Positions 1 through 58,096 of a DNA stretch of 58,096 bases are shown piece after piece. Position 1 is the first letter of the stretch. The number at the start of each line of letters is the position of its first letter. Where the stretch lies: the NCBI GenBank assembly GCA_030617105.1, contig JAUWWC010000002.1, positions 1-58,096 of the forward strand. The letters are read 5' to 3'. The stretch is from Candidatus Nealsonbacteria bacterium (GTDB taxonomy: Bacteria > Patescibacteriota > Minisyncoccia > Minisyncoccales > GWA2-38-27). Both the position numbers and the translations under genes were made by a program. The notes under the pieces are model-generated. The model was not told the DNA's origin. It made no database searches and saw only the letters and a program-made list of their open reading frames with translations.

Positions 1-72
1 AACACCAATAATAGCTATTACTACTAATAATTCAATGATGGTAAATGCCCTTTGGTTTTGAGTTTTAAACAT
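1..72 (-). CDS. Type IV pilin/pseudopilin-like protein, N-terminal fragment (gene runs off the window start)
   Basis: Reverse strand has ATG at 72-70, then MFKTQNQRAFTIIELLVVIAIIGV. That is a short basic leader, A|FTIIE, and a hydrophobic helix, which together make a prepilin-type signal. It is missing from the ORF track because the window edge truncates it. Confidence 0.7.
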   Translation of the reverse strand, partial: MFKTQNQRAFTIIELLVVIAIIGV

Positions 73-77
73 CTTTT

Positions 78-102
78 TTGCGTTAAGCCTGGCTTAACGC
101 AA
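78..102. repeat. 25-nt perfect palindrome TTGCGTTAAGC-CTG-GCTTAACGCAA, copy 1 of 3
   Basis: 11-bp arms around a 3-nt centre. The identical sequence recurs at 19935-19959 and 54801-54825. This copy lies 5 nt upstream of the minus-strand ATG at 72. Confidence 0.9.
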
Positions 103-113
103 TATATCATTTG

Positions 114-938
114 TTATTCCTCTGCCAGCAATCCTCTCTCCCTCGCTCCTTTCACGTATAGTTTCCTAATCTGGGCTGAACTTAGGGCACTATCATAAAC
201 TCTAGCTTCATCTATCAATCCATTAAATCTTCTACTAGAACTCTCTCTTCCTATCCTTACCCAATTAGTAGATTCCCCTGTGCCAGTATTAGGTATATTG
301 TTATCCTTTGCGCCATTAATGTAAAAGGTTACCCCATTAGTTTGGTCCCAAGTAACAACAACATGACTCCATTTACCTGTTGGAACTGAATTAGAAGTAG
401 AATAATGGTATCCTTCGCTATTCCACCCATACCAATAAGTTGCTAATCTATTATCGTTATTATGCTGAAAATAGAAACGATCCATTCTAATTATAGGCGC
501 TCTTGAATCAGCAGCTTCATCAGGTTTTATCCAAGCCATAGCGGTTATTTCGGTACTAGGATTAACAGAAATAGTACCAATATATACATCTTCTCCACTT
601 CCGCCATTCCCACTTTCATTAAAACTTAAAGCATAACCCTTTCCGCTTGGGGTGTCGGTGGTAAAGGTGGCGCCGTTGATGGTGCCATCATTTCCATTGC
701 CGCTGGCGTCTCCTGCTGTTCCTCCACTTCCTTCATTGAAATCCCACACTCCTACTGCATAAGCGCCGAGAGCATGATGAATACTGGAACTAAACTGAAG
801 CCCCTTAGCTATTCTGGCTTTTTCCCTGGCACTACCTAAAGCAACTATAATAATACTTGCTATAATCCCAATAATAGCCATTACTACTAATATCTCTATC
901 AGGGTGAAAGATTTTTGCTTTTTCATATTGCTATTCAA
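114..938 (-). CDS. Prepilin-type N-terminal cleavage/methylation domain protein with a LamG (concanavalin A-like lectin) domain
   Basis: N-terminus [23 protein letters not shown] is a class III signal. The C-terminal part has LamG-like motifs ([17 protein letters not shown]; [21 protein letters not shown]). Confidence 0.8.
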
Positions 939-2676
939 TAATCACGCGCAATACTTCCTCCAAGCTCGTTATTCCTCTGGCTGCTTTGATAAACCCATCT
1001 TCAATCATTGTTCTCATGCCTTCTCTTTTAGCTTGTTCTTGAATTTGGTCAGTAGTGGTTCGTTTAACAATTAATTCTTTGATTGTTTCAGTCACATCTA
1101 AAGCCTCAAAGATTCCAATTCTCCCTTGATAGCCTTCAGGACATTCTTTTGAAGGTTTTGGCCTGTAAAATGGAACATTTTTTAAAGTATCTTTAGCTTT
1201 TACTGCCTTCTCTTCTTTTAAAACTTTAAGCATTTCTTCTAAGTCGCAGTAATTGGCTAAGTTTTTCAATTCCGAAGCCTTTAGAAAGTATTTTTCATTC
1301 TCTGGGCAAAGCCGACGTACTAATCTTTGAGCTATAATCACACCTAAGGTTGAAGAGATTAAAAATGGCTCTGCTTTCATATCAACTAATCTAGGAATAG
1401 CTCCAGCAGCATTGGTTGTATGTAAAGTAGATAAAACCAGATGCCCGGTTAAGGCAGCGTTAATAGCTAAACCAGCTGTTTCCTTATCTCTAATTTCACC
1501 AACCATAATAATATCTGGGTCCTGCCTAACTAAAGAACGAAGGCCTGAGGCAAAAGTTAAGCCAATTTTAGCATTAACTTGGGTCTGATTAATCCTTGGC
1601 ATCCTATATTCAATCGGGTCCTCAACAGTGGAAATATTCACTCCTGGAGTATTTAAAATTTCCATCATAGCGTATAAGGTGGTTGTCTTTCCTGAACCAG
1701 TAGGACCAGTAATAAGAATCATGCCTACTGGTTTTTTCAAATTATGGTGAACTCTTTCTAATGCCTCTCCTCTCAAACCTAATGCCTCCAAAGTAAATGC
1801 CTTTGATGTTTCTGGTAAAAGCCGCATTACAATCTTTTCTCCATCAAAAGTTGGTAAAACCGAAACCCGAATAGAATATTTATACTCTCCTGTCTCAATT
1901 TTAAACCTACCATCCTGAGGGAGCCGATGCTCATCTAATTTCAAACGGGAAAGAACCTTAATTCTGGCTACAATTCCTGAACTAACCATCTTTGGCAAAA
2001 CCATAGCATCATGGAGAATGCCATCAATTCTATAGCGGACTACAACTTCTTTTTCTGTTGGTTCAATATGAATATCAGATGCTCTTTGTAAAACTGCATG
2101 CTTAAGCAAAGTGTCTACAATTCTAATTACTGGCAGTTCTTCAGCTACCTTTCTTAAATCTTCTTTCTCTTCTGCTTCCTCTTCTTTAATTGGCCTTATC
2201 CCTCCAGCTTCCTTCTTTATAATCTCTCCGAATTCAGCTTCTAAGGTCTTTTGATATTGCCTTAAAACGTTTTTGATGCTTTTTACTGTTGTCAACCGAG
2301 GTAGAATTTTTAAACCCGCCTTCTTTTTAATAAATTCAATAGTTCTTAAATCTTCAGGATCAAGCATAGCTACCTCTAAATTCCTTCCTTGTTTTTTAAA
2401 AGCAACAATATTATGACTTCTGGCAATTGGCTCTGGGATTATTTTTAAAACATCGGAGGGAATTGTCTCTTTCTCCAGATTAACAAAAGCAACGCCTAAG
2501 ATATATGCCTGTAATTTAGTTAAATCCTCCTGATTAATTAAACCTTCAGCAACTAAAATATCTTCAAGCTTTTTTTTGCTCTTCTTTGCTTTTTTTAAGG
2601 CCTTATCAAGCTGGGCTTTAGTAACCAAACCAGCATCAAGTATAAAAGCTTTTAATTGTTGTTCTTCAACTCTCAT
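931..2676 (-). CDS. pilB: Type IV pilus assembly ATPase (GspE/PilB family)
   Basis: Walker [11 protein letters not shown], an EDPIE Asp box, Walker B-like IIMVGEIRD, a His box [12 protein letters not shown], and N-terminal GSPII_E-like repeats. Overlaps the downstream pilin gene by 8 nt. Confidence 0.9.
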
Positions 2677-2692
2677 AATTTAAAGTTTAGAT

Positions 2693-3061
2693 TTATTCAC
2701 CGAGGACTTTCTTAAGCTTTTCTATTACTTCCTCTATTGCATACTTGGTCTTGACTAAATAGGTTTTTGCTCCTAATTCAATAGCTTTTTCCACATCTTC
2801 CATTTTTTCAAGATTGGTCAAAATAATCACTGGAATTTCTTCTGTTTCTGGATTGCCTTTCAATTCCTTTAAAACTTCAAATCCATGCATCCTTGGCAAA
2901 ACAAGGTCAAGCAAGATTAAATCCGGCTTCTCACTTTTGGCTAATCTTAATCCTATTTCTCCATCCAAAGCGCTAATCACTTTGTAGCCTCGTTGGGTCA
3001 GAATATCTTCAAATGTTTTTTGAAGAGTTGACTCGTCTTCAATAAAGAGTATTTTCTTCAT
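2693..3061 (-). CDS. Stand-alone response regulator receiver (CheY-like)
   Basis: Has IEDE, then DLILLDLVLP (phospho-acceptor Asp), then ILTN..K. At 122 aa there is no output domain. Confidence 0.85.
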   Translation of the reverse strand: MKKILFIEDESTLQKTFEDILTQRGYKVISALDGEIGLRLAKSEKPDLILLDLVLPRMHGFEVLKELKGNPETEEIPVIILTNLEKMEDVEKAIELGAKTYLVKTKYAIEEVIEKLKKVLGE

Positions 3062-3079
3062 ATATTTGATTTTAGTTAA

Positions 3080-4024
3080 TTATTTAATTGGTAATCTAAT
3101 AAAAAATGTTGTTCCTTTTCCTAATTTAGACTTAAACCAAATTTGTCCTCCTGACCTATCAATAATTGATTTACAAACATACAATCCCAAGCCGCTTCCT
3201 CTGGTGCGTTCTTTTAAGATATTTTCAGCCCTAAAAAACTTCTGGAAAATATACTTTTGCTCTTCTTGAGGAATACCAACACCTGAATCTTTTATAGCAA
3301 AAAGCACTTTATCTTTTTCTTTACTAAGCATAATTTCTACTTTGCCTCCGCCTTTTGTGTAACGGATAGCATTATCTATAAGGTTTTCAATTACAATCTT
3401 TAAAAAAGATGAGTCAGCTATAATATTAGGCAGATTTTCCTCAGAATAGAATTTTAACTCAATGCGTGATGACTCGGCAAAAACTTTGTATCTTTCAACT
3501 AAATCATTTACCAAATGCTGTAAAGAAATCTCTCTTTTTGCTATGGAAAAAGCCCCCTGTTCAACCTTAGAAACGATTAACAAATCATCAATTAATTCTA
3601 CCATCCGAGCAATGTTTTCTTTTACATTAACAAAATATTCTTCCTGTTTTTCTGAGGGAATTTTAAAATCTTCCGAAGATAAAACCTCAAAAGTCCATTT
3701 TATATTGGTTAAAGGAGAACGTAATTGATGGGATACAATATTAATAAACTCTGATTTCATTTGAGAAGCCTCAGCTAATCTTTCAAAACTTCTGGTTATG
3801 ATAAAGGCAATAATGAATAAAACTGTAGTAACAGCAAGAACAATAGAAACTACTATTTCTGGCTTAACTATGTAACGGCTCCCAATTAGATAAGAAATAA
3901 TTGAAGCCAGAATAATAACAACCCCCATTACCAGAAAAAGAAACTGTGGACACTGCCAAACAGAAACTCCATAACGTCTGCACTGAGCAATAATATTCAA
4001 TTGAGCAGTAATCTTCTTGAACAT
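3080..4024 (-). CDS. Sensor histidine kinase (HisKA + HATPase_c) with two N-terminal TM helices
   Basis: H-box FINIVSHQLRSPL, N-box NLIDNAIRYT, G-boxes DSGVGI and GSGLGL. Lies directly upstream of the receiver gene. Confidence 0.9.
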   Translation of the reverse strand: MFKKITAQLNIIAQCRRYGVSVWQCPQFLFLVMGVVIILASIISYLIGSRYIVKPEIVVSIVLAVTTVLFIIAFIITRSFERLAEASQMKSEFINIVSHQLRSPLTNIKWTFEVLSSEDFKIPSEKQEEYFVNVKENIARMVELIDDLLIVSKVEQGAFSIAKREISLQHLVNDLVERYKVFAESSRIELKFYSEENLPNIIADSSFLKIVIENLIDNAIRYTKGGGKVEIMLSKEKDKVLFAIKDSGVGIPQEEQKYIFQKFFRAENILKERTRGSGLGLYVCKSIIDRSGGQIWFKSKLGKGTTFFIRLPIK

Positions 4025-4113
4025 TGTAGTATTATTAGTATTATACCATTATACTATAAATCAACAAAGATTGACTACAAGGAGAAACTTTGCTATATTT
4101 AAAGAAGCATAAA

Positions 4114-4184
4114 CGGGGTATAGTGTAACGGTAGCACGAGTCCTTTGGGAGGATTTATTCTCGGTTCGAATCCGAGTACCCCGA
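4114..4184 (+). tRNA. tRNA-Pro (anticodon TGG), no encoded CCA
   Basis: Acceptor CGGGGTA/TACCCCG, anticodon arm AGTCC-TTTGGGA-GGATT, T-loop TTCGAAT. Confidence 0.85.
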
Positions 4185-4186
4185 CT

Positions 4187-4261
4187 GCGGGTGTCGTATA
4201 GTGGCTATTATATTTGCTTTCCAAGCAAAGGATGTGGGTTCGACTCCCATCACCCGCTCCA
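4187..4261 (+). tRNA. tRNA-Gly (anticodon TCC), CCA encoded
   Basis: Acceptor GCGGGTG/CACCCGC, anticodon arm TTTGC-TTTCCAA-GCAAA, T-loop TTCGACT, 3' TCCA. Confidence 0.85.
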
Positions 4262-4599
4262 TGTCTAAAAAAGTGAGAAAATTCATTTTCCCAGGACTGG
4301 CTTTAATAGCTTCTTTTTATGCTTCGGTTGCATTTGCCATTGGCGGAATCATTGGCTATATTTGCACAACTCTTTTTCATAGAAAAATAAAAGAGAGAAA
4401 AGGCAAAATAAAAGAAATACATTTATCTTTTTGGAAATGGAATATACATCTTCATCATTGGATAATGGGTGGATTAGCAATTCTTTTCACTTATTTATTC
4501 TCATCCTTATCAATTTTCTGGATAGGTATTTTCGGTGGTCTGATATTCCATGATATTCACACAGATAAAAAGTGGTATAAAGTTATACAACGAAGATAA
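4261..4599 (+). CDS. Small membrane protein (3 predicted TM helices), unknown function
   Basis: The track ORF 4201-4599 overlaps tRNA-Gly, so I start at the internal ATG at 4261 (MSKKVRKFIFPGLALIASF...). A strong terminator follows. Confidence 0.5.
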   Translation: MSKKVRKFIFPGLALIASFYASVAFAIGGIIGYICTTLFHRKIKERKGKIKEIHLSFWKWNIHLHHWIMGGLAILFTYLFSSLSIFWIGIFGGLIFHDIHTDKKWYKVIQRR

Positions 4600-4607
4600 A
4601 ACAAACT

Positions 4608-4641
4608 AAAAACCCCGTCTCAAAATGAGACGGGGTTTTTT
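4608..4641. terminator. Bidirectional intrinsic terminator
   Basis: AAAAA-CCCCGTCTC-aaaatg-AGACGGGG-TTTTTT between convergent genes. Confidence 0.85.
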
Positions 4642-4650
4642 AATTACGAA

Positions 4651-6180
4651 TTACCGAGCGTATTCCACTACTCTGTTTTCTCTAATTACAGTTACTTTTA
4701 TTTCACCAGGATATCTTAATTCTTCTTGAATTCTATTGCCAACTTCTCGAGCTAATCTCTTTGCTCCTAAATCATCTATTTCTTCTGGTTTAACAAAAAT
4801 CCGAATCTCTCTGCCTGCCTGAATAGCATAGGCCTTGGCAACCCCGGAAAAAGAGGTAGCAATTCCTTCAAGTTCTTCTAATCTTTTGAGATAGTTCTCA
4901 AGGGTATCTTTTCTTGCTCCTGGTCTAGCGCCTGAAATCTGGTCAGCTGCCTGAACTAAAACTGCTTCCAAGGTCTCAGCTGGATATTCTTCGTGATGTG
5001 ACTTCATAGCATCAATCACTTCTTTTTCCACACCGAACTTTTCTAAAATCTTCATTCCAATATCAGTGTGAGAACCTTGAATCTGGTGGTCAACTGACTT
5101 GCCAATATCATGAACCAGGCCCGCCTTTCTGGTTATTGCTGAATTGGCTCCTAATTCTGAAGCTAAAGCAGCAGCTAAGTGAGAAACTTCAATTGAGTGA
5201 AGTAAAACATTCTGGCCATAACTTGTTCTGAAACGTAATCTTCCTAAAAGCTGAATTATTTTAGGATCAAGGCCAACTATTCCAGTATCATAAACTGCTT
5301 TCTCCCCTGCTTCTTTTATCTGAGAAACAATATCTGATTCTACTTTCTGAACTGTCTCCTCAATTCTGGCTGGTTGGATTCTGCCGTCTTGAATTAACTT
5401 TTCCAAAGCAGTTTTGGCAATTTGTCTACGGATAGGATCAAAACCGGAAATCATTACAATCTCAGGTGTTTCATCCACAACTACTTCTACGCCAGTTAAT
5501 TTCTCTAAAGCCCTAATATTTCTTCCTTCTTTCCCAATAATTCTTCCTTTGATATCTTCGTTTGGAAGACTAACTGTAGTAGTAGTTAATTCTTGAGCCT
5601 GAGAAAGAGCGCATTTCTGAATAGCTAAAGCCAGTATTTCTTTGGCTTTTTTCTCATACTTCTCAAAACCAGCTTGCTCTATTTTTCTTATTTTCTCTAA
5701 AATTTCTTGCTGATATTCTTTTTCAAGATTCTCTAATAATTCTTTTTTTGCTTCCTGTTTAGAAAGATTGGAAACCCTTTCTAGATCTTTAAGAGATTGC
5801 TGCCTTAAGTCTTCCAAGCTTGCCTTTATCTCTCTAAGTTTTTTTACTTTCTGACGAAACTCTTTTTCTTTTTCTTCTAAATTTGAAATCCTCTCTGTTA
5901 AGATATTCTCTCTCTTTAGTGAAAGTTTTTGCGCTTTAAAGATTTCCTGACGTTGGCTCCCAACATCTCCTTTTGCCTTATGATAGTATTGCTCTGCTTT
6001 TTCTTTAGCTTTTGAAATTATCTCATCAGCATCTTTTTTGACTTGAGTAATCTTCTTTTGAAGAGTTATTTCTATGGTGTCTGCTCTTTTCCTGGCAATT
6101 GACTGACGGGCAAAATAACCCAAAACAGCTCCTATTGCCAAAGCAAGCAGACCCACTATAAGTAGGATTAAATAATACAT
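4651..6180 (-). CDS. rny: Ribonuclease Y
   Basis: N-terminal TM helix, long coiled coil, KH domain (IGKEGRNIRALE), and HD domain (HSIEVSHLA..LVHDIGK). Confidence 0.9.
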   Translation of the reverse strand: MYYLILLIVGLLALAIGAVLGYFARQSIARKRADTIEITLQKKITQVKKDADEIISKAKEKAEQYYHKAKGDVGSQRQEIFKAQKLSLKRENILTERISNLEEKEKEFRQKVKKLREIKASLEDLRQQSLKDLERVSNLSKQEAKKELLENLEKEYQQEILEKIRKIEQAGFEKYEKKAKEILALAIQKCALSQAQELTTTTVSLPNEDIKGRIIGKEGRNIRALEKLTGVEVVVDETPEIVMISGFDPIRRQIAKTALEKLIQDGRIQPARIEETVQKVESDIVSQIKEAGEKAVYDTGIVGLDPKIIQLLGRLRFRTSYGQNVLLHSIEVSHLAAALASELGANSAITRKAGLVHDIGKSVDHQIQGSHTDIGMKILEKFGVEKEVIDAMKSHHEEYPAETLEAVLVQAADQISGARPGARKDTLENYLKRLEELEGIATSFSGVAKAYAIQAGREIRIFVKPEEIDDLGAKRLAREVGNRIQEELRYPGEIKVTVIRENRVVEYAR

Positions 6181-6319
6181 ATTTCAAAATAAGAAATTGA
6201 TTATTAAACATGTTGCTTTAAACAAAATTTAAATAAACCAAAATTCTGAATTAATTGTTTTCTATAAACTATTCTAACAAACTTTCCAAATTTTTGCAAG
6301 TATAAATAAAAAAAGGCTC

Positions 6320-6529
6320 TCAAGATGGAGCCCTTTTCTTCCTATAGAAAATATGATAAGGCATATAACCTATGGGAAACCAAAAAACAAGTGCTAAAAT
6401 AACCACTAAAATCCAAGATGAAAAATAAACTAAGCTGCTCTCTGGTTTAAGAAGCGCTTCAACAAGTACTGCAATAAATCCAGCAAAAAAAACTAACCAC
6501 CCAAGCCAAATTCTTGTTTTTCTAGTCAT
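6320..6529 (-). CDS. Small membrane protein, unknown function
   Basis: 69 aa with two hydrophobic helices. No recognisable motif. Confidence 0.4.
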   Translation of the reverse strand: MTRKTRIWLGWLVFFAGFIAVLVEALLKPESSLVYFSSWILVVILALVFWFPIGYMPYHIFYRKKRAPS

Positions 6530-6579
6530 TTTGAAATTCCTTTCAATTATTTGATTGTTAAGTTACTATGTTTAAATTT

Positions 6580-7179
6580 TTATTTCGCTCCTATCACTTC
6601 ATCAATGATTCCATATTCTTTAGCTTCCTGGGCTGATAAGTAAAAATCTCGATCAGTGTCTTTTTCTACTTTTTCCAATGATTGACCAGTATGTTTTGCT
6701 ATAATCTGATTTAATTTGTTTTTAATTTTAATAATCTGCTTGGCAGTAATCTCAATCTCTACTGCCTGACCTGTAACTCCTCCTGCTATTTGATGAAGCA
6801 AAACTTCAGTATTAGGCAAAGCAAAACGTTTGCCTCTTTCTCCAGCAGCTAATAGAACAGCGCCCATTGAACCAGCTAAGCCAAAACAAATAGTATCAAT
6901 CGGGCATTTAATATACCGCATAGTATCGTAAATTGCCAAACCAGCGGTAACAGAACCTCCTGGGGTATTGACATATAGCTGGATGTCTTTTTTGGGATCC
7001 TCGCTAGCTAAAAAGAGCATCTGGGCAATAACTAAATTAGCCAATGTATCAGTAATTGGCCCGGCTAAAAAAATAATTCTTTCTTTTAGCAATCTTGAAT
7101 AAATATCGTAAGCTCTTTCTCCATGTTTTGTTTTTTCTAAAACAGTTGGAATAAGATTCATATTATTAAAAGTTTTCAA
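6580..7179 (-). CDS. clpP: ATP-dependent Clp protease proteolytic subunit
   Basis: [18 protein letters not shown], catalytic-Ser context [14 protein letters not shown], and HQIAGG. Confidence 0.95.
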
Positions 7180-8299
7180 GTAATTGAAATATTTTCTCTA
7201 TTTTCTCTGCTTCTTGAGTATACTCCTTTATTTCCTTGGAGTCAAGTTCTCTCTTGCCAATCTCTCTTAATATTAAGAAGCTTTTTACTTTTTTCTGAGC
7301 TTGGGGAAGAAAGGAATCCATTAATTCCTTTTCTGTCTTTCCCAGTTTCTTTAAATAATCATGAAAAGGGATTTTTAATCTTTCAGAAACCATTTTTTTA
7401 AGATTCTCCAAGGTCTGTTTTTGTTCGTTTGTAATTAAAGCATCCGGGATTTCAACTTTTGTTTTCTCGCTTATTCTCTGTAAAATCTCCTGTCTTGCTC
7501 TTATGCGCTCTGCCTGTTCTTTTTCTAAAACAAGGCCTTGTTTAATGTTCTTTTTAAGAGCGTCTAAATTCTCAAGCTTAGCTGCACTTTTGGCAAATTC
7601 ATCATTAATTTCAGCAAGTTCTACATTTTGAACTGAAATTACTTTAAGCTTAAGAATAATGTCTTTACCATCTTTGCTTAAAGTAATGTTTTCTTTTTCC
7701 TGTCCAGCTCTCATTCCAATAATTTCTTGCTCAAACCCAGGAAGAAAATGACCCTGTCCTAAAATAAAAGTATCTTTCCTTCCTAAATATTCAATTTCCA
7801 CAAAATCTCCTTTTTGAGCTGGCTGGTTTTTTACAGTAAGTTTTGCCCTTGATTTCTGGAGCCATGCCAAAGCAGTTTCAACTTCTTTATCCTCCACCTT
7901 AATTTCTCTCCTTTTAACCTTAGAAGCAATCTTTTTGTAATCAGGCAGCTTTATCTCTGGTAAAACTGCTGTTTTAGCTGAGAATATAAAAGGATTTCCC
8001 TGTGCTAATTTCTTAATTTCAATTTTTGGCTGAAATATAGCTTCAATTTTATTCTCCAAAACTACCTTCCTATAATTCTCTTCAACTGTCAAATTAGCAG
8101 CTTCAACTAATATTTTTTCTGAGCCAACGTGCTCTTCAATGATTTCTTTTGGCGCCTTGCCTTTTCTAAAACCCTTAATCTCTAAATCCTTGCCTAAATT
8201 CAAAGTCGCTTTTTCAATAAAGCGACTAAACTCTTGAGCAGGCACCTCAATCTCAAGCTCAATTTGAGATTGAGGTAATTTATTAACCTTTACCTGCAT
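7166..8299 (-). CDS. tig: Trigger factor (short form)
   Basis: N-terminal ribosome-binding signature GFRKGKAP. Sits upstream of clpP, the classical tig-clpP order. Confidence 0.85.
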
Positions 8300-8825
8300 A
8301 TTTCTTCACTGCTTTCTTAATTATCTCCTTGGCTTTTTCTTTTCCTTCCCAACCCTTTATTTTAACAAACTTGTATTTTTCTTTCTCCAACTTCTTATAA
8401 TCAGCGAAGAAAGTTTCTATTTCTTTTTTAAGATGTTCCTCAAGGTCTTCTATTTTCTGAATCTCCTTAAATCGAGGATCAACTTTTTCTAAAGGGACAG
8501 CCACAACTTTATTATCAATTCCTGCTTCGTCTTGCATTAAAAGCACTCCTATTGGACGAGCCGAAATAACGCATCCTGGAAAGGTGGAATAAGTAGTAAG
8601 AAGAACAACATCTAATGAATCGCCGTCTTCAGATATTGTCTGTGGAATAAAACCATATTCAAATGGAAAAAACATAGAGGAATAAAGCGTCCTGTCTAAT
8701 TTAAAATATCCTTTATCTTTTTCATATTCATATTTATTTTCTGAACCCTTAGGAATATCTACTACTACATTAATTTTGTCTGGTGGATTTTCTCCAGAAG
8801 GGATATCCCTAAATAAATTAGTCAT
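8283..8825 (-). CDS. ppa: Inorganic pyrophosphatase (family I)
   Basis: IPKGSENKYEYEK, YGFIPQT, DGDSLDVVLL. Confidence 0.9.
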   Translation of the reverse strand: MTNLFRDIPSGENPPDKINVVVDIPKGSENKYEYEKDKGYFKLDRTLYSSMFFPFEYGFIPQTISEDGDSLDVVLLTTYSTFPGCVISARPIGVLLMQDEAGIDNKVVAVPLEKVDPRFKEIQKIEDLEEHLKKEIETFFADYKKLEKEKYKFVKIKGWEGKEKAKEIIKKAVKKYAGKG

Positions 8826-8848
8826 AATATAAAATATGTTAATTTAAG

Positions 8849-8877
8849 ATTATATGTTTATTACCTTAGCGAATCAA
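8849..8877 (-). promoter_or_regulatory. Sigma70-like promoter upstream of ppa (TTGATT-N17-TATAAT)
   Basis: Read on the minus strand. It is part of an ~80-nt element that recurs at 41528-41607. Confidence 0.5.
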
Positions 8878-8900
8878 GGTTCTCGCCGAAGGCGAGGTTC

Positions 8901-10124
8901 TTATTTTGATTTCTTCTCGACCTTTTCTTTTTTTGCTTTTGTTTTCTTCTCCTTCTTTTCTTCCTTTGGTTTTTCTTTCTTGCCCTTTTCCTCTTCTTCT
9001 TTTTTCTCTTCTCCTCCTTCTGCACTTCTTACATCTATTTTCCAACCAGTGAGTTTAGCTGCTAATCTCACATTCTGGCCCTCTTTACCAATAGCTAAAG
9101 ACAATTGGTCTTCAGGAACTAAGCAAAGGGCTTTGCCTTTTGGCATAATTTTTACTTCCAAAACCTTGGCTGGAGAAAGAGAGTTAGCAATAAATTCTTC
9201 TGAATTATCAGAATATTCAATAATATCAATCTTTTCTCCTCCTAACTCGTTTATTATTGCCATTACTCTTGTTCCGCGTTGTCCAACCGCACTCCCAATT
9301 GGATCAATACCTTCTTCTTTTGATTCTACAGCAATCTTTGAACGAGCACCTGGCTCTCTGGCGATTGATTTAATCACTACTTGACCTTGAGAAATCTCTG
9401 GAACTTCTAATTCAAAAAGCTTAGAAACTAATTTTGGATAAGCGCGGGATAAAAACACAGCAGGTCCTTTTGGAGTATCCTCAACTTTAAGAATGTAAAA
9501 CTTTAATCTCTGGCCTGGTTTATAGAATTCTGCAAAGATTTGCTCTTCTTTTGGCAAAATCCCTAATGTCTTTCCAATATCAACGAAGATATTTCTTCCT
9601 TCTACTCTCTGGATAATGCCAGAGACAATCTCTCCTTCTTTTGACTTGTACTCATCAAAGATTGTTTCTCTTTCTGCTTCTCTAATCTTCTGCAAAATCA
9701 CTTGCTTTGCTGTTTGAGCAGCTATACGGCCATAATCCTTTTTGGCTTGCAAAGGAAGCTCTAGTTCTTGTTCTGGTTTAATGCTTGATTTTTTCTTCTT
9801 TGCCTCCTTTAACATAATATGTCTTTCCGGGTTAAAACGGATTTTCCTGTCTTCTTCCTTTTCTTCTTTCTGCTCCTCTTTCAATTTCTCCAATTCCTGT
9901 TCAGAGTAAATCATATCTTCAGTAACCACTAACTTTATTTGCCAAAACTTAGCTTTTCCTGTTTTAGGATCAAGCTTTGCTTTAATGAGCTGGCCTTTTT
10001 CACCATAATCCTTTTTATAGGCAGCTGCTATTGCTGTTTCAATGCTCTCAATCACTTTTTCCGCAGCAATCCCCTTTTCTTCAGCAATTTGAGAAATCGC
10101 TGATGTAAAATTCTTCATGTCCAT
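8901..10124 (-). CDS. nusA: Transcription termination/antitermination factor NusA with a Lys/Glu-rich C-terminal tail
   Basis: N-terminal NusA domain, S1-like region (GEIVSGIIQRVE), two KH regions (IGSAVGQRGTRV; AIGKEGQNVRLA). Confidence 0.9.
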   Translation of the reverse strand: MDMKNFTSAISQIAEEKGIAAEKVIESIETAIAAAYKKDYGEKGQLIKAKLDPKTGKAKFWQIKLVVTEDMIYSEQELEKLKEEQKEEKEEDRKIRFNPERHIMLKEAKKKKSSIKPEQELELPLQAKKDYGRIAAQTAKQVILQKIREAERETIFDEYKSKEGEIVSGIIQRVEGRNIFVDIGKTLGILPKEEQIFAEFYKPGQRLKFYILKVEDTPKGPAVFLSRAYPKLVSKLFELEVPEISQGQVVIKSIAREPGARSKIAVESKEEGIDPIGSAVGQRGTRVMAIINELGGEKIDIIEYSDNSEEFIANSLSPAKVLEVKIMPKGKALCLVPEDQLSLAIGKEGQNVRLAAKLTGWKIDVRSAEGGEEKKEEEEKGKKEKPKEEKKEKKTKAKKEKVEKKSK

Positions 10125-10232
10125 AGTTTTAAAAAAGTCCGTTTTCCAACGGACAAATAATCATTATCTTCCTTACTAATTTCATCCTATCAAAACAGAA
10201 CTCTTTGTCAACCCCCATGAACTTCTTTTTGT

Positions 10233-10664
10233 TTAAAGAGTTAAGCTCCTTTTTAATTCTTTATGGAAATATTGAGAGAATTTTTTAATGTATTGTAAAT
10301 CTGTAGTATAGAAAAATCTTCTCTTGTTTTTGCTATCAACAGCAAAAAGTAGTTTTTTACCATCTATTAAAAGCATTCTTTTATAATTTTTGCTTTTTAC
10401 CAAAATACATTTATAATTATTGTCTCTTATTTTATGCCTTTTATTAAATCTTTTAAAATCAGCGACAGTTCCAAAAGCTAATCTTGTAATTCTTACTCCT
10501 TGTTTCATCTTTTTATCAAGCAAAAAAAAGTACTCTGAAGGAAGAGGACTCTCGATTTCTTCAGCTAAATCCATCGTAACTAACAGCTCTTGTTTAGCTG
10601 ATTTTACAATAGAGATTGCCTTTTGAAGAATATTCGATTGTTCTATTTCCTTAAGAGTACTCAT
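10233..10664 (-). CDS. Hypothetical protein, co-transcribed with the T-box-controlled gene
   Basis: Starts 4 nt after the stop of 10669-12117. No motif that I can name with confidence. Confidence 0.45.
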   Translation of the reverse strand: MSTLKEIEQSNILQKAISIVKSAKQELLVTMDLAEEIESPLPSEYFFLLDKKMKQGVRITRLAFGTVADFKRFNKRHKIRDNNYKCILVKSKNYKRMLLIDGKKLLFAVDSKNKRRFFYTTDLQYIKKFSQYFHKELKRSLTL

Positions 10665-10668
10665 ATTT

Positions 10669-12117
10669 TTATTTTACAAACATGAAGCGAAAAACATGAA
10701 GTCGTGGTCCACTATCGCTGGTAAGAATAAGATTTTGTGGACAAGCAGGAATTAAACGCAGCTTGATTTGTGGTATTCCATTATATCGTCCTATTCTTGT
10801 GTTAAGTATACGCCACGAATGTAGAGAACGACGGAAAATAGGAACTATCTCAAAATCAATATCTGCATTTATTATATCAGAATTAACACCATACCCACAA
10901 AGCAACTTTTCCAATCGATGCCATATCTTAAATACTGCATCATCGTTTTTAGGCATAGAACGAATAATATCTAAAAACTGATGATGATATTTAGATGGCA
11001 CCGTTACCTCTTGAAGTCCGGTAATATTCTGACATATCCTTTGAAAAAAGGGGTTTGGGTAAAATGTAAGCTCTTTGCTACAATGCTTATCAAAAACAAT
11101 TTTTGATTGTCCATCTTGATAATCAACATTCAAAAGAATCACTTTTTGACCAATAGGAATTCTATCGACCTGAGAAATAGAATATATATTTAATTCTACT
11201 CCGTGCCGACTTAATCCCTTTTTTAGGCTTTCCATCTCCATAAGCTCAAGAATATCTTCTTGGTTTTCTAATACTTGGTTGCGAGTAACTATCGCTATTT
11301 GTTTGCTATTAATATTGTCAACTAATACTCTACAAACAACCTTTTGAAGCGAACCAACTATTTTCTGAACTAATGGAAGAATTTTAGAAAAAGGGCTGTG
11401 AATTTCGTTCAAAAACATTCCTACGTCTGGACAATTAATTTGCTCAACTGTCACTGTTCCATCTGAAAGAATGAAAACGTCTGCCTGACAGTAAAGTAAA
11501 TTGTCTACTTGACAACATCCAGAATATTTTTTTTCCTCTTCGCTTGCTCTTTTAATAACGTCCTGAAGCAAAACATTTACTAAATTGCTTACACGTTTGA
11601 TTAAATCTTGACCAAAAACAATTTCCTTGTTCGGAAGTGCCGGTCTAATCAAAAAGAAAGGTGCTCGTCCTTTGTCTGCTCTTCTTGTGGATCCGATTCG
11701 CTGAAGCATCTCATCAACCTTTCTAAGATTAAATGCATTGAACTCTCTTTGAACCGATTCAACTATTTTTTGATCAGACAAATAGTAAGCTTCTGGAATA
11801 GCCAATCCTTCTTCTTTACAAATCTTTCTCACTGATAAGTCAGTGTTAGAATGATTCGGGTTTATATAAAATGGAAGAAAATTACCAGCCATTCCTTGAT
11901 CCGTTTTAAGAACAGGGCGATAGAAACCAACGCCTCTCATCATTTGTTTCAAATACGTGATATCGCTTGGAAAAAATGCCTCCAATAATTCTATCATGGG
12001 TTTTTTGCGAAGTTTCTTAAGCTCCGTATTTAATTCAACAACATCGTTTGTAACGTAAAGATGGTTTAAACCAACGCTCGCTGACTTAATCCTACCGCCA
12101 ATAGGCACTAATCTCAT
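10669..12117 (-). CDS. Hypothetical protein, possible ATP-grasp-superfamily amide ligase (glutathionylspermidine-synthase-like / circularly permuted type, tentative)
   Basis: ADVFILSDGTVTVEQINCPDVGMF resembles the Mg/ATP-binding strand-loop (..D...dG....E.N..P.) of ATP-grasp ligases. There is a strong SD (GAAGGGAG) 7 nt before the ATG. A T-box leader lies directly upstream. Confidence 0.35.
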   Translation of the reverse strand: MRLVPIGGRIKSASVGLNHLYVTNDVVELNTELKKLRKKPMIELLEAFFPSDITYLKQMMRGVGFYRPVLKTDQGMAGNFLPFYINPNHSNTDLSVRKICKEEGLAIPEAYYLSDQKIVESVQREFNAFNLRKVDEMLQRIGSTRRADKGRAPFFLIRPALPNKEIVFGQDLIKRVSNLVNVLLQDVIKRASEEEKKYSGCCQVDNLLYCQADVFILSDGTVTVEQINCPDVGMFLNEIHSPFSKILPLVQKIVGSLQKVVCRVLVDNINSKQIAIVTRNQVLENQEDILELMEMESLKKGLSRHGVELNIYSISQVDRIPIGQKVILLNVDYQDGQSKIVFDKHCSKELTFYPNPFFQRICQNITGLQEVTVPSKYHHQFLDIIRSMPKNDDAVFKIWHRLEKLLCGYGVNSDIINADIDFEIVPIFRRSLHSWRILNTRIGRYNGIPQIKLRLIPACPQNLILTSDSGPRLHVFRFMFVK

Positions 12118-12180
12118 TTTAAATCTCCCTTCATGTCTATATTTTGTTAATGTACTTTTCTAAAGAACAATTAAGAAGTA

Positions 12181-12416
12181 ATAAAAAACTTCTCATCTCT
12201 GGTATCTACTTAAAGTAAATAACAGGGACGAGAAGTTTCCCGCGGTGCCACCTTGATTTCCCGCCAAGGCGGGACTACTCACTGACTCAATTAAGAAGCA
12301 GTTATCCTCTGGTTACGGAGGAAGCCGGGCTTCCACTATTGCAGAAGCCATCTCCTCGGGCCCAACCTCTCGTTAAACGAGAGACCCGATTCATAGATTT
12401 TAGTAATTTTCAAAGA
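12181..12416 (-). promoter_or_regulatory. T-box riboswitch leader (tRNA-sensing transcription attenuator)
   Basis: Minus strand, in order: Stem-I-like hairpin GGCUUC-UGCAAUAGUG-GAAGCC (12349-12328); GUAACC; Stem III CCCGCC-UUG-GCGGG (12273-12260); T-box sequence AAAUCAAGGUGGCACCGCGGG (12259-12239); terminator arms AACUUCUCGUCCCUG (12237-12223) and CCAGAGAUGAGAAGUU (12202-12187); then UUUUUU. Confidence 0.8.
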
Positions 12417-12423
12417 TATTTCA

Positions 12424-12452
12424 ATAATAGCAAACCCAACAAGCTTGTCAAC
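12424..12452 (-). promoter_or_regulatory. Sigma70-like promoter of the T-box leader (TTGACA-N17-TATTAT)
   Basis: Consensus -35 at 12452-12447 and -10 at 12429-12424 on the minus strand, immediately after the receiver gene stop. Confidence 0.6.
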
Positions 12453-12460
12453 CCTTCAGG

Positions 12461-12850
12461 TCAAGCCCCCAACTTCTTTTTAACTAATTCAGCCAAGTTG
12501 CTGGGAGTATATTTTGTCTTAAGAAGATATCTTTCAGCTTTAAGAAGAAGTCCTTTTTCTTTTAATTGTTCATCTGTATAATTGGTCAGGATAAAAACAG
12601 GTATATCTTTTGTCTTCTCATGCTTTCTAATCTCTTTTAAAACGTCAACACCATTTATATCTGGAAGAAGAAGATCAAGCAAAACCAAATCTGGCTTCAT
12701 TGCTTCCCCCCTTTCTACTTCTTGCATTCTTCTAATTGCCTCTTGACCCAAAAGGATAGGGTCAACATCAAAGCCAGCTTGTTCCAAAGCTGTCTTGTAA
12801 ACATCAATAGTTGGTAAATCATCTTCAACAAATAGAATCGTTTTCTTCAT
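12461..12850 (-). CDS. Stand-alone response regulator receiver (CheY-like), orphaned
   Basis: VEDD, DLVLLDLLLPD, ILTN..K. Paralog of 2693-3061. Only a kinase fragment lies upstream. Confidence 0.85.
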   Translation of the reverse strand: MKKTILFVEDDLPTIDVYKTALEQAGFDVDPILLGQEAIRRMQEVERGEAMKPDLVLLDLLLPDINGVDVLKEIRKHEKTKDIPVFILTNYTDEQLKEKGLLLKAERYLLKTKYTPSNLAELVKKKLGA

Positions 12851-12875
12851 ACTAGTTTAGTTTAGTAAATTTTAA

Positions 12876-13037
12876 TCAAATTGGCAACTCAATAAAGAAT
12901 GCGCTGCCTTTGCCCTCTCCTTCTGACTCTGCCCAGATTTCACCATGATGAGCTCTAATAATATGACCAGTTATATATACTCCTATGCCTCTTCCAAACC
13001 CATGAACCTTTTTTGCTGTTTTTTTTGTTAGAGAAAA
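12876..13037 (-). pseudogene. 3'-terminal fragment of a sensor histidine kinase gene (HATPase_c G2 box to stop only)
   Basis: The open frame with no start codon reads ..AKKVHGFGRGIGVYITGHIIRAHHGEIWAESEGEGKGSAFFIELPI*. This aligns with the C-terminus of the intact kinase at 16464-17600 (..AKRIHGAGKGIGLYITGHIIKAHNGRIWAESEGEDKGSTFFIELPVG*). The DNA shares a 26-nt identical block. Confidence 0.8.
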
Positions 13038-13099
13038 TTATTGAAAAATTATAATTTCTTTGCTATGCTATAATTAAACAGTTTAGAATTATAAAATCT

Positions 13100-13522
13100 A
13101 TGAAGTGTATATTCTGTAAAATTGTAAAAAAAGAATTGCCCTGTTCAAAGGTTTACGAAGACAAAGACTTTCTCGCCCTTATGGATATAAAACCTATTAA
13201 TAAGGGACATGTTTTAGTTATCCCTAAAAAACACTCTGAATTGATTTCTGAAATGAATAAAACTGATATAAGCAAAATGATGGTAGTGGCTGAAAAAATC
13301 AGCTCGGCAATTAGAAAATCGAGGATAAGATGCAGAGGAATTAATTTTTTCTTAGCTGATGGAAGGACGGCCGGACAAGAAGTTCTTCATGTCCATTTGC
13401 ACGTCATTCCACGATTTTTGAACGATGGATTCGGGTTTAAGTTTCCGGATAATTACGGGGACAAACCTTCAAAAAAAGAGTTAGAACGCTTGGCTGAAAA
13501 AATTAAACGAGGATTAGACTAA
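13100..13522 (+). CDS. HIT (histidine triad) family nucleotide hydrolase/transferase
   Basis: CIFCKI, NKGHVLVIPK, and the histidine triad HVHLHVIPR. Confidence 0.9.
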   Translation: MKCIFCKIVKKELPCSKVYEDKDFLALMDIKPINKGHVLVIPKKHSELISEMNKTDISKMMVVAEKISSAIRKSRIRCRGINFFLADGRTAGQEVLHVHLHVIPRFLNDGFGFKFPDNYGDKPSKKELERLAEKIKRGLD

Positions 13523-13575
13523 AATTATATAAGCAAACAAACCCCGATGCCTAATATCGAGAGTTTAATGCCTGC

Positions 13576-13602
13576 CACCCTTGACAGAGAAGGGTGTTTT
13601 TT
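13576..13602 (+). terminator. Intrinsic terminator after the HIT gene
   Basis: CACCCTT-gacagag-AAGGGTG followed by TTTTTT. Confidence 0.75.
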
Positions 13603-13669
13603 GTTATATTATCATAGTGCGTCGAGAATGTTTCTCGGCTTTGAAAATTGAATATAGAAAGGAGAAAAA

Positions 13670-15022
13670 ATGTTTAAGAGTACAAAGGCAAGCTATGTTG
13701 GTTTTAAAGACATATTTGGCTATGAAGCAAGACTGCGCGAATTTATAACAGCTAAGATATCCGAAGTTTTTCAGCTTTGGGGATATGACAAAATCGAGCT
13801 TTCTGTTATTGAAAGCATGGATAGTTTCAATGAAAGAATAGTGGGTGGATCGCCGTGGCCCGAATGGAACCAAAAATGTTCCTTCCAAATAGACATTCTC
13901 GATTATGTAGACACGTATAACAGTAAACCTATGTCTAATCGGGCTCTGCTAGTGCCAGAAGGAACTATATCAATATCCCGCTGGTTGGCCAGCCAGATTG
14001 ACATAGGACAAGACTTGCAGGCTGGTTTTCCACTTAAGGTCTACTATGTAGTTAATTGTTTTCGCAATGAGCTTATAACAAACCTATCGGCAACCAAGAC
14101 CAGAAACTTCACACAGATAGGTACAGAAATTATTGGCACTTCGAACCATTATGCGAATCTCGAAACCATTATGTTAGTAACGAACGGACTGGAAACCCTT
14201 GGTGTGCCAAAGAATCATATTAAGATTCGGCTAAGCGATATTCGCATTTTTAATCATCTTTGTAAAAAATGTAAGATTCCCTACCAGGAAAGTATTATTC
14301 TTAAAGAGATATTTGATAGTATTGCCGAGTCACGTGCAAACAACGACGCTAAGCAACTGATCAACAGGCTTGCTAAGGCTAATAAGATTCTATCGGAGCA
14401 TGTGACAGACGTAAAGACTCAAAGTCAATGGGATTTCTGTCTTGCTGGAACCAAACAGTCAATAAATGATGAGGAAGCAATGTTTTTAGAGTGCTCAGAA
14501 ACAGTAAGTGATCTTAATTCTATTGTGAATGAACTCGGTAAACTAAACATTCCAGGGGTAATCGATCTCGCCGTGGTAAGAAGTCATGAATACTACACAG
14601 GCATCGTGTTCGAGATTGACGTCACGGTCGATGACCAGATTATAGTTGAAATTGCAGGTGGAGGCCGCTACAACAAACTTATTAGTAGATTATCCAAGAA
14701 AAATATTGAGGTTCCAGCCGTTGGATTTGCTTTCGGCTTGGAAAGAATTTGCCGTTTGGCGGAGAACTTACAGAAATCTACTAGCTTAGAAACTCGTTTT
14801 TGGCTCGATGAATCTCCAGTAGATATCGTCCTTTATGGCCATAAACCAGCACATCAACTGATTAAGTTAGCGCAACAACTGCGCAAAAACCATAAAAGAG
14901 TCGACATCTACGCGGGCGATAAACCTACCAGCCAAGAAATTAACATCTACGCAGTAAAGAAAAACGCAAAATTAATCCATATAAGAAATGAAAAACAAAC
15001 AACGAAAGGAGATACAATATGA
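13670..15022 (+). CDS. Divergent histidyl-tRNA synthetase-like class II aaRS paralog (HisS/HisZ family) with an anticodon-binding-like C-terminal domain
   Basis: LVPEGT, motif-2-like YYVVNCFRNE...TRNFTQIGTEIIG, HisA-like VVRSHEYYTG, HisB AGGGRYNKL, and FAFGLERI. Strong SD (AAAGGAG). Overlaps the radical SAM gene by 4 nt. Confidence 0.7.
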   Translation: MFKSTKASYVGFKDIFGYEARLREFITAKISEVFQLWGYDKIELSVIESMDSFNERIVGGSPWPEWNQKCSFQIDILDYVDTYNSKPMSNRALLVPEGTISISRWLASQIDIGQDLQAGFPLKVYYVVNCFRNELITNLSATKTRNFTQIGTEIIGTSNHYANLETIMLVTNGLETLGVPKNHIKIRLSDIRIFNHLCKKCKIPYQESIILKEIFDSIAESRANNDAKQLINRLAKANKILSEHVTDVKTQSQWDFCLAGTKQSINDEEAMFLECSETVSDLNSIVNELGKLNIPGVIDLAVVRSHEYYTGIVFEIDVTVDDQIIVEIAGGGRYNKLISRLSKKNIEVPAVGFAFGLERICRLAENLQKSTSLETRFWLDESPVDIVLYGHKPAHQLIKLAQQLRKNHKRVDIYAGDKPTSQEINIYAVKKNAKLIHIRNEKQTTKGDTI

Positions 15023-16449
15023 GCATTCCAAGTGTTTTATTGGTAAATCCACCAATGCTTTTAGAAAAGCCCGACTTCGGTCAGGCGGGCGCCTTATTTT
15101 CGCCAGAAAACCTAAAGATGGCCGCCATCAATCCTGGTTTACTCTCTATTGCTACCTACCTAGACGACAAAGGGATTCCGGTTGTTATCTGTGACCTTTC
15201 AATAACAGAAGATTTTAATGTTCTTCGTCAAATGATAGAAGACATTAAACCAGACGTCATCGGCGTCAGTTCCATGAGTGCTTTTGATTACATCGAGACG
15301 CTTAACTGTCTTAAAATTGCGCTCGAAGAAAGACCGCAAGCTTTGAGAGTAGCTGGCGGCCAACACATAGGAATGTTAGGCACTTCTGCTTTTGTCGATT
15401 CGCCTGAATTACAGGTTCTTGCAAAAGATGAAGGCGAAAAGGCGATGGAAAATATTGTCTCACACATTCAAGATAACCAACCGCTATCTGATATCGCTGG
15501 CATTATAGTCAGAGATGGTACAGAAATACATGACAACTCTGGTATCTCTGAATTAATGATCTTAGACAATATCCCTCCGCTTAAATACGAACTCTATCCT
15601 GAGTTCCGGCAATTTACGCCTTTCGTTGAAGAAAGTCGTGGTTGTCCGGCACGATGTGAGTATTGTACCAGTGTCAGAATGAATCATGGTAAAATCCGCT
15701 ATAAAACTACCGAACACTTTGAGGTTGAAATCAACCGCGCTATAGATCTTTGGGGCAAAGATCATATCTTTGCTATCCTGGCAGCGAGTTTTGGTATGAG
15801 ATCAAAGCCAACTCTTGAACTAGCGAAAGTGTTTAGTCGAACGAATGTGAGATGGACGACAGAATTTCGAGCCGATTGCAATTGGGAAGTTTATCTTGAC
15901 CAGCTATATGAAGCAGGACTTGTTGTCGTTAACGTAGGTATGGAATCGGCTAGTCCCGAGATCCTAATTAACATGAACAAAACTAAGAATCCGAAACATT
16001 ATCTTGCTAAAACGCGCGAACTGGTAAAACGAATTTCTCGAATGCCGAAGTTAGCACTCCGCATTAACGTAATTTTCTATGTCGGCGAAACACCAAAAAC
16101 AATAAAAGAAACGATATCTTTTCTGGTGGAAAATATATATGGAATCGACTCCATTCTTTATTCGCCGGTGTTTGTGACACCTGGTTCGGACTTGGAAAAA
16201 AACTTCCGTAGGTATGAAAAAAAGTACGGAGCACGGCTTATTTCTTCGCCTTATTGGGACCAAAGACGCCTGAAACTCTGTCAGCCATCCAAGTACTTCA
16301 GCTTTGAAGAAAGTGTTTATGTAAGTAACGCTCTCGAGAAAGTCTTTAGTACGCCCGAAGGATGGTTTGCCTCAGAGGCATACCATTATCGCCAAGATCA
16401 TAAAGAGCTTAAACAAACCTTGATTAGTGGCAGATATTCGGGCTCGTAA
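15019..16449 (+). CDS. B12-binding-domain radical SAM protein
   Basis: N-terminal Rossmann-like domain (VVICDL...PDVIGVSSMS) and radical SAM cluster motif CPARCEYC (CxxxCxxC). The ATGA overlap with the upstream gene indicates translational coupling. Confidence 0.85.
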   Translation: MSIPSVLLVNPPMLLEKPDFGQAGALFSPENLKMAAINPGLLSIATYLDDKGIPVVICDLSITEDFNVLRQMIEDIKPDVIGVSSMSAFDYIETLNCLKIALEERPQALRVAGGQHIGMLGTSAFVDSPELQVLAKDEGEKAMENIVSHIQDNQPLSDIAGIIVRDGTEIHDNSGISELMILDNIPPLKYELYPEFRQFTPFVEESRGCPARCEYCTSVRMNHGKIRYKTTEHFEVEINRAIDLWGKDHIFAILAASFGMRSKPTLELAKVFSRTNVRWTTEFRADCNWEVYLDQLYEAGLVVVNVGMESASPEILINMNKTKNPKHYLAKTRELVKRISRMPKLALRINVIFYVGETPKTIKETISFLVENIYGIDSILYSPVFVTPGSDLEKNFRRYEKKYGARLISSPYWDQRRLKLCQPSKYFSFEESVYVSNALEKVFSTPEGWFASEAYHYRQDHKELKQTLISGRYSGS

Positions 16450-16463
16450 AACCTAACATAAAA

Positions 16464-17600
16464 TTATCCAACCGGCAACTCAATAAAGAACGTGCTTCCT
16501 TTATCCTCTCCTTCTGACTCTGCCCAGATTCTACCATTATGGGCTTTGATAATATGACCAGTAATATATAGACCTATGCCTTTGCCTGCTCCATGAATTC
16601 TTTTTGCCTCTTTACCTCTTTCAAAAGTCCTATCAAATAGGGTTTTTATTTGTTCTTTAGGAATACCTGTTCCAGTGTCTTTAACTGCAATTTGAATATT
16701 AGAATCACTAACATTTACTTTTATACTTATTCCTCCTTCACGAGTATATTTTATTCCATTATCAATAATATTAAATAAAGCAACTTTTAGTTTTTCAGGG
16801 TCTGCCTTAATCTTTGGTATCTTTCCTAATTTTTCTAATTTAAGATAAAGGCCTCTGGCTTTAACTTCAAATTGAAGCTCCTCTATTATTTCTTTTAAGA
16901 CAGGCTCAACTTGAACATTTGGTTGGAGAGTAACCACTTCTTTGCCTAATTGAAATTGGGTGATATCTAAAAATTCATTAACTACTTTTATTAATCTTTG
17001 GGTTGAGGTTTGGAACTTTAAAAGAGTTGTTTTAATCTTTGGAGAAAATTTCCCATAAGTGCCGCCAAAAAGCAAATCCAAATACCCAATCATTGACGTC
17101 AGCGGCGTCCTCAAATGATGCTGGGTCGCCATAATAAACTGATTCTTCGCTTCATCTAATCTTTTCAATTCTTTATGAGCCCTCTTTTCCACCTCATAGG
17201 CCTTTTTAATCTCCTTTGTCTGCTCATCGACTTTCTCTTCAAGTTTCTCATTCAATTCTTCTAAGGCCTCTTTGGCTTTTCTTTGAGCAAAATTAGCTTT
17301 GATAATCTTCTCCGTGCTCTTGTTAAAAAAGTAACCATAAGTAATGACTAAAACAAAAATAGAGATAATTACTAATTTTGAAATCTCCCCTTCAATTAAA
17401 AAAGAGAGAGTGAGAAGAAAAAGGATTAAAACCAAACTGATTATTAGATACTGAAAAAACAAGCAATTGTGGAATTTCAATTCACAATACTGACAACGTT
17501 TAGCCGGGGAATAATTAAGACTTTTGACTAACCAGCAATTTTTATTAATATATTCAGGCTTTCCTATTTTTTCTTTTTGAAATTTTTCGTTTTTTTCCAT
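16464..17600 (-). CDS. Sensor histidine kinase (Cys-rich N-terminus, 2 TM helices, coiled coil, HisKA, HATPase_c)
   Basis: H-box MATQHHLRTPLTSM, N-box NIIDNGIKYT, G-boxes DTGTGI and GKGIGL. No receiver gene lies downstream. Confidence 0.9.
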   Translation of the reverse strand: MEKNEKFQKEKIGKPEYINKNCWLVKSLNYSPAKRCQYCELKFHNCLFFQYLIISLVLILFLLTLSFLIEGEISKLVIISIFVLVITYGYFFNKSTEKIIKANFAQRKAKEALEELNEKLEEKVDEQTKEIKKAYEVEKRAHKELKRLDEAKNQFIMATQHHLRTPLTSMIGYLDLLFGGTYGKFSPKIKTTLLKFQTSTQRLIKVVNEFLDITQFQLGKEVVTLQPNVQVEPVLKEIIEELQFEVKARGLYLKLEKLGKIPKIKADPEKLKVALFNIIDNGIKYTREGGISIKVNVSDSNIQIAVKDTGTGIPKEQIKTLFDRTFERGKEAKRIHGAGKGIGLYITGHIIKAHNGRIWAESEGEDKGSTFFIELPVG

Positions 17601-17603
17601 TTT

Positions 17604-18026
17604 TTATTTCTTAAAAATCTTTTTGAAAAAAGCATAAATCAAAGAGGCAGCGCAGATACCAGCAATTCCGGCCAAAAGCATAAGGAACGAGGTCAGTAAA
17701 ACCGAAATCCAGGCCAGGCTTTCTAACTTAAAATACAAAAGCAAAAAACCAAGAAAAAGAAAACCTCCTCCCATACCACAGGCAAAACCAAGTTCTCCGG
17801 AATCTCTTTTGAGCGGCTCTGACTTGTCTTTCAGAAATCCTCTCAGAATTAAAGAATAAAATTGATAAAAAAGATTATATTTGATCGAAACAGCTCCAAT
17901 GACCATCAATATGCTGGTTATTAATACCAACCAGGAATTATGAAGTAAAAAGGCAATCAAGGCTAAAATTCCATAAATGGCTCTGGAAAATCTCAAAGAG
18001 TTATTATAAATTAGGCATTGTTGCAT
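17604..18026 (-). CDS. Polytopic membrane protein (DUF4395-like, tentative)
   Basis: Four hydrophobic helices in 140 aa. The family assignment is from memory of the general pattern only. Confidence 0.4.
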   Translation of the reverse strand: MQQCLIYNNSLRFSRAIYGILALIAFLLHNSWLVLITSILMVIGAVSIKYNLFYQFYSLILRGFLKDKSEPLKRDSGELGFACGMGGGFLFLGFLLLYFKLESLAWISVLLTSFLMLLAGIAGICAASLIYAFFKKIFKK

Positions 18027-18059
18027 AAAAGTATTAAAATTAGATTTTAAAACGCCTTT

Positions 18060-18491
18060 CTATTTACTTGTATTCATCTTTGTTTCATACAAAATGGCAT
18101 CTGATTCCATTTGATTTACCATTTCCCAAAGGTTATTTGTGCGGATAGGCGAGAAATTTTCCCTCAACCCTATTTTATCAATAAAATACAGATCAGCATT
18201 TTTAATGTCTTCTGGTTTCTGGCCAGACAAAACTCTTATTAACAAAGCAATAATCCCTCTTATTATAACAGATCTGCTATCGATATCATAAAAGACTTTC
18301 CCGTCTTTAAGTGCGGAATGAAACCATGTCTTTACTTGGCAACCCTTGATAAGATTGTCTTCTGTTTTATGTTTTGAATCAATTGGAGGCAAATCTTTTC
18401 CTAATTTAATCAGATAATTATATTTATCCATCCAGTTGTCAAAAATTTTGAATTCCTTAATAATTTCTTCCTGTATTTCTTGTATAGTCAT
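18060..18491 (-). CDS. sufE: SufE-like cysteine desulfuration protein
   Basis: The conserved Cys context LIKGCQVKTWF matches the SufE family. Sits immediately downstream of sufS. Confidence 0.8.
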   Translation of the reverse strand: MTIQEIQEEIIKEFKIFDNWMDKYNYLIKLGKDLPPIDSKHKTEDNLIKGCQVKTWFHSALKDGKVFYDIDSRSVIIRGIIALLIRVLSGQKPEDIKNADLYFIDKIGLRENFSPIRTNNLWEMVNQMESDAILYETKMNTSK

Positions 18492-18492
18492 T

Positions 18493-26876: not shown

Positions 26877-28556
26877 TTACTCTTGTTTATATGAATATTC
26901 AGCTGATATCCATCCTGTTGTCCCATCTTCCAGTTCTATCTTGTACCATGTTTCAGACTCTTCCAATAAAGGGTAACTTTCTTCAGCATAAACAACGCCT
27001 ATTACAGGGTAGCTTGTTCCAGGTCCTTGTCTTACTCTTAATGGGACTTCAAGGAATTCGCCAATAAAGACCAGGGTTATCTCAGCTTCTTCCTCTGGAG
27101 CTTCTTCCTCAGGAGGCGCTTCTTCCTCAGGAGGAATCTCTTCTTCTTGCGTTTCAACTGGTGATGCAGGTGCTTGTTTTCTTATTCTGAAAAACCAATA
27201 CCAAAAAGTACCAACGCCGGCTAAGATAATTAAAATAATGCTTACAATTAAAATTCTGAGCCAAAGTTTTTCCCTAATAGTTGGTTTTTTAGGAACAACC
27301 CTAATAAATTCTGGAGATGGCTTTGCTGCTGGAGCAGATTTTATAGGTTCTTTCTTTACTTTCAAAGGCAAACGCAGCCGTTCTAATAATTCTTTCCTCC
27401 TTTGTTCTTTCACAACCATTTTCTCAGCCTTTCTTTTCTTTTCCTGTTCTTGTTTTATTCTCTCTTCCTGCTCTTTTCTTTCCTGCTCTTTTCTTTCCTG
27501 CTCTTTTCTTTCCTGCTCTTTTCTTTTTGCTGCTTCATCTTCTTCTGTGCCTGTTTCCCTCTTTACTGCTTTCCTCAATGCCTCAATTCTTTTTTTGGCT
27601 TCAGCAACTCTGCTTTCTCTTTCAGTCGAAGCAGAAATAGAAATTGGCTTGTCCTCAACTGGCTTGTCCTCAACTGGCTTGTCCTCAACTGGCTTGTCCT
27701 CAACTGGCTTGTCCTCAACTGGCTTTTCCTCAACTGGCTTTTCCTCAACTGGCTTTTCCTCAACTGGCTTTTCCTCAACTGGCTTTTCCTCAACTTTTTC
27801 TTCGGCCTTCTCTGGCTCTTCAGGCCTCCCTTCTATTTTTCTATCTATGTCTGCTATTTTAGCGGAGATATCGTTTCTTTTCTCTGTTAATGTTTGAAGC
27901 CTATTCTTTAATTTCTTGGTTTGGGATTCTAATTTCTGTTTTGTTTCCTCTATTTCCCATCTCTTTGTCTCAATTTCTCTTCTTCTCTCCTCTATGCCCC
28001 ACCTTTCCTTTTCTAATTCTTTTTTCCCGCCTAAGTCTTCAGTTGTTTTTTCTTCTTGCTCAACCATCCTCTTCTTTTCCTCAATCTTTCCTTCTTCTGC
28101 TAAAACACTTTTTAAGCTTGCCTGAACTTTATTTATCTTCCCAAACAGCTCAGCTTTCTCTGCTTCAAACGACTCTCCTAATGCTTCAAGGTTTTTGAGT
28201 TCTCCTTGCAATGCAGTCTTTTCTGATTCTAACTGAATCTTTCCTTCTCTTTCAGTAATCTCTGCTTGTCTTGCGAATAATTCTTCTTCTTTAAGTTCTA
28301 TTTGCTTGGCCTGAGATTCAATTGTTTGCATTCTGGCATCTAATTTCTTTATCTTTTCATCCCAGGGCCATCTCTTCTTTTCTAATTCTCTACGTTTTTC
28401 TTCTATTACCCACCTTTGTTTTTCTATCCGTCTTTTCTGCCTTGCTGTTTCTGCTGCTCTTTCTTTTTCTTCAATTAATCTCTGGACTTCTTCAATTTTC
28501 TTTTCCTTAGCTGCAATGAACTGAAAACCTTTCTTCACTCTTTCCAACTCTCCCAT
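26877..28556 (-). CDS. Repeat-rich coiled-coil membrane protein with a C-terminal SH3b-like domain
   Basis: Long E/K/R coiled coil, (VEEKP)x5 + (VEDKP)x5, (KEQER)x4, TM helix LWLRILIVSIILIILAGVGTFWYWFF, and C-terminal VRQGPGTSYPVIGVV..WYKIEL.DGTTGWISAEY. Confidence 0.7.
   Translation of the reverse strand: MGELERVKKGFQFIAAKEKKIEEVQRLIEEKERAAETARQKRRIEKQRWVIEEKRRELEKKRWPWDEKIKKLDARMQTIESQAKQIELKEEELFARQAEITEREGKIQLESEKTALQGELKNLEALGESFEAEKAELFGKINKVQASLKSVLAEEGKIEEKKRMVEQEEKTTEDLGGKKELEKERWGIEERRREIETKRWEIEETKQKLESQTKKLKNRLQTLTEKRNDISAKIADIDRKIEGRPEEPEKAEEKVEEKPVEEKPVEEKPVEEKPVEEKPVEDKPVEDKPVEDKPVEDKPVEDKPISISASTERESRVAEAKKRIEALRKAVKRETGTEEDEAAKRKEQERKEQERKEQERKEQEERIKQEQEKKRKAEKMVVKEQRRKELLERLRLPLKVKKEPIKSAPAAKPSPEFIRVVPKKPTIREKLWLRILIVSIILIILAGVGTFWYWFFRIRKQAPASPVETQEEEIPPEEEAPPEEEAPEEEAEITLVFIGEFLEVPLRVRQGPGTSYPVIGVVYAEESYPLLEESETWYKIELEDGTTGWISAEYSYKQE
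27466..27525. repeat. Tandem 15-nt coding repeat, 4 copies (TCCTGCTCTTTTCTT)
   Basis: Perfect head-to-tail copies encoding the KEQER repeats. Confidence 0.9.
27646..27795. repeat. Tandem 15-nt coding repeat, 10 copies in two perfect blocks of five (GGCTTGTCCTCAACT x5, GGCTTTTCCTCAACT x5)
   Basis: Read directly. The two blocks differ by one base per unit (VEDKP versus VEEKP). Confidence 0.95.
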
Positions 28557-28733
28557 TACTACTGTTCTTTGTAACTCTAATGGCTTTTTCTGTTTGGCTA
28601 ACTCTTGAATTCTTTTCTTAAGCTCGGTTTTTTCTTTTCTAAAGCGCTCTTTTTCTTCAAACAGAATATCTCTTCTGCTTTTTGGCTTTTCTTCTTTCTT
28701 TTTTTCTATAACTTCTTCAACTTGTTCAACTTG

Positions 28734-29075
28734 TTAAACTTGTTCAACTTCAGCAATATCTTGTTCTTTTCTCTTTTTTTCCTGCTCTGCTTTTAATCTT
28801 TCTTGTTCAGCAATTCTTCTTTCTTGTTCAGCAATTCTTCTTCCTTGTTCTTCTAAGCCCTTTAATTTCTCAGCTTCTTTTCTTCTCCTCCCTTGTTCTG
28901 CTATTTTTCTTCTCTCTCCCTCTTGTTTTCTCTTTTGTTCTTCTTCTGCTCTTAACCTGATACCTCTCTCTGGAACAGGCATGCCTTTCTTTGCCATTTC
29001 TTGCTGAAGACGGGCAATGTCTTTTTTCATTGTCCTGATAGCGCTTTTTTGAATTGATGATTCCTCTATGGGCAT
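28734..29075 (-). CDS. Arg/Glu-rich coiled-coil protein, in frame with the downstream ORF across a single TAA
   Basis: Contains RRIAEQE repeats. Its stop (28736-28734) is followed by 59 open in-frame codons up to the ATG of 26877-28556. Confidence 0.55.
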   Translation of the reverse strand: MPIEESSIQKSAIRTMKKDIARLQQEMAKKGMPVPERGIRLRAEEEQKRKQEGERRKIAEQGRRRKEAEKLKGLEEQGRRIAEQERRIAEQERLKAEQEKKRKEQDIAEVEQV

Positions 29076-29080
29076 AAATA

Positions 29081-31171
29081 TTACTTGTTTAATAATGACA
29101 GGTTTATCCTGCCTTGTTCATCAATTGAAATTACTTTAACTGAGACCATATCTCCAATCTTTACAACATCCTCCACCTTTCTTACTCTTTTATCAGACAA
29201 TTTAGATATATGAATTAATCCCTCTTGACCAGGTATAATTTCAACAAAAGCCCCAAACTCCAGAATCCTTTTTACTTTTCCCTGAAAAACCTCTCCAACC
29301 TTAACTTCTCTAGTAATGTTTTTTATCAAAGCAACTGCTTTTTTCGCTGCTTCTTCTGTTTCTGAAGTAACAAACACAAGGCCTGAATCTTGTATATCTA
29401 TTTCTGCTCCTGTCTCATCAATAATTTTATTAATAACTTTTCCCCCTGGTCCTATTAGTTCGCCAATCTTACTTGGATTGATTTGAATAGTAAAAATACG
29501 AGGAGCATAAGGAGAAAGCTCGGCTCTGGGCTTTGATATAGTTTTCTCTATTACATCTAAAATCTCAATTCTTGCTTTCTTGGCTCTGTTTAATGCTTCT
29601 TCTATAATCTTTCTATTGATTCCATTAATTTTTACATCCATTTGAATAACAGTAATTCCCTGTCTAGTGCCAGCTACTTTAAAATCCATGTCTCCGTGAT
29701 GATCTTCCGGACCCTGAATATCAGTTAATAATTTATACTCGCCTGTTTCTTCATTTTTAATCAAGCCAATAGCAATCCCGGTAACTAAGTCTTTAATAGG
29801 AACTCCTGCATCCATTAAAGCTAATGAACAGCCAGACACAGAAGCCATTGATGTTGAGCCGTTTGAAGAAACGATTTCAGACACAATCCTTATTGTATAT
29901 GGGAACTCTTCAGAATCAGGAAGCAGCGGCAAGAGGGCTTTTTCAGCCAATATGCCATGACCAATCTCTCTTCTACCAGGCCCTCTTAATGGTTTTACTT
30001 CTCCAGCTGAATAAGGAGGGAAATTATAGTGGTGCATAAATCTCTTATCCCCAACAATCTCCATTCCCTCTATCAGCTGCTGATCGCCCGGGCCGCCTAA
30101 GGTCAAAATAGATAACGACTTTGTCTGCCCTCTGGAAAATAATCCTGATCCGTGGGCTCTGGGAACAAGTCCTACTTCTGAACTAATCTTTCTAATTTCG
30201 TCTAATTTCCTTGCGTCAACCCTCTTATTATATTTTATTACATTTTCATGAACTAATCTATCCGCTTCTCTGTCTAAAAAGCTCAAAGCGTATTTTAATT
30301 TATCAATATCTTCATATTTGTCCTCAATAAATAAGCTAAGCTCTTTTGTTAAATTATCAAGTTGTTCCTCTCTTTTAATCTTATCTTTTTGGAAAAATGC
30401 TTTCTCAAATTTATCCCCTAAAAACCTTTTAATTTCTTTTTCTAAGTCCGGGTCTTTTGCGCCTGGCTGGCAAATAATCTTTTCTTTTCCAAGTTTCTTT
30501 TTAATATCATTTTGAAACTCAATAATCTTTTTAATGTGCTTTTCTGCAAAATCATATGCCTGGCAAACTGCTTTTTCTCCTATCTGCTGGAAGCTTCCTT
30601 CAATCATATTAATTAAGAACTCTTTGTTGTCGCAAAGGCCTACAAAAACAATATTCATATCAGTGTCTTTTCTTTCTTCATAAAAAGGGTTTAAAATAAA
30701 CTTGTCGTTTTTTCGGCAAACTCTCACTGCTCCTAAAGGACCGTCCCATGGAATATCAGAAATAGACAAAGCAATTGAACAAGCTATTAAGCTAAGTAAG
30801 TCTGGATCGTTTTCACCATCCCAGGAAAGAACGGTTGCAATCACCTGAATCTCCTTGGTCAAACCTTTTGGAAACCTTGGCCGAATACACCTATCAATTA
30901 ACCTAGAATTACAAACCGCCTCATCAGATGGCCTGCTCTCCCTTTTAATATACCTGGGACCCTTAATTTTTCCTGCTGCATAATACTTTTCCTGATATTC
31001 AACAAATAAAGGAAAAAAACCGAGGTCTTCCCGGTCTTGCTTGCTCATTACGCAAGTGGCTAAAACTAAAGTATCACCGCAACGAACCAAAGCGCTTCCA
31101 TTTGCCTGCTCAGCCAATCCTCTAATCTCAACCTCAATGTTTTTCCCATCTAATTTTAAACTAAATTTCAT
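29081..31171 (-). CDS. pnp: Polyribonucleotide nucleotidyltransferase (PNPase)
   Basis: Two RNase PH-like domains, KH domain (IGPGGKVINKI), and S1 domain (GEVFQGKVKRILEFGAFVE). Confidence 0.95.
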   Translation of the reverse strand: MKFSLKLDGKNIEVEIRGLAEQANGSALVRCGDTLVLATCVMSKQDREDLGFFPLFVEYQEKYYAAGKIKGPRYIKRESRPSDEAVCNSRLIDRCIRPRFPKGLTKEIQVIATVLSWDGENDPDLLSLIACSIALSISDIPWDGPLGAVRVCRKNDKFILNPFYEERKDTDMNIVFVGLCDNKEFLINMIEGSFQQIGEKAVCQAYDFAEKHIKKIIEFQNDIKKKLGKEKIICQPGAKDPDLEKEIKRFLGDKFEKAFFQKDKIKREEQLDNLTKELSLFIEDKYEDIDKLKYALSFLDREADRLVHENVIKYNKRVDARKLDEIRKISSEVGLVPRAHGSGLFSRGQTKSLSILTLGGPGDQQLIEGMEIVGDKRFMHHYNFPPYSAGEVKPLRGPGRREIGHGILAEKALLPLLPDSEEFPYTIRIVSEIVSSNGSTSMASVSGCSLALMDAGVPIKDLVTGIAIGLIKNEETGEYKLLTDIQGPEDHHGDMDFKVAGTRQGITVIQMDVKINGINRKIIEEALNRAKKARIEILDVIEKTISKPRAELSPYAPRIFTIQINPSKIGELIGPGGKVINKIIDETGAEIDIQDSGLVFVTSETEEAAKKAVALIKNITREVKVGEVFQGKVKRILEFGAFVEIIPGQEGLIHISKLSDKRVRKVEDVVKIGDMVSVKVISIDEQGRINLSLLNK

Positions 31172-31176
31172 AAATA

Positions 31177-31701
31177 TTACTTCTTCAATAAATACTTTTT
31201 GGGCGCCTTTTCTAAATCAATAAACTCATCACATACTTCTCTCAAACGGGAAGAAGAAGATTTGCCAAAAGCAATAATCTCTACTCTTTTCCCCTGGTTT
31301 TTTAGATACTCAACCAAAGAGATAAAGTCGCCGTCTCCTGAAGCAAGAACCAAAACATCAATGCTTGGAGCTATCCTAATAGCATCTATAACTATTCCAA
31401 CATCCCAATCAGCTTTTTTCTGGCCTCCGTAGAATTCCTGGAGCTCCCTTACTCTTGTTTCAATACCAAGTTTGGTTAAGGCCTCAAAAAATGGCTTTTC
31501 TTCTCCTGTTTTTGTGCTGACCACATAAGCAAAAACTCTGATTAAGCTTCTTCCACTTACTGCTAATTTTAAAATCTCCCGAAAATTAACCCGGGCATTA
31601 TATAGATTCTTTGCAGAGTGATACATGTTCTGAACATCAATCAGCACTCCAACTCGTTGTCCGCTATGTTTAAATACCATAAATTTATCGTTTAAGGCCA
31701 A
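31177..31701 (-). CDS. NYN/LabA-like (DUF88) domain protein
   Basis: VGVLIDVQNMY..., DVGIVIDAI, and VLASGDGDFISLVEYL are typical NYN acidic motifs. Confidence 0.75.
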   Translation of the reverse strand: MALNDKFMVFKHSGQRVGVLIDVQNMYHSAKNLYNARVNFREILKLAVSGRSLIRVFAYVVSTKTGEEKPFFEALTKLGIETRVRELQEFYGGQKKADWDVGIVIDAIRIAPSIDVLVLASGDGDFISLVEYLKNQGKRVEIIAFGKSSSSRLREVCDEFIDLEKAPKKYLLKK

Positions 31702-31951
31702 TGGCCTTAATTATCTTATTATACCTCCTTTCGCTTTCTTTTTTAAGGTGTTTCAATAATTTTCTCCGTTTAGAAACCATTTTCAAAAGCCCTCTTTTAG
31801 AATGAAGGTCTTTTGAATGCTTTTTCAAATGAGAAAGCAGTTGTTTAATCTCTTCGGAAAGCAAAGCAATCTGGACCTCGTCAGATCCAGTATCTGCTTT
31901 ATGCAACTTATACTTCTCAATTATTTTTGTTTTTTCTTCTGGAGTTAACAT
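31685..31951 (-). CDS. rpsO: 30S ribosomal protein S15
   Basis: DTGSDEVQIALLSEEI..L..H...H.KD.HS.RGLL.MV..RR.LL.YL. Confidence 0.95.
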   Translation of the reverse strand: MLTPEEKTKIIEKYKLHKADTGSDEVQIALLSEEIKQLLSHLKKHSKDLHSKRGLLKMVSKRRKLLKHLKKESERRYNKIIKAIGLKR

Positions 31952-31958
31952 ATGTATG

Positions 31959-32031
31959 TGGGTCCGGAGCGACTCGAACGCTCAACCTTATCCTTAAGAG
32001 GGATCTGCTCCACCAATTGAGCTACGGACCC
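31959..32031 (-). tRNA. tRNA-Lys (anticodon CTT), no encoded CCA
   Basis: Acceptor GGGTCCG/CGGACCC, anticodon loop CTCTTAA, T-loop TTCGAGT. Confidence 0.85.
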
Positions 32032-32068
32032 TTATTGCTTTTCCAGTTAAGCTATGGGGGCGATTGAT

Positions 32069-32563
32069 TTACGGACAAGGAATTTCAAACAAACCCTGGC
32101 TCCACCAATTTTGATAAATATCAGTTGTCCAATCAGCTAAGCCAATAGCCCAAAGGAGTGTTCCAATAATGAGAAAAGCGCCATAAATTATCAAGAGACC
32201 AATAACAACTGCTGTGAATAATCTCTTTGCCCGAGAAAGCATTTCTGGCTGTCCCTGGCTAATAATATACATACCTCCGCCAATTGCTATCATTAACACT
32301 GCTAAGGGCGGAACAACCATAAACAAAAGACGGTCAATCCATTTATCAAGCATTACAAAAAAATCACAAAGTTGGCAAGGATCTGACTCATCAATCTCAT
32401 CCGTGGTTGGATCATCACAAGACCGGCCACAAGGAACAAGGCCTCCAACTCTCTTTTCAATTGGAATATTTTTACACCAATCTGCATCTTTCGCCTGGAC
32501 TAAATTAATAGTTAAAGAAAAAAACAACAAGCTCAAAAAGATTATTGAAAATATCTTCCTCAT
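32069..32563 (-). CDS. Secreted Cys-containing protein with a TrbC/VirB2-like (T4SS pilin-like) two-helix hairpin
   Basis: Signal peptide, then LAVLMIAIGGGMYIISQGQPEMLSRAKRLFTAVVIGLLIIYGAFLIIG. This is the same hairpin motif as in the ORFs at 43697-47903. Confidence 0.65.
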   Translation of the reverse strand: MRKIFSIIFLSLLFFSLTINLVQAKDADWCKNIPIEKRVGGLVPCGRSCDDPTTDEIDESDPCQLCDFFVMLDKWIDRLLFMVVPPLAVLMIAIGGGMYIISQGQPEMLSRAKRLFTAVVIGLLIIYGAFLIIGTLLWAIGLADWTTDIYQNWWSQGLFEIPCP

Positions 32564-32671
32564 GTTTTTTAATCATAGCAAATTTTTGGGAAAAAGAAAA
32601 CCCCAAACTAAAAATCAATAAACCGAGTCTATAGAATTCTATAAACTCGGTTTATTGATTTAGGCTAGTTT

Positions 32672-33610
32672 TTAACGGGCGAAGGGGTTGCGGCTGCCGC
32701 GCACGCCGAAATGCACGTGACACCCAGTTGACCTGCCAGCTCCTGAAGTTCCTGGCTTACCTCCCATTAAAGCAATCATCTGACCTTGAGAAACTGCTTG
32801 GCCTGGAGCAACCAAGCTCTTTTGAATATGACCATACATTGTTACTACTCCATTAGGATGTAAAATTGTTAAATAATTTCCAGCTCCTCCATTCCAACCA
32901 TATTTTACCCTTTGCACTATGCCTGCTGCTGCAGCATATATTGGGTCTCCACATTTACCTCCAAAGTCAATAGCATTATACCAATGAAGCCCTTGAGTAA
33001 TTCTACAAACAGCATGAGGACAGATAAAATAACTTGAACCAATAGGAACCTGGGAAGCGGCATAATAGGTCTTTGGAGCAGGCATCTTGCCATTAGGAAT
33101 AATCAAAATATCACCTATGAAAATATCTCCTTCGCTTGAAAGTCCGTTAAAAGTAATGATTTCAGGACTTTTACCTTTATATGTCTCTGCAATCTCACTT
33201 AATGTATCTCCTTTTTTAATATGGTAAACAACTCCTGAAACTGGCAGAATAACAAGTTTCTGGCCAGGCCTAATTATTGATTTTGAGCTTAAGTCATTGG
33301 CCCATAAAATTGTTTCAAGAGAAACATCATATTTAGCTGTAATAGAAGAAAAGGTATCTCCTGATTCTACAATATATTCAATAATTCCATTTCTTGCTTC
33401 TGCCTCATCTTCAATGGTTCCCAACATGCTCCCTAAAACCTGTGGAGTAATTGTTACTGGCGGAGAAAGCCCAACCATACTGTTCTTTTGGATAAAAGTC
33501 ATTTCAGGAGATTCTCTAAGAAAGTTTTTACTTGGGTTAGCAAATAAATCTTGAGAAATTAAACTAGCTGATATCTGACTGGGTAGTTTTAAACTTGAGA
33601 ATAAGCCCAA
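32672..33610 (-). CDS. LysM (x2) + M23 peptidoglycan DD-metalloendopeptidase (start codon uncertain)
   Basis: LysM repeats YIVESGDTFSSIT..W.N and YHIKKGDTLSEIA, and M23 motifs H.YNAIDF and GCHVHFGV. The frame stays open upstream to 33760 and encodes a TM helix, but it has no ATG/GTG/TTG there. Confidence 0.8.
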   Translation of the reverse strand: MGLFSSLKLPSQISASLISQDLFANPSKNFLRESPEMTFIQKNSMVGLSPPVTITPQVLGSMLGTIEDEAEARNGIIEYIVESGDTFSSITAKYDVSLETILWANDLSSKSIIRPGQKLVILPVSGVVYHIKKGDTLSEIAETYKGKSPEIITFNGLSSEGDIFIGDILIIPNGKMPAPKTYYAASQVPIGSSYFICPHAVCRITQGLHWYNAIDFGGKCGDPIYAAAAGIVQRVKYGWNGGAGNYLTILHPNGVVTMYGHIQKSLVAPGQAVSQGQMIALMGGKPGTSGAGRSTGCHVHFGVRGSRNPFAR

Positions 33611-33928
33611 AAGCGAACCTGCAAATAAAAAAGCAGCTAAGACTGCTGTTAAGGCAAAGAAAACCTCTTGCTGAAAAGATTTTCTGATATAATCTCTTAT
33701 CTTGTTTTTAATAAAAGGTAAAATCGCTAAAAGCGATTGAACAAATTGAAACTTATGAATAATAAGATCTCCTTTAATTGGATAAAATAAATTAACCTTA
33801 TTCTACTATTTTACATTATTGAAAACACAGGTCAAGTGCTTTTTCCACACCCCCAATTTAAGGAGGTTCGACCTCAATAATTAAAAATTATGGAGGTCGA
33901 ACCTCAATATTTGTGCTATTATTTAATA

Positions 33929-34732
33929 ATGAGATACAAAATCAAACCTATAAAACGACTTGGTCAGAATTTTCTAATTGACAAGAGCATTATTAGCAAG
34001 GTTATTAAAGCAGCTGAACTTAAACCAGCAAACATTGTTTTAGAAATTGGACCCGGGATTGGCGCCTTAACACAAAAAATAGCTAAAAGGGCAGGGAAAG
34101 TAATTGCAGTGGAAAAAGACAAAAAGATGTGTCAGATTCTTAAACAAGTTCTAAGAGATTTCAAAAATGTTGAAATCATCAACCAAGATATTTTAAAATT
34201 TAAAATTCAAAATTCAAAATTGATTCAAAATTCAAAATTCAAAATTCAAAATTACAAATTAGTAGCCAACTTACCGTTTTACATTACTGCACCAGTAATT
34301 AGGAAGTTCTTAGAATCAGAAAATCCGCCAAAGGAAATGATTCTGATAATACAAAAAGAAGTAGCTCAAAGAATATGCGCCCGCCCGCCTAAGATGAGCA
34401 TCCTGGCAGTGTCTGTTCAGTTTTACTCTAAAGCAAAAATCATATCATATATCTCAAACAAGTCATTCTGGCCAAAACCAAAAGTAGATTCAGCAATTAT
34501 AAAAATAGTTCCTAAGAGAAAATATAAAGATGTTGACGTTGACCTGTTTTTCAAAATCGTCAAAGCTGGTTTTGCTCATCCCAGAAAGCAACTTGCCAAT
34601 AACCTAGCAAATGGGTTAAAATTAAATAAACAAGAAATTAATGATTTGCTTTTGAAAAACAATATCAAACCCTCCCAACGAGCTGAAACTTTATCTATTA
34701 AAGATTGGATTAAATTATCTAAAATGTTATAA
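33929..34732 (+). CDS. rsmA: 16S rRNA (adenine1518/1519-N6)-dimethyltransferase
   Basis: LGQNFL, EIGPGIGALT, VANLPFYITAPV. I start at the internal ATG (MRYKIKPIKRLGQNFL) rather than the track start at 33890. Confidence 0.9.
   Translation: MRYKIKPIKRLGQNFLIDKSIISKVIKAAELKPANIVLEIGPGIGALTQKIAKRAGKVIAVEKDKKMCQILKQVLRDFKNVEIINQDILKFKIQNSKLIQNSKFKIQNYKLVANLPFYITAPVIRKFLESENPPKEMILIIQKEVAQRICARPPKMSILAVSVQFYSKAKIISYISNKSFWPKPKVDSAIIKIVPKRKYKDVDVDLFFKIVKAGFAHPRKQLANNLANGLKLNKQEINDLLLKNNIKPSQRAETLSIKDWIKLSKML
34195..34260. repeat. Imperfect 7-nt tandem repeat (TTCAAAA)n inside ksgA
   Basis: aaaattcaaaattcaaaattgattcaaaattcaaaattcaaaattcaaaattacaaatt, encoding KFKIQNSKLIQNSKFKIQNYK. Confidence 0.8.
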
Positions 34733-34739
34733 TATTTTA

Positions 34740-36968
34740 ATGCTGGGGAAAACTAAAAACTTTCTATTTAATCTATGTAAAAAGAAAACAATTCTCTTTG
34801 TTTTCTTTTTTAGTTTTTTTGGACTTACATTTGCCAGATCAGCTTCAGCAGGGTGGGTGGAGAACTTAGCTACATGGATTGCTACTCGTCCTTTTCTTTT
34901 AATTATTTGGCTTTTGGTAAAATTCGCGATTTGGAACGTAGGTTTAGTTGGTTCTTTTTTAAATTGGGTCTTAAGTCCCAATTTTATTAGTCTAAGTTAC
35001 ACTAACCCAGCAAACAATCCAATAATAGATACTGGATTAGGGGTTACCCAAGGATTCGTAAATATGCTCCTGGTTTTAATTCTGGTCTATATTGCTATTG
35101 CCACTATTTTGCGGTTAGCTGGTTATGAAACAAAAAAACTCTTAGTAACATTTATCATTGTTGCTCTTTTAGTAAACTTTGCTCCTGTTATTTGTGGAAT
35201 AATTGTTGACGCTTCAAATATTGTAATGAACTTTTTTATCCAAGATTTAAAAGCAGATGCTTTTGGTAAGGTTATGGGTGCAAAAGTTGAGCAAATCCTT
35301 GCTGGTTTTGATTGGAAGACAACGATTGAAGAAACCCAACAACGTATCCTCCAGCTTGTTATTATGGTTGGGTTCCTTTTTGTCCTAAGCTTCATTTTAT
35401 TTCTCTTTACTATTCTCTTCATTTTAAGATATCTTGTTATTTGGTTGTTAGTTATTCTCTCTCCTTTGGCCTTTGCTTGTTATATTTTACCTATGACTAG
35501 AAAATATTTTGATAAATGGTGGGAGCAGTTTATTAGCTGGTCATTTATTGGAGTAACCTGCGGTTTCTTTCTTTATTTGGGACTTTTACTAGTAACGTAT
35601 GTCCCTACCTCAATTACAGCTCCAGAAACAGGAGAAACGCCCCTCTTTAATAACATTCTTCCCTATTTTGTCTCAGCAATCTTTCTCGGCATTGGATTTG
35701 TCTTTGGGCTCCAAACATCAGCCATAGGCGCTAAGACAGTAGTAAACTTTGCCAAAGGAACCCAAAGAGCAGCTGGAAGAGGGGCAAAATGGGTAGGAGG
35801 AAGAATAGCTCAAAAAGGAATAAGGCCAATTGTTGAAAGACCTGCAAGATTGGCAGTAGACAAAGTGTCTAGAGCCGTATCAAGAGTAGGAGCTTGGGGA
35901 TATAAAGGAGTAAAACCGCTTGCTCCTTTAAAATGGCTGCTACCTGAAAAAGTCAGAGAATTCGGCAACATAAGACCTGTTATAGAAAAATCAATAGAAA
36001 AAGCTAAAAAGGAATCAGGAACAGCATCAGCTGCGAAAATTCTAACAAGAACGGCCTCAGGAGCTGAGGGTGCAGGATTATTAATTAAAAACTTAATAAC
36101 AAACGATGCTCAAGACCTATTTACTGATGCTAGGAAAATCCGCAGGTGGAAAGATATGTCTGATCAAGAAATATTAGAAGATAAGGAATTTATTAAAATT
36201 ATAGCTCCGTTATTAAAACACGCTGAGCAAGCAGGTATGACTGGTCGTACATTAAGAAGAGATCCTCGTTTAGCTAAAATAGCGGCAGTTGCTGGAATTA
36301 GGGGTTATAAGGGCTTATCCCCACAAAAAGCAGTGACTAAAGCTGTTGGAGAGGCAAGAGAACATATTAAAGATTGGGAGCCAGAAAGCTTAAAAGACCC
36401 AGAGGTATTAATGGCCTGTTTAGCTCAATTTGACAGAGATAGATGGTTGCAAGTTAACCGTCAAGTCAAAGAGGGCCAAAATACTGCCCATAAAACTATG
36501 GATAAAGTTCTTGCTGAATTCAAACGAAAAAACAATCTAACGCGTAAAAGCGATGAAGAGGTTTGGAATAATGAATTTAAAAAGTTTATAAATGAAAACT
36601 ACGGAGGCACTAAATATTTTGAGGCAGTGACTGAAGACAGAATGCAAAGAACAGGATGGAGAACAGCTCAAACGCCTACACCAGGAACAACAGCAATGGG
36701 TAGTCCACCGCCTCCAAAAGAAAGAACTAAACCTATAACTACGACCGAAGCTATAAAAGAAAAAATTAAAGAAAGGAAAGAGCCAAAAGAAAAAACCAAA
36801 CCTATGACTATAACTGAAGCCAGAAAAGAACGAAAGAAAAAGGTTCAAATGCCTACTATGATAACAAGAAAAATGAGAGCAGGATTAAAAAAAGCAGGTT
36901 ATAGCGATGAAGATATACGCAAAATGACTCCGATAGAAGCCTGGGAAAAACTTGGTCGAACTTTTTAA
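34740..36968 (+). CDS. Large polytopic membrane protein, possibly VirB6/TrbL-like, with a basic soluble C-terminal region
   Basis: About 8 hydrophobic helices in the first ~330 aa, then a K/R-rich region with internal repeats (RTKPITTTEA / KTKPMTITEA). The functional assignment is inferred from context only. Confidence 0.4.
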   Translation: MLGKTKNFLFNLCKKKTILFVFFFSFFGLTFARSASAGWVENLATWIATRPFLLIIWLLVKFAIWNVGLVGSFLNWVLSPNFISLSYTNPANNPIIDTGLGVTQGFVNMLLVLILVYIAIATILRLAGYETKKLLVTFIIVALLVNFAPVICGIIVDASNIVMNFFIQDLKADAFGKVMGAKVEQILAGFDWKTTIEETQQRILQLVIMVGFLFVLSFILFLFTILFILRYLVIWLLVILSPLAFACYILPMTRKYFDKWWEQFISWSFIGVTCGFFLYLGLLLVTYVPTSITAPETGETPLFNNILPYFVSAIFLGIGFVFGLQTSAIGAKTVVNFAKGTQRAAGRGAKWVGGRIAQKGIRPIVERPARLAVDKVSRAVSRVGAWGYKGVKPLAPLKWLLPEKVREFGNIRPVIEKSIEKAKKESGTASAAKILTRTASGAEGAGLLIKNLITNDAQDLFTDARKIRRWKDMSDQEILEDKEFIKIIAPLLKHAEQAGMTGRTLRRDPRLAKIAAVAGIRGYKGLSPQKAVTKAVGEAREHIKDWEPESLKDPEVLMACLAQFDRDRWLQVNRQVKEGQNTAHKTMDKVLAEFKRKNNLTRKSDEEVWNNEFKKFINENYGGTKYFEAVTEDRMQRTGWRTAQTPTPGTTAMGSPPPPKERTKPITTTEAIKEKIKERKEPKEKTKPMTITEARKERKKKVQMPTMITRKMRAGLKKAGYSDEDIRKMTPIEAWEKLGRTF

Positions 36969-37004
36969 TCTTCAGAAAACAAAAAAAAGAAAATTAAGAA
37001 TGAT

Positions 37005-37038
37005 AAAAAGGGAAGTCGATAATGACTTCCCTTTTTTT
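37005..37038. terminator. Bidirectional intrinsic terminator
   Basis: AAAA-AGGGAAGTC-gataat-GACTTCCCT-TTTTTT between convergent genes. Confidence 0.85.
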
Positions 37039-37050
37039 GTTTTACTATTT

Positions 37051-38037
37051 TTAGGGTTTTTTAAGTATACCACTAAGCCCTTCTCCAAACGCCTTAGCAG
37101 TTGTCTCAAATCCCCTAAAAGCTCTAATCTTTTTTTCGGCTTTGCCCCTTTCAACCTGAATAGTATCTAATGCCACATCAGGAGAGACGCCCATTCTTTT
37201 AAGTTTTTTAACCCATTCATAGACGAACTCCATTTCTTCGTTTTCTCCTCTTCGTTCTTGTACTTCTTTAGCAAATTTCTCAGCAGCTATTGCTAGCTCC
37301 CCTTGTTCTTTTACTTCACCAACATTGAATCTGCTGATTTTAACACCCAAATCTGCTATATCAGGAAGACCATTCTTATTAAGCTCCTCTGCTATTTCTT
37401 CAGTTAACTCTTCGCCAGTAAGCTTCTTAACCAACCTTCCCTTAATTTCCGAAGAAAAGGTAATATCTTCCCAGCTATTAGTGCGAGCCATTTCACGAAG
37501 GTCTTCTTCAATCAAATCTTTAATTATTTTCTGCACTCCTTCGTGTCCGCCACTGTTGATAAAACTGATCAAACATTGACCGCTTCTTTCTCCTTTGTAA
37601 TCAGGGGAATAAGTATAAGAAATCTTCACTGAAATCTCTCCGCCAGCAAAAGGAGTAATTCCTTGTTCCTCTTTTTGATCCTCAATCCGAGCTTTACACC
37701 TTATATTCGGAAAAGTAGTATCAACATTAACCTTTTCCACGCTCACCATAGTAACCGTGTACATAAATGGAAAAAAAGGTGCAAAAATATGCCATCCTTC
37801 TGGAATAACTATTGGCAGCCTTTCCCCCCAAATAACTACTACTCCAACATAAGGTGGTCTGGCAGGGATTCTTCGGAGACAAACGTAAAGGAATATCCCT
37901 GTTGCTACCAATATCCCTATACCAATCCAGAAAGAAAAAAATATCATCAGAAGTCCAAAAATTGTCATTGCTACCAAAATTACTTTCGGCGCTTTCATTA
38001 TTATTCTGTTTGTATTACCGATACCTTCCATTTTCAT
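37051..38037 (-). CDS. SPFH/band-7 (prohibitin/stomatin-like) domain membrane protein
   Basis: Two N-terminal TM helices, then YVGVVVIWGERLPIVIPEGWHIFAPFF..V..VSVEKVNVD, the typical SPFH start. Confidence 0.6.
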   Translation of the reverse strand: MKMEGIGNTNRIIMKAPKVILVAMTIFGLLMIFFSFWIGIGILVATGIFLYVCLRRIPARPPYVGVVVIWGERLPIVIPEGWHIFAPFFPFMYTVTMVSVEKVNVDTTFPNIRCKARIEDQKEEQGITPFAGGEISVKISYTYSPDYKGERSGQCLISFINSGGHEGVQKIIKDLIEEDLREMARTNSWEDITFSSEIKGRLVKKLTGEELTEEIAEELNKNGLPDIADLGVKISRFNVGEVKEQGELAIAAEKFAKEVQERRGENEEMEFVYEWVKKLKRMGVSPDVALDTIQVERGKAEKKIRAFRGFETTAKAFGEGLSGILKKP

Positions 38038-38200
38038 GTCCTTTCAATATTTGATTGCTAATGTACTATTTCACATCAAGAAAACGCTTCTTGAATATCT
38101 TAATCATATCATATATCCATATTTTTGTCAATGTTTTGCAAAAGAAAAAGGCAGGAAATTTCCCCGCCCTATTGTTGTTGGTATCCGATACCGACAGCAC

Positions 38201-38506
38201 CTAAGCTTTTTTAGAACCTTGCGAGATTAAAGCGAAAAATAAAAAGTAATCTTTTAAAGATTTTGTAGAAACTTTGTAAATATTACTGCCAATAAATAAA
38301 TCACATAAAACCTCTCTCAGTCTGAAAAGTTCTCTATTTTTTCTTTGAGAAATTGTTAAATCAAGAAGCTCTAAGACCTTATCAAAGCTATTTTGAGCAT
38401 TTTTTAAATCTCCTTTTCGTTTTAAGCTTATCATTCTTGAAAACTCTGATCCAATATTTCCCATTTGTTGAGCTAAGCTCATTTTCATCCATTTTTCTTT
38501 TATCAT
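38201..38506 (-). CDS. Hypothetical protein
   Basis: 101 aa, helical. 4-nt overlap with the upstream ORF. Confidence 0.4.
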   Translation of the reverse strand: MIKEKWMKMSLAQQMGNIGSEFSRMISLKRKGDLKNAQNSFDKVLELLDLTISQRKNRELFRLREVLCDLFIGSNIYKVSTKSLKDYFLFFALISQGSKKA

Positions 38507-38829
38507 TCTATTAATCTGTTAGTTATATTTTTAATTTTATCTTTTATTTCTTCAGATTCTATTTCTACATCGCGATTATTTTTCAGAGGTTTTATATTAA
38601 CCAAAGAATTAAATTCTAACCATTCGTTTTTTTCTTTTTCGGGATAGATATTAATTCCCCAGATATCTTCTTGATTAGAACCCTCCTGTTCTACTAAAAT
38701 AACACTAGCATCGGAATGAAATTCTCCCCCAATGGCCATAATTTCTTTTTCAATATCAACTACTGCTTTTATAGTATCTTTGCCCAACTCGTCTCTCTTA
38801 ATCTTCTCTTTAACTATTTTAATCGTCAT
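38503..38829 (-). CDS. Hypothetical protein
   Basis: 108 aa, directly downstream of dnaN. No motif recognised. Confidence 0.4.
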   Translation of the reverse strand: MTIKIVKEKIKRDELGKDTIKAVVDIEKEIMAIGGEFHSDASVILVEQEGSNQEDIWGINIYPEKEKNEWLEFNSLVNIKPLKNNRDVEIESEEIKDKIKNITNRLIE

Positions 38830-38830
38830 A

Positions 38831-39961
38831 TTAACTGGCTTTAATCGGCATTACTACGTAAATATATGTGTCATCGCCCATTGCTTTAAGCACGCCTGGG
38901 CCAGATTCTTGATTTAATTCAAATATAATTTCTGGGGTTTTTATACTTAAGAGACCATCCAATAAGAAACGGTGGTTAAAGGAAATCTCTAAAGGCTCTC
39001 CTTTGGTTTTAGCAGAAACAGAAGATTGATATTCTCCAATCTCAGAACTCTGGCTGAAAATCTCTATATTTTTCTCTTCAGGGTTTGCTTTAATTTTCAC
39101 TTCATTTATTTTCCCGCTAAACAAGCTGGCTGTTTTTACTTGGTTTAAAAATTCATCTTTATTTAGTATTAATTGAGTTGTGCATTTCTTGGGGATAATT
39201 TCTTGATAATTTGGGTATTCTCCTTCTATTAAGCGGGAAACAACTTGAATTTGAGCATGAGGTGTTTCTTCCATAGGATATTCAAACATTACTTGATTAG
39301 GTGAGAAATGCATTTTTAGTTCTCCTTGTTTTTCATTAAAGATATTTATTAATTCCTTTGCTGTTTTTTGTGGAAGAATTAAAGAATATTCTTTTTCCAA
39401 GGGAGAATTGCTTTTCAGAAATATCTTTTTCTCACCCAAGCGAAAGCTATCAGTAGCTGCTATGGTTATCAGGTTTTTCTGAAACAAGAAATAAATGCCA
39501 GAAATCTCAGGTCTTGTAGTAGATGGAACAGCAATATCAGCGATTTGGTTTAAGCTTTTACAAAAAGAAGATATTTCAATAGAAATTGTGTCTCCATGAG
39601 TAATTTTAGGAATAATTGGAAATTCTTCAGCGCTCAAGCCCTTTATTTGAGTTTTGTAATTCTCACATTCAATAAACAGACTATTGTCTTTTACTTCCAG
39701 ATTTATTTTCTTATTTGGTAAAAGGTTTATGAAATTAGAGAATAAACGTGAAGGAATAGTAATTTTTCCCTCTTTTTCAATTTTAGTTAAAACCCACCAA
39801 TTTATTCCTATTTCTAAATCAGTAGCAGCCAAGTTTAAAAAATTCTTTTCAGTTGATATTAAAATATTGTTTAAAATAGGAAGAGTTAATGATTTTGAAG
39901 AAATTCTTTCAACAATATTTAATCCTTGTTTTAGTTTTTCTTGTAGAATTAATAATTTCAT
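38831..39961 (-). CDS. dnaN: DNA polymerase III beta sliding clamp
   Basis: Three-domain length (376 aa), N-terminus MKLLILQEKLKQGL..V, and position after dnaA. Confidence 0.9.
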   Translation of the reverse strand: MKLLILQEKLKQGLNIVERISSKSLTLPILNNILISTEKNFLNLAATDLEIGINWWVLTKIEKEGKITIPSRLFSNFINLLPNKKINLEVKDNSLFIECENYKTQIKGLSAEEFPIIPKITHGDTISIEISSFCKSLNQIADIAVPSTTRPEISGIYFLFQKNLITIAATDSFRLGEKKIFLKSNSPLEKEYSLILPQKTAKELINIFNEKQGELKMHFSPNQVMFEYPMEETPHAQIQVVSRLIEGEYPNYQEIIPKKCTTQLILNKDEFLNQVKTASLFSGKINEVKIKANPEEKNIEIFSQSSEIGEYQSSVSAKTKGEPLEISFNHRFLLDGLLSIKTPEIIFELNQESGPGVLKAMGDDTYIYVVMPIKAS

Positions 39962-40119
39962 AATATATAATTATTATTTAATTATTTGTTATTATTATTA
40001 GTATAGTGGAAAAGTATTTTTTTATATATTGTTGAATTAATAATATGTTGTTTAAAATTAGTTAAATTAAAGGTGAATTATTTCCCTCTTTATTTTATTA
40101 AGTATTTATCCCCAAATTA

Positions 40120-41469
40120 TTAGGTATTAAATACCCTTTCTTTTATAAAACCAATCTCTTCTTCTAGTTTTTTATTCTTTTCTAATTCTTTTAATATCTT
40201 TTTATAAGAATGAATAGCAGTGGTGTGGTCCTTGCCATTAAACTTTCTCCCAATAAAAGGAAAAGAGCTTTTCAATTCTTCTCTCAGCAAGTACATTGCT
40301 ATCTGGCGTGGCCTAACAATTTCTTTTTTTCTGGAAGAAGTTAAAAGGTCTCTCTCTTTTAAGTCATAAAATTCTGCCACTGTTTGGATTATTTTTTTAG
40401 GCGTAACTATTCTTGCTGGAGAGGAAAGTAAGTTTTTAAAAAGAGTTTTAGTGATTTCTAAATCAGGTTTTTGATTGTTCAGTTTCTGGTAAATAATTAA
40501 ACGATTTAAAGCGCCTTCTAATTCTCTAATATTCCTTTTGATAACTGAAGCAATATATTGATAAATTTCATCAGAAAACTCTACCTTTTTTTCTTGAGCT
40601 TTTGTTTTTAAAATAGCGATTCTTGTTTCAAAATCAGGACTACTAATATCTGCTATCAGTCCTCCTTCAAACCTTGACCTCAACCTTTCTGCTAATGAGG
40701 AAATAGCTTTTGGCGGACGGTCTGAAGAAATAATAATTTGTTTGTTGTTTTCATATAATACATTGAAAATATGGAAGAATTCTTCTTGGGTTTTTTCTTT
40801 GCCAGCCAAGAATTGAACATCATCAATAATCAAAACATCAACTCCCCTGTATTTTGATTTAAATAAATCTATTTTATCATTTCTGATTGACGAGACCACT
40901 TCTGAGGTGAATTTTTCAGAAGAAACATACTTTACTTTCTTCTTTTTAAAGTTTTTAATTGCCTCGTTTCCTATGGCTTGTAAAATATGAGTTTTGCCTA
41001 AGCCAACCCCTCCATAAATGAAAAGAGGATTATATACAGCGCCAGGTTTTTTAGAAACAGCAATAGCAGCAGCATGAGGCAATTCATTAAAAGGGCCAAC
41101 TACAAAGGAATCAAAAGTATAACGGGGATTAAGATTAGTTTCTTTATTTACTTTAAGTTCCTGGAATTCCAACTGGTCTGTTTCTGGCAGAACCACTGGG
41201 ATCTTTTTTAGAATTTTTAATCTGGTTTTACCAACTGTATATGTAACTTCTTTGATTTCTTCATTTAAACTATGCAAGATTTTCAAAATCGTCCTATTGT
41301 ATTTATTTTCTAACCATTCTTTGGCAAAAGAGTTTGGGACTAAAACAATAATTTTCCCCTCTTTTTGAGAAGTAATTTCAGTATTTTTAAACCAGGTAGC
41401 AAAGTTCGCCTGGGAGATATTTAACTGGATTTGGCCCAGCAGTGCTTGCCAGAGCTCCTCATTATTCAT
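40120..41469 (-). CDS. dnaA: Chromosomal replication initiator DnaA
   Basis: Walker A GGVGLGKTHIL, Walker B LIIDDVQFL, sensor RSRFEGGL, and C-terminal DNA-binding helix (VRPRQIAMYL...GKDHTTAIHS). Confidence 0.95.
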   Translation of the reverse strand: MNNEELWQALLGQIQLNISQANFATWFKNTEITSQKEGKIIVLVPNSFAKEWLENKYNRTILKILHSLNEEIKEVTYTVGKTRLKILKKIPVVLPETDQLEFQELKVNKETNLNPRYTFDSFVVGPFNELPHAAAIAVSKKPGAVYNPLFIYGGVGLGKTHILQAIGNEAIKNFKKKKVKYVSSEKFTSEVVSSIRNDKIDLFKSKYRGVDVLIIDDVQFLAGKEKTQEEFFHIFNVLYENNKQIIISSDRPPKAISSLAERLRSRFEGGLIADISSPDFETRIAILKTKAQEKKVEFSDEIYQYIASVIKRNIRELEGALNRLIIYQKLNNQKPDLEITKTLFKNLLSSPARIVTPKKIIQTVAEFYDLKERDLLTSSRKKEIVRPRQIAMYLLREELKSSFPFIGRKFNGKDHTTAIHSYKKILKELEKNKKLEEEIGFIKERVFNT

Positions 41470-41782
41470 GTTAATTTTTAATTATTGCAACTTCGTTGCA
41501 TAATTGTGGCATTCGGTCAAAAAAGAAAAATAAGAACCTTTCGCTTCGTTCAAGAACCTTGATTCGCTAAGGAATAATTATATAATCTTGAATTAAATTT
41601 TTCTTTTCTTCCCTCTTTTACAATTATAGCATATGTCAAAACAAAGCCAAAATACATAGAAAAGCCAATTTTTGTTAATAAATTGTTAACAATCTGTTAA
41701 GAATTGACCAAGAGATTTTTAAATAGTATACTTAAATATAAATTCAAATTTTTAAAAATTAAAAATTAAAAATTTTAAGAAC
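41470..41782. other. Candidate replication-origin / promoter region between divergent dnaA and rpmH
   Basis: The classical dnaA<->rpmH synteny and very AT-rich sequence with (AAAAATT)n runs. I could not find clear consensus DnaA boxes. Confidence 0.3.
41558..41585 (+). promoter_or_regulatory. Sigma70-like promoter (TTGATT-N16-TATAAT) inside the second copy of the ~80-nt element
   Basis: Same -35/-10 hexamers and flanks as the ppa promoter element at 8849-8877. Confidence 0.4.
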
Positions 41783-41917
41783 ATGTCTATCACATATCAA
41801 CCAAAAAGAAAAAAAAGGAAAAGAACGCATGGTTTTAGGGCGCGTCAGAAAACCAAAACAGGAAGAAGAGTATTAAAGAGACGAAGGAAAAAAGGGAGAA
41901 AAAAACTTAGTGTGTAA
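41783..41917 (+). CDS. rpmH: 50S ribosomal protein L34
   Basis: [44 protein letters not shown]. Too short for the ORF track. Confidence 0.95.
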
Positions 41918-41918
41918 A

Positions 41919-42257
41919 ATGTTAGCAAAAATTAATAGGTTAAAAAAAGACAAGGATTTTGAAAAGGTTTTCAAGCAAGGACAAGGATTTAAACAAGGCC
42001 TTTTGTATTTAAAAATCAGAAAGAATAATTTAAAAACGAGCCGTTTTGGTTTTGTAATTAGTAAAAAGTTTTCTAAAAAAGCAGTAATTAGGAATAAAAC
42101 CAAAAGAAGATTAAGTGAAATAATTAAAACGAAGCTGCCAGAAATTAAAAAAGGAATAGATGTAGTAATAGTTGCAACGCCTGGGGCTGAAAATGATTTT
42201 CAGGGCTTAGAAGATGTAGTAAATAAACTTTTTAAAAAAGCAGGAATTAATGGCTAA
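41919..42257 (+). CDS. rnpA: Ribonuclease P protein component
   Basis: Position after rpmH, a basic protein, and the RNR-like motif AVIRNKTKRRL. I start at the ATG at 41919 rather than the GTG at 41910. Confidence 0.85.
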   Translation: MLAKINRLKKDKDFEKVFKQGQGFKQGLLYLKIRKNNLKTSRFGFVISKKFSKKAVIRNKTKRRLSEIIKTKLPEIKKGIDVVIVATPGAENDFQGLEDVVNKLFKKAGING

Positions 42258-42456
42258 GATAATCTTAAAAACTATTAAATTATATCAAAATTTAATTTCC
42301 CCTATTTTGGGTCATCATTGCCGATTTTACCCAAGCTGTTCAGAATATTATTCCTCAGCAATTAAGAAGTACGGTATTGCTAAAGGGACGTGGAGGGGGT
42401 TTAAGAGAATAGCACGATGCCATCCCTGGAATTCTGGTGGCATAGATTTACCATAA
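42250..42456 (+). CDS. yidD: Membrane protein insertion efficiency factor YidD
   Basis: YQ..ISP......CRFYPSCSEY and PWNSGGIDLP. Confidence 0.9.
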   Translation: MAKIILKTIKLYQNLISPILGHHCRFYPSCSEYYSSAIKKYGIAKGTWRGFKRIARCHPWNSGGIDLP

Positions 42457-42460
42457 AAAA

Positions 42461-43171
42461 ATGGGTATTTTAATTACAGCATTTAACACAATATTATATC
42501 AGCCGCTATTGAATGTTTTGGTTTTATTATACGAGTATTTGCCTGGTCATGATTTCGGCGTGGCTGTAATTGTTTTGACAATTTTAATCAAGATATTATT
42601 TTATCCTTTAGGCGTTAAAGCAATTAAGTCGCAGAAAGCTCTTTCCGGGCTTCAGCCAAAGATAAAAGAGATTCAGGAAAAATACAAAGAGAATAAAGAG
42701 CAGCAAACAAAGGAAATAATGGCGCTTTACAAAAGGGAAAAGATAAATCCTTTTTCTGGCTGTTTGCCTCTTCTAATCCAGCTTCCTGTCTTAATTGCTC
42801 TTTATAGAGTATTTTGGCATGGTTTGCAACCAGAACAAATGACTTTACTATATAGCTTTGTTCCTTCCCCTGGAGTCATTGATGCAACTTTCTTCGGCAT
42901 TATAAACCTTGCCAACCCCAATATAGTAATAGCGTTTTTAGCAGGAATTTTCCAATTTATTCAAGTGAAGATGGTTTCTCCTAAATCTAAAAAGGACAAA
43001 AAGCAAGATTCTAGTTTTGCGGGCCAGATGCAGAAACAGATGCAATACTTTATGCCTGCTTTTATGGTTTTGATTCTTTTCCGTTTGCCTTCAGCTATTG
43101 GTCTTTACTGGATAACCACTACCCTCTTTACAATTGTTCAACAGTATGTTATTCTTAAAAAAGAAAAATGA
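42461..43171 (+). CDS. yidC: Membrane protein insertase YidC (short, Gram-positive/Oxa1-like form)
   Basis: KSQKA...LQPK.KEIQEKYK....Q..E.M.LYK...INP..GCLP.LIQ.P. Position in the rpmH-rnpA-yidD-yidC-jag cluster. Confidence 0.9.
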   Translation: MGILITAFNTILYQPLLNVLVLLYEYLPGHDFGVAVIVLTILIKILFYPLGVKAIKSQKALSGLQPKIKEIQEKYKENKEQQTKEIMALYKREKINPFSGCLPLLIQLPVLIALYRVFWHGLQPEQMTLLYSFVPSPGVIDATFFGIINLANPNIVIAFLAGIFQFIQVKMVSPKSKKDKKQDSSFAGQMQKQMQYFMPAFMVLILFRLPSAIGLYWITTTLFTIVQQYVILKKEK

Positions 43172-43629
43172 TTAACCAAGATAATCTAAATGAAATAAGG
43201 AAAACAGTTGATGAGTTTTTTGAGAAAACAAGTTTTGAAGTTGAAGCTGAGGTTTTGCCTTTTCAAGAAAAAACAATCCCGGTAAGGATAAAAACTGAAG
43301 AGCCAAGGATTTTAATTGGTCAAAATGGTCAAACATTAGCCGAGATTCAGCACCTCTTAAAAGCAATATTAAGACGTAAAATCCCGGAGCAGTTCTATCT
43401 TGACATTGATGTTAATGATTACAAAAAGAAGAAAACAGAGTATTTAAAAGAAACAGCTGTTTCTTTGGCTGATGAGGTTGCTCTGACCAAAAAAGAAAAA
43501 ACTTTAACAGCAATGCCAGCTTATGAAAGAAGGATTATTCATTTAGAATTAGCTGGAAGAGAGGATATTGCAACTGAAAGCATAGGCGAAGAGCCCGAAA
43601 GAAGGGTTGTTATCCGTCCTTATCCTTAA
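43168..43629 (+). CDS. jag: Jag/KhpB-like RNA-binding protein (KH + R3H domains)
   Basis: IGQNGQTL.A.Q.L (KH) and ERRIIH..L (R3H). Follows yidC with a 4-nt overlap. Confidence 0.8.
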   Translation: MINQDNLNEIRKTVDEFFEKTSFEVEAEVLPFQEKTIPVRIKTEEPRILIGQNGQTLAEIQHLLKAILRRKIPEQFYLDIDVNDYKKKKTEYLKETAVSLADEVALTKKEKTLTAMPAYERRIIHLELAGREDIATESIGEEPERRVVIRPYP

Positions 43630-43656
43630 ACAAATTAAAAATATTCAAACAGAAAA

Positions 43657-43680
43657 CCGCTTTCCAAAAGCGGCTTTTTT
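43657..43680. terminator. Intrinsic terminator between convergent operons
   Basis: CCGCTTT-cca-AAAGCGG followed by CTTTTTT, with an A-rich tract on the other side. Confidence 0.7.
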
Positions 43681-43696
43681 GATTGTTTAAGATGTT

Positions 43697-44929
43697 TTAA
43701 TAAGGCTTTGCACCAATGATTATAAGTCTTGTGGCTGCGGCTACAGCGCATTTTGTATAGATCCAATAACCGCTGCCATATGAAGGAGTAATGTATTTTT
43801 TGCAATCTTCCTCATTTGTTATATTTTTATTATCAAGTAAATTATTATCAACTCCGCTGAAAAAAGTATCACTTCTTCCATCACTAGTAAGAAGAATAGC
43901 TAAAAGATCGCCTTCAATTTTAATTGATTCTGGCGACCAAAGCAGTGGCTTATCTTCGCACCACCACTTATTATCTCCGCATGGCGGTTTGTTGAGCCAA
44001 TAAGGCTCAGAATCTAAAGCCACCCCCTTATTTAAATTAGGTTTTTGATATAAAGTTACTTTCCAATTAGGGTCTAACTCATAAAGTAGTTGAAAGGGCT
44101 TGATTGAGGAAAGACCAAAGCCTATTCCCACCAATACCTCTCTTTCATATGGTCTCCATCCGCCACCAGGATCTTTAAGATGAGAAACTACAGGATAGGA
44201 CTTACCTTCAAAATTTCTATCTTCATAAACAATTACCCCATATTCGGTTTCATATTCCCAATCTCCATCAGTCCATATATGTGGAATGAAATAGATAAAC
44301 TTAACCTTGTTGTCAAAATCTCCTCTAATATCTTCTGCGCTTGAAACTGTATAACATTGATCTGTAATTTCTTCAAATATTGTATCCAACTCTTTTTTTA
44401 TTCTTCTTTGTTCGTCTATTCTTTTTTGCTCATCTTTTATTGAATCTGTTTTTTTGAAGTCTTCAGTAAGGTCCCAAGCTTTCATTACAAGCATTTCTTC
44501 TTTACAAAGAAGAACTCCAGCAGGTAATTCAGAAATAATTGGCTTTAATCGTGGGAGGTGGAAGACGATTAGGTCTGGGTTGATGGTTATTAGAATTAGA
44601 TAAGAGCCAAAAAGGATTAAAAGGCCTAAGAGAGCAGCGCCAATCCTGCTTTTAGCATCATTTATTCTTTCAGGGCTTCCAGCTGATGTAAAATATTGAA
44701 ACCCAGCATAAATTAAAACAACAAGGGCAATCAGTCCGCTTATCCAGATTAAGAAATTAAAAATATATTTAAAATATTCAGTAACTGGAGTAGTGGCTTG
44801 TTCTGGTTTAAATCCTTCAATTTCCGGGTATTCAACTTCTAAGTCTCTACCTGTTCGTTGCGCAAAAGCAAAACCAACTAAGCCAAAAAGCATAATAAAG
44901 ATAATAACAATGCTAAAGAATTTTTTCAT
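43697..44929 (-). CDS. T4SS-pilin-like hairpin fused to a C-terminal beta-rich domain (possible beta/gamma-crystallin-like repeats)
   Basis: Signal peptide, then hairpin IALVVLIYAGFQYFTSAGSPERINDAKSRIGAALLGLLILFGSYLILITINPDL. C-terminal segments such as YGVIVYEDRNFEGKSYPV resemble Greek-key motifs (tentative). Confidence 0.6.
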   Translation of the reverse strand: MKKFFSIVIIFIMLFGLVGFAFAQRTGRDLEVEYPEIEGFKPEQATTPVTEYFKYIFNFLIWISGLIALVVLIYAGFQYFTSAGSPERINDAKSRIGAALLGLLILFGSYLILITINPDLIVFHLPRLKPIISELPAGVLLCKEEMLVMKAWDLTEDFKKTDSIKDEQKRIDEQRRIKKELDTIFEEITDQCYTVSSAEDIRGDFDNKVKFIYFIPHIWTDGDWEYETEYGVIVYEDRNFEGKSYPVVSHLKDPGGGWRPYEREVLVGIGFGLSSIKPFQLLYELDPNWKVTLYQKPNLNKGVALDSEPYWLNKPPCGDNKWWCEDKPLLWSPESIKIEGDLLAILLTSDGRSDTFFSGVDNNLLDNKNITNEEDCKKYITPSYGSGYWIYTKCAVAAATRLIIIGAKPY

Positions 44930-46005
44930 ATAGTAATTGTTTTATGTTCAATTATTTCTTCTATAATATTAAGTATTTCATCAGACTTATTAATGATTTG
45001 GGGATTTAGACCCTGGATTAGTAGAAGCTTGCCTTGAATTTCCCCAACAGGGCAAGGGTTGCCCCCATCGCAATTTACTGGCTCACATCCTTCTTTTATA
45101 TCATGGCACCCTCCTTTACAATGAGCATTACATCTATTGTTTACTCCAAAAACATCATCATATAAGCATTTATCTGGAAGCGTGCCTATTTCTGACATAA
45201 AGGGCTCTATCTCCTTGATTTTATCAACTAATTCTTTAAGCTTTGCTGCCAAATCTTTCTTTAGGTTCTTTTCTATGGTTATTTTTTCTTTTTGTTCTTT
45301 TAGATATTCTATAATTTTTTCATCGTCTTCTATTATTATGTTTTTTTGATAATAAACTATTTTTTCATCTAAAACCTTTTTTATCTCATCCTGTAAATCT
45401 TGTTCTTCAGCAATAGCTCTATTTCTATAATAAAGGATTTCGTCTTTCCAGGCAATAACTCTTTTCTGGTTTTCCTTAATTTCTGATTGATTTGGGCAGG
45501 GCTGGAATCCAGGCCCAGCATAACATTGACGGGGCTGGCAGGAATTACTTTCCTCGCCTCCATCGCAAAAGCATAAGGGCTGGGTATTGCTGCAGTCGCA
45601 GTTGTCAGTTAGGTCTTTTATTTTCTGGCTTGAAAGTTCAATTCCAGGAATTATATATTTTTTAAGTTGTTCAGCGATTTCTTCAACTTTGCCTAAGAGT
45701 TTTGGAGTTTTAGTTTCAAGAGGAGGTATGTCTAAAGGAGAAAAAATGATTTTTTCCAGCCCAGGCATTTCAAAACTAACTAATTCAGGATTAATAGTTC
45801 TTAGAATTAAATAAGAAGAAAGAAGAATAACAATTCCCAAAAAAGCAGCTAATATTTGCTTTCTGGCTTTGCTTAATTTTTCCGGATCTCCAGCTGAAGT
45901 TAAATAAAGAACCCCTCCTATAATTAAACCCACTAAAGCAATTACTCCAGCAATAGAGATGATGTATGTATAAAGATTTTGAAAAGCGTCAGTAAGAGAA
46001 GGCAT
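44926..46005 (-). CDS. T4SS-pilin-like hairpin fused to two Cys-rich modules flanking a coiled coil
   Basis: Hairpin IALVGLIIGGVLYLTSAGDPEKLSKARKQILAAFLGIVILLSSYLILRTINPEL. Cys-rich modules CDCSNTQPLCFCDGGEESNSCQPRQCYAGPGFQPCP and CLYDD..NNRCNAHCKGGCHDIKEGCEPVNCDGGNPCP. Confidence 0.65.
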   Translation of the reverse strand: MPSLTDAFQNLYTYIISIAGVIALVGLIIGGVLYLTSAGDPEKLSKARKQILAAFLGIVILLSSYLILRTINPELVSFEMPGLEKIIFSPLDIPPLETKTPKLLGKVEEIAEQLKKYIIPGIELSSQKIKDLTDNCDCSNTQPLCFCDGGEESNSCQPRQCYAGPGFQPCPNQSEIKENQKRVIAWKDEILYYRNRAIAEEQDLQDEIKKVLDEKIVYYQKNIIIEDDEKIIEYLKEQKEKITIEKNLKKDLAAKLKELVDKIKEIEPFMSEIGTLPDKCLYDDVFGVNNRCNAHCKGGCHDIKEGCEPVNCDGGNPCPVGEIQGKLLLIQGLNPQIINKSDEILNIIEEIIEHKTITI

Positions 46006-46010
46006 ATTTA

Positions 46011-47903
46011 TTATTTAATTTCGCAGACATAGAAATTAAGTTCATGAATACATTGGGCAATTTCTGGGTCGTTTAACATTATACTTAGTCCGTCCAAGCA
46101 TTCTTGGACGCATTCTCTGTGTTTTTCCTGGCCTTTTTCTAAATAGCATTCTCCAAAGCAGTCGCCATAAATCGTGTCTTCTGTTTTACAGCAGATTCGC
46201 AAGATTGCATTGTTTGGAGGGATAATTGCTCCTTTTGCTTGTAAACAGTTAAATATTTCATCATAATGTCTCATTGTGTATCTAACACTCTTTGCCAAAT
46301 CTTTAATTATCTCAGGACCTATTTCATCAATTATAGGTATTATGCCAATGTTTGTTGGAGTATCATTGCTGCCTTTTCCTTCTATTACATCTCTTATTTC
46401 TTGCCAAATTCTTTGGATTTCTTTAAGTTGGTCTTTGATTTTCCCTTTTGGACAGACCCCGTCTAATTCAGGTTTAACAAAACATCCTATTTCTACACAC
46501 CAGCAACCAGCCTTAGAGCAAAAGCATTCGCACACTGGATAACATCTCCTGGAACTGCACTGGCTGACTAAAACCTGTAATTTATCAACAGCATCAATTA
46601 ATTCTTTATCTTTTTCAACAAGCAGTTCTAATTTATCTATTAAGAGCTGGGTTGTTCTTTTTGTTCTGTCAATGATTTCTCCTACTGGAGCTTCGTTTGA
46701 ACAAGCCATTGATTCAGAAAATACTTCTTCTGCTTCTTCTACTGACTCTTCTCCAGTAAGTTTGTCTTCATCAGGCGCAGCTGAAAAAACTTCTTCCTGT
46801 TCCATTGTTCCGCTTACAGAGCAGTAAAAAGTTGCAAAATCAGGCAAAAATTCTTTAGTTGGTTGAAAATACCAGTTGCCATATTGATTTTTTGTATATT
46901 CGCCTGTGTAATAATAAAGATTTACATCGTCCCAGAATTTAGTTTCTCTTATCGTCCAGTCCTGATTATCATAAGAATCTTTTTTGTTATAAAACTGAAC
47001 TAAACTTTTTAAAGACCTTAAAGGACATTCTTTTATAAATTTTTCTGCTCTTTTAAGCCGGTCTAATTCTTCTTTTAAAAGACGAACCTCTTGTTCTATC
47101 TCTGTGTTTTTTATATTAAGATTGTTAATTTCTGTCTGATTTTCCGCTTCTCTGTCTTGGATTCCTTTTCTAACCGGGGCACAAGGATCAGAAGTGCAAT
47201 ATCTAGGCGGGCAGTCATTACATCCGCCATGCCAACAGCAAGGGTCAGGATGAGTACCTCCGTTTTTAGAACAGGTGGATCTGGGATAAAAACATCTACA
47301 ATTATCTGAATAGTTCTTTAGAGCTTCGCTTTGTTGTTTAAGTTTATCAGCAATTCCTGTTTCATCTTCAGCAGCTATTGCCGTAACATAATTCCTAATT
47401 CTTTCCATTCTTGGCGTTTTTTTCTCTTCGGGTTTTGGATAATCAGAAATATATGCTTCAAAAATCTTTTCAATTATTCTTGCAAAAGGCATTTCAACAT
47501 CAATTGAGCTGTTAATAGCAGTAATTTCAGGCAGGGGCACTTCTGGTTTTACAGTGATTTGAACTTGTTGAAGGGTCGGGATTTTTAGATTAATAAACTG
47601 GGGACTAAGGGTTTTTAAAATGAGATAAGAAGATAATAAAATCAAGAGGCCGAAAAAAGCGCCAGAGATTTGGTTTTTAGCCAAAGTCATTCGGTCTGGT
47701 TTGCCAGTTGAGATTAGATAGAGAATTCCGCCGTAAATTAATCCTGCTAAAGCAAGAATTCCTCCTGCCCAGATGGATAAATTAATAAGATATTTAGCAT
47801 AAAGGGAAAGAATATCTTCTACAGGAGCAGTTGTGACAAAATCCTGAGGCGGAATAGCTCCAGGAACTCTGGGATAAATTATTTCTAAAATAAAAAAAAG
47901 CAT
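46011..47903 (-). CDS. T4SS-pilin-like hairpin fused to a large multi-module Cys-rich extracellular region
   Basis: Hairpin LALAGLIYGGILYLISTGKPDRMTLAKNQISGAFFGLLILLSSYLILKTLSPQF. Cys-rich modules CRCFYPRSTCSKNGGTHPDPCCWHGGCNDCPPRYCTSDPCAP, CSSRRCYPVCECFCSKAGCWCVEIGCF, and CCKTEDTIYGDCFGECY..HRECVQEC. Confidence 0.65.
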   Translation of the reverse strand: MLFFILEIIYPRVPGAIPPQDFVTTAPVEDILSLYAKYLINLSIWAGGILALAGLIYGGILYLISTGKPDRMTLAKNQISGAFFGLLILLSSYLILKTLSPQFINLKIPTLQQVQITVKPEVPLPEITAINSSIDVEMPFARIIEKIFEAYISDYPKPEEKKTPRMERIRNYVTAIAAEDETGIADKLKQQSEALKNYSDNCRCFYPRSTCSKNGGTHPDPCCWHGGCNDCPPRYCTSDPCAPVRKGIQDREAENQTEINNLNIKNTEIEQEVRLLKEELDRLKRAEKFIKECPLRSLKSLVQFYNKKDSYDNQDWTIRETKFWDDVNLYYYTGEYTKNQYGNWYFQPTKEFLPDFATFYCSVSGTMEQEEVFSAAPDEDKLTGEESVEEAEEVFSESMACSNEAPVGEIIDRTKRTTQLLIDKLELLVEKDKELIDAVDKLQVLVSQCSSRRCYPVCECFCSKAGCWCVEIGCFVKPELDGVCPKGKIKDQLKEIQRIWQEIRDVIEGKGSNDTPTNIGIIPIIDEIGPEIIKDLAKSVRYTMRHYDEIFNCLQAKGAIIPPNNAILRICCKTEDTIYGDCFGECYLEKGQEKHRECVQECLDGLSIMLNDPEIAQCIHELNFYVCEIK

Positions 47904-47904
47904 A

Positions 47905-48249
47905 TTATACTAACATCCTTATAACCCAGGTAGGGATAAAATCAATCCCTATCGTTAGGAGACCTATAATACGTTCAGCAAAAAAAGGAATAACGCATGA
48001 TTTTAGAGAAACGTGAGCAAGTTTGACTAATAGAATAATAAAAACTATTTCGAAGGGGATTTCCCATATTTGGTCTACAATTGGCACTGGAATTAGATCA
48101 AGAAGTTCCATAAAACCAGCGAAAGAGATCAAAACTAATCCCGTTGGCGACAAAAGAACATCAGTAGGGATTTTCTGAAACCAACCGCCTTTCTTTTTCG
48201 GAACAGGAACTTTTTGTGGAGTTTCTTCTTTTGGTGCTTCTTCCGGCAT
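47905..48249 (-). CDS. Small membrane protein of the T4SS-like operon
   Basis: 114 aa with 3 hydrophobic helices. 1-nt gap to the next gene. Confidence 0.5.
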   Translation of the reverse strand: MPEEAPKEETPQKVPVPKKKGGWFQKIPTDVLLSPTGLVLISFAGFMELLDLIPVPIVDQIWEIPFEIVFIILLVKLAHVSLKSCVIPFFAERIIGLLTIGIDFIPTWVIRMLV

Positions 48250-48253
48250 TTTA

Positions 48254-49195
48254 TTAAGGTTGCTCTGGGAAAGAGAAAAAGTTAAAATCTTTTACTCCAA
48301 AAATATCCTCAAACAGTTTAAACTGCTGAGGAGGTTTGATTTCCAGAGGCATGTTAAATTCAGACAGATAAATTTCAACTTTTATAGCCGTTGTCTCGTC
48401 AGATTCTTGAACATAAACTTCGCTTTCCATGTTCACTTTATAAATCAACTTATCTTCTTTGCCTATCCAAACTTCAGCCCTTATCTCTTCAAATCCTTCA
48501 AGGCATTCAGCGTCAATAGGTAAAAGTTTGGATATTTCTGGGACTAACTTCTTTAATTCTTCTTTTTCTATATCAAAAAGATAGTGATAAGTTTCTTTTT
48601 CATTGATTTTTTCATCTGGCAGTATTTTTTTAAAACGGAAAAAGCTTTCATTTGCGAGCATTTTTTTTATCACTTCTAATTCTGATTCAGCAGAAAGCCT
48701 GCCAAATAGATCTTTAAAACTCTCTTTTTCAAGCTTAATCCAGTGGTTTTTTATTTCCTCCAGATCAAAAGCAAAAAAGTCCAAAAATTGAGAAGACGGC
48801 AAGGAGGTTAGTTTAAACCAAGAGTTTTCGCCAATGATTATTTTTTCCCATTCAAATAAAAACTCACCTCTATCAAAATCAGCGCTATTCTTTGTTTTTC
48901 CTCTCCATTTCAGCACCTCCTTATTAGTAATATCTAAATCCCCGTTTACACTCATAGAGCTCTTAGTAATGTTTTGTCCTGTTCGTATTATTTCTTTTCC
49001 AAAAAAAATATCAAAATGAAGAGTTTTGAGTTCGGCAAAAAGGAGCGAGGACTCTTTTAAAACTTCTTTAGGAGAAGGACGAAAAGGGCTCCAAAAAGGA
49101 TCCCAAATTAGAATGCTGACAACAGCTGCTGTCCCAATCGCTATTACAATGGCTATTCCAGTAGCAATTTTTATAACAAGTCCTGGCTTTTTCAT
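48254..49195 (-). CDS. N-terminally membrane-anchored protein of the T4SS-like operon, unknown function
   Basis: A single TM helix (IATGIAIVIAIGTAAVVSILIW), then a ~280-aa soluble domain. Confidence 0.5.
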   Translation of the reverse strand: MKKPGLVIKIATGIAIVIAIGTAAVVSILIWDPFWSPFRPSPKEVLKESSLLFAELKTLHFDIFFGKEIIRTGQNITKSSMSVNGDLDITNKEVLKWRGKTKNSADFDRGEFLFEWEKIIIGENSWFKLTSLPSSQFLDFFAFDLEEIKNHWIKLEKESFKDLFGRLSAESELEVIKKMLANESFFRFKKILPDEKINEKETYHYLFDIEKEELKKLVPEISKLLPIDAECLEGFEEIRAEVWIGKEDKLIYKVNMESEVYVQESDETTAIKVEIYLSEFNMPLEIKPPQQFKLFEDIFGVKDFNFFSFPEQP

Positions 49196-49202
49196 TTTAT
49201 TT

Positions 49203-51020
49203 TCACAATTGTTTTTTAGCCTCTTTTATTTTTTGGAGTTGTTCTGGGGATGTTGTAATAATTTGGTCTTCAGTGTATGAAGCAAGGACTTTGATTAGGA
49301 CATGTTTTGTTCCAGCAAAGAATATGCCTTCGCCTACTGGTGATTCTAACAAAAGCATTTTCTCTTCTTCAGTAAGATTAAATGTTTTCTTGACTACATC
49401 AATAGTAGCTGGGCTTTGTTTCATTAAAAGAGCTAAAGAAGAGTTAGTGAGAATTGGTTTGCCATAATCTGATTTCATAAAATCATTAACATCCTGGGTA
49501 ACAGTAGTTACCCCAAGCCAGTATTTCCTTGCTCTTTTCACTGTTCCAAACAAGAAAGAAGCTCCATCTTCAGTTTTCATTAGCCACCAGGCCTCATCAA
49601 TTATTAGGAGACGCTTTTTCATTTCAGAGGTTATTGTTTTCCAGATATATCTTAAAATCATGAAAAGAGCCATAGGCCTTAATTCGTCTTCCATGTCACG
49701 AATGCCAAATACAACCAATCTGTTTTTCATATCTACATTAGAGGGCTGGTTAAAGAATTTAGCGTAAACCCCTTTGGTGAATCTTCTGATTCTTCTAACT
49801 AATGATTCTGCTCCTTCCATTGTTGAAAGAACTGATTCAAGGTCGCTCATTAAAGGAAAAGGAAGTTCCTTGCCCCATTTTTTTGCATCGCTCTCTGGGG
49901 TAATGTCTTTTGCTGCATAGGTTTCAGTTAAAGCTCTGTCCATAATTGCATCTTCTTCCGGGGTTAATCCTCCTTTTTTAGGGCCTAAGCCTCCAAGCAT
50001 CACTCTCATTAAACCAACTAAGTTAATAATATTACTTCTTAAAACATCTTCTGCTTTTTCATCTTCTCTAGGCGGAGGTAGATCAAAAGGATTAATATGA
50101 TGGTCAGAAGCTAAGGAAATATTAAAAAAAGAACCTGCAACAGCATTTGCTAAGAATTTGTACTCATTTTCCGGGTCTATTATTATTCCGTTCACGCCCA
50201 ACATTAAGTATCTTAAAATTTCAAGCTTAATTGCATAAGATTTCCCGGCGCCGGAAGTAGCGAATATTACCTCGTTGGCATTAGCCAAACTAAAGCGGTC
50301 AAATAAGACCAAGGAATTATTGTGTTTATTAATGCCGTAAAGGATTCCTTCATTTGAGCTTAAATCAAAAGAAATAAATGGGAATGTGCTTGATAAAGGA
50401 GCAGTGTTCATTAAAGTAGTAACCATTAACTGGTCTAAATTATATGGAGAAGTGCAGATAAATCCTTCTTTTTGCTGGTAAAGAGCAGGCTTTATATATA
50501 TTAAGCGCGATTCCAGAACTGACCTTAAATTTGTCTCAATATCTCTTAATCCTTTTTCATTATTAGCATAAACAGTAAGGTATAAGCTGAAGCGGAACAT
50601 TCTTTCCTGGGCTGTTTGGAGTTTATCTCTTAGATCTTCCAAATCCTGATAAGCAGTTTCCAGAGCAGGGTCACGGATTAATCCTTTTTCTTCTCTTTCA
50701 GCAATTTCTGCTTGAACCTCAGTAACTTTCTTCCTTAGTTTTTTTAAGATGCTTTCACTAGAAATAGGATGCAAGTAAAAAGAAATATCCATTGGAACAT
50801 TCAAGTTTATTATCGGAGAAAGCCAGCCAGTGCTTAGATATCTTGGATAAGAGAAAATAAAGTAGCTTTTAGCAAACCGCTCTCCTAATTTTAGATAATT
50901 CTGTTTAACTTCAAGGGAAGAAGGAGCAACAATATCAGCAATACCCATAGGTTCTTGGGCAAAAAGTTCTTCTGGAATTTCCTGCTTCTTTTTGAATTTT
51001 TTAAGAAATGGTATTTTCAT
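49203..51020 (-). CDS. VirB4/TrbE/TraE-type T4SS ATPase, middle + ATPase domains
   Basis: Walker A ATSGAGKSYAIK and Walker B LLIIDEAWWL. The region upstream of the P-loop (YFIFSYPRYLSTGWLSPII..PMDISFYLHP) is typical of VirB4-like proteins. Confidence 0.8.
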   Translation of the reverse strand: MKIPFLKKFKKKQEIPEELFAQEPMGIADIVAPSSLEVKQNYLKLGERFAKSYFIFSYPRYLSTGWLSPIINLNVPMDISFYLHPISSESILKKLRKKVTEVQAEIAEREEKGLIRDPALETAYQDLEDLRDKLQTAQERMFRFSLYLTVYANNEKGLRDIETNLRSVLESRLIYIKPALYQQKEGFICTSPYNLDQLMVTTLMNTAPLSSTFPFISFDLSSNEGILYGINKHNNSLVLFDRFSLANANEVIFATSGAGKSYAIKLEILRYLMLGVNGIIIDPENEYKFLANAVAGSFFNISLASDHHINPFDLPPPREDEKAEDVLRSNIINLVGLMRVMLGGLGPKKGGLTPEEDAIMDRALTETYAAKDITPESDAKKWGKELPFPLMSDLESVLSTMEGAESLVRRIRRFTKGVYAKFFNQPSNVDMKNRLVVFGIRDMEDELRPMALFMILRYIWKTITSEMKKRLLIIDEAWWLMKTEDGASFLFGTVKRARKYWLGVTTVTQDVNDFMKSDYGKPILTNSSLALLMKQSPATIDVVKKTFNLTEEEKMLLLESPVGEGIFFAGTKHVLIKVLASYTEDQIITTSPEQLQKIKEAKKQL

Positions 51021-51021
51021 A

Positions 51022-51651
51022 TTACTCTACCAATTCACTTGGTATTTCTGGGTAATAGCCTTGTTCTGCTTGTTCTGGGTGATGCAATCCCCAGAAAAGT
51101 TCAGTAATCTCTAAATTGGTCAAAGGGACAGATTGAAGCCCGGATCCTCTTAACCCTAAAACCACAAACTCTACTCTCTGCATAAGTTGGATTTTGCATC
51201 TTTGGAACATTTCTTCAGTTAAGCTCGGGATTTTAGGAAACTTCCTTTTTTCTCTGGTTACTGAAGCTTCCATAATGGAAAAAGGAACTATTACATAAAA
51301 AGTTTTTTGCATAATTGACCCCCCTTTTGTTATTTGCTCAATAAATTTCCTGTAATCAGTAATCTGGATTTTAAGCAGTTCATTTTCTTCTTTTTTCTCA
51401 ATCTCTGTTAGTTTTTCTAAATAGCCAGTAATATTAAGACGTCTTGATTGAACAAGGATTTGGCAGGAGAAATCCAGGGAATTTAAGAAATTCTGGAATT
51501 GGTATAAAATGGCATTTTGCTCTTCAGTGGATTTTAAAGCAAAATTTAAAGAAGAGACCATTAGCACTGCTCTTAGGCCTTTGTTTTTTAAAATAATAAT
51601 CCCATCTCTTATTTGGTCAAATTCTAAAAAATCTTGAGTAGAAAGCTTCAT
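51022..51651 (-). CDS. VirB4-like N-terminal domain encoded as a separate ORF
   Basis: STQDFLEFDQIRDGIIILKNKGLRAVLMVSSLNFALKSTEEQNAILYQFQNFLNSLDFSCQILVQS matches the N-terminal pattern I recall from Gram-positive VirB4 homologs (e.g. Tn916 Orf16, PrgJ). Its stop lies 1 nt before the ATG of the ATPase ORF. Confidence 0.55.
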   Translation of the reverse strand: MKLSTQDFLEFDQIRDGIIILKNKGLRAVLMVSSLNFALKSTEEQNAILYQFQNFLNSLDFSCQILVQSRRLNITGYLEKLTEIEKKEENELLKIQITDYRKFIEQITKGGSIMQKTFYVIVPFSIMEASVTREKRKFPKIPSLTEEMFQRCKIQLMQRVEFVVLGLRGSGLQSVPLTNLEITELFWGLHHPEQAEQGYYPEIPSELVE

Positions 51652-51652
51652 A

Positions 51653-52054
51653 TCACTTTGTTTCTAATTTTGTGAATAATTCATCTAATTTACTGCCTTT
51701 GGTGACTTTTAGTTCTGATTCTTTCTCAATTTCTTCTTTTTCTTCTTTTACTTTTCTGAGAAATTTTGGAGGACTGGTTTTCTTTTTCCAGAGATAAATC
51801 TTTGGTTTAAAAAGAAAACTAAAGAAGTTTTTTATAAAAATGGGTAGAGAGGTTTTTCCAATCTTTAGAAAAGCCAAACCAAAAGCTCCTCCTAATAAAA
51901 CTATTGCTGCGATTATGAAGAGATAAAGGGGGACAGTGAAAAAAAGAAAAAGGCAAATCCCACCGGCAATGCCTATAAAGATAAACTGTTTAAAGGTAAA
52001 GGGACCAACTATTTTTGCCTCTTTCTCAATAAATTGTGGAACAGTAAATTTCAT
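51653..52054 (-). CDS. PrgI/VirB3-like small membrane protein
   Basis: MKFTVPQFIEKEAKIVGPFTFKQFIFIGIAGG, then two TM helices and a basic tail. This is the typical PrgI-family layout, and it precedes the VirB4 genes. Confidence 0.6.
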   Translation of the reverse strand: MKFTVPQFIEKEAKIVGPFTFKQFIFIGIAGGICLFLFFTVPLYLFIIAAIVLLGGAFGLAFLKIGKTSLPIFIKNFFSFLFKPKIYLWKKKTSPPKFLRKVKEEKEEIEKESELKVTKGSKLDELFTKLETK

Positions 52055-52056
52055 AT

Positions 52057-52452
52057 TTATTCTATTATTTCTCTATATCTATCTTTCTTTTTAACTTGTT
52101 CTTGTTTAGCTTTTTTAGCTTTGAGCTGGGTTTGGTAAAGCGCTTCTAAGCTTTTTTTGAGCGGCAGAAAGACAAATCTTGTTATTTCAGAACTTATTTG
52201 CTTAGCTTTTTTCTTTTCTATTTTTAATTCTTTTTCTAAAATATCTGAAAATTCATTTGGCGGTAAAAGTCCTAAAAAGACATAGCCAATGTTTTTAGTA
52301 ATATCAAAAATTACATCATCGTCAGTGATGCCATTATCTTTACAAACCTCCTGGATATTAGCAGCAACTTCTTCAGAAAAAGTAGCTTTCTGAAGGTTTT
52401 TAGGAAGTTCTTTATATAATTCCCAGAGCTGTTCTTTTGGATAATCCGGCAT
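52057..52452 (-). CDS. Hypothetical soluble protein, first gene of the T4SS-like operon
   Basis: I start at the internal ATG at 52452 (MPDYPKEQLWELYK...). The track's upstream 69 codons overlap a convincing plus-strand lipoprotein gene and contain the promoter. Confidence 0.5.
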   Translation of the reverse strand: MPDYPKEQLWELYKELPKNLQKATFSEEVAANIQEVCKDNGITDDDVIFDITKNIGYVFLGLLPPNEFSDILEKELKIEKKKAKQISSEITRFVFLPLKKSLEALYQTQLKAKKAKQEQVKKKDRYREIIE

Positions 52453-52576
52453 TAGTTTATTGTAGCATAAACAAAAAAAGCAACCCAGTGGAAAAAGAGG
52501 TTGACTAAATGAATTATATTTTCTAAAATTAATTATTGAACTTTGAGAACTAAATAATTTCAGAAAGGTTGAGAAA

Positions 52577-52762
52577 ATGAAAACGAAAAAAGAAATAATT
52601 GCTTTAATAATTCTGACGCTTTTAATAATTCTTTTTCTGCCAGGTTGCTCAGGGAGCAATCTTTATGTCCCTCCATATTCTGCAGCAGAAGTTGAGCGTC
52701 AGAGGCTTGAGGCTGAACAAGGACATCCAACAGGAATACGGATAGCAACAGGAAGATTTTAA
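52577..52762 (+). CDS. Small lipoprotein (61 aa)
   Basis: Signal peptide with lipobox LLIILFLPG|C, SD-like AAAGGTTGAG upstream, and a terminator directly downstream. Confidence 0.55.
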   Translation: MKTKKEIIALIILTLLIILFLPGCSGSNLYVPPYSAAEVERQRLEAEQGHPTGIRIATGRF

Positions 52763-52772
52763 CAATAAAAAA

Positions 52773-52802
52773 AGAGCGTTAGGAAGACGCTCTTATTTTT
52801 TT
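52773..52802. terminator. Bidirectional intrinsic terminator
   Basis: AAAAAA-AGAGCGT-taggaag-ACGCTCT-TATTTTTTT. It abuts the PBP1A stop. Confidence 0.8.

Positions 52803-58096: not shown

Follow-up and report, generated by a model that had tools for sequence, protein, structure and literature searches.

Sherwood et al. 2015 are said to have described ileS T-boxes with an intermediate or "ultrashort" Stem I. In these actinobacterial leaders (Mycobacterium, Nocardia; PMC7583486), as in the ones analyzed here, the distal IDTM platform is absent from Stem I, the specifier is carried by a side bulge of a short stem or by an apical loop, with both forms occurring among the present leaders, and the K-turn, Stem II, the IIA/B pseudoknot and the discriminator core are kept. 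The ileS T-boxes are, however, translational, Shine-Dalgarno-sequestering, Ile-specific and placed before an aminoacyl-tRNA synthetase (aaRS) gene, whereas the present leaders carry a terminator and U-tract (15/15), appear to be Trp-specific, come from Patescibacteria and precede orphan genes. A second precedent is the rtpA (anti-TRAP) T-box of Bacillus subtilis (PMC10327191; PMC2494555), which is likewise transcriptional, senses uncharged tRNA-Trp through a UGG specifier and has a first gene that is not an aaRS, biosynthetic enzyme or transporter; rtpA was itself first described among "genes of unknown function" sensing tRNA-Trp charging. It differs in having a canonical long Stem I and in being Firmicute-specific, and its cargo, a small zinc protein antagonizing TRAP, is unrelated to the 482-aa and 143-aa proteins encoded here. 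The T-boxes of Firmicute trpS genes and trp operons (the RF00230 seed type; TBDB Trp family) have in common with the present leaders the UGG specifier, the UGGC/UGGU bulge facing G73 and the terminator/antiterminator logic, but their Stem I is long and includes the IDTM, and they score over the gathering threshold; one homologous operon in our set (L033) likewise includes trpS, unlike the operon described below. We found no mention of T-boxes in Patescibacteria in the literature within reach of our search.

The stretch analyzed here (58,096 nucleotides of a Candidatus Nealsonbacteria contig, hereafter the window) had been read in an earlier note, made from the sequence alone, as containing a T-box ahead of two uncharacterized genes. 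We conclude, at a probability of roughly 80%, that the leader at 12451..12183 (minus strand) is a genuine T-box riboswitch, transcription-attenuating, tRNA-Trp-specific and with an unusually short Stem I, and that the gene pair behind it belongs to a Patescibacteria tryptophan-limitation regulon and is functionally tied to TrpRS. The earlier observation is confirmed in part, and its central interpretation is supported.

Leader architecture and the Rfam match

The features of the locus, all on the minus strand, are as follows, from the promoter to the end of the operon.

12424..12451, minus strand: sigma-70-type promoter (-35 TTGACA, 12451..12446; -10 TATTAT, 12429..12424), 11/12 consensus matches
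12351..12397, minus strand: short Stem I with K-turn UCUAUGAA / GGAGA (RF00230 alignment)
12361..12364, minus strand: predicted specifier codon UGG (12364..12362) plus 3' purine (G12361), directly 5' of the 3' strand of the base helix
12328..12349, minus strand: Stem II, GGCUUC/GAAGCC helix with invariant UGC...AGUG cap, aligning to the model's Stem II
12305..12327, minus strand: Stem IIA hairpin (CGG..CCG), F-box and IIB pseudoknot (RF00230 alignment)
12281..12302, minus strand: linker hairpin ACUG...CAGU, position kept in all leaders
12259..12274, minus strand: Stem III, UCCCGCC/GGCGGGA, then AA
12223..12255, minus strand: antiterminator (discriminator core) with T-box core AAGGUGGCACCGCG (RF00230 alignment)
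12183..12235, minus strand: intrinsic terminator, a 20-pair interrupted helix (12235..12189, -22.3 kcal/mol) plus U6 (12188..12183)
12125..12130, minus strand: ribosome-binding site AGGGAG, 7 nt before the ATG
10669..12117, minus strand: gene for the 482-aa orphan protein, first gene of the T-box operon
10233..10664, minus strand: gene for the 143-aa partner protein, second gene of the T-box operon
10131..10154, minus strand: terminator-like hairpin plus U6, 79 nt past the partner's stop codon, the probable end of the two-gene operon

An RF00230 scan, the search proposed in the earlier note, identifies this leader as the sole T-box in the window. The match (12403..12221, minus strand) covers the full model (1-219) with 62.0 bits and an E-value of 3.6e-13 locally; scored over the whole 58 kb, it is still highly significant (4.2e-11) but lies below the curated gathering score of 93 bits, at which the leader goes unreported, surfacing at E-value thresholds only. 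We ascribe this low score to the missing distal Stem I platform, a 50-nt deletion that leaves 26 nt where the RF00230 model has 76. Homologous leaders score between 32 and 69 bits, with E-values of 8e-13 to 4e-4 for 8 of the 11 scanned. The folding energy of the leader region is -89.7 kcal/mol (z = -4.6).

Both promoter boxes are present as the earlier note had given them, separated by 16 nt and not by the 17 it had counted, with TG preceding the -10 box; the same TTGACA/TAT(A/C)AT layout is seen ahead of leaders L035, L036, L027, L054 and L077. With respect to Stem I, the hairpin with the AUAGUG loop that had been taken for it (12349..12328) aligns to Stem II, and a covarying, K-turn-flanked Stem I lies upstream of it, at 12397..12351. 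This element is founded on the K-turn flanks UGA/GA and comprises a 5-bp base helix (UCGGG/CCCGA), a distal hairpin of 6 bp capped by the loop UUUAA, and a side loop on the 3' strand, GUUGGG, the specifier loop (codon plus 3' purine) lying beside the base helix. The distal tRNA-elbow platform (IDTM, that is, AG bulge plus distal loop) is missing from it in the RF00230 alignment. Across the homologs, the distal part is absent in L027, L054 and L077 and of arbitrary length in L042 and L066.

Downstream of Stem II, the GUAACC element reported earlier is indeed present, but it represents the F-box (CCGUAA, 12318..12313) belonging to the Stem IIA/B pseudoknot, in which UCCU (12322..12319) pairs with AGGA (12308..12305) and which is followed by an invariant GAUAAC; the F-box reads CCGU(A/U)A in 14/14 leaders whose upstream part is covered. 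The "GGAUAAC" string from which GAU-A and AAC had been put forward as specifier candidates is thereby accounted for as the 3' strand of the pseudoknot plus the invariant GAUAAC, and both candidates are rejected. The linker hairpin that comes next is the sole hairpin ahead of the T-box in leaders of the L038/L041 type.

From here on the first reading holds. The short Stem III is found at 12274..12259, and the T-box core lies in the antiterminator (12255..12223), which consists of helix A1 (CAAGG/CCCUG, with one A.C mismatch), a 7-nt T-box bulge, UGGCACC (12250..12244, minus strand), and helix A2, closed by G12243.U12228. The competing terminator helix with its U6 was also recognized correctly: the 3' half of the antiterminator doubles as its 5' arm, the common stretch being 12235..12223. 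The ribosome-binding site lies 52 nt past the U-tract (12182..12131) and thus outside the switch, so regulation would be transcriptional.

Conservation of the leader and probable identity of the tRNA

In 14 unique homologous loci, members of this gene family are preceded by the same leader; their proteins share 34 to 89% identity with the window protein, and our own covariance model (R1) recovers five leaders from outside its seed. Pairs were counted on the R1-based realignment; a plain MAFFT alignment (A2) offset two sub-classes by one column in two helices. In the R1 alignment, 98.7% of cells are paired and both sides have changed in 15 of 22 pairs, compared with 37 to 51% of cells and 1 to 4 two-sided pairs in controls with the partner slid by 1 to 3 columns. 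Two-sided changes are found at 5/5 pairs of the Stem I base helix and 5/6 of the distal helix (100% of cells paired) and at 4/6 pairs of Stem II, while in the IIA/B pseudoknot 95.8% of cells are paired and 2/4 pairs covary (UCCU:AGGA vs UCUC:GAGA). A terminator (-22 to -36 kcal/mol) with a U-run overlaps the 3' strand of the antiterminator in 15/15 leader copies, such that the terminator/antiterminator alternative, which the earlier note had asked to see at homologous loci, is conserved throughout. The bulge reads UGGCACC in 13/15 copies, UGGUACC in L033 and UGGCAAC in L028. Taken with the Rfam match, we regard T-box identity and the conserved architecture as established.

A more skeptical reading is that the leader is a decayed, non-switching relic, in which the terminator is constitutive or is read through whatever the charging state of the tRNA. 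Three of the points that count against our interpretation also speak for such a relic, namely a score under the Rfam gathering threshold, the A.C mismatch in helix A1 of the window copy, and the absence of the elbow-binding IDTM, which a review calls generally essential in transcriptional T-boxes (PMC7583486); given that view, the function of the leader might be weak or might need a helper. We consider decay highly unlikely, as 98.7% pairing, 15 compensatory pairs, and an invariant specifier loop, F-box, bulge and overlapping terminator have been kept across 14 diverged loci. The Stem II and IIA/B pseudoknot module is also kept, and it is this same module that replaces the platform in the IDTM-less ileS T-boxes (PMC7583486). 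Finally, the mutual exclusivity of T-box and TrpR described below suggests that both regulators do the same job.

Comparison of homologous leaders, the route to the specifier loop recommended in the earlier note, places a putative UGG specifier (tryptophan) at 12364..12362 in the GUUGGG loop. Side-bulge leaders have GUUGGG invariantly (AUUGGG in L033), and apical-loop leaders have AGAAUGGG (L027, L054) or AGUUUGGG (L077); UGG+G is the only triplet that side-bulge and apical-loop variants have in common in one register. The register is read from this comparison, and the loop of the window copy also holds UUG, GGG and GUU, the first two only one nucleotide away from UGG, so that a T-box for another amino acid (Leu, Gly or Val, respectively) has to be weighed. 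A shift of one nucleotide could arise if the 5' U opposite the loop paired with its last G, and TBDB, whose "+0 frame" rule has the specifier ending 1 nt before the bulge end, considers the -1 and +1 frames too (PMC7778990).

Several observations nevertheless make another amino acid very improbable. UUG and GUU are missing from the loops of L027 and L054, and the one triplet present in every loop, that of L077 included, is UGG(G). One triplet that is invariant across proteins 34 to 100% identical suits a single-codon amino acid, and the linkage to TrpR and trpS indicates Trp independently. In bacterial tRNA identity sets, position 73 is A in the tRNAs for Leu and Val and U in those for Gly, and the discriminator of bacterial tRNA-Trp is G73. 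The variable bulge position is C (UGGC) in 14/15 copies and U (UGGU) in 1/15, a C/U mix that is the known pattern of Trp T-boxes, which in TBDB have either C or, in 46%, U facing G73 of tRNA-Trp (PMC7778990). We thus reject UUG, GGG and GUU as specifiers because of the register across the loop variants together with the discriminator base. The UGG specifier and the C/U at the variable bulge position fit a Trp-specific T-box subfamily, and the prediction of a tRNA with discriminator G73 in the earlier note, in whose list of candidates Trp was included, agrees with both. We infer that the leader binds tRNA-Trp and that the tRNA-Trp of this organism would carry G73; no tRNA-Trp gene is found among the seven tRNAs of the window or in the 81 fetched loci.

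A search of 26 GTDB genome loci returned no T-box; these loci are TrpR- or trpS-linked, belong to a Gemmatimonadota branch, or are without a Trp signal. The 93%-identical homolog (L029-L032) is immediately preceded by an LMWPc-like open reading frame, and its contigs extend no more than 277 nt past the gene start; a T-box may lie farther upstream, as it does in L027. A second conserved RNA element is seen in L041, L043 and L066 and is absent from the window and the other loci.

The gene pair and its tryptophan context

Neither of the two proteins belongs to a Pfam or NCBIfam family, which bears out their earlier description as unknown. For the 482-aa protein, there is no match in Pfam, NCBIfam, PADLOC or PDB sequences (PDB searched with single sequence and profile), none in Pfam when members are searched one by one at E <= 10, none in a viral structure library, and none outside its own family when 1.84 billion representatives are searched exhaustively with a profile; it forms a closed family of about 95 representatives. 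Its invariant residues are K11, K71, Q74, E109, R145, R151, D213, D231, R279, D288, E291, E294, N330 and R477. The PADLOC search likewise gives no match in favor of a defense system.

The AF2 model of the 482-aa protein (pLDDT 92.5) finds its best Foldseek neighbors in the LanB/PEARL proteins (NisB 4WD9, MibB 5EHK, TbtB 6EC7) and eukaryotic glutathione synthetase (2HGS), amino-acid-ligating enzymes of which LanB uses aminoacyl-tRNA. The top match is the glutamylation domain of NisB/LanB (E = 4.5e-7, TMq 0.49, RMSD >10 A), the LanB-type matches NisB, MadB, MibB and TbtB together span E-values of 4.5e-7 to 9e-3, TMq of 0.32 to 0.49 and RMSD of 11 to 21 A, and glutathione synthetase is matched at about 5e-6 (TMq 0.30-0.32). 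The resemblance of the predicted fold to the tRNA-dependent LanB glutamylation domain and to glutathione synthetase is thus a weak one. The protein, half as large as LanB, has no relation to it at the sequence level, the likeness being one of predicted fold; Pfam Lant_dehydr_N (PF04738) is absent from the window protein and 35 aligned members even at E <= 10, and neither ATP-grasp nor GSH_synth matches in the same set, though by inspection an E-x-x-N-x-P-D-V-G stretch loosely recalls the ATP-grasp ExN motif.

The 143-aa partner is a PLD-fold protein according to its AF2 model (pLDDT 90.6), which matches NucT (6ehi_B) with an E-value of 1.5e-8 and a TMq of 0.71, as well as the TrmBL2 C-domain and Zucchini (with NucT, 1e-8 to 1e-7, TMq about 0.7) and PLD2/3/4. 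In the model it has the same single-domain fold as the non-catalytic or nuclease PLD-fold domains of NucT (6EHI), TrmBL2 (C-terminal, 5BPD), Zucchini and FAM83 (DUF1669) (1e-8 to 1e-6, TMq 0.63-0.73), and weak matches to Pfam Regulator_TrmB and NCBIfam NucT are observed, at levels that give no family assignment. Where the catalytic HxKx4D (HKD) would be, the partner has an invariant Y94-x-R96-x4-D101, the equivalence of the two resting on spacing and fold, and in 14+14 sequences no conserved His/Lys of a catalytic HxK(x)4D is found at those positions. Unlike TrmB, it has no DNA-binding wHTH domain; it is always stand-alone, about 140 aa long, and encoded after the 482-aa gene. As a tentative guess at the chemistry, we suggest a ligase or aminoacyl-transfer type enzyme together with a ligand-binding, non-catalytic PLD-like subunit.

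Gene context ties the pair to tryptophan. Among 60 unique loci, 14 have the T-box, 19 have a gene of the TrpR family (TrpR-like repressor) directly upstream and 16 have an adjacent trpS, often overlapping the stop codon of the partner, while T-box and TrpR occur together in none (0/60). The partner gene follows the 482-aa gene in 39 of the 60. The assignment of trpS is based on TIGR00233 (283 and 276 bits, cutoff 177), and in L033 the order is T-box, homolog, partner, trpS. A Trp signal is lacking in 23/60 loci; nine of them make up the Gemmatimonadota branch, and several more lie on truncated contigs. The linkage to TrpR and trpS, seen in dozens of genomes, supports the tryptophan assignment independently of the leader, and we infer that the pair acts on Trp or tRNA-Trp. 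The earlier claim that the T-box controls genes other than an aaRS, biosynthesis or transporter gene holds for the window, where the operon consists of the two orphan genes only and trpS lies outside these 58 kb, but in relatives the pair is often co-operonic with trpS. The idea that the pair replaces TrpRS is ruled out, as a normal trpS adjoins it in 16 loci.

The structural neighbors also raise the possibility that the T-box is Trp-specific but that its cargo consumes Trp-tRNA-Trp, transferring Trp to a peptide or small molecule in LanB/PEARL fashion, with trpS alongside for substrate supply. The tRNA-dependent glutamylation domains of NisB, MadB, MibB and TbtB are, after all, the best matches, and distant homologs in Longimicrobium have an NRPS module, a P450, an aminotransferase and a racemase as neighbors. 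It is also common for natural-product clusters that employ tRNA-dependent enzymes to contain an aaRS gene. We find this reading rather unlikely, in that it makes no regulatory sense for a consumer to be induced by uncharged tRNA (T-box) or low Trp (TrpR), not even a weak Lant_dehydr_N signal is seen in 35 members, TM-scores are modest (0.49, 0.3) with RMSD above 10 A, a conserved precursor-peptide gene is not seen, and CPR genomes are minimal, with an adjacent trpS that looks to be of the housekeeping type.

Proposed mechanism and significance

For a tryptophan-limitation regulon, the leader would operate as follows. Transcription would start ~7 nt after the -10 box (12429..12424), and the nascent RNA would fold the K-turn-based short Stem I, the 3' side loop of which would offer UGG (12364..12362) and the following purine to the CCA anticodon of tRNA-Trp, with Stem II and the IIA/B pseudoknot reinforcing the contact as in other platform-less T-boxes. 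If the tRNA is uncharged, its 3' G73-C-C-A may pair with UGGC (12250..12247, C with G73), and this pairing would stabilize the antiterminator (12255..12223) and let RNA polymerase enter the operon; if it is charged, the antiterminator would remain unstabilized, the terminator (12235..12189) with U6 would form, and transcription would stop. The direction of regulation, induction by uncharged tRNA, is thus the one that the architecture predicts.

As to what is being regulated, we entertain, as a conjecture that we would not bet on, that the 482-aa protein and its pseudo-PLD partner form an unrecognized Patescibacteria enzyme system that works with TrpRS on tryptophan or tRNA-Trp and whose leader is a working platform-less transcriptional T-box. 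As an example, a LanB/ATP-grasp-like ligase could respond to uncharged tRNA by making, rescuing or repairing Trp-tRNA-Trp or by liberating or activating Trp. If true, it would explain the use of two Trp sensors (T-box or TrpR) and the frequent translational coupling to trpS, and it would represent a natural transcriptional T-box that works without the elbow platform thought essential for the class.

The leader family joins a classical intrinsic terminator to an IDTM-less short Stem I of the kind regarded as typical of actinobacterial, translational T-boxes. It lends itself to testing, in a natural system, whether co-transcriptional sensing requires contact with the elbow. It is on account of this short Stem I that the leaders escape the Rfam gathering threshold, and IDTM-less terminator-type T-boxes are probably under-counted.

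For the genes themselves, the specifier turns an anonymous pair into a Trp-linked one, providing a handle on an orphan family without sequence relatives, and the likeness in fold to tRNA-dependent LanB enzymes makes tRNA-linked chemistry directly testable. CPR bacteria have a minimal metabolism and depend on their hosts for amino acids. That they should maintain a trpS-coupled module that is both conserved and under tight regulation suggests that the CPR secure charged tRNA-Trp by way of some as yet unknown step.

Leader architecture

On the minus strand of the window, the hexamers TTGACA (12451..12446) and TATTAT (12429..12424) match the promoter consensus at 11 of 12 positions, and a TG precedes the -10 element; both hexamers described in the earlier note are present, although their spacer is 16 nt rather than 17. 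The T-box core AAGGUGGCACCGCG is likewise found on this strand, and its 3′ half is able, as that note proposed, to pair instead within a long terminator helix that has U6 behind it. Folding of the complete leader gives -89.7 kcal/mol (z = -4.6, with 0/200 shuffles as good), the terminator being the dominant element. At the curated gathering threshold of Rfam (93 bits for RF00230), only tRNAs and no T-box are reported in the window. With E-value thresholds, RF00230 matches at 12403..12221 over the entire model (positions 1-219), the sole T-box of the window; its 62.0 bits are under the gathering score, but the E-value is 3.6e-13 in a local search and 4.2e-11 across all 58 kb and both strands. 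The shortfall in score is due to 26 nt standing in place of 76 distal Stem I model positions.

Elements of the leader, ordered from the RF00230 model alignment and exact coordinates
12397..12390, minus: K-turn 5′ strand UCUAUGAA
12389..12385 with 12360..12356, minus: Stem I base helix UCGGG/CCCGA
12383..12367, minus: distal hairpin, 6 bp, UUUAA loop
12366..12361, minus: Stem I 3′ side loop GUUGGG
12355..12351, minus: K-turn 3′ strand GGAGA
12349..12328, minus: Stem II
12327..12313, minus: Stem IIA hairpin and F-box CCGUAA
12308..12305, minus: IIB pseudoknot strand AGGA, inside GGAUAAC
12302..12281, minus: linker hairpin
12274..12259, minus: Stem III
12255..12223, minus: antiterminator, bulge UGGCACC at 12250..12244
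12235..12189, minus: terminator, then U6 at 12188..12183
12130..12125, minus: ribosome-binding site AGGGAG, 52 nt beyond the U-tract

The alignment reassigns several elements of the earlier note: the hairpin with an AUAGUG loop, taken there for Stem I, is Stem II, its GUAACC element lies in the Stem IIA/F-box region, and its specifier candidates GAU-A and AAC fall at the IIB pseudoknot strand. Since the ribosome-binding site, 52 nt past the U-tract, takes no part in the alternative folds, the switch is by architecture transcriptional.

Conservation and covariation of the leader

Loci carrying homologues of the 482-aa protein encoded behind the leader were fetched from GTDB genomes (26) and metagenomes (44), together with contigs of individual homologues, and searched with nhmmer using the window leader and with a T-box-core pattern. 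Same-strand leaders lie 5′ of the homologue in loci L027, L028/L037, L033, L035, L036, L038, L039, L041/L042, L045, L054, L058, L066 and L077, giving, with the window, 14 unique loci and 15 leader copies (L041 and L042 are near-identical), and the proteins behind them are 34-89% identical to that of the window. RF00230 scores 35-69 bits in 8 of the 11 homologous leaders scanned, with all matches covering the full model and showing the same Stem I deletion. We based a covariance model, R1, on the Stem I to Stem IIA part of seven leaders; it picked up five more leaders that were not in its seed, and no other fetched locus gave a hit. In the R1 alignment 98.7% of cells are standard pairs and 15/22 pairs are changed on both sides, figures that lean towards structure because the alignment is model-fitted; when the 3′ partners are shifted by 1-3 columns as a control, 37-51% of cells are paired and 1-4 pairs change on both sides, and compensatory changes are visible in the raw MAFFT alignment too. 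Covariation extends to the IIA/B pseudoknot, where 95.8% of cells are paired: leaders of the window type have UCCU:AGGA and those of the L038 type UCUC:GAGA.

In all 15 leader copies a terminator of -22 to -36 kcal/mol precedes a U-run and has the antiterminator 3′ strand as its 5′ arm, so the alternative folds expected by the earlier note are conserved at homologous loci. Conservation and covariation rule out a chance resemblance to a T-box. That the leader is a decayed T-box relic is very improbable, the covarying helices and pseudoknot and the 15 overlapping terminators being counted as ruling this out. Individual leaders show variations: the T-box bulge at L028:3910-3921 is UGGCAAC in place of UGGCACC, and the L028 and L058 leaders have an extra hairpin between Stem I and Stem II.

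A T-box ahead of genes without known function is no novelty by itself: in the count of Wels et al., 8% of T-boxes precede genes that are unknown or look unrelated, and a Trp example is the anti-TRAP operon of B. subtilis (PMC2494555, PMC10327191). What is unusual is the combination of features in these leaders. All 15 are terminator-type copies without the IDTM, the distal Stem I platform contacting the tRNA elbow, and this build falls below the Rfam threshold. Full-text search of a limited collection turned up no publication that connects T-boxes to Patescibacteria or to the candidate phyla radiation.

We also observe a second conserved non-coding element of ~150 nt, confined to a small clade (L041:1505-1658, L042:964-1117, L066:2502-2647, L043:62-214), which precedes the 482-aa homologue (in L066, a 98-aa ORF) by 30-60 nt and in L041 and L066 lies ~700 nt downstream of the T-box terminator. 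Between L041 and L066 it shows 86% DNA identity with conservation in all reading frames. Its fold, at -62 kcal/mol (z = -5.5), includes the long-range pairings CUCAACAUCCC/GGGAUGUUGAG and GGAAGACUC/GAGUCUUCC, and GAGUCUUCC might pair with GGAAGGCUC instead. Nothing in Rfam matches the element, which could be another switch that acts in tandem with the T-box.

Specifier and gene context

The Stem I 3′ side loop reads GUUGGG in all side-bulge leaders, with AUUGGG in L033, while three leaders without the distal hairpin carry the element in the apical loop (AGAAUGGG in L027 and L054, AGUUUGGG in L077). UGG followed by G is the sole triplet common to these variants in one register beside the closing helix. 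UGG is the single tryptophan codon, and the register from the leader comparison points to a tryptophan specifier. The variable bulge position is C in 14/15 leader copies, which would pair with G73, and U in L033. Leu and Val tRNAs carry A73 and Gly tRNAs U73; the readings UUG (Leu), GUU (Val) and GGG (Gly) were rejected, as they are not conserved across loop variants and their discriminators are set against a bulge C in 14/15 copies. The UGG register is the '+0' frame of the T-box database TBDB, whose Trp family has 46% U at the bulge opposite a tRNA with G73, giving a G.U wobble (PMC7778990); C or U opposite G73 in that family matches the leaders here.

No tRNA-Trp gene is present in the window or in any fetched locus; the window tRNAs are Pro, Gly, Ala, Pro, Arg, Lys and one odd gene at 26376-26451 (+), directly after tRNA-Arg(TCG). 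ARAGORN gives the latter a four-base anticodon 'attt' and amino acid '???', its Rfam score is 53 bits as a tRNA and alternatively 34 bits as a tmRNA fragment, and the loop of its anticodon arm (CCUUCC-UAUUUA-GGAAGG) would be 6 nt long. Candidate explanations are an atypical tRNA-Lys(UUU), a tRNA of the frameshift type and an error in the assembly.

Gene context by tblastn on all loci, counted over the 60 unique loci left after removal of duplicates (a missing T-box, TrpR or trpS is weak evidence, as many contigs are short)
~140-aa partner after the 482-aa gene: 39/60
TrpR-family (Trp repressor) gene directly upstream: 19/60
trpS (tryptophanyl-tRNA synthetase, TrpRS) adjacent: 16/60
T-box leader: 14/60
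At least one of the three Trp signals: 37/60
T-box and TrpR together: 0/60

The TrpR-family genes match PF01371 (TIGR01321 at E 4e-11, below that model's cutoff), and on TIGR00233 (cutoff 177) the trpS genes reach 283 and 276 bits. Usually trpS comes right after the partner with overlapping stop/start codons, or the order is trpS-TrpR-homologue-partner; in L033 (protein 61% identical to that of the window) the order is T-box, homologue, partner, trpS. Two unrelated Trp sensors on one module and its recurrent joining to a trpS operon independently confirm the UGG reading, and this context places the gene pair in a putative tryptophan-limitation regulon.

The window operon has two genes only, with a terminator-like hairpin and U6 at 10154..10131 (-) after the partner gene, and the sole class-Ic synthetase of the window is TyrRS. 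The hairpin (7-bp, GC-rich) with its U6 lies 7 nt (10130..10125) before the nusA start (10124), and is preceded by a promoter-like TTGACA-16-TAGGAT at 10211..10184 (-) between the 143-aa gene and nusA; the hairpin may be the operon terminator or a leader attenuator of nusA. Other recurrent neighbours are an AstE/AspA-type deacylase (9 loci) and an LMW-phosphatase-like gene near the pair (3 loci). Between the T-box and the 482-aa gene, or just after the pair, we observe LMW-phosphatase-like proteins with a CX5R(S) loop (L027:4457-4981, L029:2-202, L032:1-276, L043:2394-2906), a 305-aa protein without family (L028:4067-4984) and a conserved ~98-aa ORF (MRFLLCG...; L058:2680-2979, L066:2679-2975). 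These genes and the deacylase may belong to the same pathway as the pair.

Elsewhere in the window, 13670-15022 (+) encodes a 450-aa HisRS-like class II synthetase paralogue (hisS 198 vs cutoff 287 bits, hisZ 153 vs cutoff 272 bits), its end overlapped by ORF 15019-16449; the paralogue may be a true HisRS, a regulator resembling HisZ, or have some other role. The perfect-looking palindromic hairpin at 32609-32664, which weakly matches the plant miRNA family mir-9424 on both strands (37 bits, well under the gathering score), most likely terminates transcription in both directions between convergent genes.

The encoded proteins and a proposed mechanism

About 85 homologues of the 482-aa protein, none of them named, were found, most of them patescibacterial, and the protein has no match in Pfam, NCBIfam, PADLOC or PDB sequences (single, profile or per member at E <= 10). 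An exhaustive profile search of 1.84 billion representatives returned 95 proteins, all of this family or its fragments, and by these searches the cargo is a closed orphan family. Its AlphaFold2 model (pLDDT 92.5, pTM 0.91) is nearest in the PDB to NisB, MadB, MibB and the TbtB glutamylation domain (E 4.5e-7 to 9e-3, TMq 0.32-0.49), and eukaryotic glutathione synthetase is also matched (E about 5e-6, TMq 0.30-0.32). NisB, MadB and MibB are tRNA-dependent lantibiotic dehydratases; given RMSDs > 10 A and no sequence signal, this LanB/glutathione synthetase likeness is a lead rather than membership. Gemmatimonadota homologues (~30% identity, including Longimicrobium) are without partner, trpS and TrpR, one adjoining an NRPS C-A-T module (L025:58-3936) and another lying among an aminotransferase, an Asp/Glu racemase and a P450 (L015:2300-9526). 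These neighbourhoods fit a ligase or transfer type of chemistry, and such a natural-product-like context may reveal the family's ancestral chemistry.

The 143-aa partner, whose family of 54 proteins is equally narrow, is modelled (pLDDT 90.6) as a PLD fold (NucT E 1.5e-8, TMq 0.71; also TrmBL2 C-domain and Zucchini). Invariant Y94, R96 and D101 are spaced as in HKD, the YxRx4D equivalence resting on spacing and fold, so we take it for a non-canonical subunit that probably binds a ligand. Our best guess for the 482-aa protein, a tentative one, is a ligase or an enzyme of aminoacyl transfer, with the pseudo-PLD protein as its regulatory subunit.

The leader comprises a promoter and a T-box with all core modules but the elbow platform, a UGG specifier, a G73-type bulge and a competing terminator; it is conserved and covarying, and precedes a two-gene operon in a Trp-linked context. 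Uncharged tRNA-Trp would bind it via the anticodon, with Stem II and the pseudoknot perhaps compensating for the missing platform, as in ileS T-boxes. Contact of the tRNA NCCA end would then stabilise the antiterminator and let RNA polymerase enter the operon, and charged tRNA-Trp would give no such stabilisation. Together with TrpRS, the operon products may then influence the supply of Trp or the charging of tRNA-Trp.

Follow-up and report, generated by a model that had tools for sequence, protein, structure and literature searches.

A rare histidyl-tRNA synthetase paralog beside a predicted cobalamin-dependent radical SAM enzyme in a Candidatus Nealsonbacteria bacterium

The gene block and its surroundings

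We analysed a stretch of 58,096 nucleotides from a Candidatus Nealsonbacteria bacterium (hereafter, the window), in which a HIT-family gene, a gene for a paralog of histidyl-tRNA synthetase (HisRS), here called PARA, and a radical SAM gene follow one another. An earlier, sequence-only reading had described this trio, and the three open reading frames are indeed present. The features considered are the following:

12221-12403, minus strand: candidate T-box leader (RF00230) with 62 bits and E = 1.2e-12, under the gathering score of 93
12461-12850: response-regulator gene, between the trio and the T-box gene
12875-13016, minus strand: remnant of a histidine-kinase 3' end, 82% identical to 16466-16607, abutting the response-regulator gene
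13100-13522, plus strand: gene for a HIT (Hint-type) nucleotide hydrolase, 140 aa; Pfam HIT 89.7 bits, motif HVHLHVIP
13576-13596, plus strand: terminator-like hairpin, then TTTTTTGTT (T-run), predicted to end the HIT transcript
13581-13610, plus strand: promoter-like sigma-70 site, TTGACA, 18 nt spacer, TG-TATATT; 11/12, a consensus match only
13670-15022, plus strand: PARA, HisRS-like paralog gene, 450 aa; tRNA-synt_His 128.4 bits, family scores and AF2 model
15019-16449, plus strand: class B (B12-binding domain) radical SAM gene, 476 aa; PF02310 and PF04055

The stop codon of PARA and the start codon of the radical SAM gene share ATGA (ACA ATA TGA / ATG AGC), an overlap already pointed out in the earlier reading. 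An AAGGAG ribosome-binding site lies 8 nt 5' of the radical SAM start, which is predicted to be translationally coupled to PARA, and a second AAGGAG lies 5' of the PARA start at 13670. The promoter-like site is 60 nt 5' of the same start, between HIT and PARA. Since this site and the terminator-like hairpin separate the two genes, HIT appears to be a transcription unit of its own, apart from PARA and the radical SAM gene. The HIT gene does lie 5' of the pair, as had been proposed, and its linkage recurs in other genomes, but it is probably transcribed separately.

The kinase remnant agrees with the intact kinase gene's 3' end at 116 of 142 positions, in the same orientation, and contains an open frame reading ...GRGIGVYITGHIIRAHHGEIWAESEGEGKGSAFFIELPI*. 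In a relative (L049), the corresponding part of the kinase gene, 90% identical, is found 3' of the radical SAM gene. The three-gene block lies where a two-component operon has been rearranged, and the remnant beside it marks the left edge of the rearranged part.

The T-box leader, in which we found AAGGUGGCACCGCG as the T-box sequence and a K-turn, with Stem I shortened to 26 nt, would serve an opposite-strand gene of 482 aa that the response-regulator gene separates from the trio. A homolog 51% identical to this gene is likewise preceded by a leader that weakly resembles a T-box (28 bits). The sequence-only reading had seen here, 1.5 kb away, a T-box-controlled ATP-grasp-like ligase: the T-box appears to be real, although under the gathering score, but the 482-aa protein has no Pfam (ATP-grasp included), NCBIfam or PDB sequence match. 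Its structural model (pLDDT 92.6) gives TMq values of 0.39-0.48 with the LanB glutamylation domains of NisB, MibB and TbtB, and of 0.29-0.34 with the ATP-grasp enzymes glutathione synthetase, YgiC and trypanothione synthetase. The modelled fold thus appears LanB/glutathione-synthetase-like, resembling the LanB glutamylation domains at least as much as ATP-grasp. The gene, unrelated to PARA, is a member of a distinct CPR family that has a gene of 136-143 aa as its constant partner, and this family is absent from all the other PARA loci examined. Because the T-box gene encodes a CPR protein never linked to PARA elsewhere, the analogy with a PylS/PylB/PylC triad is not supported. A pyrrolysine system was also rejected on two further grounds: none of the 7 tRNAs in the window is a tRNA(CUA), and the radical SAM enzyme is of the B12 type.

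PARA as a paralog of histidyl-tRNA synthetase

PARA scores 197.8 bits against the hisS model TIGR00442, under the equivalog cut-off of 286.75, and 152.5 bits against the HisZ model TIGR00443, under the cut-off of 271.65; the PRK12292-type models all score it far under their cut-offs. The best solved HisRS match reaches only 54 bits, and PARA is about 22% identical to the HisRS genes adjoining its orthologs, coherently with the strong divergence claimed for it before. These orthologs (69-74% and 49% identical to PARA) adjoin a gene whose score, 355 bits, lies above the equivalog cut-off for hisS, and the HisRS genes neighbouring PARA orthologs score 298-355 bits against TIGR00442. On a Daviesbacteria contig there are three HisRS-type genes, the third of which, the housekeeping copy, scores 392 bits. 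Because PARA falls under the hisS and HisZ cut-offs, its orthologs lie beside a true hisS, and one contig carries three HisRS-type genes, we place PARA as a HisRS paralog, predicted not to be the cell's housekeeping hisS.

The residues T99, R132, E134, R145, Q149, R304, Y308, Y309, GGGR 330-333 and R359 do not vary in a set of 20 paralogs together with 5 HisRS neighbours; among the paralogs, E97 and E153 are invariant too, and the latter is Asp in the HisRS neighbours. PARA thus has motifs 2 and 3 of the class II enzymes along with the histidine-specific PEGT loop, HisA Arg/Tyr-Tyr and HisB GGRY, and the four motifs listed in the sequence-only reading were located in the translation (LVPEGT as LLVPEGT 93-99, FRNE as CFRNE 130-134, VVRSHEYY 302-309 and GGGRYN 330-335). 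On this residue pattern, the family keeps every residue that HisRS uses to form His-AMP. With these residues invariant and true hisS genes beside the orthologs, the idea of a HisRS paralog that retains the residues for histidine and ATP activation is supported.

PARA consists of a class II catalytic core with the insertion domain of HisRS and, at the C-terminus, of an alpha/beta domain of reduced length. Its AF2 model (pLDDT 87.9) matches HisRS and HisZ structures over the full length in Foldseek (for HisRS, E about 1e-23 and about 445 aligned columns). The C-terminal domain is about 79 residues long (98 in the HisRS neighbours) and is modelled with three strands and two helices at 386-438; the Pfam search for HGTP_anticodon (PF03129) gave no match in PARA, and profile-profile comparison with the anticodon-binding domain gave a weak one (E = 0.025). 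The family hallmarks are an SPWPEW insertion, RSHEYY, a longer motif-2 loop and the shortened C-terminal domain, and its signature motifs are VGxSPWPEW, PEGTISVSRWL, CFRNE..K.R.F.Q.G.E, RSHEYYT, GGGRY and GFAFGLER.

About 85 representatives scoring above 150 bits were found in 1.84 billion proteins, and 38 PARA loci in 185,579 species genomes. Their distribution is patchy across phyla, with hosts among CPR bacteria, Actinobacteria, Firmicutes, Planctomycetota and Acidobacteria; PARA is an extra copy in large actinobacterial genomes and is also retained by CPR bacteria whose genomes are very small. An alignment of 20 members from 5 phyla has 63 invariant columns. PARA therefore belongs to a rare, uncharacterised and sharply defined HisRS paralog family, several members of which PGAP labels 'ATP phosphoribosyltransferase regulatory subunit'.

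Conserved neighbours and mobility

The linkage of PARA with other genes was counted over 39 non-redundant loci, with the following results:

Second full-length HisRS, co-evolving with PARA: 31/39 PARA loci
Polyprenyl-synthase-like gene: 16/39 PARA loci
B12 radical SAM, one or two genes, in four gene orders: 9/39 PARA loci
APH kinase: 7/39 PARA loci
HIT: 4/39 PARA loci

In most loci, PARA and HisRS form tight, often overlapping gene pairs, while PARA has no HisRS within 6 kb in eight, including those of the window, Frankia, Kitasatospora and a Streptomyces plasmid. A GNAT gene lies near PARA in three loci, and tRNA-His lies directly 5' of PARA in one locus (L001) and of the module in another (L012). 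The second full HisRS, dominant partner of the family, and the polyprenyl-synthase-like gene, which appears as an alternative to the radical SAM gene, were both missing from the sequence-only reading; the radical SAM and prenyl-synthase-like genes occur together in none of the 39 loci. PARA is also found fused, as PARA::SAM-MT (a SAM methyltransferase), GNAT-ATP-grasp::PARA and PCP::PARA, the last being a Carnobacterium member with an N-terminal PP-binding domain, whose gene cluster also encodes two AMP-binding enzymes and an ABC exporter. HisG (PF01634) was not found among the Pfam-annotated genes within 8-10 kb of eight loci (L001, L004, L005, L007, L009, L082, L083 and L084). Among the PADLOC defence models, PARA, the radical SAM enzyme, the neighbouring HisRS and the prenyl-synthase-like proteins had no match, and the only hit was a generic one for HIT (ThsC, 54 bits).

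The radical SAM protein matches Radical_SAM PF04055 with 43.9 bits (cut-off 29.5) and, at its N-terminus (residues 37-146), the B12-binding domain PF02310 with 38.5 bits (cut-off 32.1). In its CPARCEYC motif (CxxxCxxC), C209, C213 and C216 are invariant in 25 homologs. We take it as a predicted cobalamin-dependent class B radical SAM enzyme. No equivalog-level NCBIfam match assigns it to a subfamily (PhpK, BchE, HpnR, TsrM and others): the best of 22 matches, all far under their cut-offs, is the PhpK family with 83 bits against 600. The nearest solved relatives are OxsB (the best, 79 bits), CysS, AprD4, TokK and TsrM.

The gene orders with radical SAM are PARA-rSAM, PARA-HisRS-rSAM, HisRS-rSAM-PARA-rSAM2 and rSAM-PARA::MT-HisRS-rSAM2, and the linkage persists in lineages where PARA identity falls to 34-49%. 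The count of nine loci is inflated, as six of them came via a search directed at the radical SAM gene; among about 30 loci selected by PARA, the gene occurs only in two (L007 and L026). At least 10 homolog pairs lie on contigs of matching length, which hints at shared contigs. Radical SAM homologs of at least 43% identity are linked to PARA or HisRS, and remoter ones have no such link, which suggests a distinct subclade. The co-occurrence that the earlier reading had proposed to test was found, with the pair recurring in at least four gene orders, and the pairing of PARA with this B12 radical SAM subfamily is conserved.

The HIT protein carries the HxHxHxx motif and matches PF01230 with 89.7 bits, while it scores under the cut-offs of the HinT equivalogs. 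Its position varies among close relatives: the gene is 3' of the radical SAM gene in three (L050, L051 and L053), two are colinear with the window, starting inside or just after HIT (L052 and L054). In a Eubacteriales genome (L035), HIT overlaps PARA. The HIT gene beside the pair is therefore not a feature of the window only. The identities of PARA and of its neighbouring HisRS correlate (r = 0.76), and cross-phylum identities reach 55-63%. Because of this correlation, the cross-phylum identity, the kinase remnant and the side switching of HIT, the PARA module is probably horizontally mobile.

Proposed function and known systems

We see even chances that the HIT/PARA/radical SAM block is one variant of a rare mobile PARA module, in which non-translational histidine activation feeds an alkylated product. 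While the genes, their family membership, their recurrent linkage and the rearrangement scar are observed directly, every chemical step is inferred. From its catalytic and histidine-pocket residues, PARA would bind ATP and histidine (or a close analogue) and form an enzyme-bound aminoacyl-adenylate. The activated amino acid would then pass to a non-translational acceptor and not to tRNA-His, because the anticodon-binding-like domain is shortened, the family has its own insertions, and carrier-protein, SAM-methyltransferase and GNAT+ATP-grasp fusions occur elsewhere. Gene linkage suggests that the radical SAM enzyme alkylates a histidine-derived intermediate, most likely by C-methylation, and that a SAM methyltransferase or the polyprenyl-synthase-like enzyme may take this alkylating slot in other loci. 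Considering the match scores, a reaction other than methylation could also be catalysed. HIT, judging from its family chemistry, may hydrolyse stray or toxic (amino)acyl-adenylates. A precedent is offered by OxsB, the nearest solved relative of the radical SAM enzyme, which acts on an adenine nucleotide.

Some observations weigh against non-translational histidine activation. The window has neither the usual second HisRS nor a carrier protein, and HIT and GNAT are common housekeeping genes with small linkage counts (4 and 3 loci). Furthermore, the Azambacteria-type loci, where HisRS is the sole companion of PARA and tRNA-His lies directly 5' once, may fit a translation-related role equally well. 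Such a role is central to an alternative that we consider unlikely but serious: PARA would aminoacylate a macromolecule (a tRNA nucleotide or a protein) with histidine or a histidine modified by the radical SAM enzyme, following the logic of EpmA/PoxA with EpmB or of GluQRS, and its HisRS and tRNA-His neighbours would reflect a link to translation. This proposal agrees with a synthetase paralog whose adenylation residues are intact and whose anticodon-binding domain is reduced, with its coupling to the radical SAM gene, with HisRS beside it in 31 of 39 loci, with the two cases of tRNA-His and with its retention by CPR bacteria of very small genome; the fusions, the AMP-binding enzymes, the ABC exporter, the APH kinase and the prenyl-synthase-like neighbours point instead to small-molecule chemistry, no candidate target gene is conserved beside the module in the PARA loci, and the family spread is patchy and mobile across phyla.

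It is improbable that PARA is a non-enzymatic or regulatory partner of HisRS, HisZ-like or in a heterodimer, tuning HisRS activity or specificity, with the radical SAM adjacency secondary. The overlapping PARA-HisRS pairs, their co-evolution and the precedent of HisZ, whose structures are among the best fold matches, would be coherent with it; however, all the adenylate-forming residues are invariant in PARA, eight loci have PARA without a nearby HisRS, and HisG is in none of the annotated loci. It is also very improbable that the three genes share no function and became neighbours in the window only through local rearrangement. The rearrangement is visible in the kinase remnant and the side changes of HIT, and radical SAM genes are scarce among the PARA-selected loci, but the same radical SAM subfamily accompanies PARA or HisRS in four gene orders down to low PARA identity, the pair overlaps in the window, and the remoter homologs free of PARA make the link specific to one subclade. 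Finally, the earlier alternative, that PARA is the organism's sole, unusually diverged histidyl-tRNA synthetase, is barely credible: no second HisRS gene occurs within the 58-kb window and the catalytic residues are intact, but a true hisS adjoins orthologs of 49-74% identity, PARA is under the hisS cut-off, its truncated C-terminal domain has no HGTP_anticodon match, and the family is an extra copy in large actinobacterial genomes.

Compared with HisS (class IIa; TIGR00442 / PF13393), PARA has the same fold end to end, motifs 2 and 3, the PEGT loop, the HisA Arg and tyrosines and the HisB GGGRY; it differs in the SPWPEW insertion, a motif-2 loop longer by 3 residues, RSHEYY for RGLDYY, a C-terminal domain about 20 residues shorter, and its coexistence with a genuine HisRS. 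HisZ, the regulatory subunit of the short-form ATP phosphoribosyltransferase, is likewise a HisRS paralog not serving translation. HisZ proteins, however, are generally without the catalytic arginines and His-AMP residues, which PARA retains; in addition, no HisG neighbour was seen, and PARA occurs in CPR genomes, which are not expected to make histidine.

The closest known logic to PARA and its radical SAM partner is that of EpmA (PoxA/GenX) with EpmB (YjeK). EpmA, an aminoacyl-tRNA synthetase paralog, has intact adenylation chemistry but lacks a functional anticodon domain, and its genetic partner EpmB is a radical SAM enzyme by which the amino acid is tailored; this LysRS paralog and its partner modify EF-P, as the GluRS paralog GluQRS modifies tRNA-Asp. 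EpmA is nevertheless LysRS-derived, EpmB is an aminomutase that uses PLP and has no B12 domain, and the gene for the target, EF-P, shows no linkage here. Amino acid:[carrier protein] ligases are truncated SerRS homologs which charge a phosphopantetheinyl carrier with an amino acid; the Carnobacterium PARA member with a PP-binding domain, beside AMP-binding enzymes, is similar, but the synthetase lineage is another one, and the window PARA and most members have no carrier domain or gene nearby. With the Pyl genes, PARA shares just the abstract idea of a class II synthetase-type enzyme beside a radical SAM enzyme: PylB has no B12 domain, and no PylC or PylD homolog is linked to PARA.

The self-immunity set of microcin C, agrocin 84 and albomycin includes a HIT hydrolase (MccH), a RimL/MccE-type GNAT, an extra target synthetase (AgnB2, AbmK) and exporters (PMC7157772, PMC8323819). 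All four accessory kinds recur around PARA. The core of these 'Trojan horse' inhibitor clusters is, however, an MccB-type adenylyltransferase, and here it is a synthetase paralog; no precursor peptide was seen, and the review used here describes no histidyl-directed compound.

As for OxsB, Fom3, TsrM, TokK and CysS, the radical SAM enzyme of the window differs from these class B enzymes in its scores under equivalog level and its PARA/HisRS-linked subclade, and shares with them the N-terminal B12-binding domain and the CxxxCxxC core.

The paralog and its active site

According to the sequence-only reading, a HIT hydrolase gene precedes a divergent histidyl-tRNA synthetase (HisRS)-like gene coupled to a B12-binding radical SAM gene; the three open reading frames were found placed as described, with every quoted motif. 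Hereafter, PARA indicates the HisRS-like gene and its family, and rSAM the radical SAM gene and its homologs.

Genes of the HIT-PARA-rSAM block in the window, with domain scores
13100-13522, plus strand, HIT protein, 140 aa (HIT, 89.7 bits)
13670-15022, plus strand, HisRS-like protein (PARA), 450 aa (tRNA-synt_His, 128.4 bits)
15019-16449, plus strand, B12 radical SAM protein (rSAM), 476 aa (Radical_SAM, 43.9 bits; B12-binding, 38.5 bits)

The bases ATGA are common to the PARA stop and the rSAM start, with AAGGAG 8 nt upstream. Since a hairpin with a T-run (13576-13596) and a promoter-like site (13581-13610, 11/12) lie between HIT and PARA, HIT is transcriptionally separable from PARA. The composition is low in G+C (about 0.33-0.40), and no riboswitch was found upstream of PARA at E <= 1.

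The paralog had been said to keep the residues for histidine and ATP activation, and the conservation analysis agrees. Indeed, T99 (PEGT loop), R132 and E134 (motif 2), R145, Q149, R304, Y308 and Y309 (HisA), GGGR 330-333 and R359 (motif 3) are invariant across the paralogs and five neighbouring HisRS genes. E97 and E153 are invariant among the paralogs, the neighbouring HisRS genes having Asp at the E153 position. In HisRS, structural work has assigned the conserved positions to binding of ATP, of the alpha-amino group and of the imidazole, and to stabilisation of the transition state. In its PEGT loop and Q..G.E pattern, PARA follows the bacterial HisRS type; the neighbouring HisRS genes carry RF(E/D)LT and Q.D.D patterns. 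The AF2 model of PARA (pLDDT 87.9) aligns end to end with HisRS and HisZ structures (E about 1e-23, TM about 0.6). Its C-terminal domain, a three-strand, two-helix alpha/beta unit in the model, is ~20 residues shorter than that of the HisRS neighbours and has no HGTP_anticodon Pfam match, with a weak profile match. The charge of the motif-2 loop and of this domain, used as a proxy for tRNA binding, gave no discrimination. Judging from its residues, PARA looks catalytically competent for histidine activation.

The PARA homologs make up a tight family: 20 members at 33-74% identity share 63 invariant columns. Its signatures are a VGxSPWPEW insertion, PEGTISVSRWL, DxIAExRAGK, VVRSHEYYT, AGGGRY, GFAFGLER, RVDIYxGD, and CFRNE, after which the motif-2 loop has three more residues than its HisRS counterpart. 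PARA scored 197.8 bits on the hisS equivalog model (cut-off 286.75), 152.5 bits on hisZ (cut-off 271.65) and 54 bits at most against solved HisRS sequences. The score, the kept catalytic residues and the absence of HisG from the annotated loci rule out HisZ, although several family members carry this wrong label at NCBI.

The alternative already raised was that PARA is the organism's sole, unusually divergent hisS, and no second HisRS was found within the 58-kb window. Despite this, the family context makes that alternative very unlikely, because a normal HisRS adjoins the orthologs: in the closest relatives it lies directly downstream of PARA, overlapping it or a few bases away. In the species-genome scan, the closest genome match (69% identity) is a Candidatus Azambacteria MAG, which places the window in a Parcubacteria/CPR bacterium. 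At loci L001, L002 and L003 the HisRS adjoining a 69% ortholog scores 355 bits on hisS, and HisRS is also directly downstream at L005 and L006 (74% ortholog) and at L007 (49%). Furthermore, a Daviesbacteria contig carries PARA, an adjoining diverged HisRS and a third HisRS of 392 bits.

Distribution and partner genes

A search with two signature peptides against one genome per species found 38 loci in 185,579 species. These include lineages of the candidate phyla radiation (CPR; Azambacteria, Daviesbacteria, Saccharibacteria and Pacebacteria), many Actinobacteria (Nocardiopsis, Frankia, Kitasatospora, Umezawaea and a Streptomyces plasmid), Planctomycetota, Firmicutes and Acidobacteria. Among 1.84 billion representative proteins, ~85 sequences exceeded 150 bits in a profile search. 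We then counted the partners within 6 kb in 39 non-redundant PARA loci, calling ORFs in all loci and classifying them with phmmer.

Partner genes within 6 kb of PARA
Second HisRS, 31/39 loci
Diverged polyprenyl-synthase-like gene (PF00348, 59-122 bits), 16/39 loci
B12 rSAM of the window's subfamily, 9/39 loci (six of the nine from the rSAM-directed search)
APH-type kinase, 7/39 loci
HIT, 4/39 loci

No locus among the 39 has both rSAM and the prenyl-synthase-like gene. A RimL-type GNAT adjoins the module in L005, L001 and L026. The existence of a PARA family with an intact activation site and a variable yet recurrent set of partners is thus observed directly. The module is also mobile: the pairwise identities of PARA and of the neighbouring HisRS correlate (r = 0.76, 31 loci), and in a Saccharibacteria-Acidobacteria pair PARA is 63% and HisRS 55% identical, and therefore the two genes travel jointly between phyla.

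The window itself contains a 513-aa fusion (21315-22856, minus strand) of a NUDIX (IDI-like) domain and a polyprenyl synthetase. Its synthetase domain scores strongly (200 bits), whereas the prenyl-synthase-like genes of PARA modules score weakly; the fusion probably belongs to housekeeping isoprenoid metabolism.

A first hint that PARA and rSAM share contigs came from at least 10 matches between the sizes of contigs with homologs of either gene. The metagenome scan with an rSAM profile gave 33 loci, and all rSAM members of at least 43% identity with enough flank adjoin PARA and/or HisRS, in several gene orders.

Gene orders at rSAM loci (:: marks a fusion)
PARA-rSAM (window type)
PARA-HisRS-rSAM
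Methyltransferase-HisRS-rSAM-PARA-rSAM2 (locus L062; rSAM2 is a second rSAM gene)
HisRS-rSAM
rSAM-PARA::SAM-MT-HisRS-rSAM2-GNAT (locus L026, Planctomycetota MAG)

More distant rSAM homologs have glycosyltransferase-like or NRPS neighbours, without PARA. The same subfamily recurs near PARA or HisRS in different orders, and the pairing exceeds chance. The core of the sequence-only reading thus stands: a paralog with the activation residues kept, its probable functional pairing with a B12 rSAM, and HIT close by. Across genomes it was found in 9 of 39 loci, six of which derive from the rSAM-directed search (among loci selected by PARA, rSAM is present only in L007 and L026), and it is conserved within a subclade. 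No equivalog model could be assigned to the rSAM protein (at best 83 bits, where the cut-off is 600); among solved structures, its closest relatives are OxsB (79 bits), CysS, AprD4, TokK and TsrM.

HIT, present beside the pair in the window, is also linked to it in close relatives, and in a distant Eubacteriales locus HIT overlaps PARA. The close relatives of the window block (83-96% nucleotide identity) show two arrangements: L052 and L054 are colinear with the window from inside or just after HIT, consistent with the order HIT-PARA-rSAM, and L050, L051 and L053 have the order PARA-rSAM-HIT. Upstream of the window block, 12875-13016 (minus strand) holds what is left of a histidine-kinase 3' end, still in frame and abutting a response-regulator gene. 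It is 82% identical to 16466-16607 (minus strand), where the intact kinase gene (16464-17600) has its 3' end. The HIT-PARA-rSAM block therefore sits between a kinase stump and a whole kinase, which is the signature of insertion or recombination inside a two-component operon. In the relative L049, the matching kinase segment is downstream of rSAM.

Several versions of the module include fusions. A SAM methyltransferase is fused C-terminally to PARA in four representative clusters. In Carnobacterium maltaromaticum (L082), a PP-binding domain is N-terminal to PARA (PCP::PARA), and the cluster (6287-16695), carried on an element bearing integrase and Rep genes, comprises an unknown 320-aa gene, two AMP-binding enzymes, PCP::PARA, a prenyl-synthase-like gene, a HisRS copy and a three-gene ABC exporter. 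Among versions of the module in culturable organisms, this one is the richest and the most tractable. GNAT and ATP-grasp domains precede PARA in one metagenomic protein, and likewise in intronless genes from the starfish Asterias amurensis (L089 8001-11351, chromosome CP134956.1) and Asterias rubens (XP_033624766). The starfish protein, of 1116 aa, consists of a RimL-type GNAT, an ATP-grasp domain and a PARA-family domain; probably the animal acquired it horizontally from the bacterial family.

Risungbinella carries PARA, a prenyl-synthase-like gene, HisRS and APH beside GmrSD and helicase-nuclease genes, and Frankia has PARA, a prenyl-synthase-like gene and APH, without HisRS. Some modules lie in mobile or defence-island-like surroundings. 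PADLOC returned no match to a known defence system, and that identity was rejected; matches to PHROGs phage protein families were marginal.

The T-box gene and the tRNA genes

The sequence-only reading had extended the comparison to the pyrrolysine genes, adding a T-box-controlled ligase to the HisRS-like and radical SAM genes.

T-box unit, minus strand, 10233-12451
12424-12451, promoter-like site
12221-12403, T-box leader
10669-12117, 482-aa ORF
10233-10664, 143-aa ORF

The T-box is credible (E = 1.2e-12), with a drastically shortened Stem I, and a 51% identical homolog of the 482-aa gene also has a T-box-like leader. The specifier is probably inside the GUUGGG bulge conserved in both leaders, where UGG (Trp) or UUG (Leu) is possible. 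A third homolog is placed after TrpRS and a Trp-repressor-family gene. The 482-aa protein belongs to a CPR-restricted family (85 matching sequences, all unnamed or hypothetical), followed by a 136-143-aa gene in each context examined. Its model (pLDDT 92.6) best matches tRNA-dependent LanB/PEARL-type glutamylation domains, then glutathione-synthetase-type ATP-grasp enzymes, and the protein may be a tRNA-sensing and tRNA-using enzyme. The pyrrolysine-like triad is not supported, because the 482-aa gene was never linked to PARA in the other PARA or rSAM loci examined; in the window it lies on the other strand, behind the response-regulator gene, and has its own CPR family.

A dedicated tRNA for a new amino acid was also rejected. 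An ordinary tRNA-His(GUG) was the sole tRNA found, directly upstream of two CPR modules (L001 7816-7888 and L012 1510-1585); the L001 sequence encodes G-1 and has C73. No tRNA gene accompanies the rSAM-type modules.

Elsewhere in the window, a tRNA gene at 26376-26450 (plus strand; Rfam, 53 bits) has the anticodon arm CCUUC-CUAUUUAG-GAAGG with an 8-nt anticodon loop. ARAGORN reports it as 'tRNA-???' with anticodon ATTT, and it starts 10 nt past tRNA-Arg(TCG). At L001 (3843-5408, minus strand), a radical SAM/SPASM gene followed by a 39-aa ORF, a RiPP-like pair, is located 2.6 kb upstream of the Azambacteria PARA-HisRS genes; the pair was observed at no other locus.

Possible products of the module

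Our preferred inference is that PARA activates histidine for a product outside translation. An alkylating enzyme would fill the module's second slot, namely B12 rSAM, SAM methyltransferase or the prenyl-synthase-like enzyme, while HIT, GNAT, APH, the exporter and the private HisRS would have protective or supply functions. ComQ, a homolog of polyprenyl synthases, prenylates an aromatic side chain and offers a precedent.

One specific proposal, which we regard as unlikely, is that the module could both make an inhibitor of HisRS, a histidine-derived aminoacyl-nucleotide or similar compound, and confer immunity to it. PARA would build a histidyl-adenylate-type scaffold, the alkylating enzyme would convert it to a stable, toxic form, and the co-transferred HisRS, HIT, RimL-type GNAT, APH kinase and ABC exporter would serve as alternative means of protecting the producer. 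The case is circumstantial and arises because these partners are of the same kinds as the devices MccH, MccE, AgnB2 and AbmK, which protect producers of aminoacyl-nucleotide aaRS inhibitors (PMC7157772, PMC8323819). If true, it would be a first in two respects, as a natural 'adenylate mimic' directed at HisRS and as an adenylate-mimic pathway that uses an aaRS paralog, and even minimal CPR genomes would carry it. Modification of a macromolecule by the module, in the manner of EpmA/EpmB, remains a serious rival, because the HisRS linkage is tight and tRNA-His genes adjoin two CPR modules.

Our literature search on the PARA family, or on a HisRS paralog linked to rSAM, prenyl-synthase or self-resistance genes, found nothing relevant. 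Knowing the PARA product would show how histidine is turned, by a new route, into a methylated or prenylated metabolite or modification. It would also give a substrate to an orphan cobalamin radical SAM clade and could explain why genome-reduced CPR bacteria retain the family; should the partners prove to be immunity genes, it would point to an unexplored class of HisRS inhibitors. PARA would join the aaRS paralogs recruited to non-translational chemistry. Among these, HisZ, EpmA, AsnA, GluQRS and the carrier-protein ligases each revealed new biochemistry. In this company the PARA family stands out as sharply defined, with a complete histidine-activating site, a spread over at least five bacterial phyla and even starfish genomes, and the constant company of an alkylating enzyme and/or a private HisRS copy.

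What the first reader, a model, noticed from the sequence alone, without database searches (positions are those of the whole stretch)
43697..52452. Compact nine-gene T4SS-like operon lacking obvious coupling protein, relaxase or mobile-element genes
Nine genes lie on the minus strand with gaps of -4 to +8 nt:
- a 131-aa soluble protein
- a PrgI/VirB3-like protein
- a VirB4 N-domain ORF
- the VirB4 ATPase
- a membrane-anchored 313-aa protein
- a 114-aa membrane protein
- three large proteins that each begin with a TrbC/VirB2-like hairpin

No relaxase, VirD4-like coupling ATPase, integrase or replication gene is present in the window, and the operon sits next to core genes (jag, PBP1A).

This argues for a chromosomal, host-function machine (DNA uptake, effector or adhesin display, cell-cell contact with a host) rather than a conjugative element. 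As far as I know, the mechanism of such CPR systems has not been established experimentally.
Basis: partly seen in the sequence, partly recalled or inferred. Interest (0 to 1): 0.7.

Follow-up and report, generated by a model that had tools for sequence, protein, structure and literature searches.

The report
Chromosomal type IV secretion system of Nealsonbacteria
This is a real nine-gene type IV secretion operon beside the chromosome's replication origin in an ultrasmall Patescibacteria (Nealsonbacteria-like) bacterium; the same system was described in papers from 2023 and 2025, so it is a new example of a known but mechanistically unsolved machine.

Summary
Nine tightly packed minus-strand genes (43697-52452) encode:
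- a conserved 131-aa helical protein
- PrgI/VirB3
- a separate VirB4 N-domain protein (TrsD-like)
- a VirB4 ATPase with intact Walker A and B motifs
- a 313-aa anchored protein
- a small 3-TM protein
- three large proteins that start with a VirB2-type pilin hairpin

No relaxase, coupling protein or integrase is found in any of the 49 other ORFs. The window is an entire contig, so the rest of the genome is unseen.

- The operon lies about 2 kb from dnaA/dnaN/rpmH/rnpA, the replication origin region.
- A VirB6-like protein sits at 34740-36968.
- A fourth, small pilin-like gene sits at 32069-32563.

Across 80 related species the core p131-prgI-trsD-virB4 is syntenic with the origin genes, and VirB4 is as conserved as DnaA. 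This is vertical inheritance, not an ICE.

The system class is already published: Wang 2023 (Cell) showed it is essential in a Saccharibacterium, and Quinonero-Coronel 2025 described relaxase-less, dnaA-proximal clusters with pilin arrays.

- The pilin-like proteins are 300-1000 aa, cysteine-rich ectodomain fusions belonging to two families.
- Two unannotated small components are conserved.
- The 313-aa gene is lineage-specific.

The mechanism remains inferred.

The parts
52057..52452 (-). First gene of the operon: a 131-aa cytoplasmic all-helical protein with a disordered basic tail and a conserved C-terminal D-x-Y-R-E motif. Function unknown; it is a conserved core component.
   Evidence: No Pfam or NCBIfam hit. 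168 homologs of 131-151 aa. 4585 representatives of 50%-identity clusters at E<=1e-3. Found upstream of prgI in 57/80 loci. AF2 pLDDT 84; no Foldseek match in the PDB.
51653..52054 (-). PrgI/VirB3-like membrane protein (133 aa). In canonical T4SSs, VirB3 anchors VirB4 to the membrane.
   Evidence: PF12666 6e-7, 30.3 bits against a cutoff of 27. One hydrophobic stretch, 35-53. Present in 73/80 loci.
51022..51651 (-). TrsD-like protein: the N-terminal domain of VirB4 encoded as a separate 209-aa polypeptide.
   Evidence: Aligns to positions 2-151 of the CD1110 VirB4 model (1e-7) and to TrsD (1e-4). It is a separate ORF in 75/75 loci that have both genes, so the split is ancestral and not a frameshift.
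49203..51020 (-). VirB4 ATPase (605 aa), the motor of the system.
   Evidence: NCBIfam conju_CD1110 2e-104, above cutoff. PDB 4AG5 7e-40. Walker A and B present; the DEAW motif is found in 78/78 relatives. More than 8000 homologs, the best at 90% identity. It is the most conserved gene of the neighbourhood.
48254..49195 (-). N-terminally anchored 313-aa protein. This is a lineage-specific insertion, not a core component.
   Evidence: No family or PDB hit. A homolog was found in only 1 of 80 related loci (L005). In the closest relatives virB4 is followed directly by the small TM gene.
47905..48249 (-). Small 3-TM membrane protein (114 aa) with SPxG and E-x-IP...P-x-W motifs. It is a conserved partner gene immediately downstream of virB4.
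   Evidence: 15 loci by BLAST, plus a 35-member divergent cluster at the same position. hhalign between the two groups gives probability 88%, E 3e-6. No Pfam hit.
46011..47903 (-). 630-aa protein: a VirB2-type hairpin (about 30-109) followed by a large ectodomain; 30 Cys in the protein (ectodomain family A).
   Evidence: PF18895 7e-6. Hairpin HMM 6e-30. Paralog of the 359-aa protein across the hairpin and both Cys knots. Family A comprises 57 proteins in 40 loci.
44926..46005 (-). 359-aa protein: a VirB2-type hairpin, a flexible linker, then a long antiparallel four-helix bundle with two small Cys-rich knots (family A).
   Evidence: PF18895 6e-11. AF2 pLDDT 87 on a 53-sequence alignment. Invariant cysteines. 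No PDB structural match at E<0.03.
43697..44929 (-). 410-aa protein: signal peptide, VirB2-type hairpin and a different C-terminal ectodomain (family B).
   Evidence: PF18895 1.5e-6 and TrbC 3e-5. It shares only the N-terminal region with the 630-aa protein. Family B comprises 33 proteins in 31 loci.
34740..36968 (+). Extended VirB6/TrbL-like polytopic membrane protein (742 aa: about 6 TM segments, then a basic hydrophilic tail of about 400 aa).
   Evidence: PF04610 1.6e-4, below cutoff. 8 of 33 orthologs hit TrbL independently, best 1.4e-6. TM pattern. In many relatives it lies directly upstream of p131-prgI, the same position as VirB6 in a Clostridium conjugative module.
32069..32563 (-). 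Small (164-aa) VirB2-like protein with a signal peptide and hairpin. It is a candidate conventional pilin subunit.
   Evidence: PF18895 7.7e-4, weak. Hairpin HMM 2e-16. It is the only window pilin-like protein under 200 aa.
32672..33610 (-). LysM + M23 peptidoglycan endopeptidase. It is a possible VirB1-type wall-remodelling helper; the association is weak.
   Evidence: Pfam LysM 8e-24 and M23 4e-23. It is syntenic with ksgA-virB6L in 22 loci. The 2025 survey notes M23/LysM domains on VirB1-like proteins in this phylum (PMC12102498).
52453..52800 (-). Upstream non-coding region of the operon. It holds the PBP1A terminator hairpin (52772-52794) and a TGCTACAAT extended -10 element that ends 6 nt before the ATG.
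   Evidence: This is read from the sequence; promoter function was not tested.

Best explanation
This is the Nealsonbacteria (class Paceibacteria, Patescibacteria/CPR) version of the phylum's chromosomal, origin-proximal type IV secretion system. That system descends from the conjugation apparatus of single-membrane bacteria (MPF-FATA, CD1110-type).

Shown here:
- The motor module PrgI/VirB3 + TrsD + VirB4 is intact and catalytically competent by motif.
- It is fixed next to jag-yidC-rnpA-rpmH | dnaA-dnaN in 80 species.
- A VirB6-like membrane protein and VirB2-type hairpin proteins accompany it.
- No relaxase, coupling protein or integrase lies in cis.

Inferred:
- VirB3 and TrsD tether VirB4 hexamers to the membrane at a VirB6 platform.
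- VirB4 pulls the VirB2-type hairpins out of the membrane, which is its established role in pilus biogenesis in canonical systems.
- The hairpins assemble into a wall-spanning filament or stalk whose large disulfide-rich ectodomains face outward and contact a host cell.
- The structure supports the host-dependent lifestyle as an attachment device and/or a conduit for macromolecules. It does not transfer the bacterium's own DNA by conjugation.

The direction and nature of any cargo are unknown.
For: Synteny in 80 GTDB species: virB4 80/80, trsD 78, prgI 73, p131 57, jag 65, dnaA 57.

Conservation: VirB4 has a median identity of 71.5% against 70.2% for DnaA, and is higher than DnaA in 41/52 loci. 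The TrsD/VirB4 split is present in 75/75 loci.

No relaxase, T4CP or integrase was found:
- not in the window
- not among recurrent neighbours in relatives

No sign of a mobile element was found:
- no flanking tRNA or att repeats
- flat GC content
- no close relative on plasmids (all below 60% identity, best 34.5%, from Firmicutes/Actinobacteria)
- none in viral contigs

Gene order VirB6-PrgI-x-VirB4-small protein matches a Clostridium CD1110-type module that additionally carries VirD4.

The ectodomains are extracytoplasmic by topology (positive-inside loop) and by cysteine content: all 96 large ectodomains have at least 4 Cys.

Literature:
- The homologous cluster, including its pilins, is essential for epibiotic growth of Southlakia epibionticum (PMC10633639).
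- The phylum-wide survey reports the same architecture, the lack of relaxases and the dnaA proximity (PMC12102498).
Against: - No experiment exists for any Paceibacteria member.
- The window is a whole contig, so a T4CP or relaxase elsewhere in the genome cannot be excluded. The 2025 survey found VirD4-like homologues in most Patescibacteria genomes, far from virB4.
- The VirB6 assignment rests on sub-threshold hits.
- No VirB8-like protein was identified.
- Whether 300-1000-aa hairpin fusions can polymerise like 100-aa VirB2 pilins is untested. They may simply be membrane-anchored surface proteins.
- The conservation comparison is biased, because the loci were chosen by VirB4 similarity.
Confidence: 0.8

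Rival explanations
1. DNA or nucleotide import machine. The apparatus works in reverse, like the archaeal Ced system or the Helicobacter ComB system, and takes up host DNA or other macromolecules through the VirB2-type filament without a relaxase or coupling protein.
For: The component set (VirB4-like ATPase, VirB6-like protein, VirB2-like proteins, small TM proteins; no T4CP or relaxase) resembles what is described for Ced. This comparison is from my own knowledge and from the discussion in PMC12102498. These organisms lack nucleotide biosynthesis (PMC12102498). ComM and RuvB/RuvC genes recur near the locus in relatives.
Against: The match to the CedB model is only 42.7 bits against a cutoff of 700. 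In Southlakia, comEC deletion abolished transformation without affecting viability, so DNA uptake as such is not the essential role (PMC10633639, PMC12857230). There is no direct evidence for the direction of transport.
Confidence: 0.25
2. Effector-export system. The machine injects proteins into the host bacterium to manipulate or tap it, as effector-translocating T4SSs do.
For: Some T4SSs (Ptl, Brucella VirB) work without a T4CP (PMC12102498, PMC12857230). Wang 2023 suggests protein export as one alternative (PMC10633639). p131 has a disordered basic C-terminal tail with a conserved terminal motif, which loosely recalls C-terminal T4SS signals; this is inference only.
Against: No candidate effectors, chaperones or T4CP are present in the locus or its conserved neighbourhood. 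p131 is the first gene of the core operon in most species, which suits a machine part better than a cargo.
Confidence: 0.2
3. Still a conjugative or DNA-export system whose relaxase and coupling protein are encoded elsewhere in the genome.
For: t4cp genes are often distant from virB4, and VirD4-like homologues were reported in 2,918 Patescibacteria genomes (PMC12102498). The rest of this genome is not visible, because the window is the contig.
Against: Relaxases were found in only 103 of 3,035 Patescibacteria genomes, and the t4cp of Southlakia was not essential while the T4SS genes were (PMC12102498). The cluster is vertically inherited next to the origin in 80 species.
Confidence: 0.07
4. 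Decaying remnant of an integrated conjugative element.
For: It lacks half of a conjugation gene set, and VirB4 is split into two ORFs.
Against: The split is conserved in 75/75 loci, with both ORFs retained at near-constant lengths (medians 212 and 597 aa). The catalytic motifs are conserved. VirB4 is as conserved as DnaA. There is no integrase, att site or tRNA junction. GC content matches the flanks.
Confidence: 0.02

Closest known systems
Patescibacteria-clade T4SS (Southlakia epibionticum SEML1_0006-0019, Wang et al. 2023 Cell; phylum-wide survey by Quinonero-Coronel et al. 2025 Microb Genom)
   Same: The following match:
- separate TrsD plus a VirB4 of about 600 aa
- PrgI
- an extended VirB6-like protein
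- PF18895 pilin-like genes
- no relaxase in cis
- location near dnaA/dnaN/rnpA/ksgA, as reported for Paceibacteria

Nearest VirB4 homologs are labelled Nealsonbacteria or Parcubacteria.
   Different: - The Southlakia pilin genes are small (381-417 bp, supplement of PMC10633639). Here, and in related Nealsonbacteria, 109 of 114 hairpin proteins exceed 200 aa and belong to two cysteine-rich ectodomain families.
- Southlakia PrgI is 300 aa; here it is 133 aa and is preceded by a separate 131-aa helical protein.
- The NTF2-like (VirB8-like) protein annotated in Southlakia has no detected counterpart here.
- There are no genetic data for this lineage.
Gram-positive conjugative MPF-FATA modules of the CTn2/CD1110 type (for example Clostridium botulinum pCDC3875)
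   Same: VirB4 scores above the NCBIfam CD1110 cutoff. The order VirB6 - PrgI - x - VirB4 - small protein is shared. Both are single-membrane architectures without VirB7/9/10.
   Different: The conjugative module has an adjacent VirD4 (CD1115), an unsplit VirB4 of about 800 aa, an SLT transglycosylase and a MOBP relaxase on a plasmid, and it has no VirB2-like pilins. VirB4 identity is only 27-35%.
Archaeal Ced DNA-import system
   Same: It works like a T4SS without a relaxase or coupling protein, and is built from a VirB4-like ATPase, a VirB6-like protein and a VirB2-like pilus protein (own knowledge; also discussed in PMC12102498).
   Different: Not a member: CedB model 42.7 bits against a cutoff of 700. 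Different domain of life. The hairpin proteins here carry huge ectodomains.
VirB2 / TrbC conjugative pilins of Gram-negative T4SSs
   Same: A two-helix hydrophobic hairpin with a short positively charged loop. Pfam TrbC matches at 3e-5, and 0.019 for the weakest.
   Different: Classical VirB2 proteins are small (own knowledge) and have no extra domain. Here the hairpin is the N-terminal module of 359-630-aa proteins, and the TrbC scores are below the Pfam cutoff.

Membership tests
Type IV secretion system (VirB4-defined superfamily) | VirB4-family ATPase with Walker A and B motifs | tested here: met
   CD1110 2e-104, above cutoff; 4AG5 7e-40; ATSGAGKS, LLIIDE.
Type IV secretion system (VirB4-defined superfamily) | VirB3/PrgI-type membrane partner next to virB4 | tested here: met
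   PF12666, 30.3 bits against a cutoff of 27.
Type IV secretion system (VirB4-defined superfamily) | VirB6-type polytopic channel protein | tested here: inconclusive
   Window protein 34740-36968 hits TrbL at 22 bits, below the 25.9 cutoff. 8 of 33 orthologs hit TrbL, best 1.4e-6. It has about 6 TM segments and conserved synteny. No NCBIfam hit.
Type IV secretion system (VirB4-defined superfamily) | VirB8-like (NTF2-fold) bitopic protein | tested here: inconclusive
   No sequence-level hit for any window protein. The only bitopic candidate (313 aa) is lineage-specific, and its fold was not predicted.
Patescibacteria-clade T4SS (PMC12102498) | VirB4 groups with Patescibacteria VirB4s rather than with those of mobile elements | tested here: inconclusive
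   The nearest homologs (68-90% identity) all come from Nealsonbacteria, Paceibacterota or Parcubacteria records. The best plasmid hit is 34.5%. No formal phylogeny was built.
Patescibacteria-clade T4SS (PMC12102498) | Separate TrsD-like ORF adjacent to virB4 | tested here: met
   (separate in 75/75 loci).
Patescibacteria-clade T4SS (PMC12102498) | VirB2-like (PF18895/PF04956) genes near virB4 | tested here: met
Patescibacteria-clade T4SS (PMC12102498) | Chromosomal location near dnaA/dnaN/rnpA/ksgA, with no relaxase nearby | tested here: met
Conjugative T4SS / integrative conjugative element | Relaxase (MOB) gene | tested here: not met
   None among the window ORFs or among recurrent neighbours in 80 loci. 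The rest of the genome is not visible.
Conjugative T4SS / integrative conjugative element | Type IV coupling protein (VirD4/TcpA) | tested here: not met
   None in the window. Cannot be tested genome-wide, because the contig is the window.
Conjugative T4SS / integrative conjugative element | Integrase, flanking att repeats or a tRNA insertion site | tested here: not met
   No integrase. The nearest tRNA is 11 kb away. Only short low-complexity repeats were found.
Archaeal Ced DNA-import system | CedB-type ATPase (NCBIfam equivalog NF041017) | tested here: not met
   42.7 bits against a cutoff of 700, covering the P-loop region only.

The most novel reading that the evidence does not exclude
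In Nealsonbacteria the VirB2 hairpin may have become an assembly handle for two conserved families of large, disulfide-rich ectodomain proteins: a helical-bundle family A and a second family B, typically one to three genes per genome. On this reading the VirB4/VirB3/TrsD/VirB6 machine, together with two previously unannotated conserved small proteins (the p131 and 3-TM families), builds them into a heteromeric 'decorated' surface stalk. That would be a T4SS-dependent organelle of a kind not described for the small-pilin Saccharibacteria system or for any conjugative pilus.
Probability: 0.25. Interest if true: 0.6.

Novelty: new member of a known kind. Interest (0 to 1): 0.33.

Why it matters
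Patescibacteria make up a large share of uncultivated bacterial diversity and appear to live on other microbes. [quoted passage not shown]

This locus adds no new principle. It does give a clean, complete Paceibacteria example. It also points to three testable specifics: giant hairpin-anchored ectodomain proteins, two unrecognised conserved small components, and a variable accessory gene. These could guide structural and cryo-ET work outside Saccharibacteria.

Tried and rejected
- **Ectodomain fold.** Foldseek of the high-confidence model of the 359-aa protein against the PDB returned only generic helical-bundle matches (best E 0.03). No VirB5-like or adhesin fold could be assigned.
- **p131 fold.** Foldseek of the p131 model found nothing (best E 2.8).
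- **PDB sequence searches.** Searches with VirB6L, the 410-aa protein, the 313-aa protein and TrsD found nothing below E 0.06.
- **313-aa protein as the VirB8 analogue.** Dropped, because it occurs in only 1 of 80 related loci.
- **200-aa TTG-start version of the first gene.** Rejected, because homologs are 131-151 aa.
- **ICE signatures.** tRNA, att repeats and GC shift were all negative.
- **DnaA-box enrichment to pin down oriC.** Not significant: 22 matches against 14 +/- 4 expected.
- **Promoter and terminator scans.** Counts were no higher than in shuffled sequence.
- **Viral contig scan for VirB4 relatives.** Empty.
- **'Hypervariable antigenic array' reading of the pilin genes.** Weakened, because the ectodomains fall into just two conserved families with a recurrent gene order.


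Full report
**1. Observation**

The nine minus-strand ORFs exist exactly as described:
- 52057-52452 (131 aa)
- 51653-52054 (133 aa)
- 51022-51651 (209 aa)
- 49203-51020 (605 aa)
- 48254-49195 (313 aa)
- 47905-48249 (114 aa)
- 46011-47903 (630 aa)
- 44926-46005 (359 aa)
- 43697-44929 (410 aa)

The spacings are -4 to +7 nt.
- The 605-aa protein is a VirB4 ATPase. It scores 2e-104 (350 bits, cutoff 325) against NCBIfam conju_CD1110. The VirB4 C-domain structure 4AG5 matches at 7e-40. Walker A (ATSGAGKS) and Walker B (LLIIDE) are present.
- The 209-aa ORF aligns to the first 150 positions of the same VirB4 model and to TrsD.
- The 133-aa ORF is PrgI/VirB3 (PF12666, above cutoff).
- All three large proteins match T4SS_pilin (PF18895) at their N-termini.
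- The 131-aa start codon is right, because 168 homologs are 131-151 aa long.

**2. Context**

I scanned 49 other ORFs of the window against Pfam. There is no relaxase, coupling protein or integrase.

The operon sits in the canonical origin cluster: dnaN (38831-39961) and dnaA (40120-41469) on one side. On the other side are rpmH (41783-41917), rnpA, yidD, yidC and jag (43168-43629). PBP1A, tyrS, ruvC and yebC lie beyond the operon.

- a 742-aa polytopic VirB6/TrbL-like protein (34740-36968)
- a small 164-aa pilin-like protein (32069-32563)
- a LysM-M23 wall hydrolase (32672-33610)

The VirB6 assignment is sub-threshold for the window protein. It is backed by 8 of 33 orthologs that hit TrbL independently (best 1.4e-6), by about six TM segments followed by a long basic tail, and by synteny.

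The window is an entire contig, so nothing outside it can be examined.

**3. Comparative genomics**

VirB4 has more than 8000 homologs, with identities up to 90%. Those that carry names are labelled Nealsonbacteria, Parcubacteria or Patescibacteria.

I fetched 80 species-level loci from GTDB genomes and mapped the window's proteins onto them.
- Presence counts: virB4 80/80, trsD 78, prgI 73, p131 57, jag 65, yidC 64, rnpA 62, dnaA 57.
- The block p131-prgI-trsD-virB4 always lies convergent with jag-yidC-yidD-rnpA and next to dnaA-dnaN.
- Two arrangements occur. They differ by a swap of [PBP1A-tyrS-ruvC-yebC] and [virB6L-ksgA-M23] across the origin region. Either way the T4SS genes stay close to the origin.
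- TrsD and VirB4 are separate ORFs in 75/75 loci. The split is therefore ancestral and is not a frameshift.
- VirB4 is the most conserved gene of the neighbourhood. Its median identity is 71.5% against 70.2% for DnaA, and it exceeds DnaA in 41/52 loci. The caveat is that the loci were selected by VirB4 similarity.
- The 313-aa protein has a homolog in only one locus (L005). In the closest relatives virB4 is followed directly by the small TM gene, so the 313-aa gene is a lineage-specific insertion.
- The 114-aa 3-TM protein has recognisable homologs in 15 loci. A divergent 35-member cluster sits at the same position, and hhalign links the two groups (probability 88%, E 3e-6). It is therefore a fifth conserved core gene.
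- Recurrent non-window neighbours are Band-7, ComM, LTD and RuvB proteins, not mobile-element genes.

Four further tests for mobility were negative:
- No tRNA gene or att-like repeats flank the operon.
- GC content is flat.
- The best of 3456 plasmid matches is 34.5% identical and comes from Firmicutes/Actinobacteria.
- No viral contig carries a relative.

**4. The pilin-like proteins**

A hairpin HMM built from the window's four proteins finds 114 such ORFs in the window and 52 of the 80 related loci. Of these, 109 exceed 200 aa, and most are 300-1000 aa.

Their post-hairpin regions fall into two families:
- Family A holds 57 proteins, with a median ectodomain of 491 aa and 24 Cys. It includes the window's 630-aa and 359-aa proteins, which are paralogs.
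- Family B holds 33 proteins, with a median ectodomain of 287 aa. It includes the 410-aa protein.

All 96 large ectodomains have at least 4 cysteines. The hairpin loop is positively charged, so the C-terminal domains should be extracellular.

The AlphaFold2 model of the 359-aa protein used 53 sequences and reached pLDDT 87. It shows:
- the two-helix hairpin
- a disordered linker of about 30 residues
- a long antiparallel four-helix bundle capped by two small cysteine knots

It has no significant PDB match.

By contrast, the pilin genes of the experimentally studied Southlakia cluster are only 381-417 bp (supplement of PMC10633639).

The order 630-359-410 recurs in the closest relatives. That pattern argues for stoichiometric structural parts rather than a free-running antigenic array.

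**5. The first gene**

The 131-aa protein is cytoplasmic and all-helical. It has a variable low-complexity linker and a conserved C-terminal D-x-Y-R-E motif. It matches no PDB fold. Its family is large and unannotated: 4585 cluster representatives at E<=1e-3. Its role is unknown.

**6. What is already known**

- Wang et al. 2023 (PMC10633639) showed by Tn-seq that the homologous cluster of Southlakia epibionticum, pilins included, is essential for epibiotic growth. They noted the lack of a relaxase and coupling protein.
- Quinonero-Coronel et al. 2025 (PMC12102498) surveyed 3,035 genomes and reported:
  - a monophyletic Patescibacteria VirB4 clade nested in MPF-FATA
  - widespread TrsD, PrgI, VirB6 and VirB2-like arrays
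  - relaxases in only 103 genomes
  - T4CP homologues mostly far from virB4
  - location near dnaA/dnaN/rnpA/ksgA in Paceibacteria
- A December 2025 review (PMC12857230) repeats that the function is open. It speculates about a pilus conduit for uptake or signalling.

Its remark that the mechanism is not established still stands.

**7. Mechanism**

The shown and inferred steps, and the evidence against them, are set out under the best explanation. My confidence in the identity and the non-conjugative, host-interaction role is about 0.8. Within that frame, import (about 0.25), effector export (about 0.2) and mainly adhesive display cannot be separated with the present data. A conjugative role with distant partners is about 0.07. 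A decaying ICE is about 0.02.

**8. Verdict**

The novelty rating is 'new member of a known kind'.

Incremental, possibly unreported points:
- giant cysteine-rich hairpin fusions in two families
- two conserved unannotated small components
- the lineage-specific 313-aa insertion
- the origin-symmetric rearrangement

The main text of the 2025 survey does not discuss pilin size or ectodomains.

Interest: 0.33.

Noticed in passing
window 26376-26450 (+): This is a tRNA (Rfam 53 bits) that ARAGORN reports with the four-base anticodon 'attt'. The anticodon stem CCTTC/GAAGG encloses an 8-nt loop C-U-AUUU-A-G (alternatively a 6-bp stem with a 6-nt loop). The acceptor stem has G3:U70, the alanine identity pair. 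It looks like a quadruplet-decoding or frameshift-suppressor-type tRNA and lies next to tRNA-Arg(tcg).
   Followed up: partly
window 23513-24659 (-): A Peptidase_M20 gene is split into two overlapping ORFs: 23958-24659 carries the N-terminal part and 23513-23971 the C-terminal part. It may be a frameshift, a pseudogene or a genuinely split gene.
   Followed up: no
window 114-2676 (-): Type IV pilus genes lie at the start of the window: a PilB-like T2SSE ATPase (931-2676) and a prepilin-type N-methylation protein fused to a LamG/concanavalin domain (114-938). The contig therefore carries both T4P and T4SS machinery.
   Followed up: no
window 52453-52470 (-): The first operon gene has no Shine-Dalgarno sequence. 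It has a TGCTACAAT extended -10 element that ends 6 nt before its ATG, which suggests a leaderless transcript. This is read from the sequence only.
   Followed up: no
window 31958-32031 (-): tRNA-Lys(ctt) lies 37 nt downstream of the small pilin-like gene 32069-32563. No repeats or integrase are nearby, so it is probably coincidental.
   Followed up: no
window 43697-52452 relative to 41470-41782: If oriC lies in the dnaA-rpmH spacer, the T4SS operon is transcribed toward the origin (head-on with replication). The convergent virB4/jag orientation is conserved in all related loci. The origin position is not established: DnaA boxes are not enriched.
   Followed up: partly
window 10233-12117 (-) and 26877-28556 (-): Several sizeable proteins are poorly annotated. 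The 482-aa and 143-aa proteins have no Pfam hit. The 559-aa protein has only a C-terminal SH3_3 domain.
   Followed up: no
L030:2148-3698 and 11 other loci: ComM (Mg-chelatase-like competence helicase) genes recur within 10 kb of virB4 in 11 related loci but are absent from this window.
   Followed up: no

Follow-up and report, generated by a model that had tools for sequence, protein, structure and literature searches.

What do three giant proteins that carry a pilin hairpin do at the end of a T4SS operon beside dnaA? The question arises from a 58,096-nt stretch of DNA (the window; contig JAUWWC010000002.1, assembly GCA_030617105.1) from a Ca. Nealsonbacteria-like genome, which belongs to the Patescibacteria and to an ultra-small bacterium. 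In Southlakia epibionticum, epibiotic growth requires both the T4SS and its pilin array (Wang et al., 2023, PMC10633639), and such arrays occur widely among Patescibacteria in the vicinity of virB4 and dnaA (Quiñonero-Coronel et al., 2025, PMC12102498). VirB2-like pilin arrays of this phylum are already published; what appears to be new here is a set of conserved, non-redundant giant fusions with undescribed outer domains. Like the trio (termed subunits A, B and C), the published arrays (e.g., S. epibionticum SEML1_0006-0019) are chromosomal, adjoin dnaA and comprise tandem PF18895/TrbC-type proteins beside virB4, PrgI and TrsD. Unlike the trio, which represents three orthologue groups of 359–630 aa with a fixed order and large conserved ectodomains, those arrays are described as sets of 2–11 pilins that are small and vary strongly, perhaps to change host range or antigenicity. 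No mention of giant hairpin fusions was found in the literature on patescibacterial T4SS pilin arrays. The trio is probably the outward-protruding part of this essential but mysterious machine.

The trio closes an operon that runs from the PrgI/VirB3-like gene through those for the TrsD-like protein, VirB4 and a small membrane protein to A, B and C, and its genes (52054 to 43697), from PrgI via VirB4 to the trio, abut or overlap (Table 1). The TrsD/TraC-like protein is related to the VirB4 N-terminal region, and its orthologues carry PF26593. The second half of this split T4SS locus includes the TrbL/VirB6-like protein, whose L003 orthologue (34% identity, E 8e-72) occupies the corresponding position, and the LysM–M23 peptidase is present as the same neighbour in L026. 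Among the window genes that were scanned, neither a relaxase nor a coupling protein turned up.

Table 1. Features of the trio and of the surrounding T4SS genes in the window.
Feature	Position	Strand	Remarks
Small pilin, 164 aa	32069..32563	-	E 1.2e-11 with the giant-hairpin HMM
LysM + M23 peptidase, candidate VirB1-like wall hydrolase	32672..33610	-	adjoins small pilin
TrbL/VirB6-like polytopic protein, 742 aa	34740..36968	+	PF04610 E 1.6e-4, below cut-off
Subunit C, 410 aa	43697..44929	-	PF18895 28.6 bits; TrbC 24.5 bits
C all-β ectodomain, residues 192-410	43700..44356	-	
C T4SS_pilin hairpin, residues 49-122	44564..44785	-	
Subunit B, 359 aa	44926..46005	-	PF18895 42.7 bits
B Cys knot 2, residues 280-318	45052..45168	-	...C-x3-C-x3-CHD-x4-C-x4-C-x5-CP
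B Cys knot 1, residues 136-170	45496..45600	-	CxC-x6-CxC-x8-C-x4-C-x8-C
B T4SS_pilin hairpin, residues 5-78	45772..45993	-	
Subunit A, 630 aa	46011..47903	-	PF18895 26.4 bits
A C-terminal Cys-rich α/β domain, residues 547-630	46014..46265	-	9 Cys
A Cys knot 2, residues 449-485	46449..46559	-	β-hairpin with CxCxC...CxC, then 'CP..(E)I' helix
A inserted β-rich domain and acidic disordered loop, residues 300-405	46689..47006	-	hhalign gap
A Cys knot 1, residues 202-241	47181..47300	-	9 Cys; C202, C204, C241 invariant
A two-helix T4SS_pilin hairpin, residues 28-100	47604..47822	-	loop net positive
Small polytopic membrane protein, 114 aa	47905..48249	-	always directly upstream of subunit A
VirB4-type ATPase, 605 aa	49203..51020	-	PF19044 E 3e-22; AAA_10; DUF87
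TrsD/TraC-like protein, 209 aa	51022..51651	-	NCBIfam VirB4_plasma, CD1110, TrsD
PrgI/VirB3-like membrane protein, 133 aa	51653..52054	-	PF12666 E 6e-7

L001, L003, L005 and L014 share the gene order VirB4, small membrane protein, A, B, C, jag, yidC, dnaA. The small membrane protein keeps its position in all four, being 39% identical to the L014 copy, while the L001 counterpart is too divergent for similarity to be detected. The A-B-C order is kept down to 25% identity, apparently with one gene of each. In L026 the same order stands beside VirB6 rather than after VirB4; because the trio has moved there as a unit, it is coupled to the T4SS and not to one particular neighbour, and it accompanies T4SS genes in both arrangements. 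Hairpin identity is 63% within an orthologue family, 47% within a genome and 45% across families and genomes; the hairpins cluster by family, not by genome, and neither concerted evolution nor recent amplification is apparent among the three families. The three are ancient paralogues, each an orthologue group that is not interchangeable with the others.

A hairpin motif common to the 630-, 359-, 410- and 164-aa ORFs, all on the minus strand, had been noticed in a first-pass annotation, and profile analysis bears this out. A hairpin HMM made from the three families and searched against every window ORF of 50 aa or more matches exactly four, the three large proteins (E 1.7e-37, 2.6e-34 and 2.8e-33) and the 164-aa protein, with the next best match at E 0.2; pairwise identity among the four hairpins is 30–54%. 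The further proposal that the hairpin is of pilin type, not a generic anchor, is supported by PF18895 (T4SS_pilin) matches (Table 1; cut-off 26.6 bits), by hairpin conservation and by the VirB3/VirB4 operon. The link to genuine VirB2 is weak: comparison by hhalign with eight MPF-T VirB2/TrbC pilins gives non-significant probabilities of 0.3–3%, TrbC/VirB2 Pfam matches are below cut-off (PF04956, E 3.3e-5 for C), and a PDB search matched no pilin. The hairpins of B and C also match the NCBIfam family 'Mbov_0395 pilin-like conjugal transfer protein' (NF045849; E about 3e-6) at about 27 bits against a cut-off of 40. The term VirB2 homologue is thus based on Pfam and NCBIfam profiles and gene context, since direct profile–profile comparison is non-significant. 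VirB2/TrbC/TraA proteins likewise have a signal peptide, two hydrophobic helices, a short basic loop and VirB3/VirB4 neighbours, but real VirB2/TrbC proteins are 98–121 aa long with no extra domain. Mbov_0395 family members are about 80 aa and belong to a Mycoplasma ICE of monoderm MPF-FATA type; the VirB4 of that system likewise matches the PrgI-like and TrsD-like proteins of the present locus.

Within each family, conservation peaks in the hairpin (56, 52 and 67% versus 33–57% elsewhere), and its loop residues are near-invariant. The loops contain 3–4 Lys and Arg residues and the flanks are net acidic, so that the positive-inside rule predicts an extracellular location for the ectodomains of the trio. 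Signal peptides are present in the 410- and 164-aa proteins, in most homologues of the 630-aa protein and in some of the 359-aa protein; because the window's own copies of the latter two are without one, export of the N-tails of A and B is assumed. All hairpin-only matches retrieved in homologue searches with A, B and C lie in proteins of at least 222 aa, suggesting that large hairpin fusions are common.

The ectodomains of A and B are dense in Cys, as had been noted, and the Cys strings quoted at that time are present: Cys makes up 30/630 residues (4.8%; binomial P = 2e-13) and 14/359 residues (3.9%; P = 5e-6), respectively, compared with 0.88% in the 52 other window genes. The positions are kept in about 80 homologues of each protein (for A, full-length and down to 25% identity); total counts are often odd. 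About 18 of the 30 Cys in A are at least 85% conserved; all 14 in B reach at least 93% (at least 96% in knot 1), and H301 and D302 in knot 2 are nearly invariant. Subunit A consists of an N-tail with a LEIIYP motif, the hairpin, a helical stalk that bears two Cys knots, an inserted β-domain (DSSP strands at 317–365) and a C-terminal Cys-rich domain. In its AF2 model (pLDDT 79, pTM 0.69; low pLDDT in Cys knot 1), long helices separate the Cys clusters, in agreement with the coiled-coil spacers predicted earlier. Subunit B has its hairpin at the extreme N-terminus; the helical stalk that follows is capped by a pair of 7-Cys knots, and the segment of A at residues 300–405 is missing from B. The A and B ectodomains align by hhalign with 98.7% probability (E 2e-16), which at the profile level marks them as homologous beyond shared Cys richness, B carrying a minimal version of A's.

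As first supposed, the Cys modules belong to no known family: nothing was found in Pfam, NCBIfam, PHROGs, PDB or BFVD, and no structural similarity to VirB5 or an adhesin was found. The suggestion of toxin-like modules fared worse, as nothing points to a toxin. A search for a disulfide-formation system found no Dsb/VKOR gene among the window genes scanned, and the Cys clusters are putative disulfide knots or metal sites.

Subunit C differs in its ectodomain. A signal peptide, a LEVEYPEI motif, the hairpin and a short helical hairpin precede a β-domain, which is all-β in the AF2 model (pLDDT 81.5), as the β-rich region described initially would require. The label 'crystallin-like' is also upheld: the top five Foldseek matches are γS/βB2-crystallins (E 1.7e-3 to 8.5e-3), and there is a weak sequence match to the bacterial βγ-crystallin 3hzb. 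Conserved residues are Y235-x4-F240-x-G242, S274-S275 and S335, a Y-x4-F-x-G plus Ser signature shared with microbial βγ-crystallins (Protein S, Flavollin 3hzb, M-crystallin; PF00030). C differs from these in its large insertions, a best TM-score of 0.55 and the sequence G-F-G-L-S-S in place of the canonical Ca-binding motif N/D-N/D-x-x-S/T-S; a Pfam search gave no Crystall match.

The best reading is that A, B and C form a tip or stalk of the T4SS, not its bulk fibre; the chance is about even that they are three different structural subunits of this chromosomal machine that are exposed at the surface and work together. Each protein would insert into the membrane by its VirB2-type hairpin, with the N-terminus out, the positive loop in and the C-terminus out, and the hairpin would dock it at the VirB3/TrsD/VirB4/VirB6 platform. 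The ectodomains of A and B would project outward as a stalk of long helices of ~7 nm with Cys-rich knots in the helix-connecting loops, and that of C as a short helical hairpin bearing the βγ-crystallin-like head. Together they would make up the extracellular tip of the machine, or a stalk that spans the wall, and thus its point of contact with the host, a role played in other T4SSs by VirB5 or surface adhesins. Membership of the hairpin family and of the operon, gene order, A–B homology and Cys conservation are shown here, and folds and topology are predicted; we infer co-assembly, place in the machine, host contact and Cys-cluster chemistry. VirB5/TraC tip proteins and the large-domain minor pilins of type IV pili and T2SS offer an analogy of role, not membership: they are low-copy, use the major-pilin assembly route and place an elongated helical or globular module distally, but no sequence or fold similarity to A, B or C was detected, and VirB5 has no VirB2 hairpin.

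The original idea was that these proteins form the fibre itself, A, B and/or C polymerising by their hairpins into a shaft on which every subunit displays a Cys-knotted or crystallin-like module. The hairpins are strongly conserved members of a pilin family, large fusions to them are common, and in pili of known structure, such as F-type pili, VirB2-type pilins have their C-termini facing outward. One gene of each in fixed order over deep divergence is, however, typical of stoichiometric accessory subunits, and a helical pilus would hardly have room for ectodomains of 280–530 residues on all of its subunits. Moreover, in the lineage with the relocated trio, a plain signal peptide or anchor replaces the hairpin of B, which is thus not indispensable there. 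The proposal is therefore unsupported and rather improbable; dedicated accessory subunits fit better than a bulk pilin, given fixed-order, apparently single-gene orthologue groups and a hairpin that is dispensable in one of them. The separate 164-aa pilin, with its signal peptide, Cys motif (LVPCG...C..C) and hairpin, is encoded on the other side of oriC from the trio and is a better candidate for the bulk (major) pilin.

Alternatively, the hairpin might be a stable two-pass anchor of many patescibacterial surface proteins, so that A, B and C merely share the T4SS operon and are envelope proteins, e.g., wall-organising or S-layer-associated. In other proteins the same hairpin is indeed fused to M23, NlpC/P60, YkuD and SLT wall enzymes, and both the ordinary signal peptide of B and the hhalign result are compatible with this. 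But T4SSs normally include wall hydrolases among their accessories (VirB1/PrgK; PMC12102498), the trio keeps company with T4SS genes in either gene order, and a passive anchor would not usually surpass the ectodomains in conservation or have near-invariant loop residues, as this hairpin does; we regard this explanation as unlikely. Least probable is that the ectodomains are effectors, toxins or metal/redox proteins, released or acting on the host via metal-binding Cys clusters. Dense conserved clusters with a conserved His-Asp, odd Cys counts compatible with metal ligation and peptidase domains in some relatives would suit such a function, whereas profile searches match no toxin, enzyme, haem or Fe-S family, the fold is mostly long structural helices, the proteins are membrane-anchored in most lineages, and fixed three-gene synteny is unlike effector repertoires.

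A profile of the B ectodomain matches only 179 cluster representatives in 1.84 billion, and almost all of these matches begin directly after a hairpin. In P0310, P0267 and P0318, a Peptidase_M23 or Zn-metallopeptidase domain follows the ectodomain, and in P0370, P0377 and P0387, an insert of 600–900 aa lies between two Cys modules, suggesting that the Cys-type ectodomain serves as a scaffold carrying extra domains in these relatives.

An HMM of the membrane hairpin, a two-helix module of ~70 residues, was built from homologs of A, B and C and searched against all stop-to-stop ORFs in the window with a length of 50 aa or more. It matches exactly four of them, namely the back-to-back ORFs A, B and C (E = 1e-33 to 1e-37) and the small pilin (E = 1.2e-11; Table), with the next match at E = 0.2; the four hairpins align with 30–54% identity to one another. 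The Pfam family PF18895 (T4SS_pilin) has a gathering score of 26.6 bits, which is exceeded by B (42.7 bits) and by C (28.6 bits). A scores 26.4 bits, 0.2 under this threshold, and many A orthologs have a precomputed PF18895 match; the small pilin scores 19.9 bits. For the TrbC/VirB2 family PF04956, C (24.5 bits), the small pilin (18.3 bits) and B (15.6 bits) fall below the gathering score of 27.9 bits and A has no match; a precomputed match is present in some C orthologs. In NCBIfam, B and C give sub-threshold matches to the mycoplasma ICE "Mbov_0395 pilin-like conjugal transfer protein."

A direct relationship with classical VirB2 was also sought by hhalign against eight annotated plasmid VirB2/TrbC proteins, and the probabilities of 0.3–3% were not significant, a weak negative given the small and narrow VirB2 alignment. 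The hairpin profile matched no pilin in PDB. By sequence profile, the hairpin is a member of PF18895. The first-pass annotation, which took it for a TrbC/VirB2-type pilin rather than a generic anchor, is thus upheld as far as T4SS_pilin, and membership of classical TrbC/VirB2 is not supported by these comparisons. Classical plasmid VirB2/TrbC pilins are 98–121 aa, whereas A, B and C are 359–630 aa and so are not small single-domain proteins.

Features of the window discussed in the text
Feature	Position	Strand	Content
Type IV pilus-type genes	114-4024	-	At window edge; pseudopilin with N-terminal methylation motif fused to LamG/ConA-like domain; PilB-type T2SSE ATPase; then response regulator and histidine kinase
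482-aa ORF	10669-12117	-	No family
NUDIX gene	20440-20862		Separate gene
513-aa ORF	21315-22856	-	NUDIX and polyprenyl synthetase domains in one ORF
Peptidase_M20 region	23513-24659	-	Overlapping ORFs of 233 and 152 aa matching successive Peptidase_M20 parts
559-aa ORF	26877-28556	-	C-terminal SH3_3 domain only
Second half of T4SS locus	32069-36968		Small pilin, LysM+M23 peptidase, KsgA, 742-aa TrbL/VirB6-like
Small pilin	32069-32563	-	164 aa; hairpin
T4SS operon	52054->43697	-	PrgI/VirB3-like, TrsD/TraC-like, VirB4 ATPase, 313-aa ORF, 114-aa membrane protein, A, B, C
C	43697-44929	-	410 aa; hairpin and crystallin-like ectodomain
B	44926-46005	-	359 aa; hairpin and Cys-rich ectodomain
A	46011-47903	-	630 aa; hairpin and Cys-rich ectodomain
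313-aa ORF	48254-49195	-	One N-terminal TM segment; no family match
PrgI-like and TrsD-like genes	51022-52054	-	Align to consecutive segments of NF045975

About 80 full-length homologs were found for each of A, B and C, all of them metagenomic or from Patescibacteria, with identities down to 25–35%. The hairpins cluster by ortholog family (63% identity, vs. 47% for paralogs in one genome), which marks A, B and C as ancient and non-redundant; this grouping also speaks against the three hairpins having been duplicated recently or evolving in concert, and both ideas were rejected.

Hydropathy, AlphaFold models of A and C and the charge pattern (basic loop, acidic flanks) predict an N-out, loop-in, C-out topology for the hairpin, which is that of VirB2; the AF2 helices span residues 28–64 and 69–99 in A, and 50–81 and 86–116 in C. 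This predicted topology would place the large C-terminal regions outside the cell. Alignments of homologs indicate that a signal peptide, kept in most A homologs and some B homologs, has been lost from A and B in this genome and in those nearest to it. A begins "MLFFILEIIYP," within the post-cleavage motif (A)LE[IV]xYPxxxG, which is elsewhere conserved and common to the A, B and C families.

A contains 30 Cys and B contains 14, against a background of 0.88% across 52 further genes in the window (P = 2e-13 and 5e-6, respectively). Together with the result of the hairpin search, this confirms that the shared hairpin and the extreme Cys density, both noticed in the first-pass annotation, are not due to chance. 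The Cys are also kept in homologs: all 14 of B are at least 93% conserved, and about 18 of A at least 85%. Profile–profile comparison of the hairpin-less regions shows homology between the ectodomains of A and B (98.7%, E = 2e-16), with a common plan of a helix, Cys knot 1, a long helix, a further helix, Cys knot 2 and a helix in which the opening motif "CP..(E)I" is conserved. A has in addition a Cys domain at its C-terminus and an inserted β-domain (about residues 300–405). Another alignment, weaker than the first, suggests that the two Cys modules arose through internal duplication. In the AF2 model of A (pLDDT 79, pTM 0.69), helices of 44–48 residues extend over roughly 7 nm and Cys knot 2 is a β-hairpin; Cys knot 1 is poorly predicted. 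Searches of Pfam, NCBIfam, PHROGs, PDB sequences (single and profile) and, by Foldseek, PDB and BFVD for a known domain in the Cys modules returned only coiled-coil or helical-bundle noise, in agreement with the earlier remark that the Cys patterns fit no nameable family.

A profile of the B ectodomain matches 179 cluster representatives among 1.84 billion, and nearly all matches begin directly after a hairpin; in some relatives, a Peptidase_M23 or Zn-metallopeptidase is appended to the scaffold. Giant proteins of about 1500 aa (P0318 and P0323) and 3000 aa (P0373) bear up to 15 "NPCP..EI" Cys-knot-2 repeats, or the scaffold at the extreme C-terminus; in P0318, the C-terminal scaffold is accompanied by a weak, below-cut-off M23 match. 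By these sequence matches, other giant surface proteins also make use of the Cys module. All-disulfide chemistry was considered from the parity of Cys counts, and evenness was dropped as a clean test, parity being random in the A family, whereas members of the B family mostly have an odd count (15). Cys knot 2 has a conserved His-Asp pair. A disulfide-formation system, the presence of which was to be checked according to the first-pass annotation, did not appear: no Dsb/VKOR-type gene was detected among the about 50 window genes scanned.

The ectodomain of C has no relationship to those of A and B in profile–profile comparison. In its AF2 model (pLDDT 81.5), an all-β domain comes after a short helical hairpin, and γS/βB2-crystallins make up the best five Foldseek matches in PDB (E = 1.7e-3 to 8.5e-3, probability 0.93–1.0, best TM-score 0.55). 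The Greek-key signature [YFW]-x4-[YF]-x-G is present in the C family as Y235-x4-F240-x-G242, with downstream Ser residues that are nearly invariant (S274) or invariant (S275), and a second unit reads "LYQxxNxNxG ... SPxSI." Only the Ser-Ser part of the Ca-binding motif N/D-N/D-x-x-S/T-S is conserved in C, preceded by G-F-G-L in the window. Pfam gave nothing for Crystall (PF00030) at E ≤ 0.1, and the best PDB sequence matches, bacterial βγ-crystallin 3hzb (E = 0.57) and βB2-crystallin (E about 2), are not significant. The predicted fold thus makes the C ectodomain modestly similar to βγ-crystallins, and "crystallin-like," as C was first described, is apt in this modest sense.

A, B and C close a tightly packed operon that includes the T4SS genes VirB4 and VirB3, an association conserved in five other loci, and that converges on jag-yidC-yidD-rnpA and dnaA. 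In four of these loci, even at 25% identity, VirB4 is followed in order by the small TM protein, A, B, C, jag, yidC and dnaA. In the fifth (L026), the A-B-C order is kept, but between KsgA and VirB6; its B (922 aa) has a plain signal peptide, no hairpin and a 600–900-residue insert between its two Cys modules. The closest named relatives are Ca. Nealsonbacteria, and a genome-collection scan with a narrow alignment returned close relatives only. In the closest relative (Ca. Nealsonbacteria GCA_030616085.1; locus L014, 5835-9632), VirB4 is 1265 aa with an intein bearing a LAGLIDADG endonuclease; VirB4 of the window is 605 aa and intein-free.

The T4SS locus continues with its second half beyond dnaA and dnaN, so that it straddles oriC, as described for Patescibacteria (PMC12102498). 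VirB4, TrsD and PrgI/VirB3 (with VirB6) are present near dnaA, as in the patescibacterial MPF-FATA-derived T4SS (PMC12102498), and the window genes scanned, within 58 kb, include neither a relaxase nor VirD4. The VirB6-like gene is kept at the equivalent place in one related locus (L003) with 34% identity. Successive N-terminal segments (about 14–122 and 103–233) of the fused mycoplasma ICE VirB4 are matched by the PrgI-like and the TrsD-like protein, respectively, suggesting that VirB3, TrsD and VirB4 here are a split version of one long ATPase. The 313-aa ORF, which separates VirB4 from the small membrane protein, is absent from the equivalent position in all five related loci and so resembles an insertion into the operon that is specific to this lineage. 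Promoter and terminator scans gave background levels. A phage or mobile-element origin was rejected, as there is no PHROG match and the surroundings are chromosomal housekeeping genes around oriC.

A, B and C are best explained as three dedicated extracellular T4SS subunits that would form a tip complex or a wall-spanning stalk, with the hairpin as a putative docking module for the membrane and the T4SS platform. The profile searches that miss classical pilins would also suit a hairpin that is a mere anchor; this is improbable, since the hairpin is the best-conserved part of each family (mean pairwise identity 56, 52 and 67% in the A, B and C families, vs. 33–57% elsewhere). With their VirB2-like predicted topology, the giant subunits might themselves make up the fibre, an unlikely arrangement in that the small pilin would be a likelier shaft subunit. 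That the Cys clusters, His-Asp pair included, act chemically or as effectors is very unlikely. The likeness of A, B and C to a VirB5-type tip adhesin is a functional analogy only, as Pfam, PDB sequence and Foldseek searches revealed no similarity to VirB5/TraC in sequence or fold.

A wider and tentative possibility is that many patescibacterial T4SSs have their own "minor pilin" system, in which three ancient hairpin proteins would co-assemble as a heteromeric tip or stalk. In a bacterium with a single membrane, this structure would prime or cap a VirB2-like pilus and contact the host specifically. The Cys-knotted helical stalk and the crystallin-like head would then be new extracellular modules, possibly metal-stabilized for anoxic habitats, and the essential patescibacterial T4SS would have in this assembly its first defined device for host contact.

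Arrays of VirB2-like pilins next to virB4 and dnaA, essential in Southlakia epibionticum, have been published, and the pilins are treated there as small and variable (PMC10633639, PMC12102498, PMC12857230). Neither large fusions of the Cys-rich or crystallin-like kind nor a conserved ordered trio came up in the papers that we found. The "pilin arrays" of genome surveys are shown here to be heterogeneous, some members being large multi-domain proteins, to which an antigenic-variation reading would not apply. The T4SS is among the few systems proven essential for the epibiotic life of Patescibacteria, and its role is "completely unknown" according to reviews (PMC11665869, PMC12857230); the ordered, conserved and predictedly surface-exposed trio provides concrete candidates for its host-touching part. 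Two unannotated extracellular modules are also defined: one is a helical scaffold with Cys knots, the other a divergent head that is βγ-crystallin-like.

Other genes of the window are listed in the Table. Type IV pilus-type genes are located at its edge, the 513-aa NUDIX/polyprenyl synthetase ORF lies near a separate NUDIX gene, and the Peptidase_M20 gene may be split or frameshifted.
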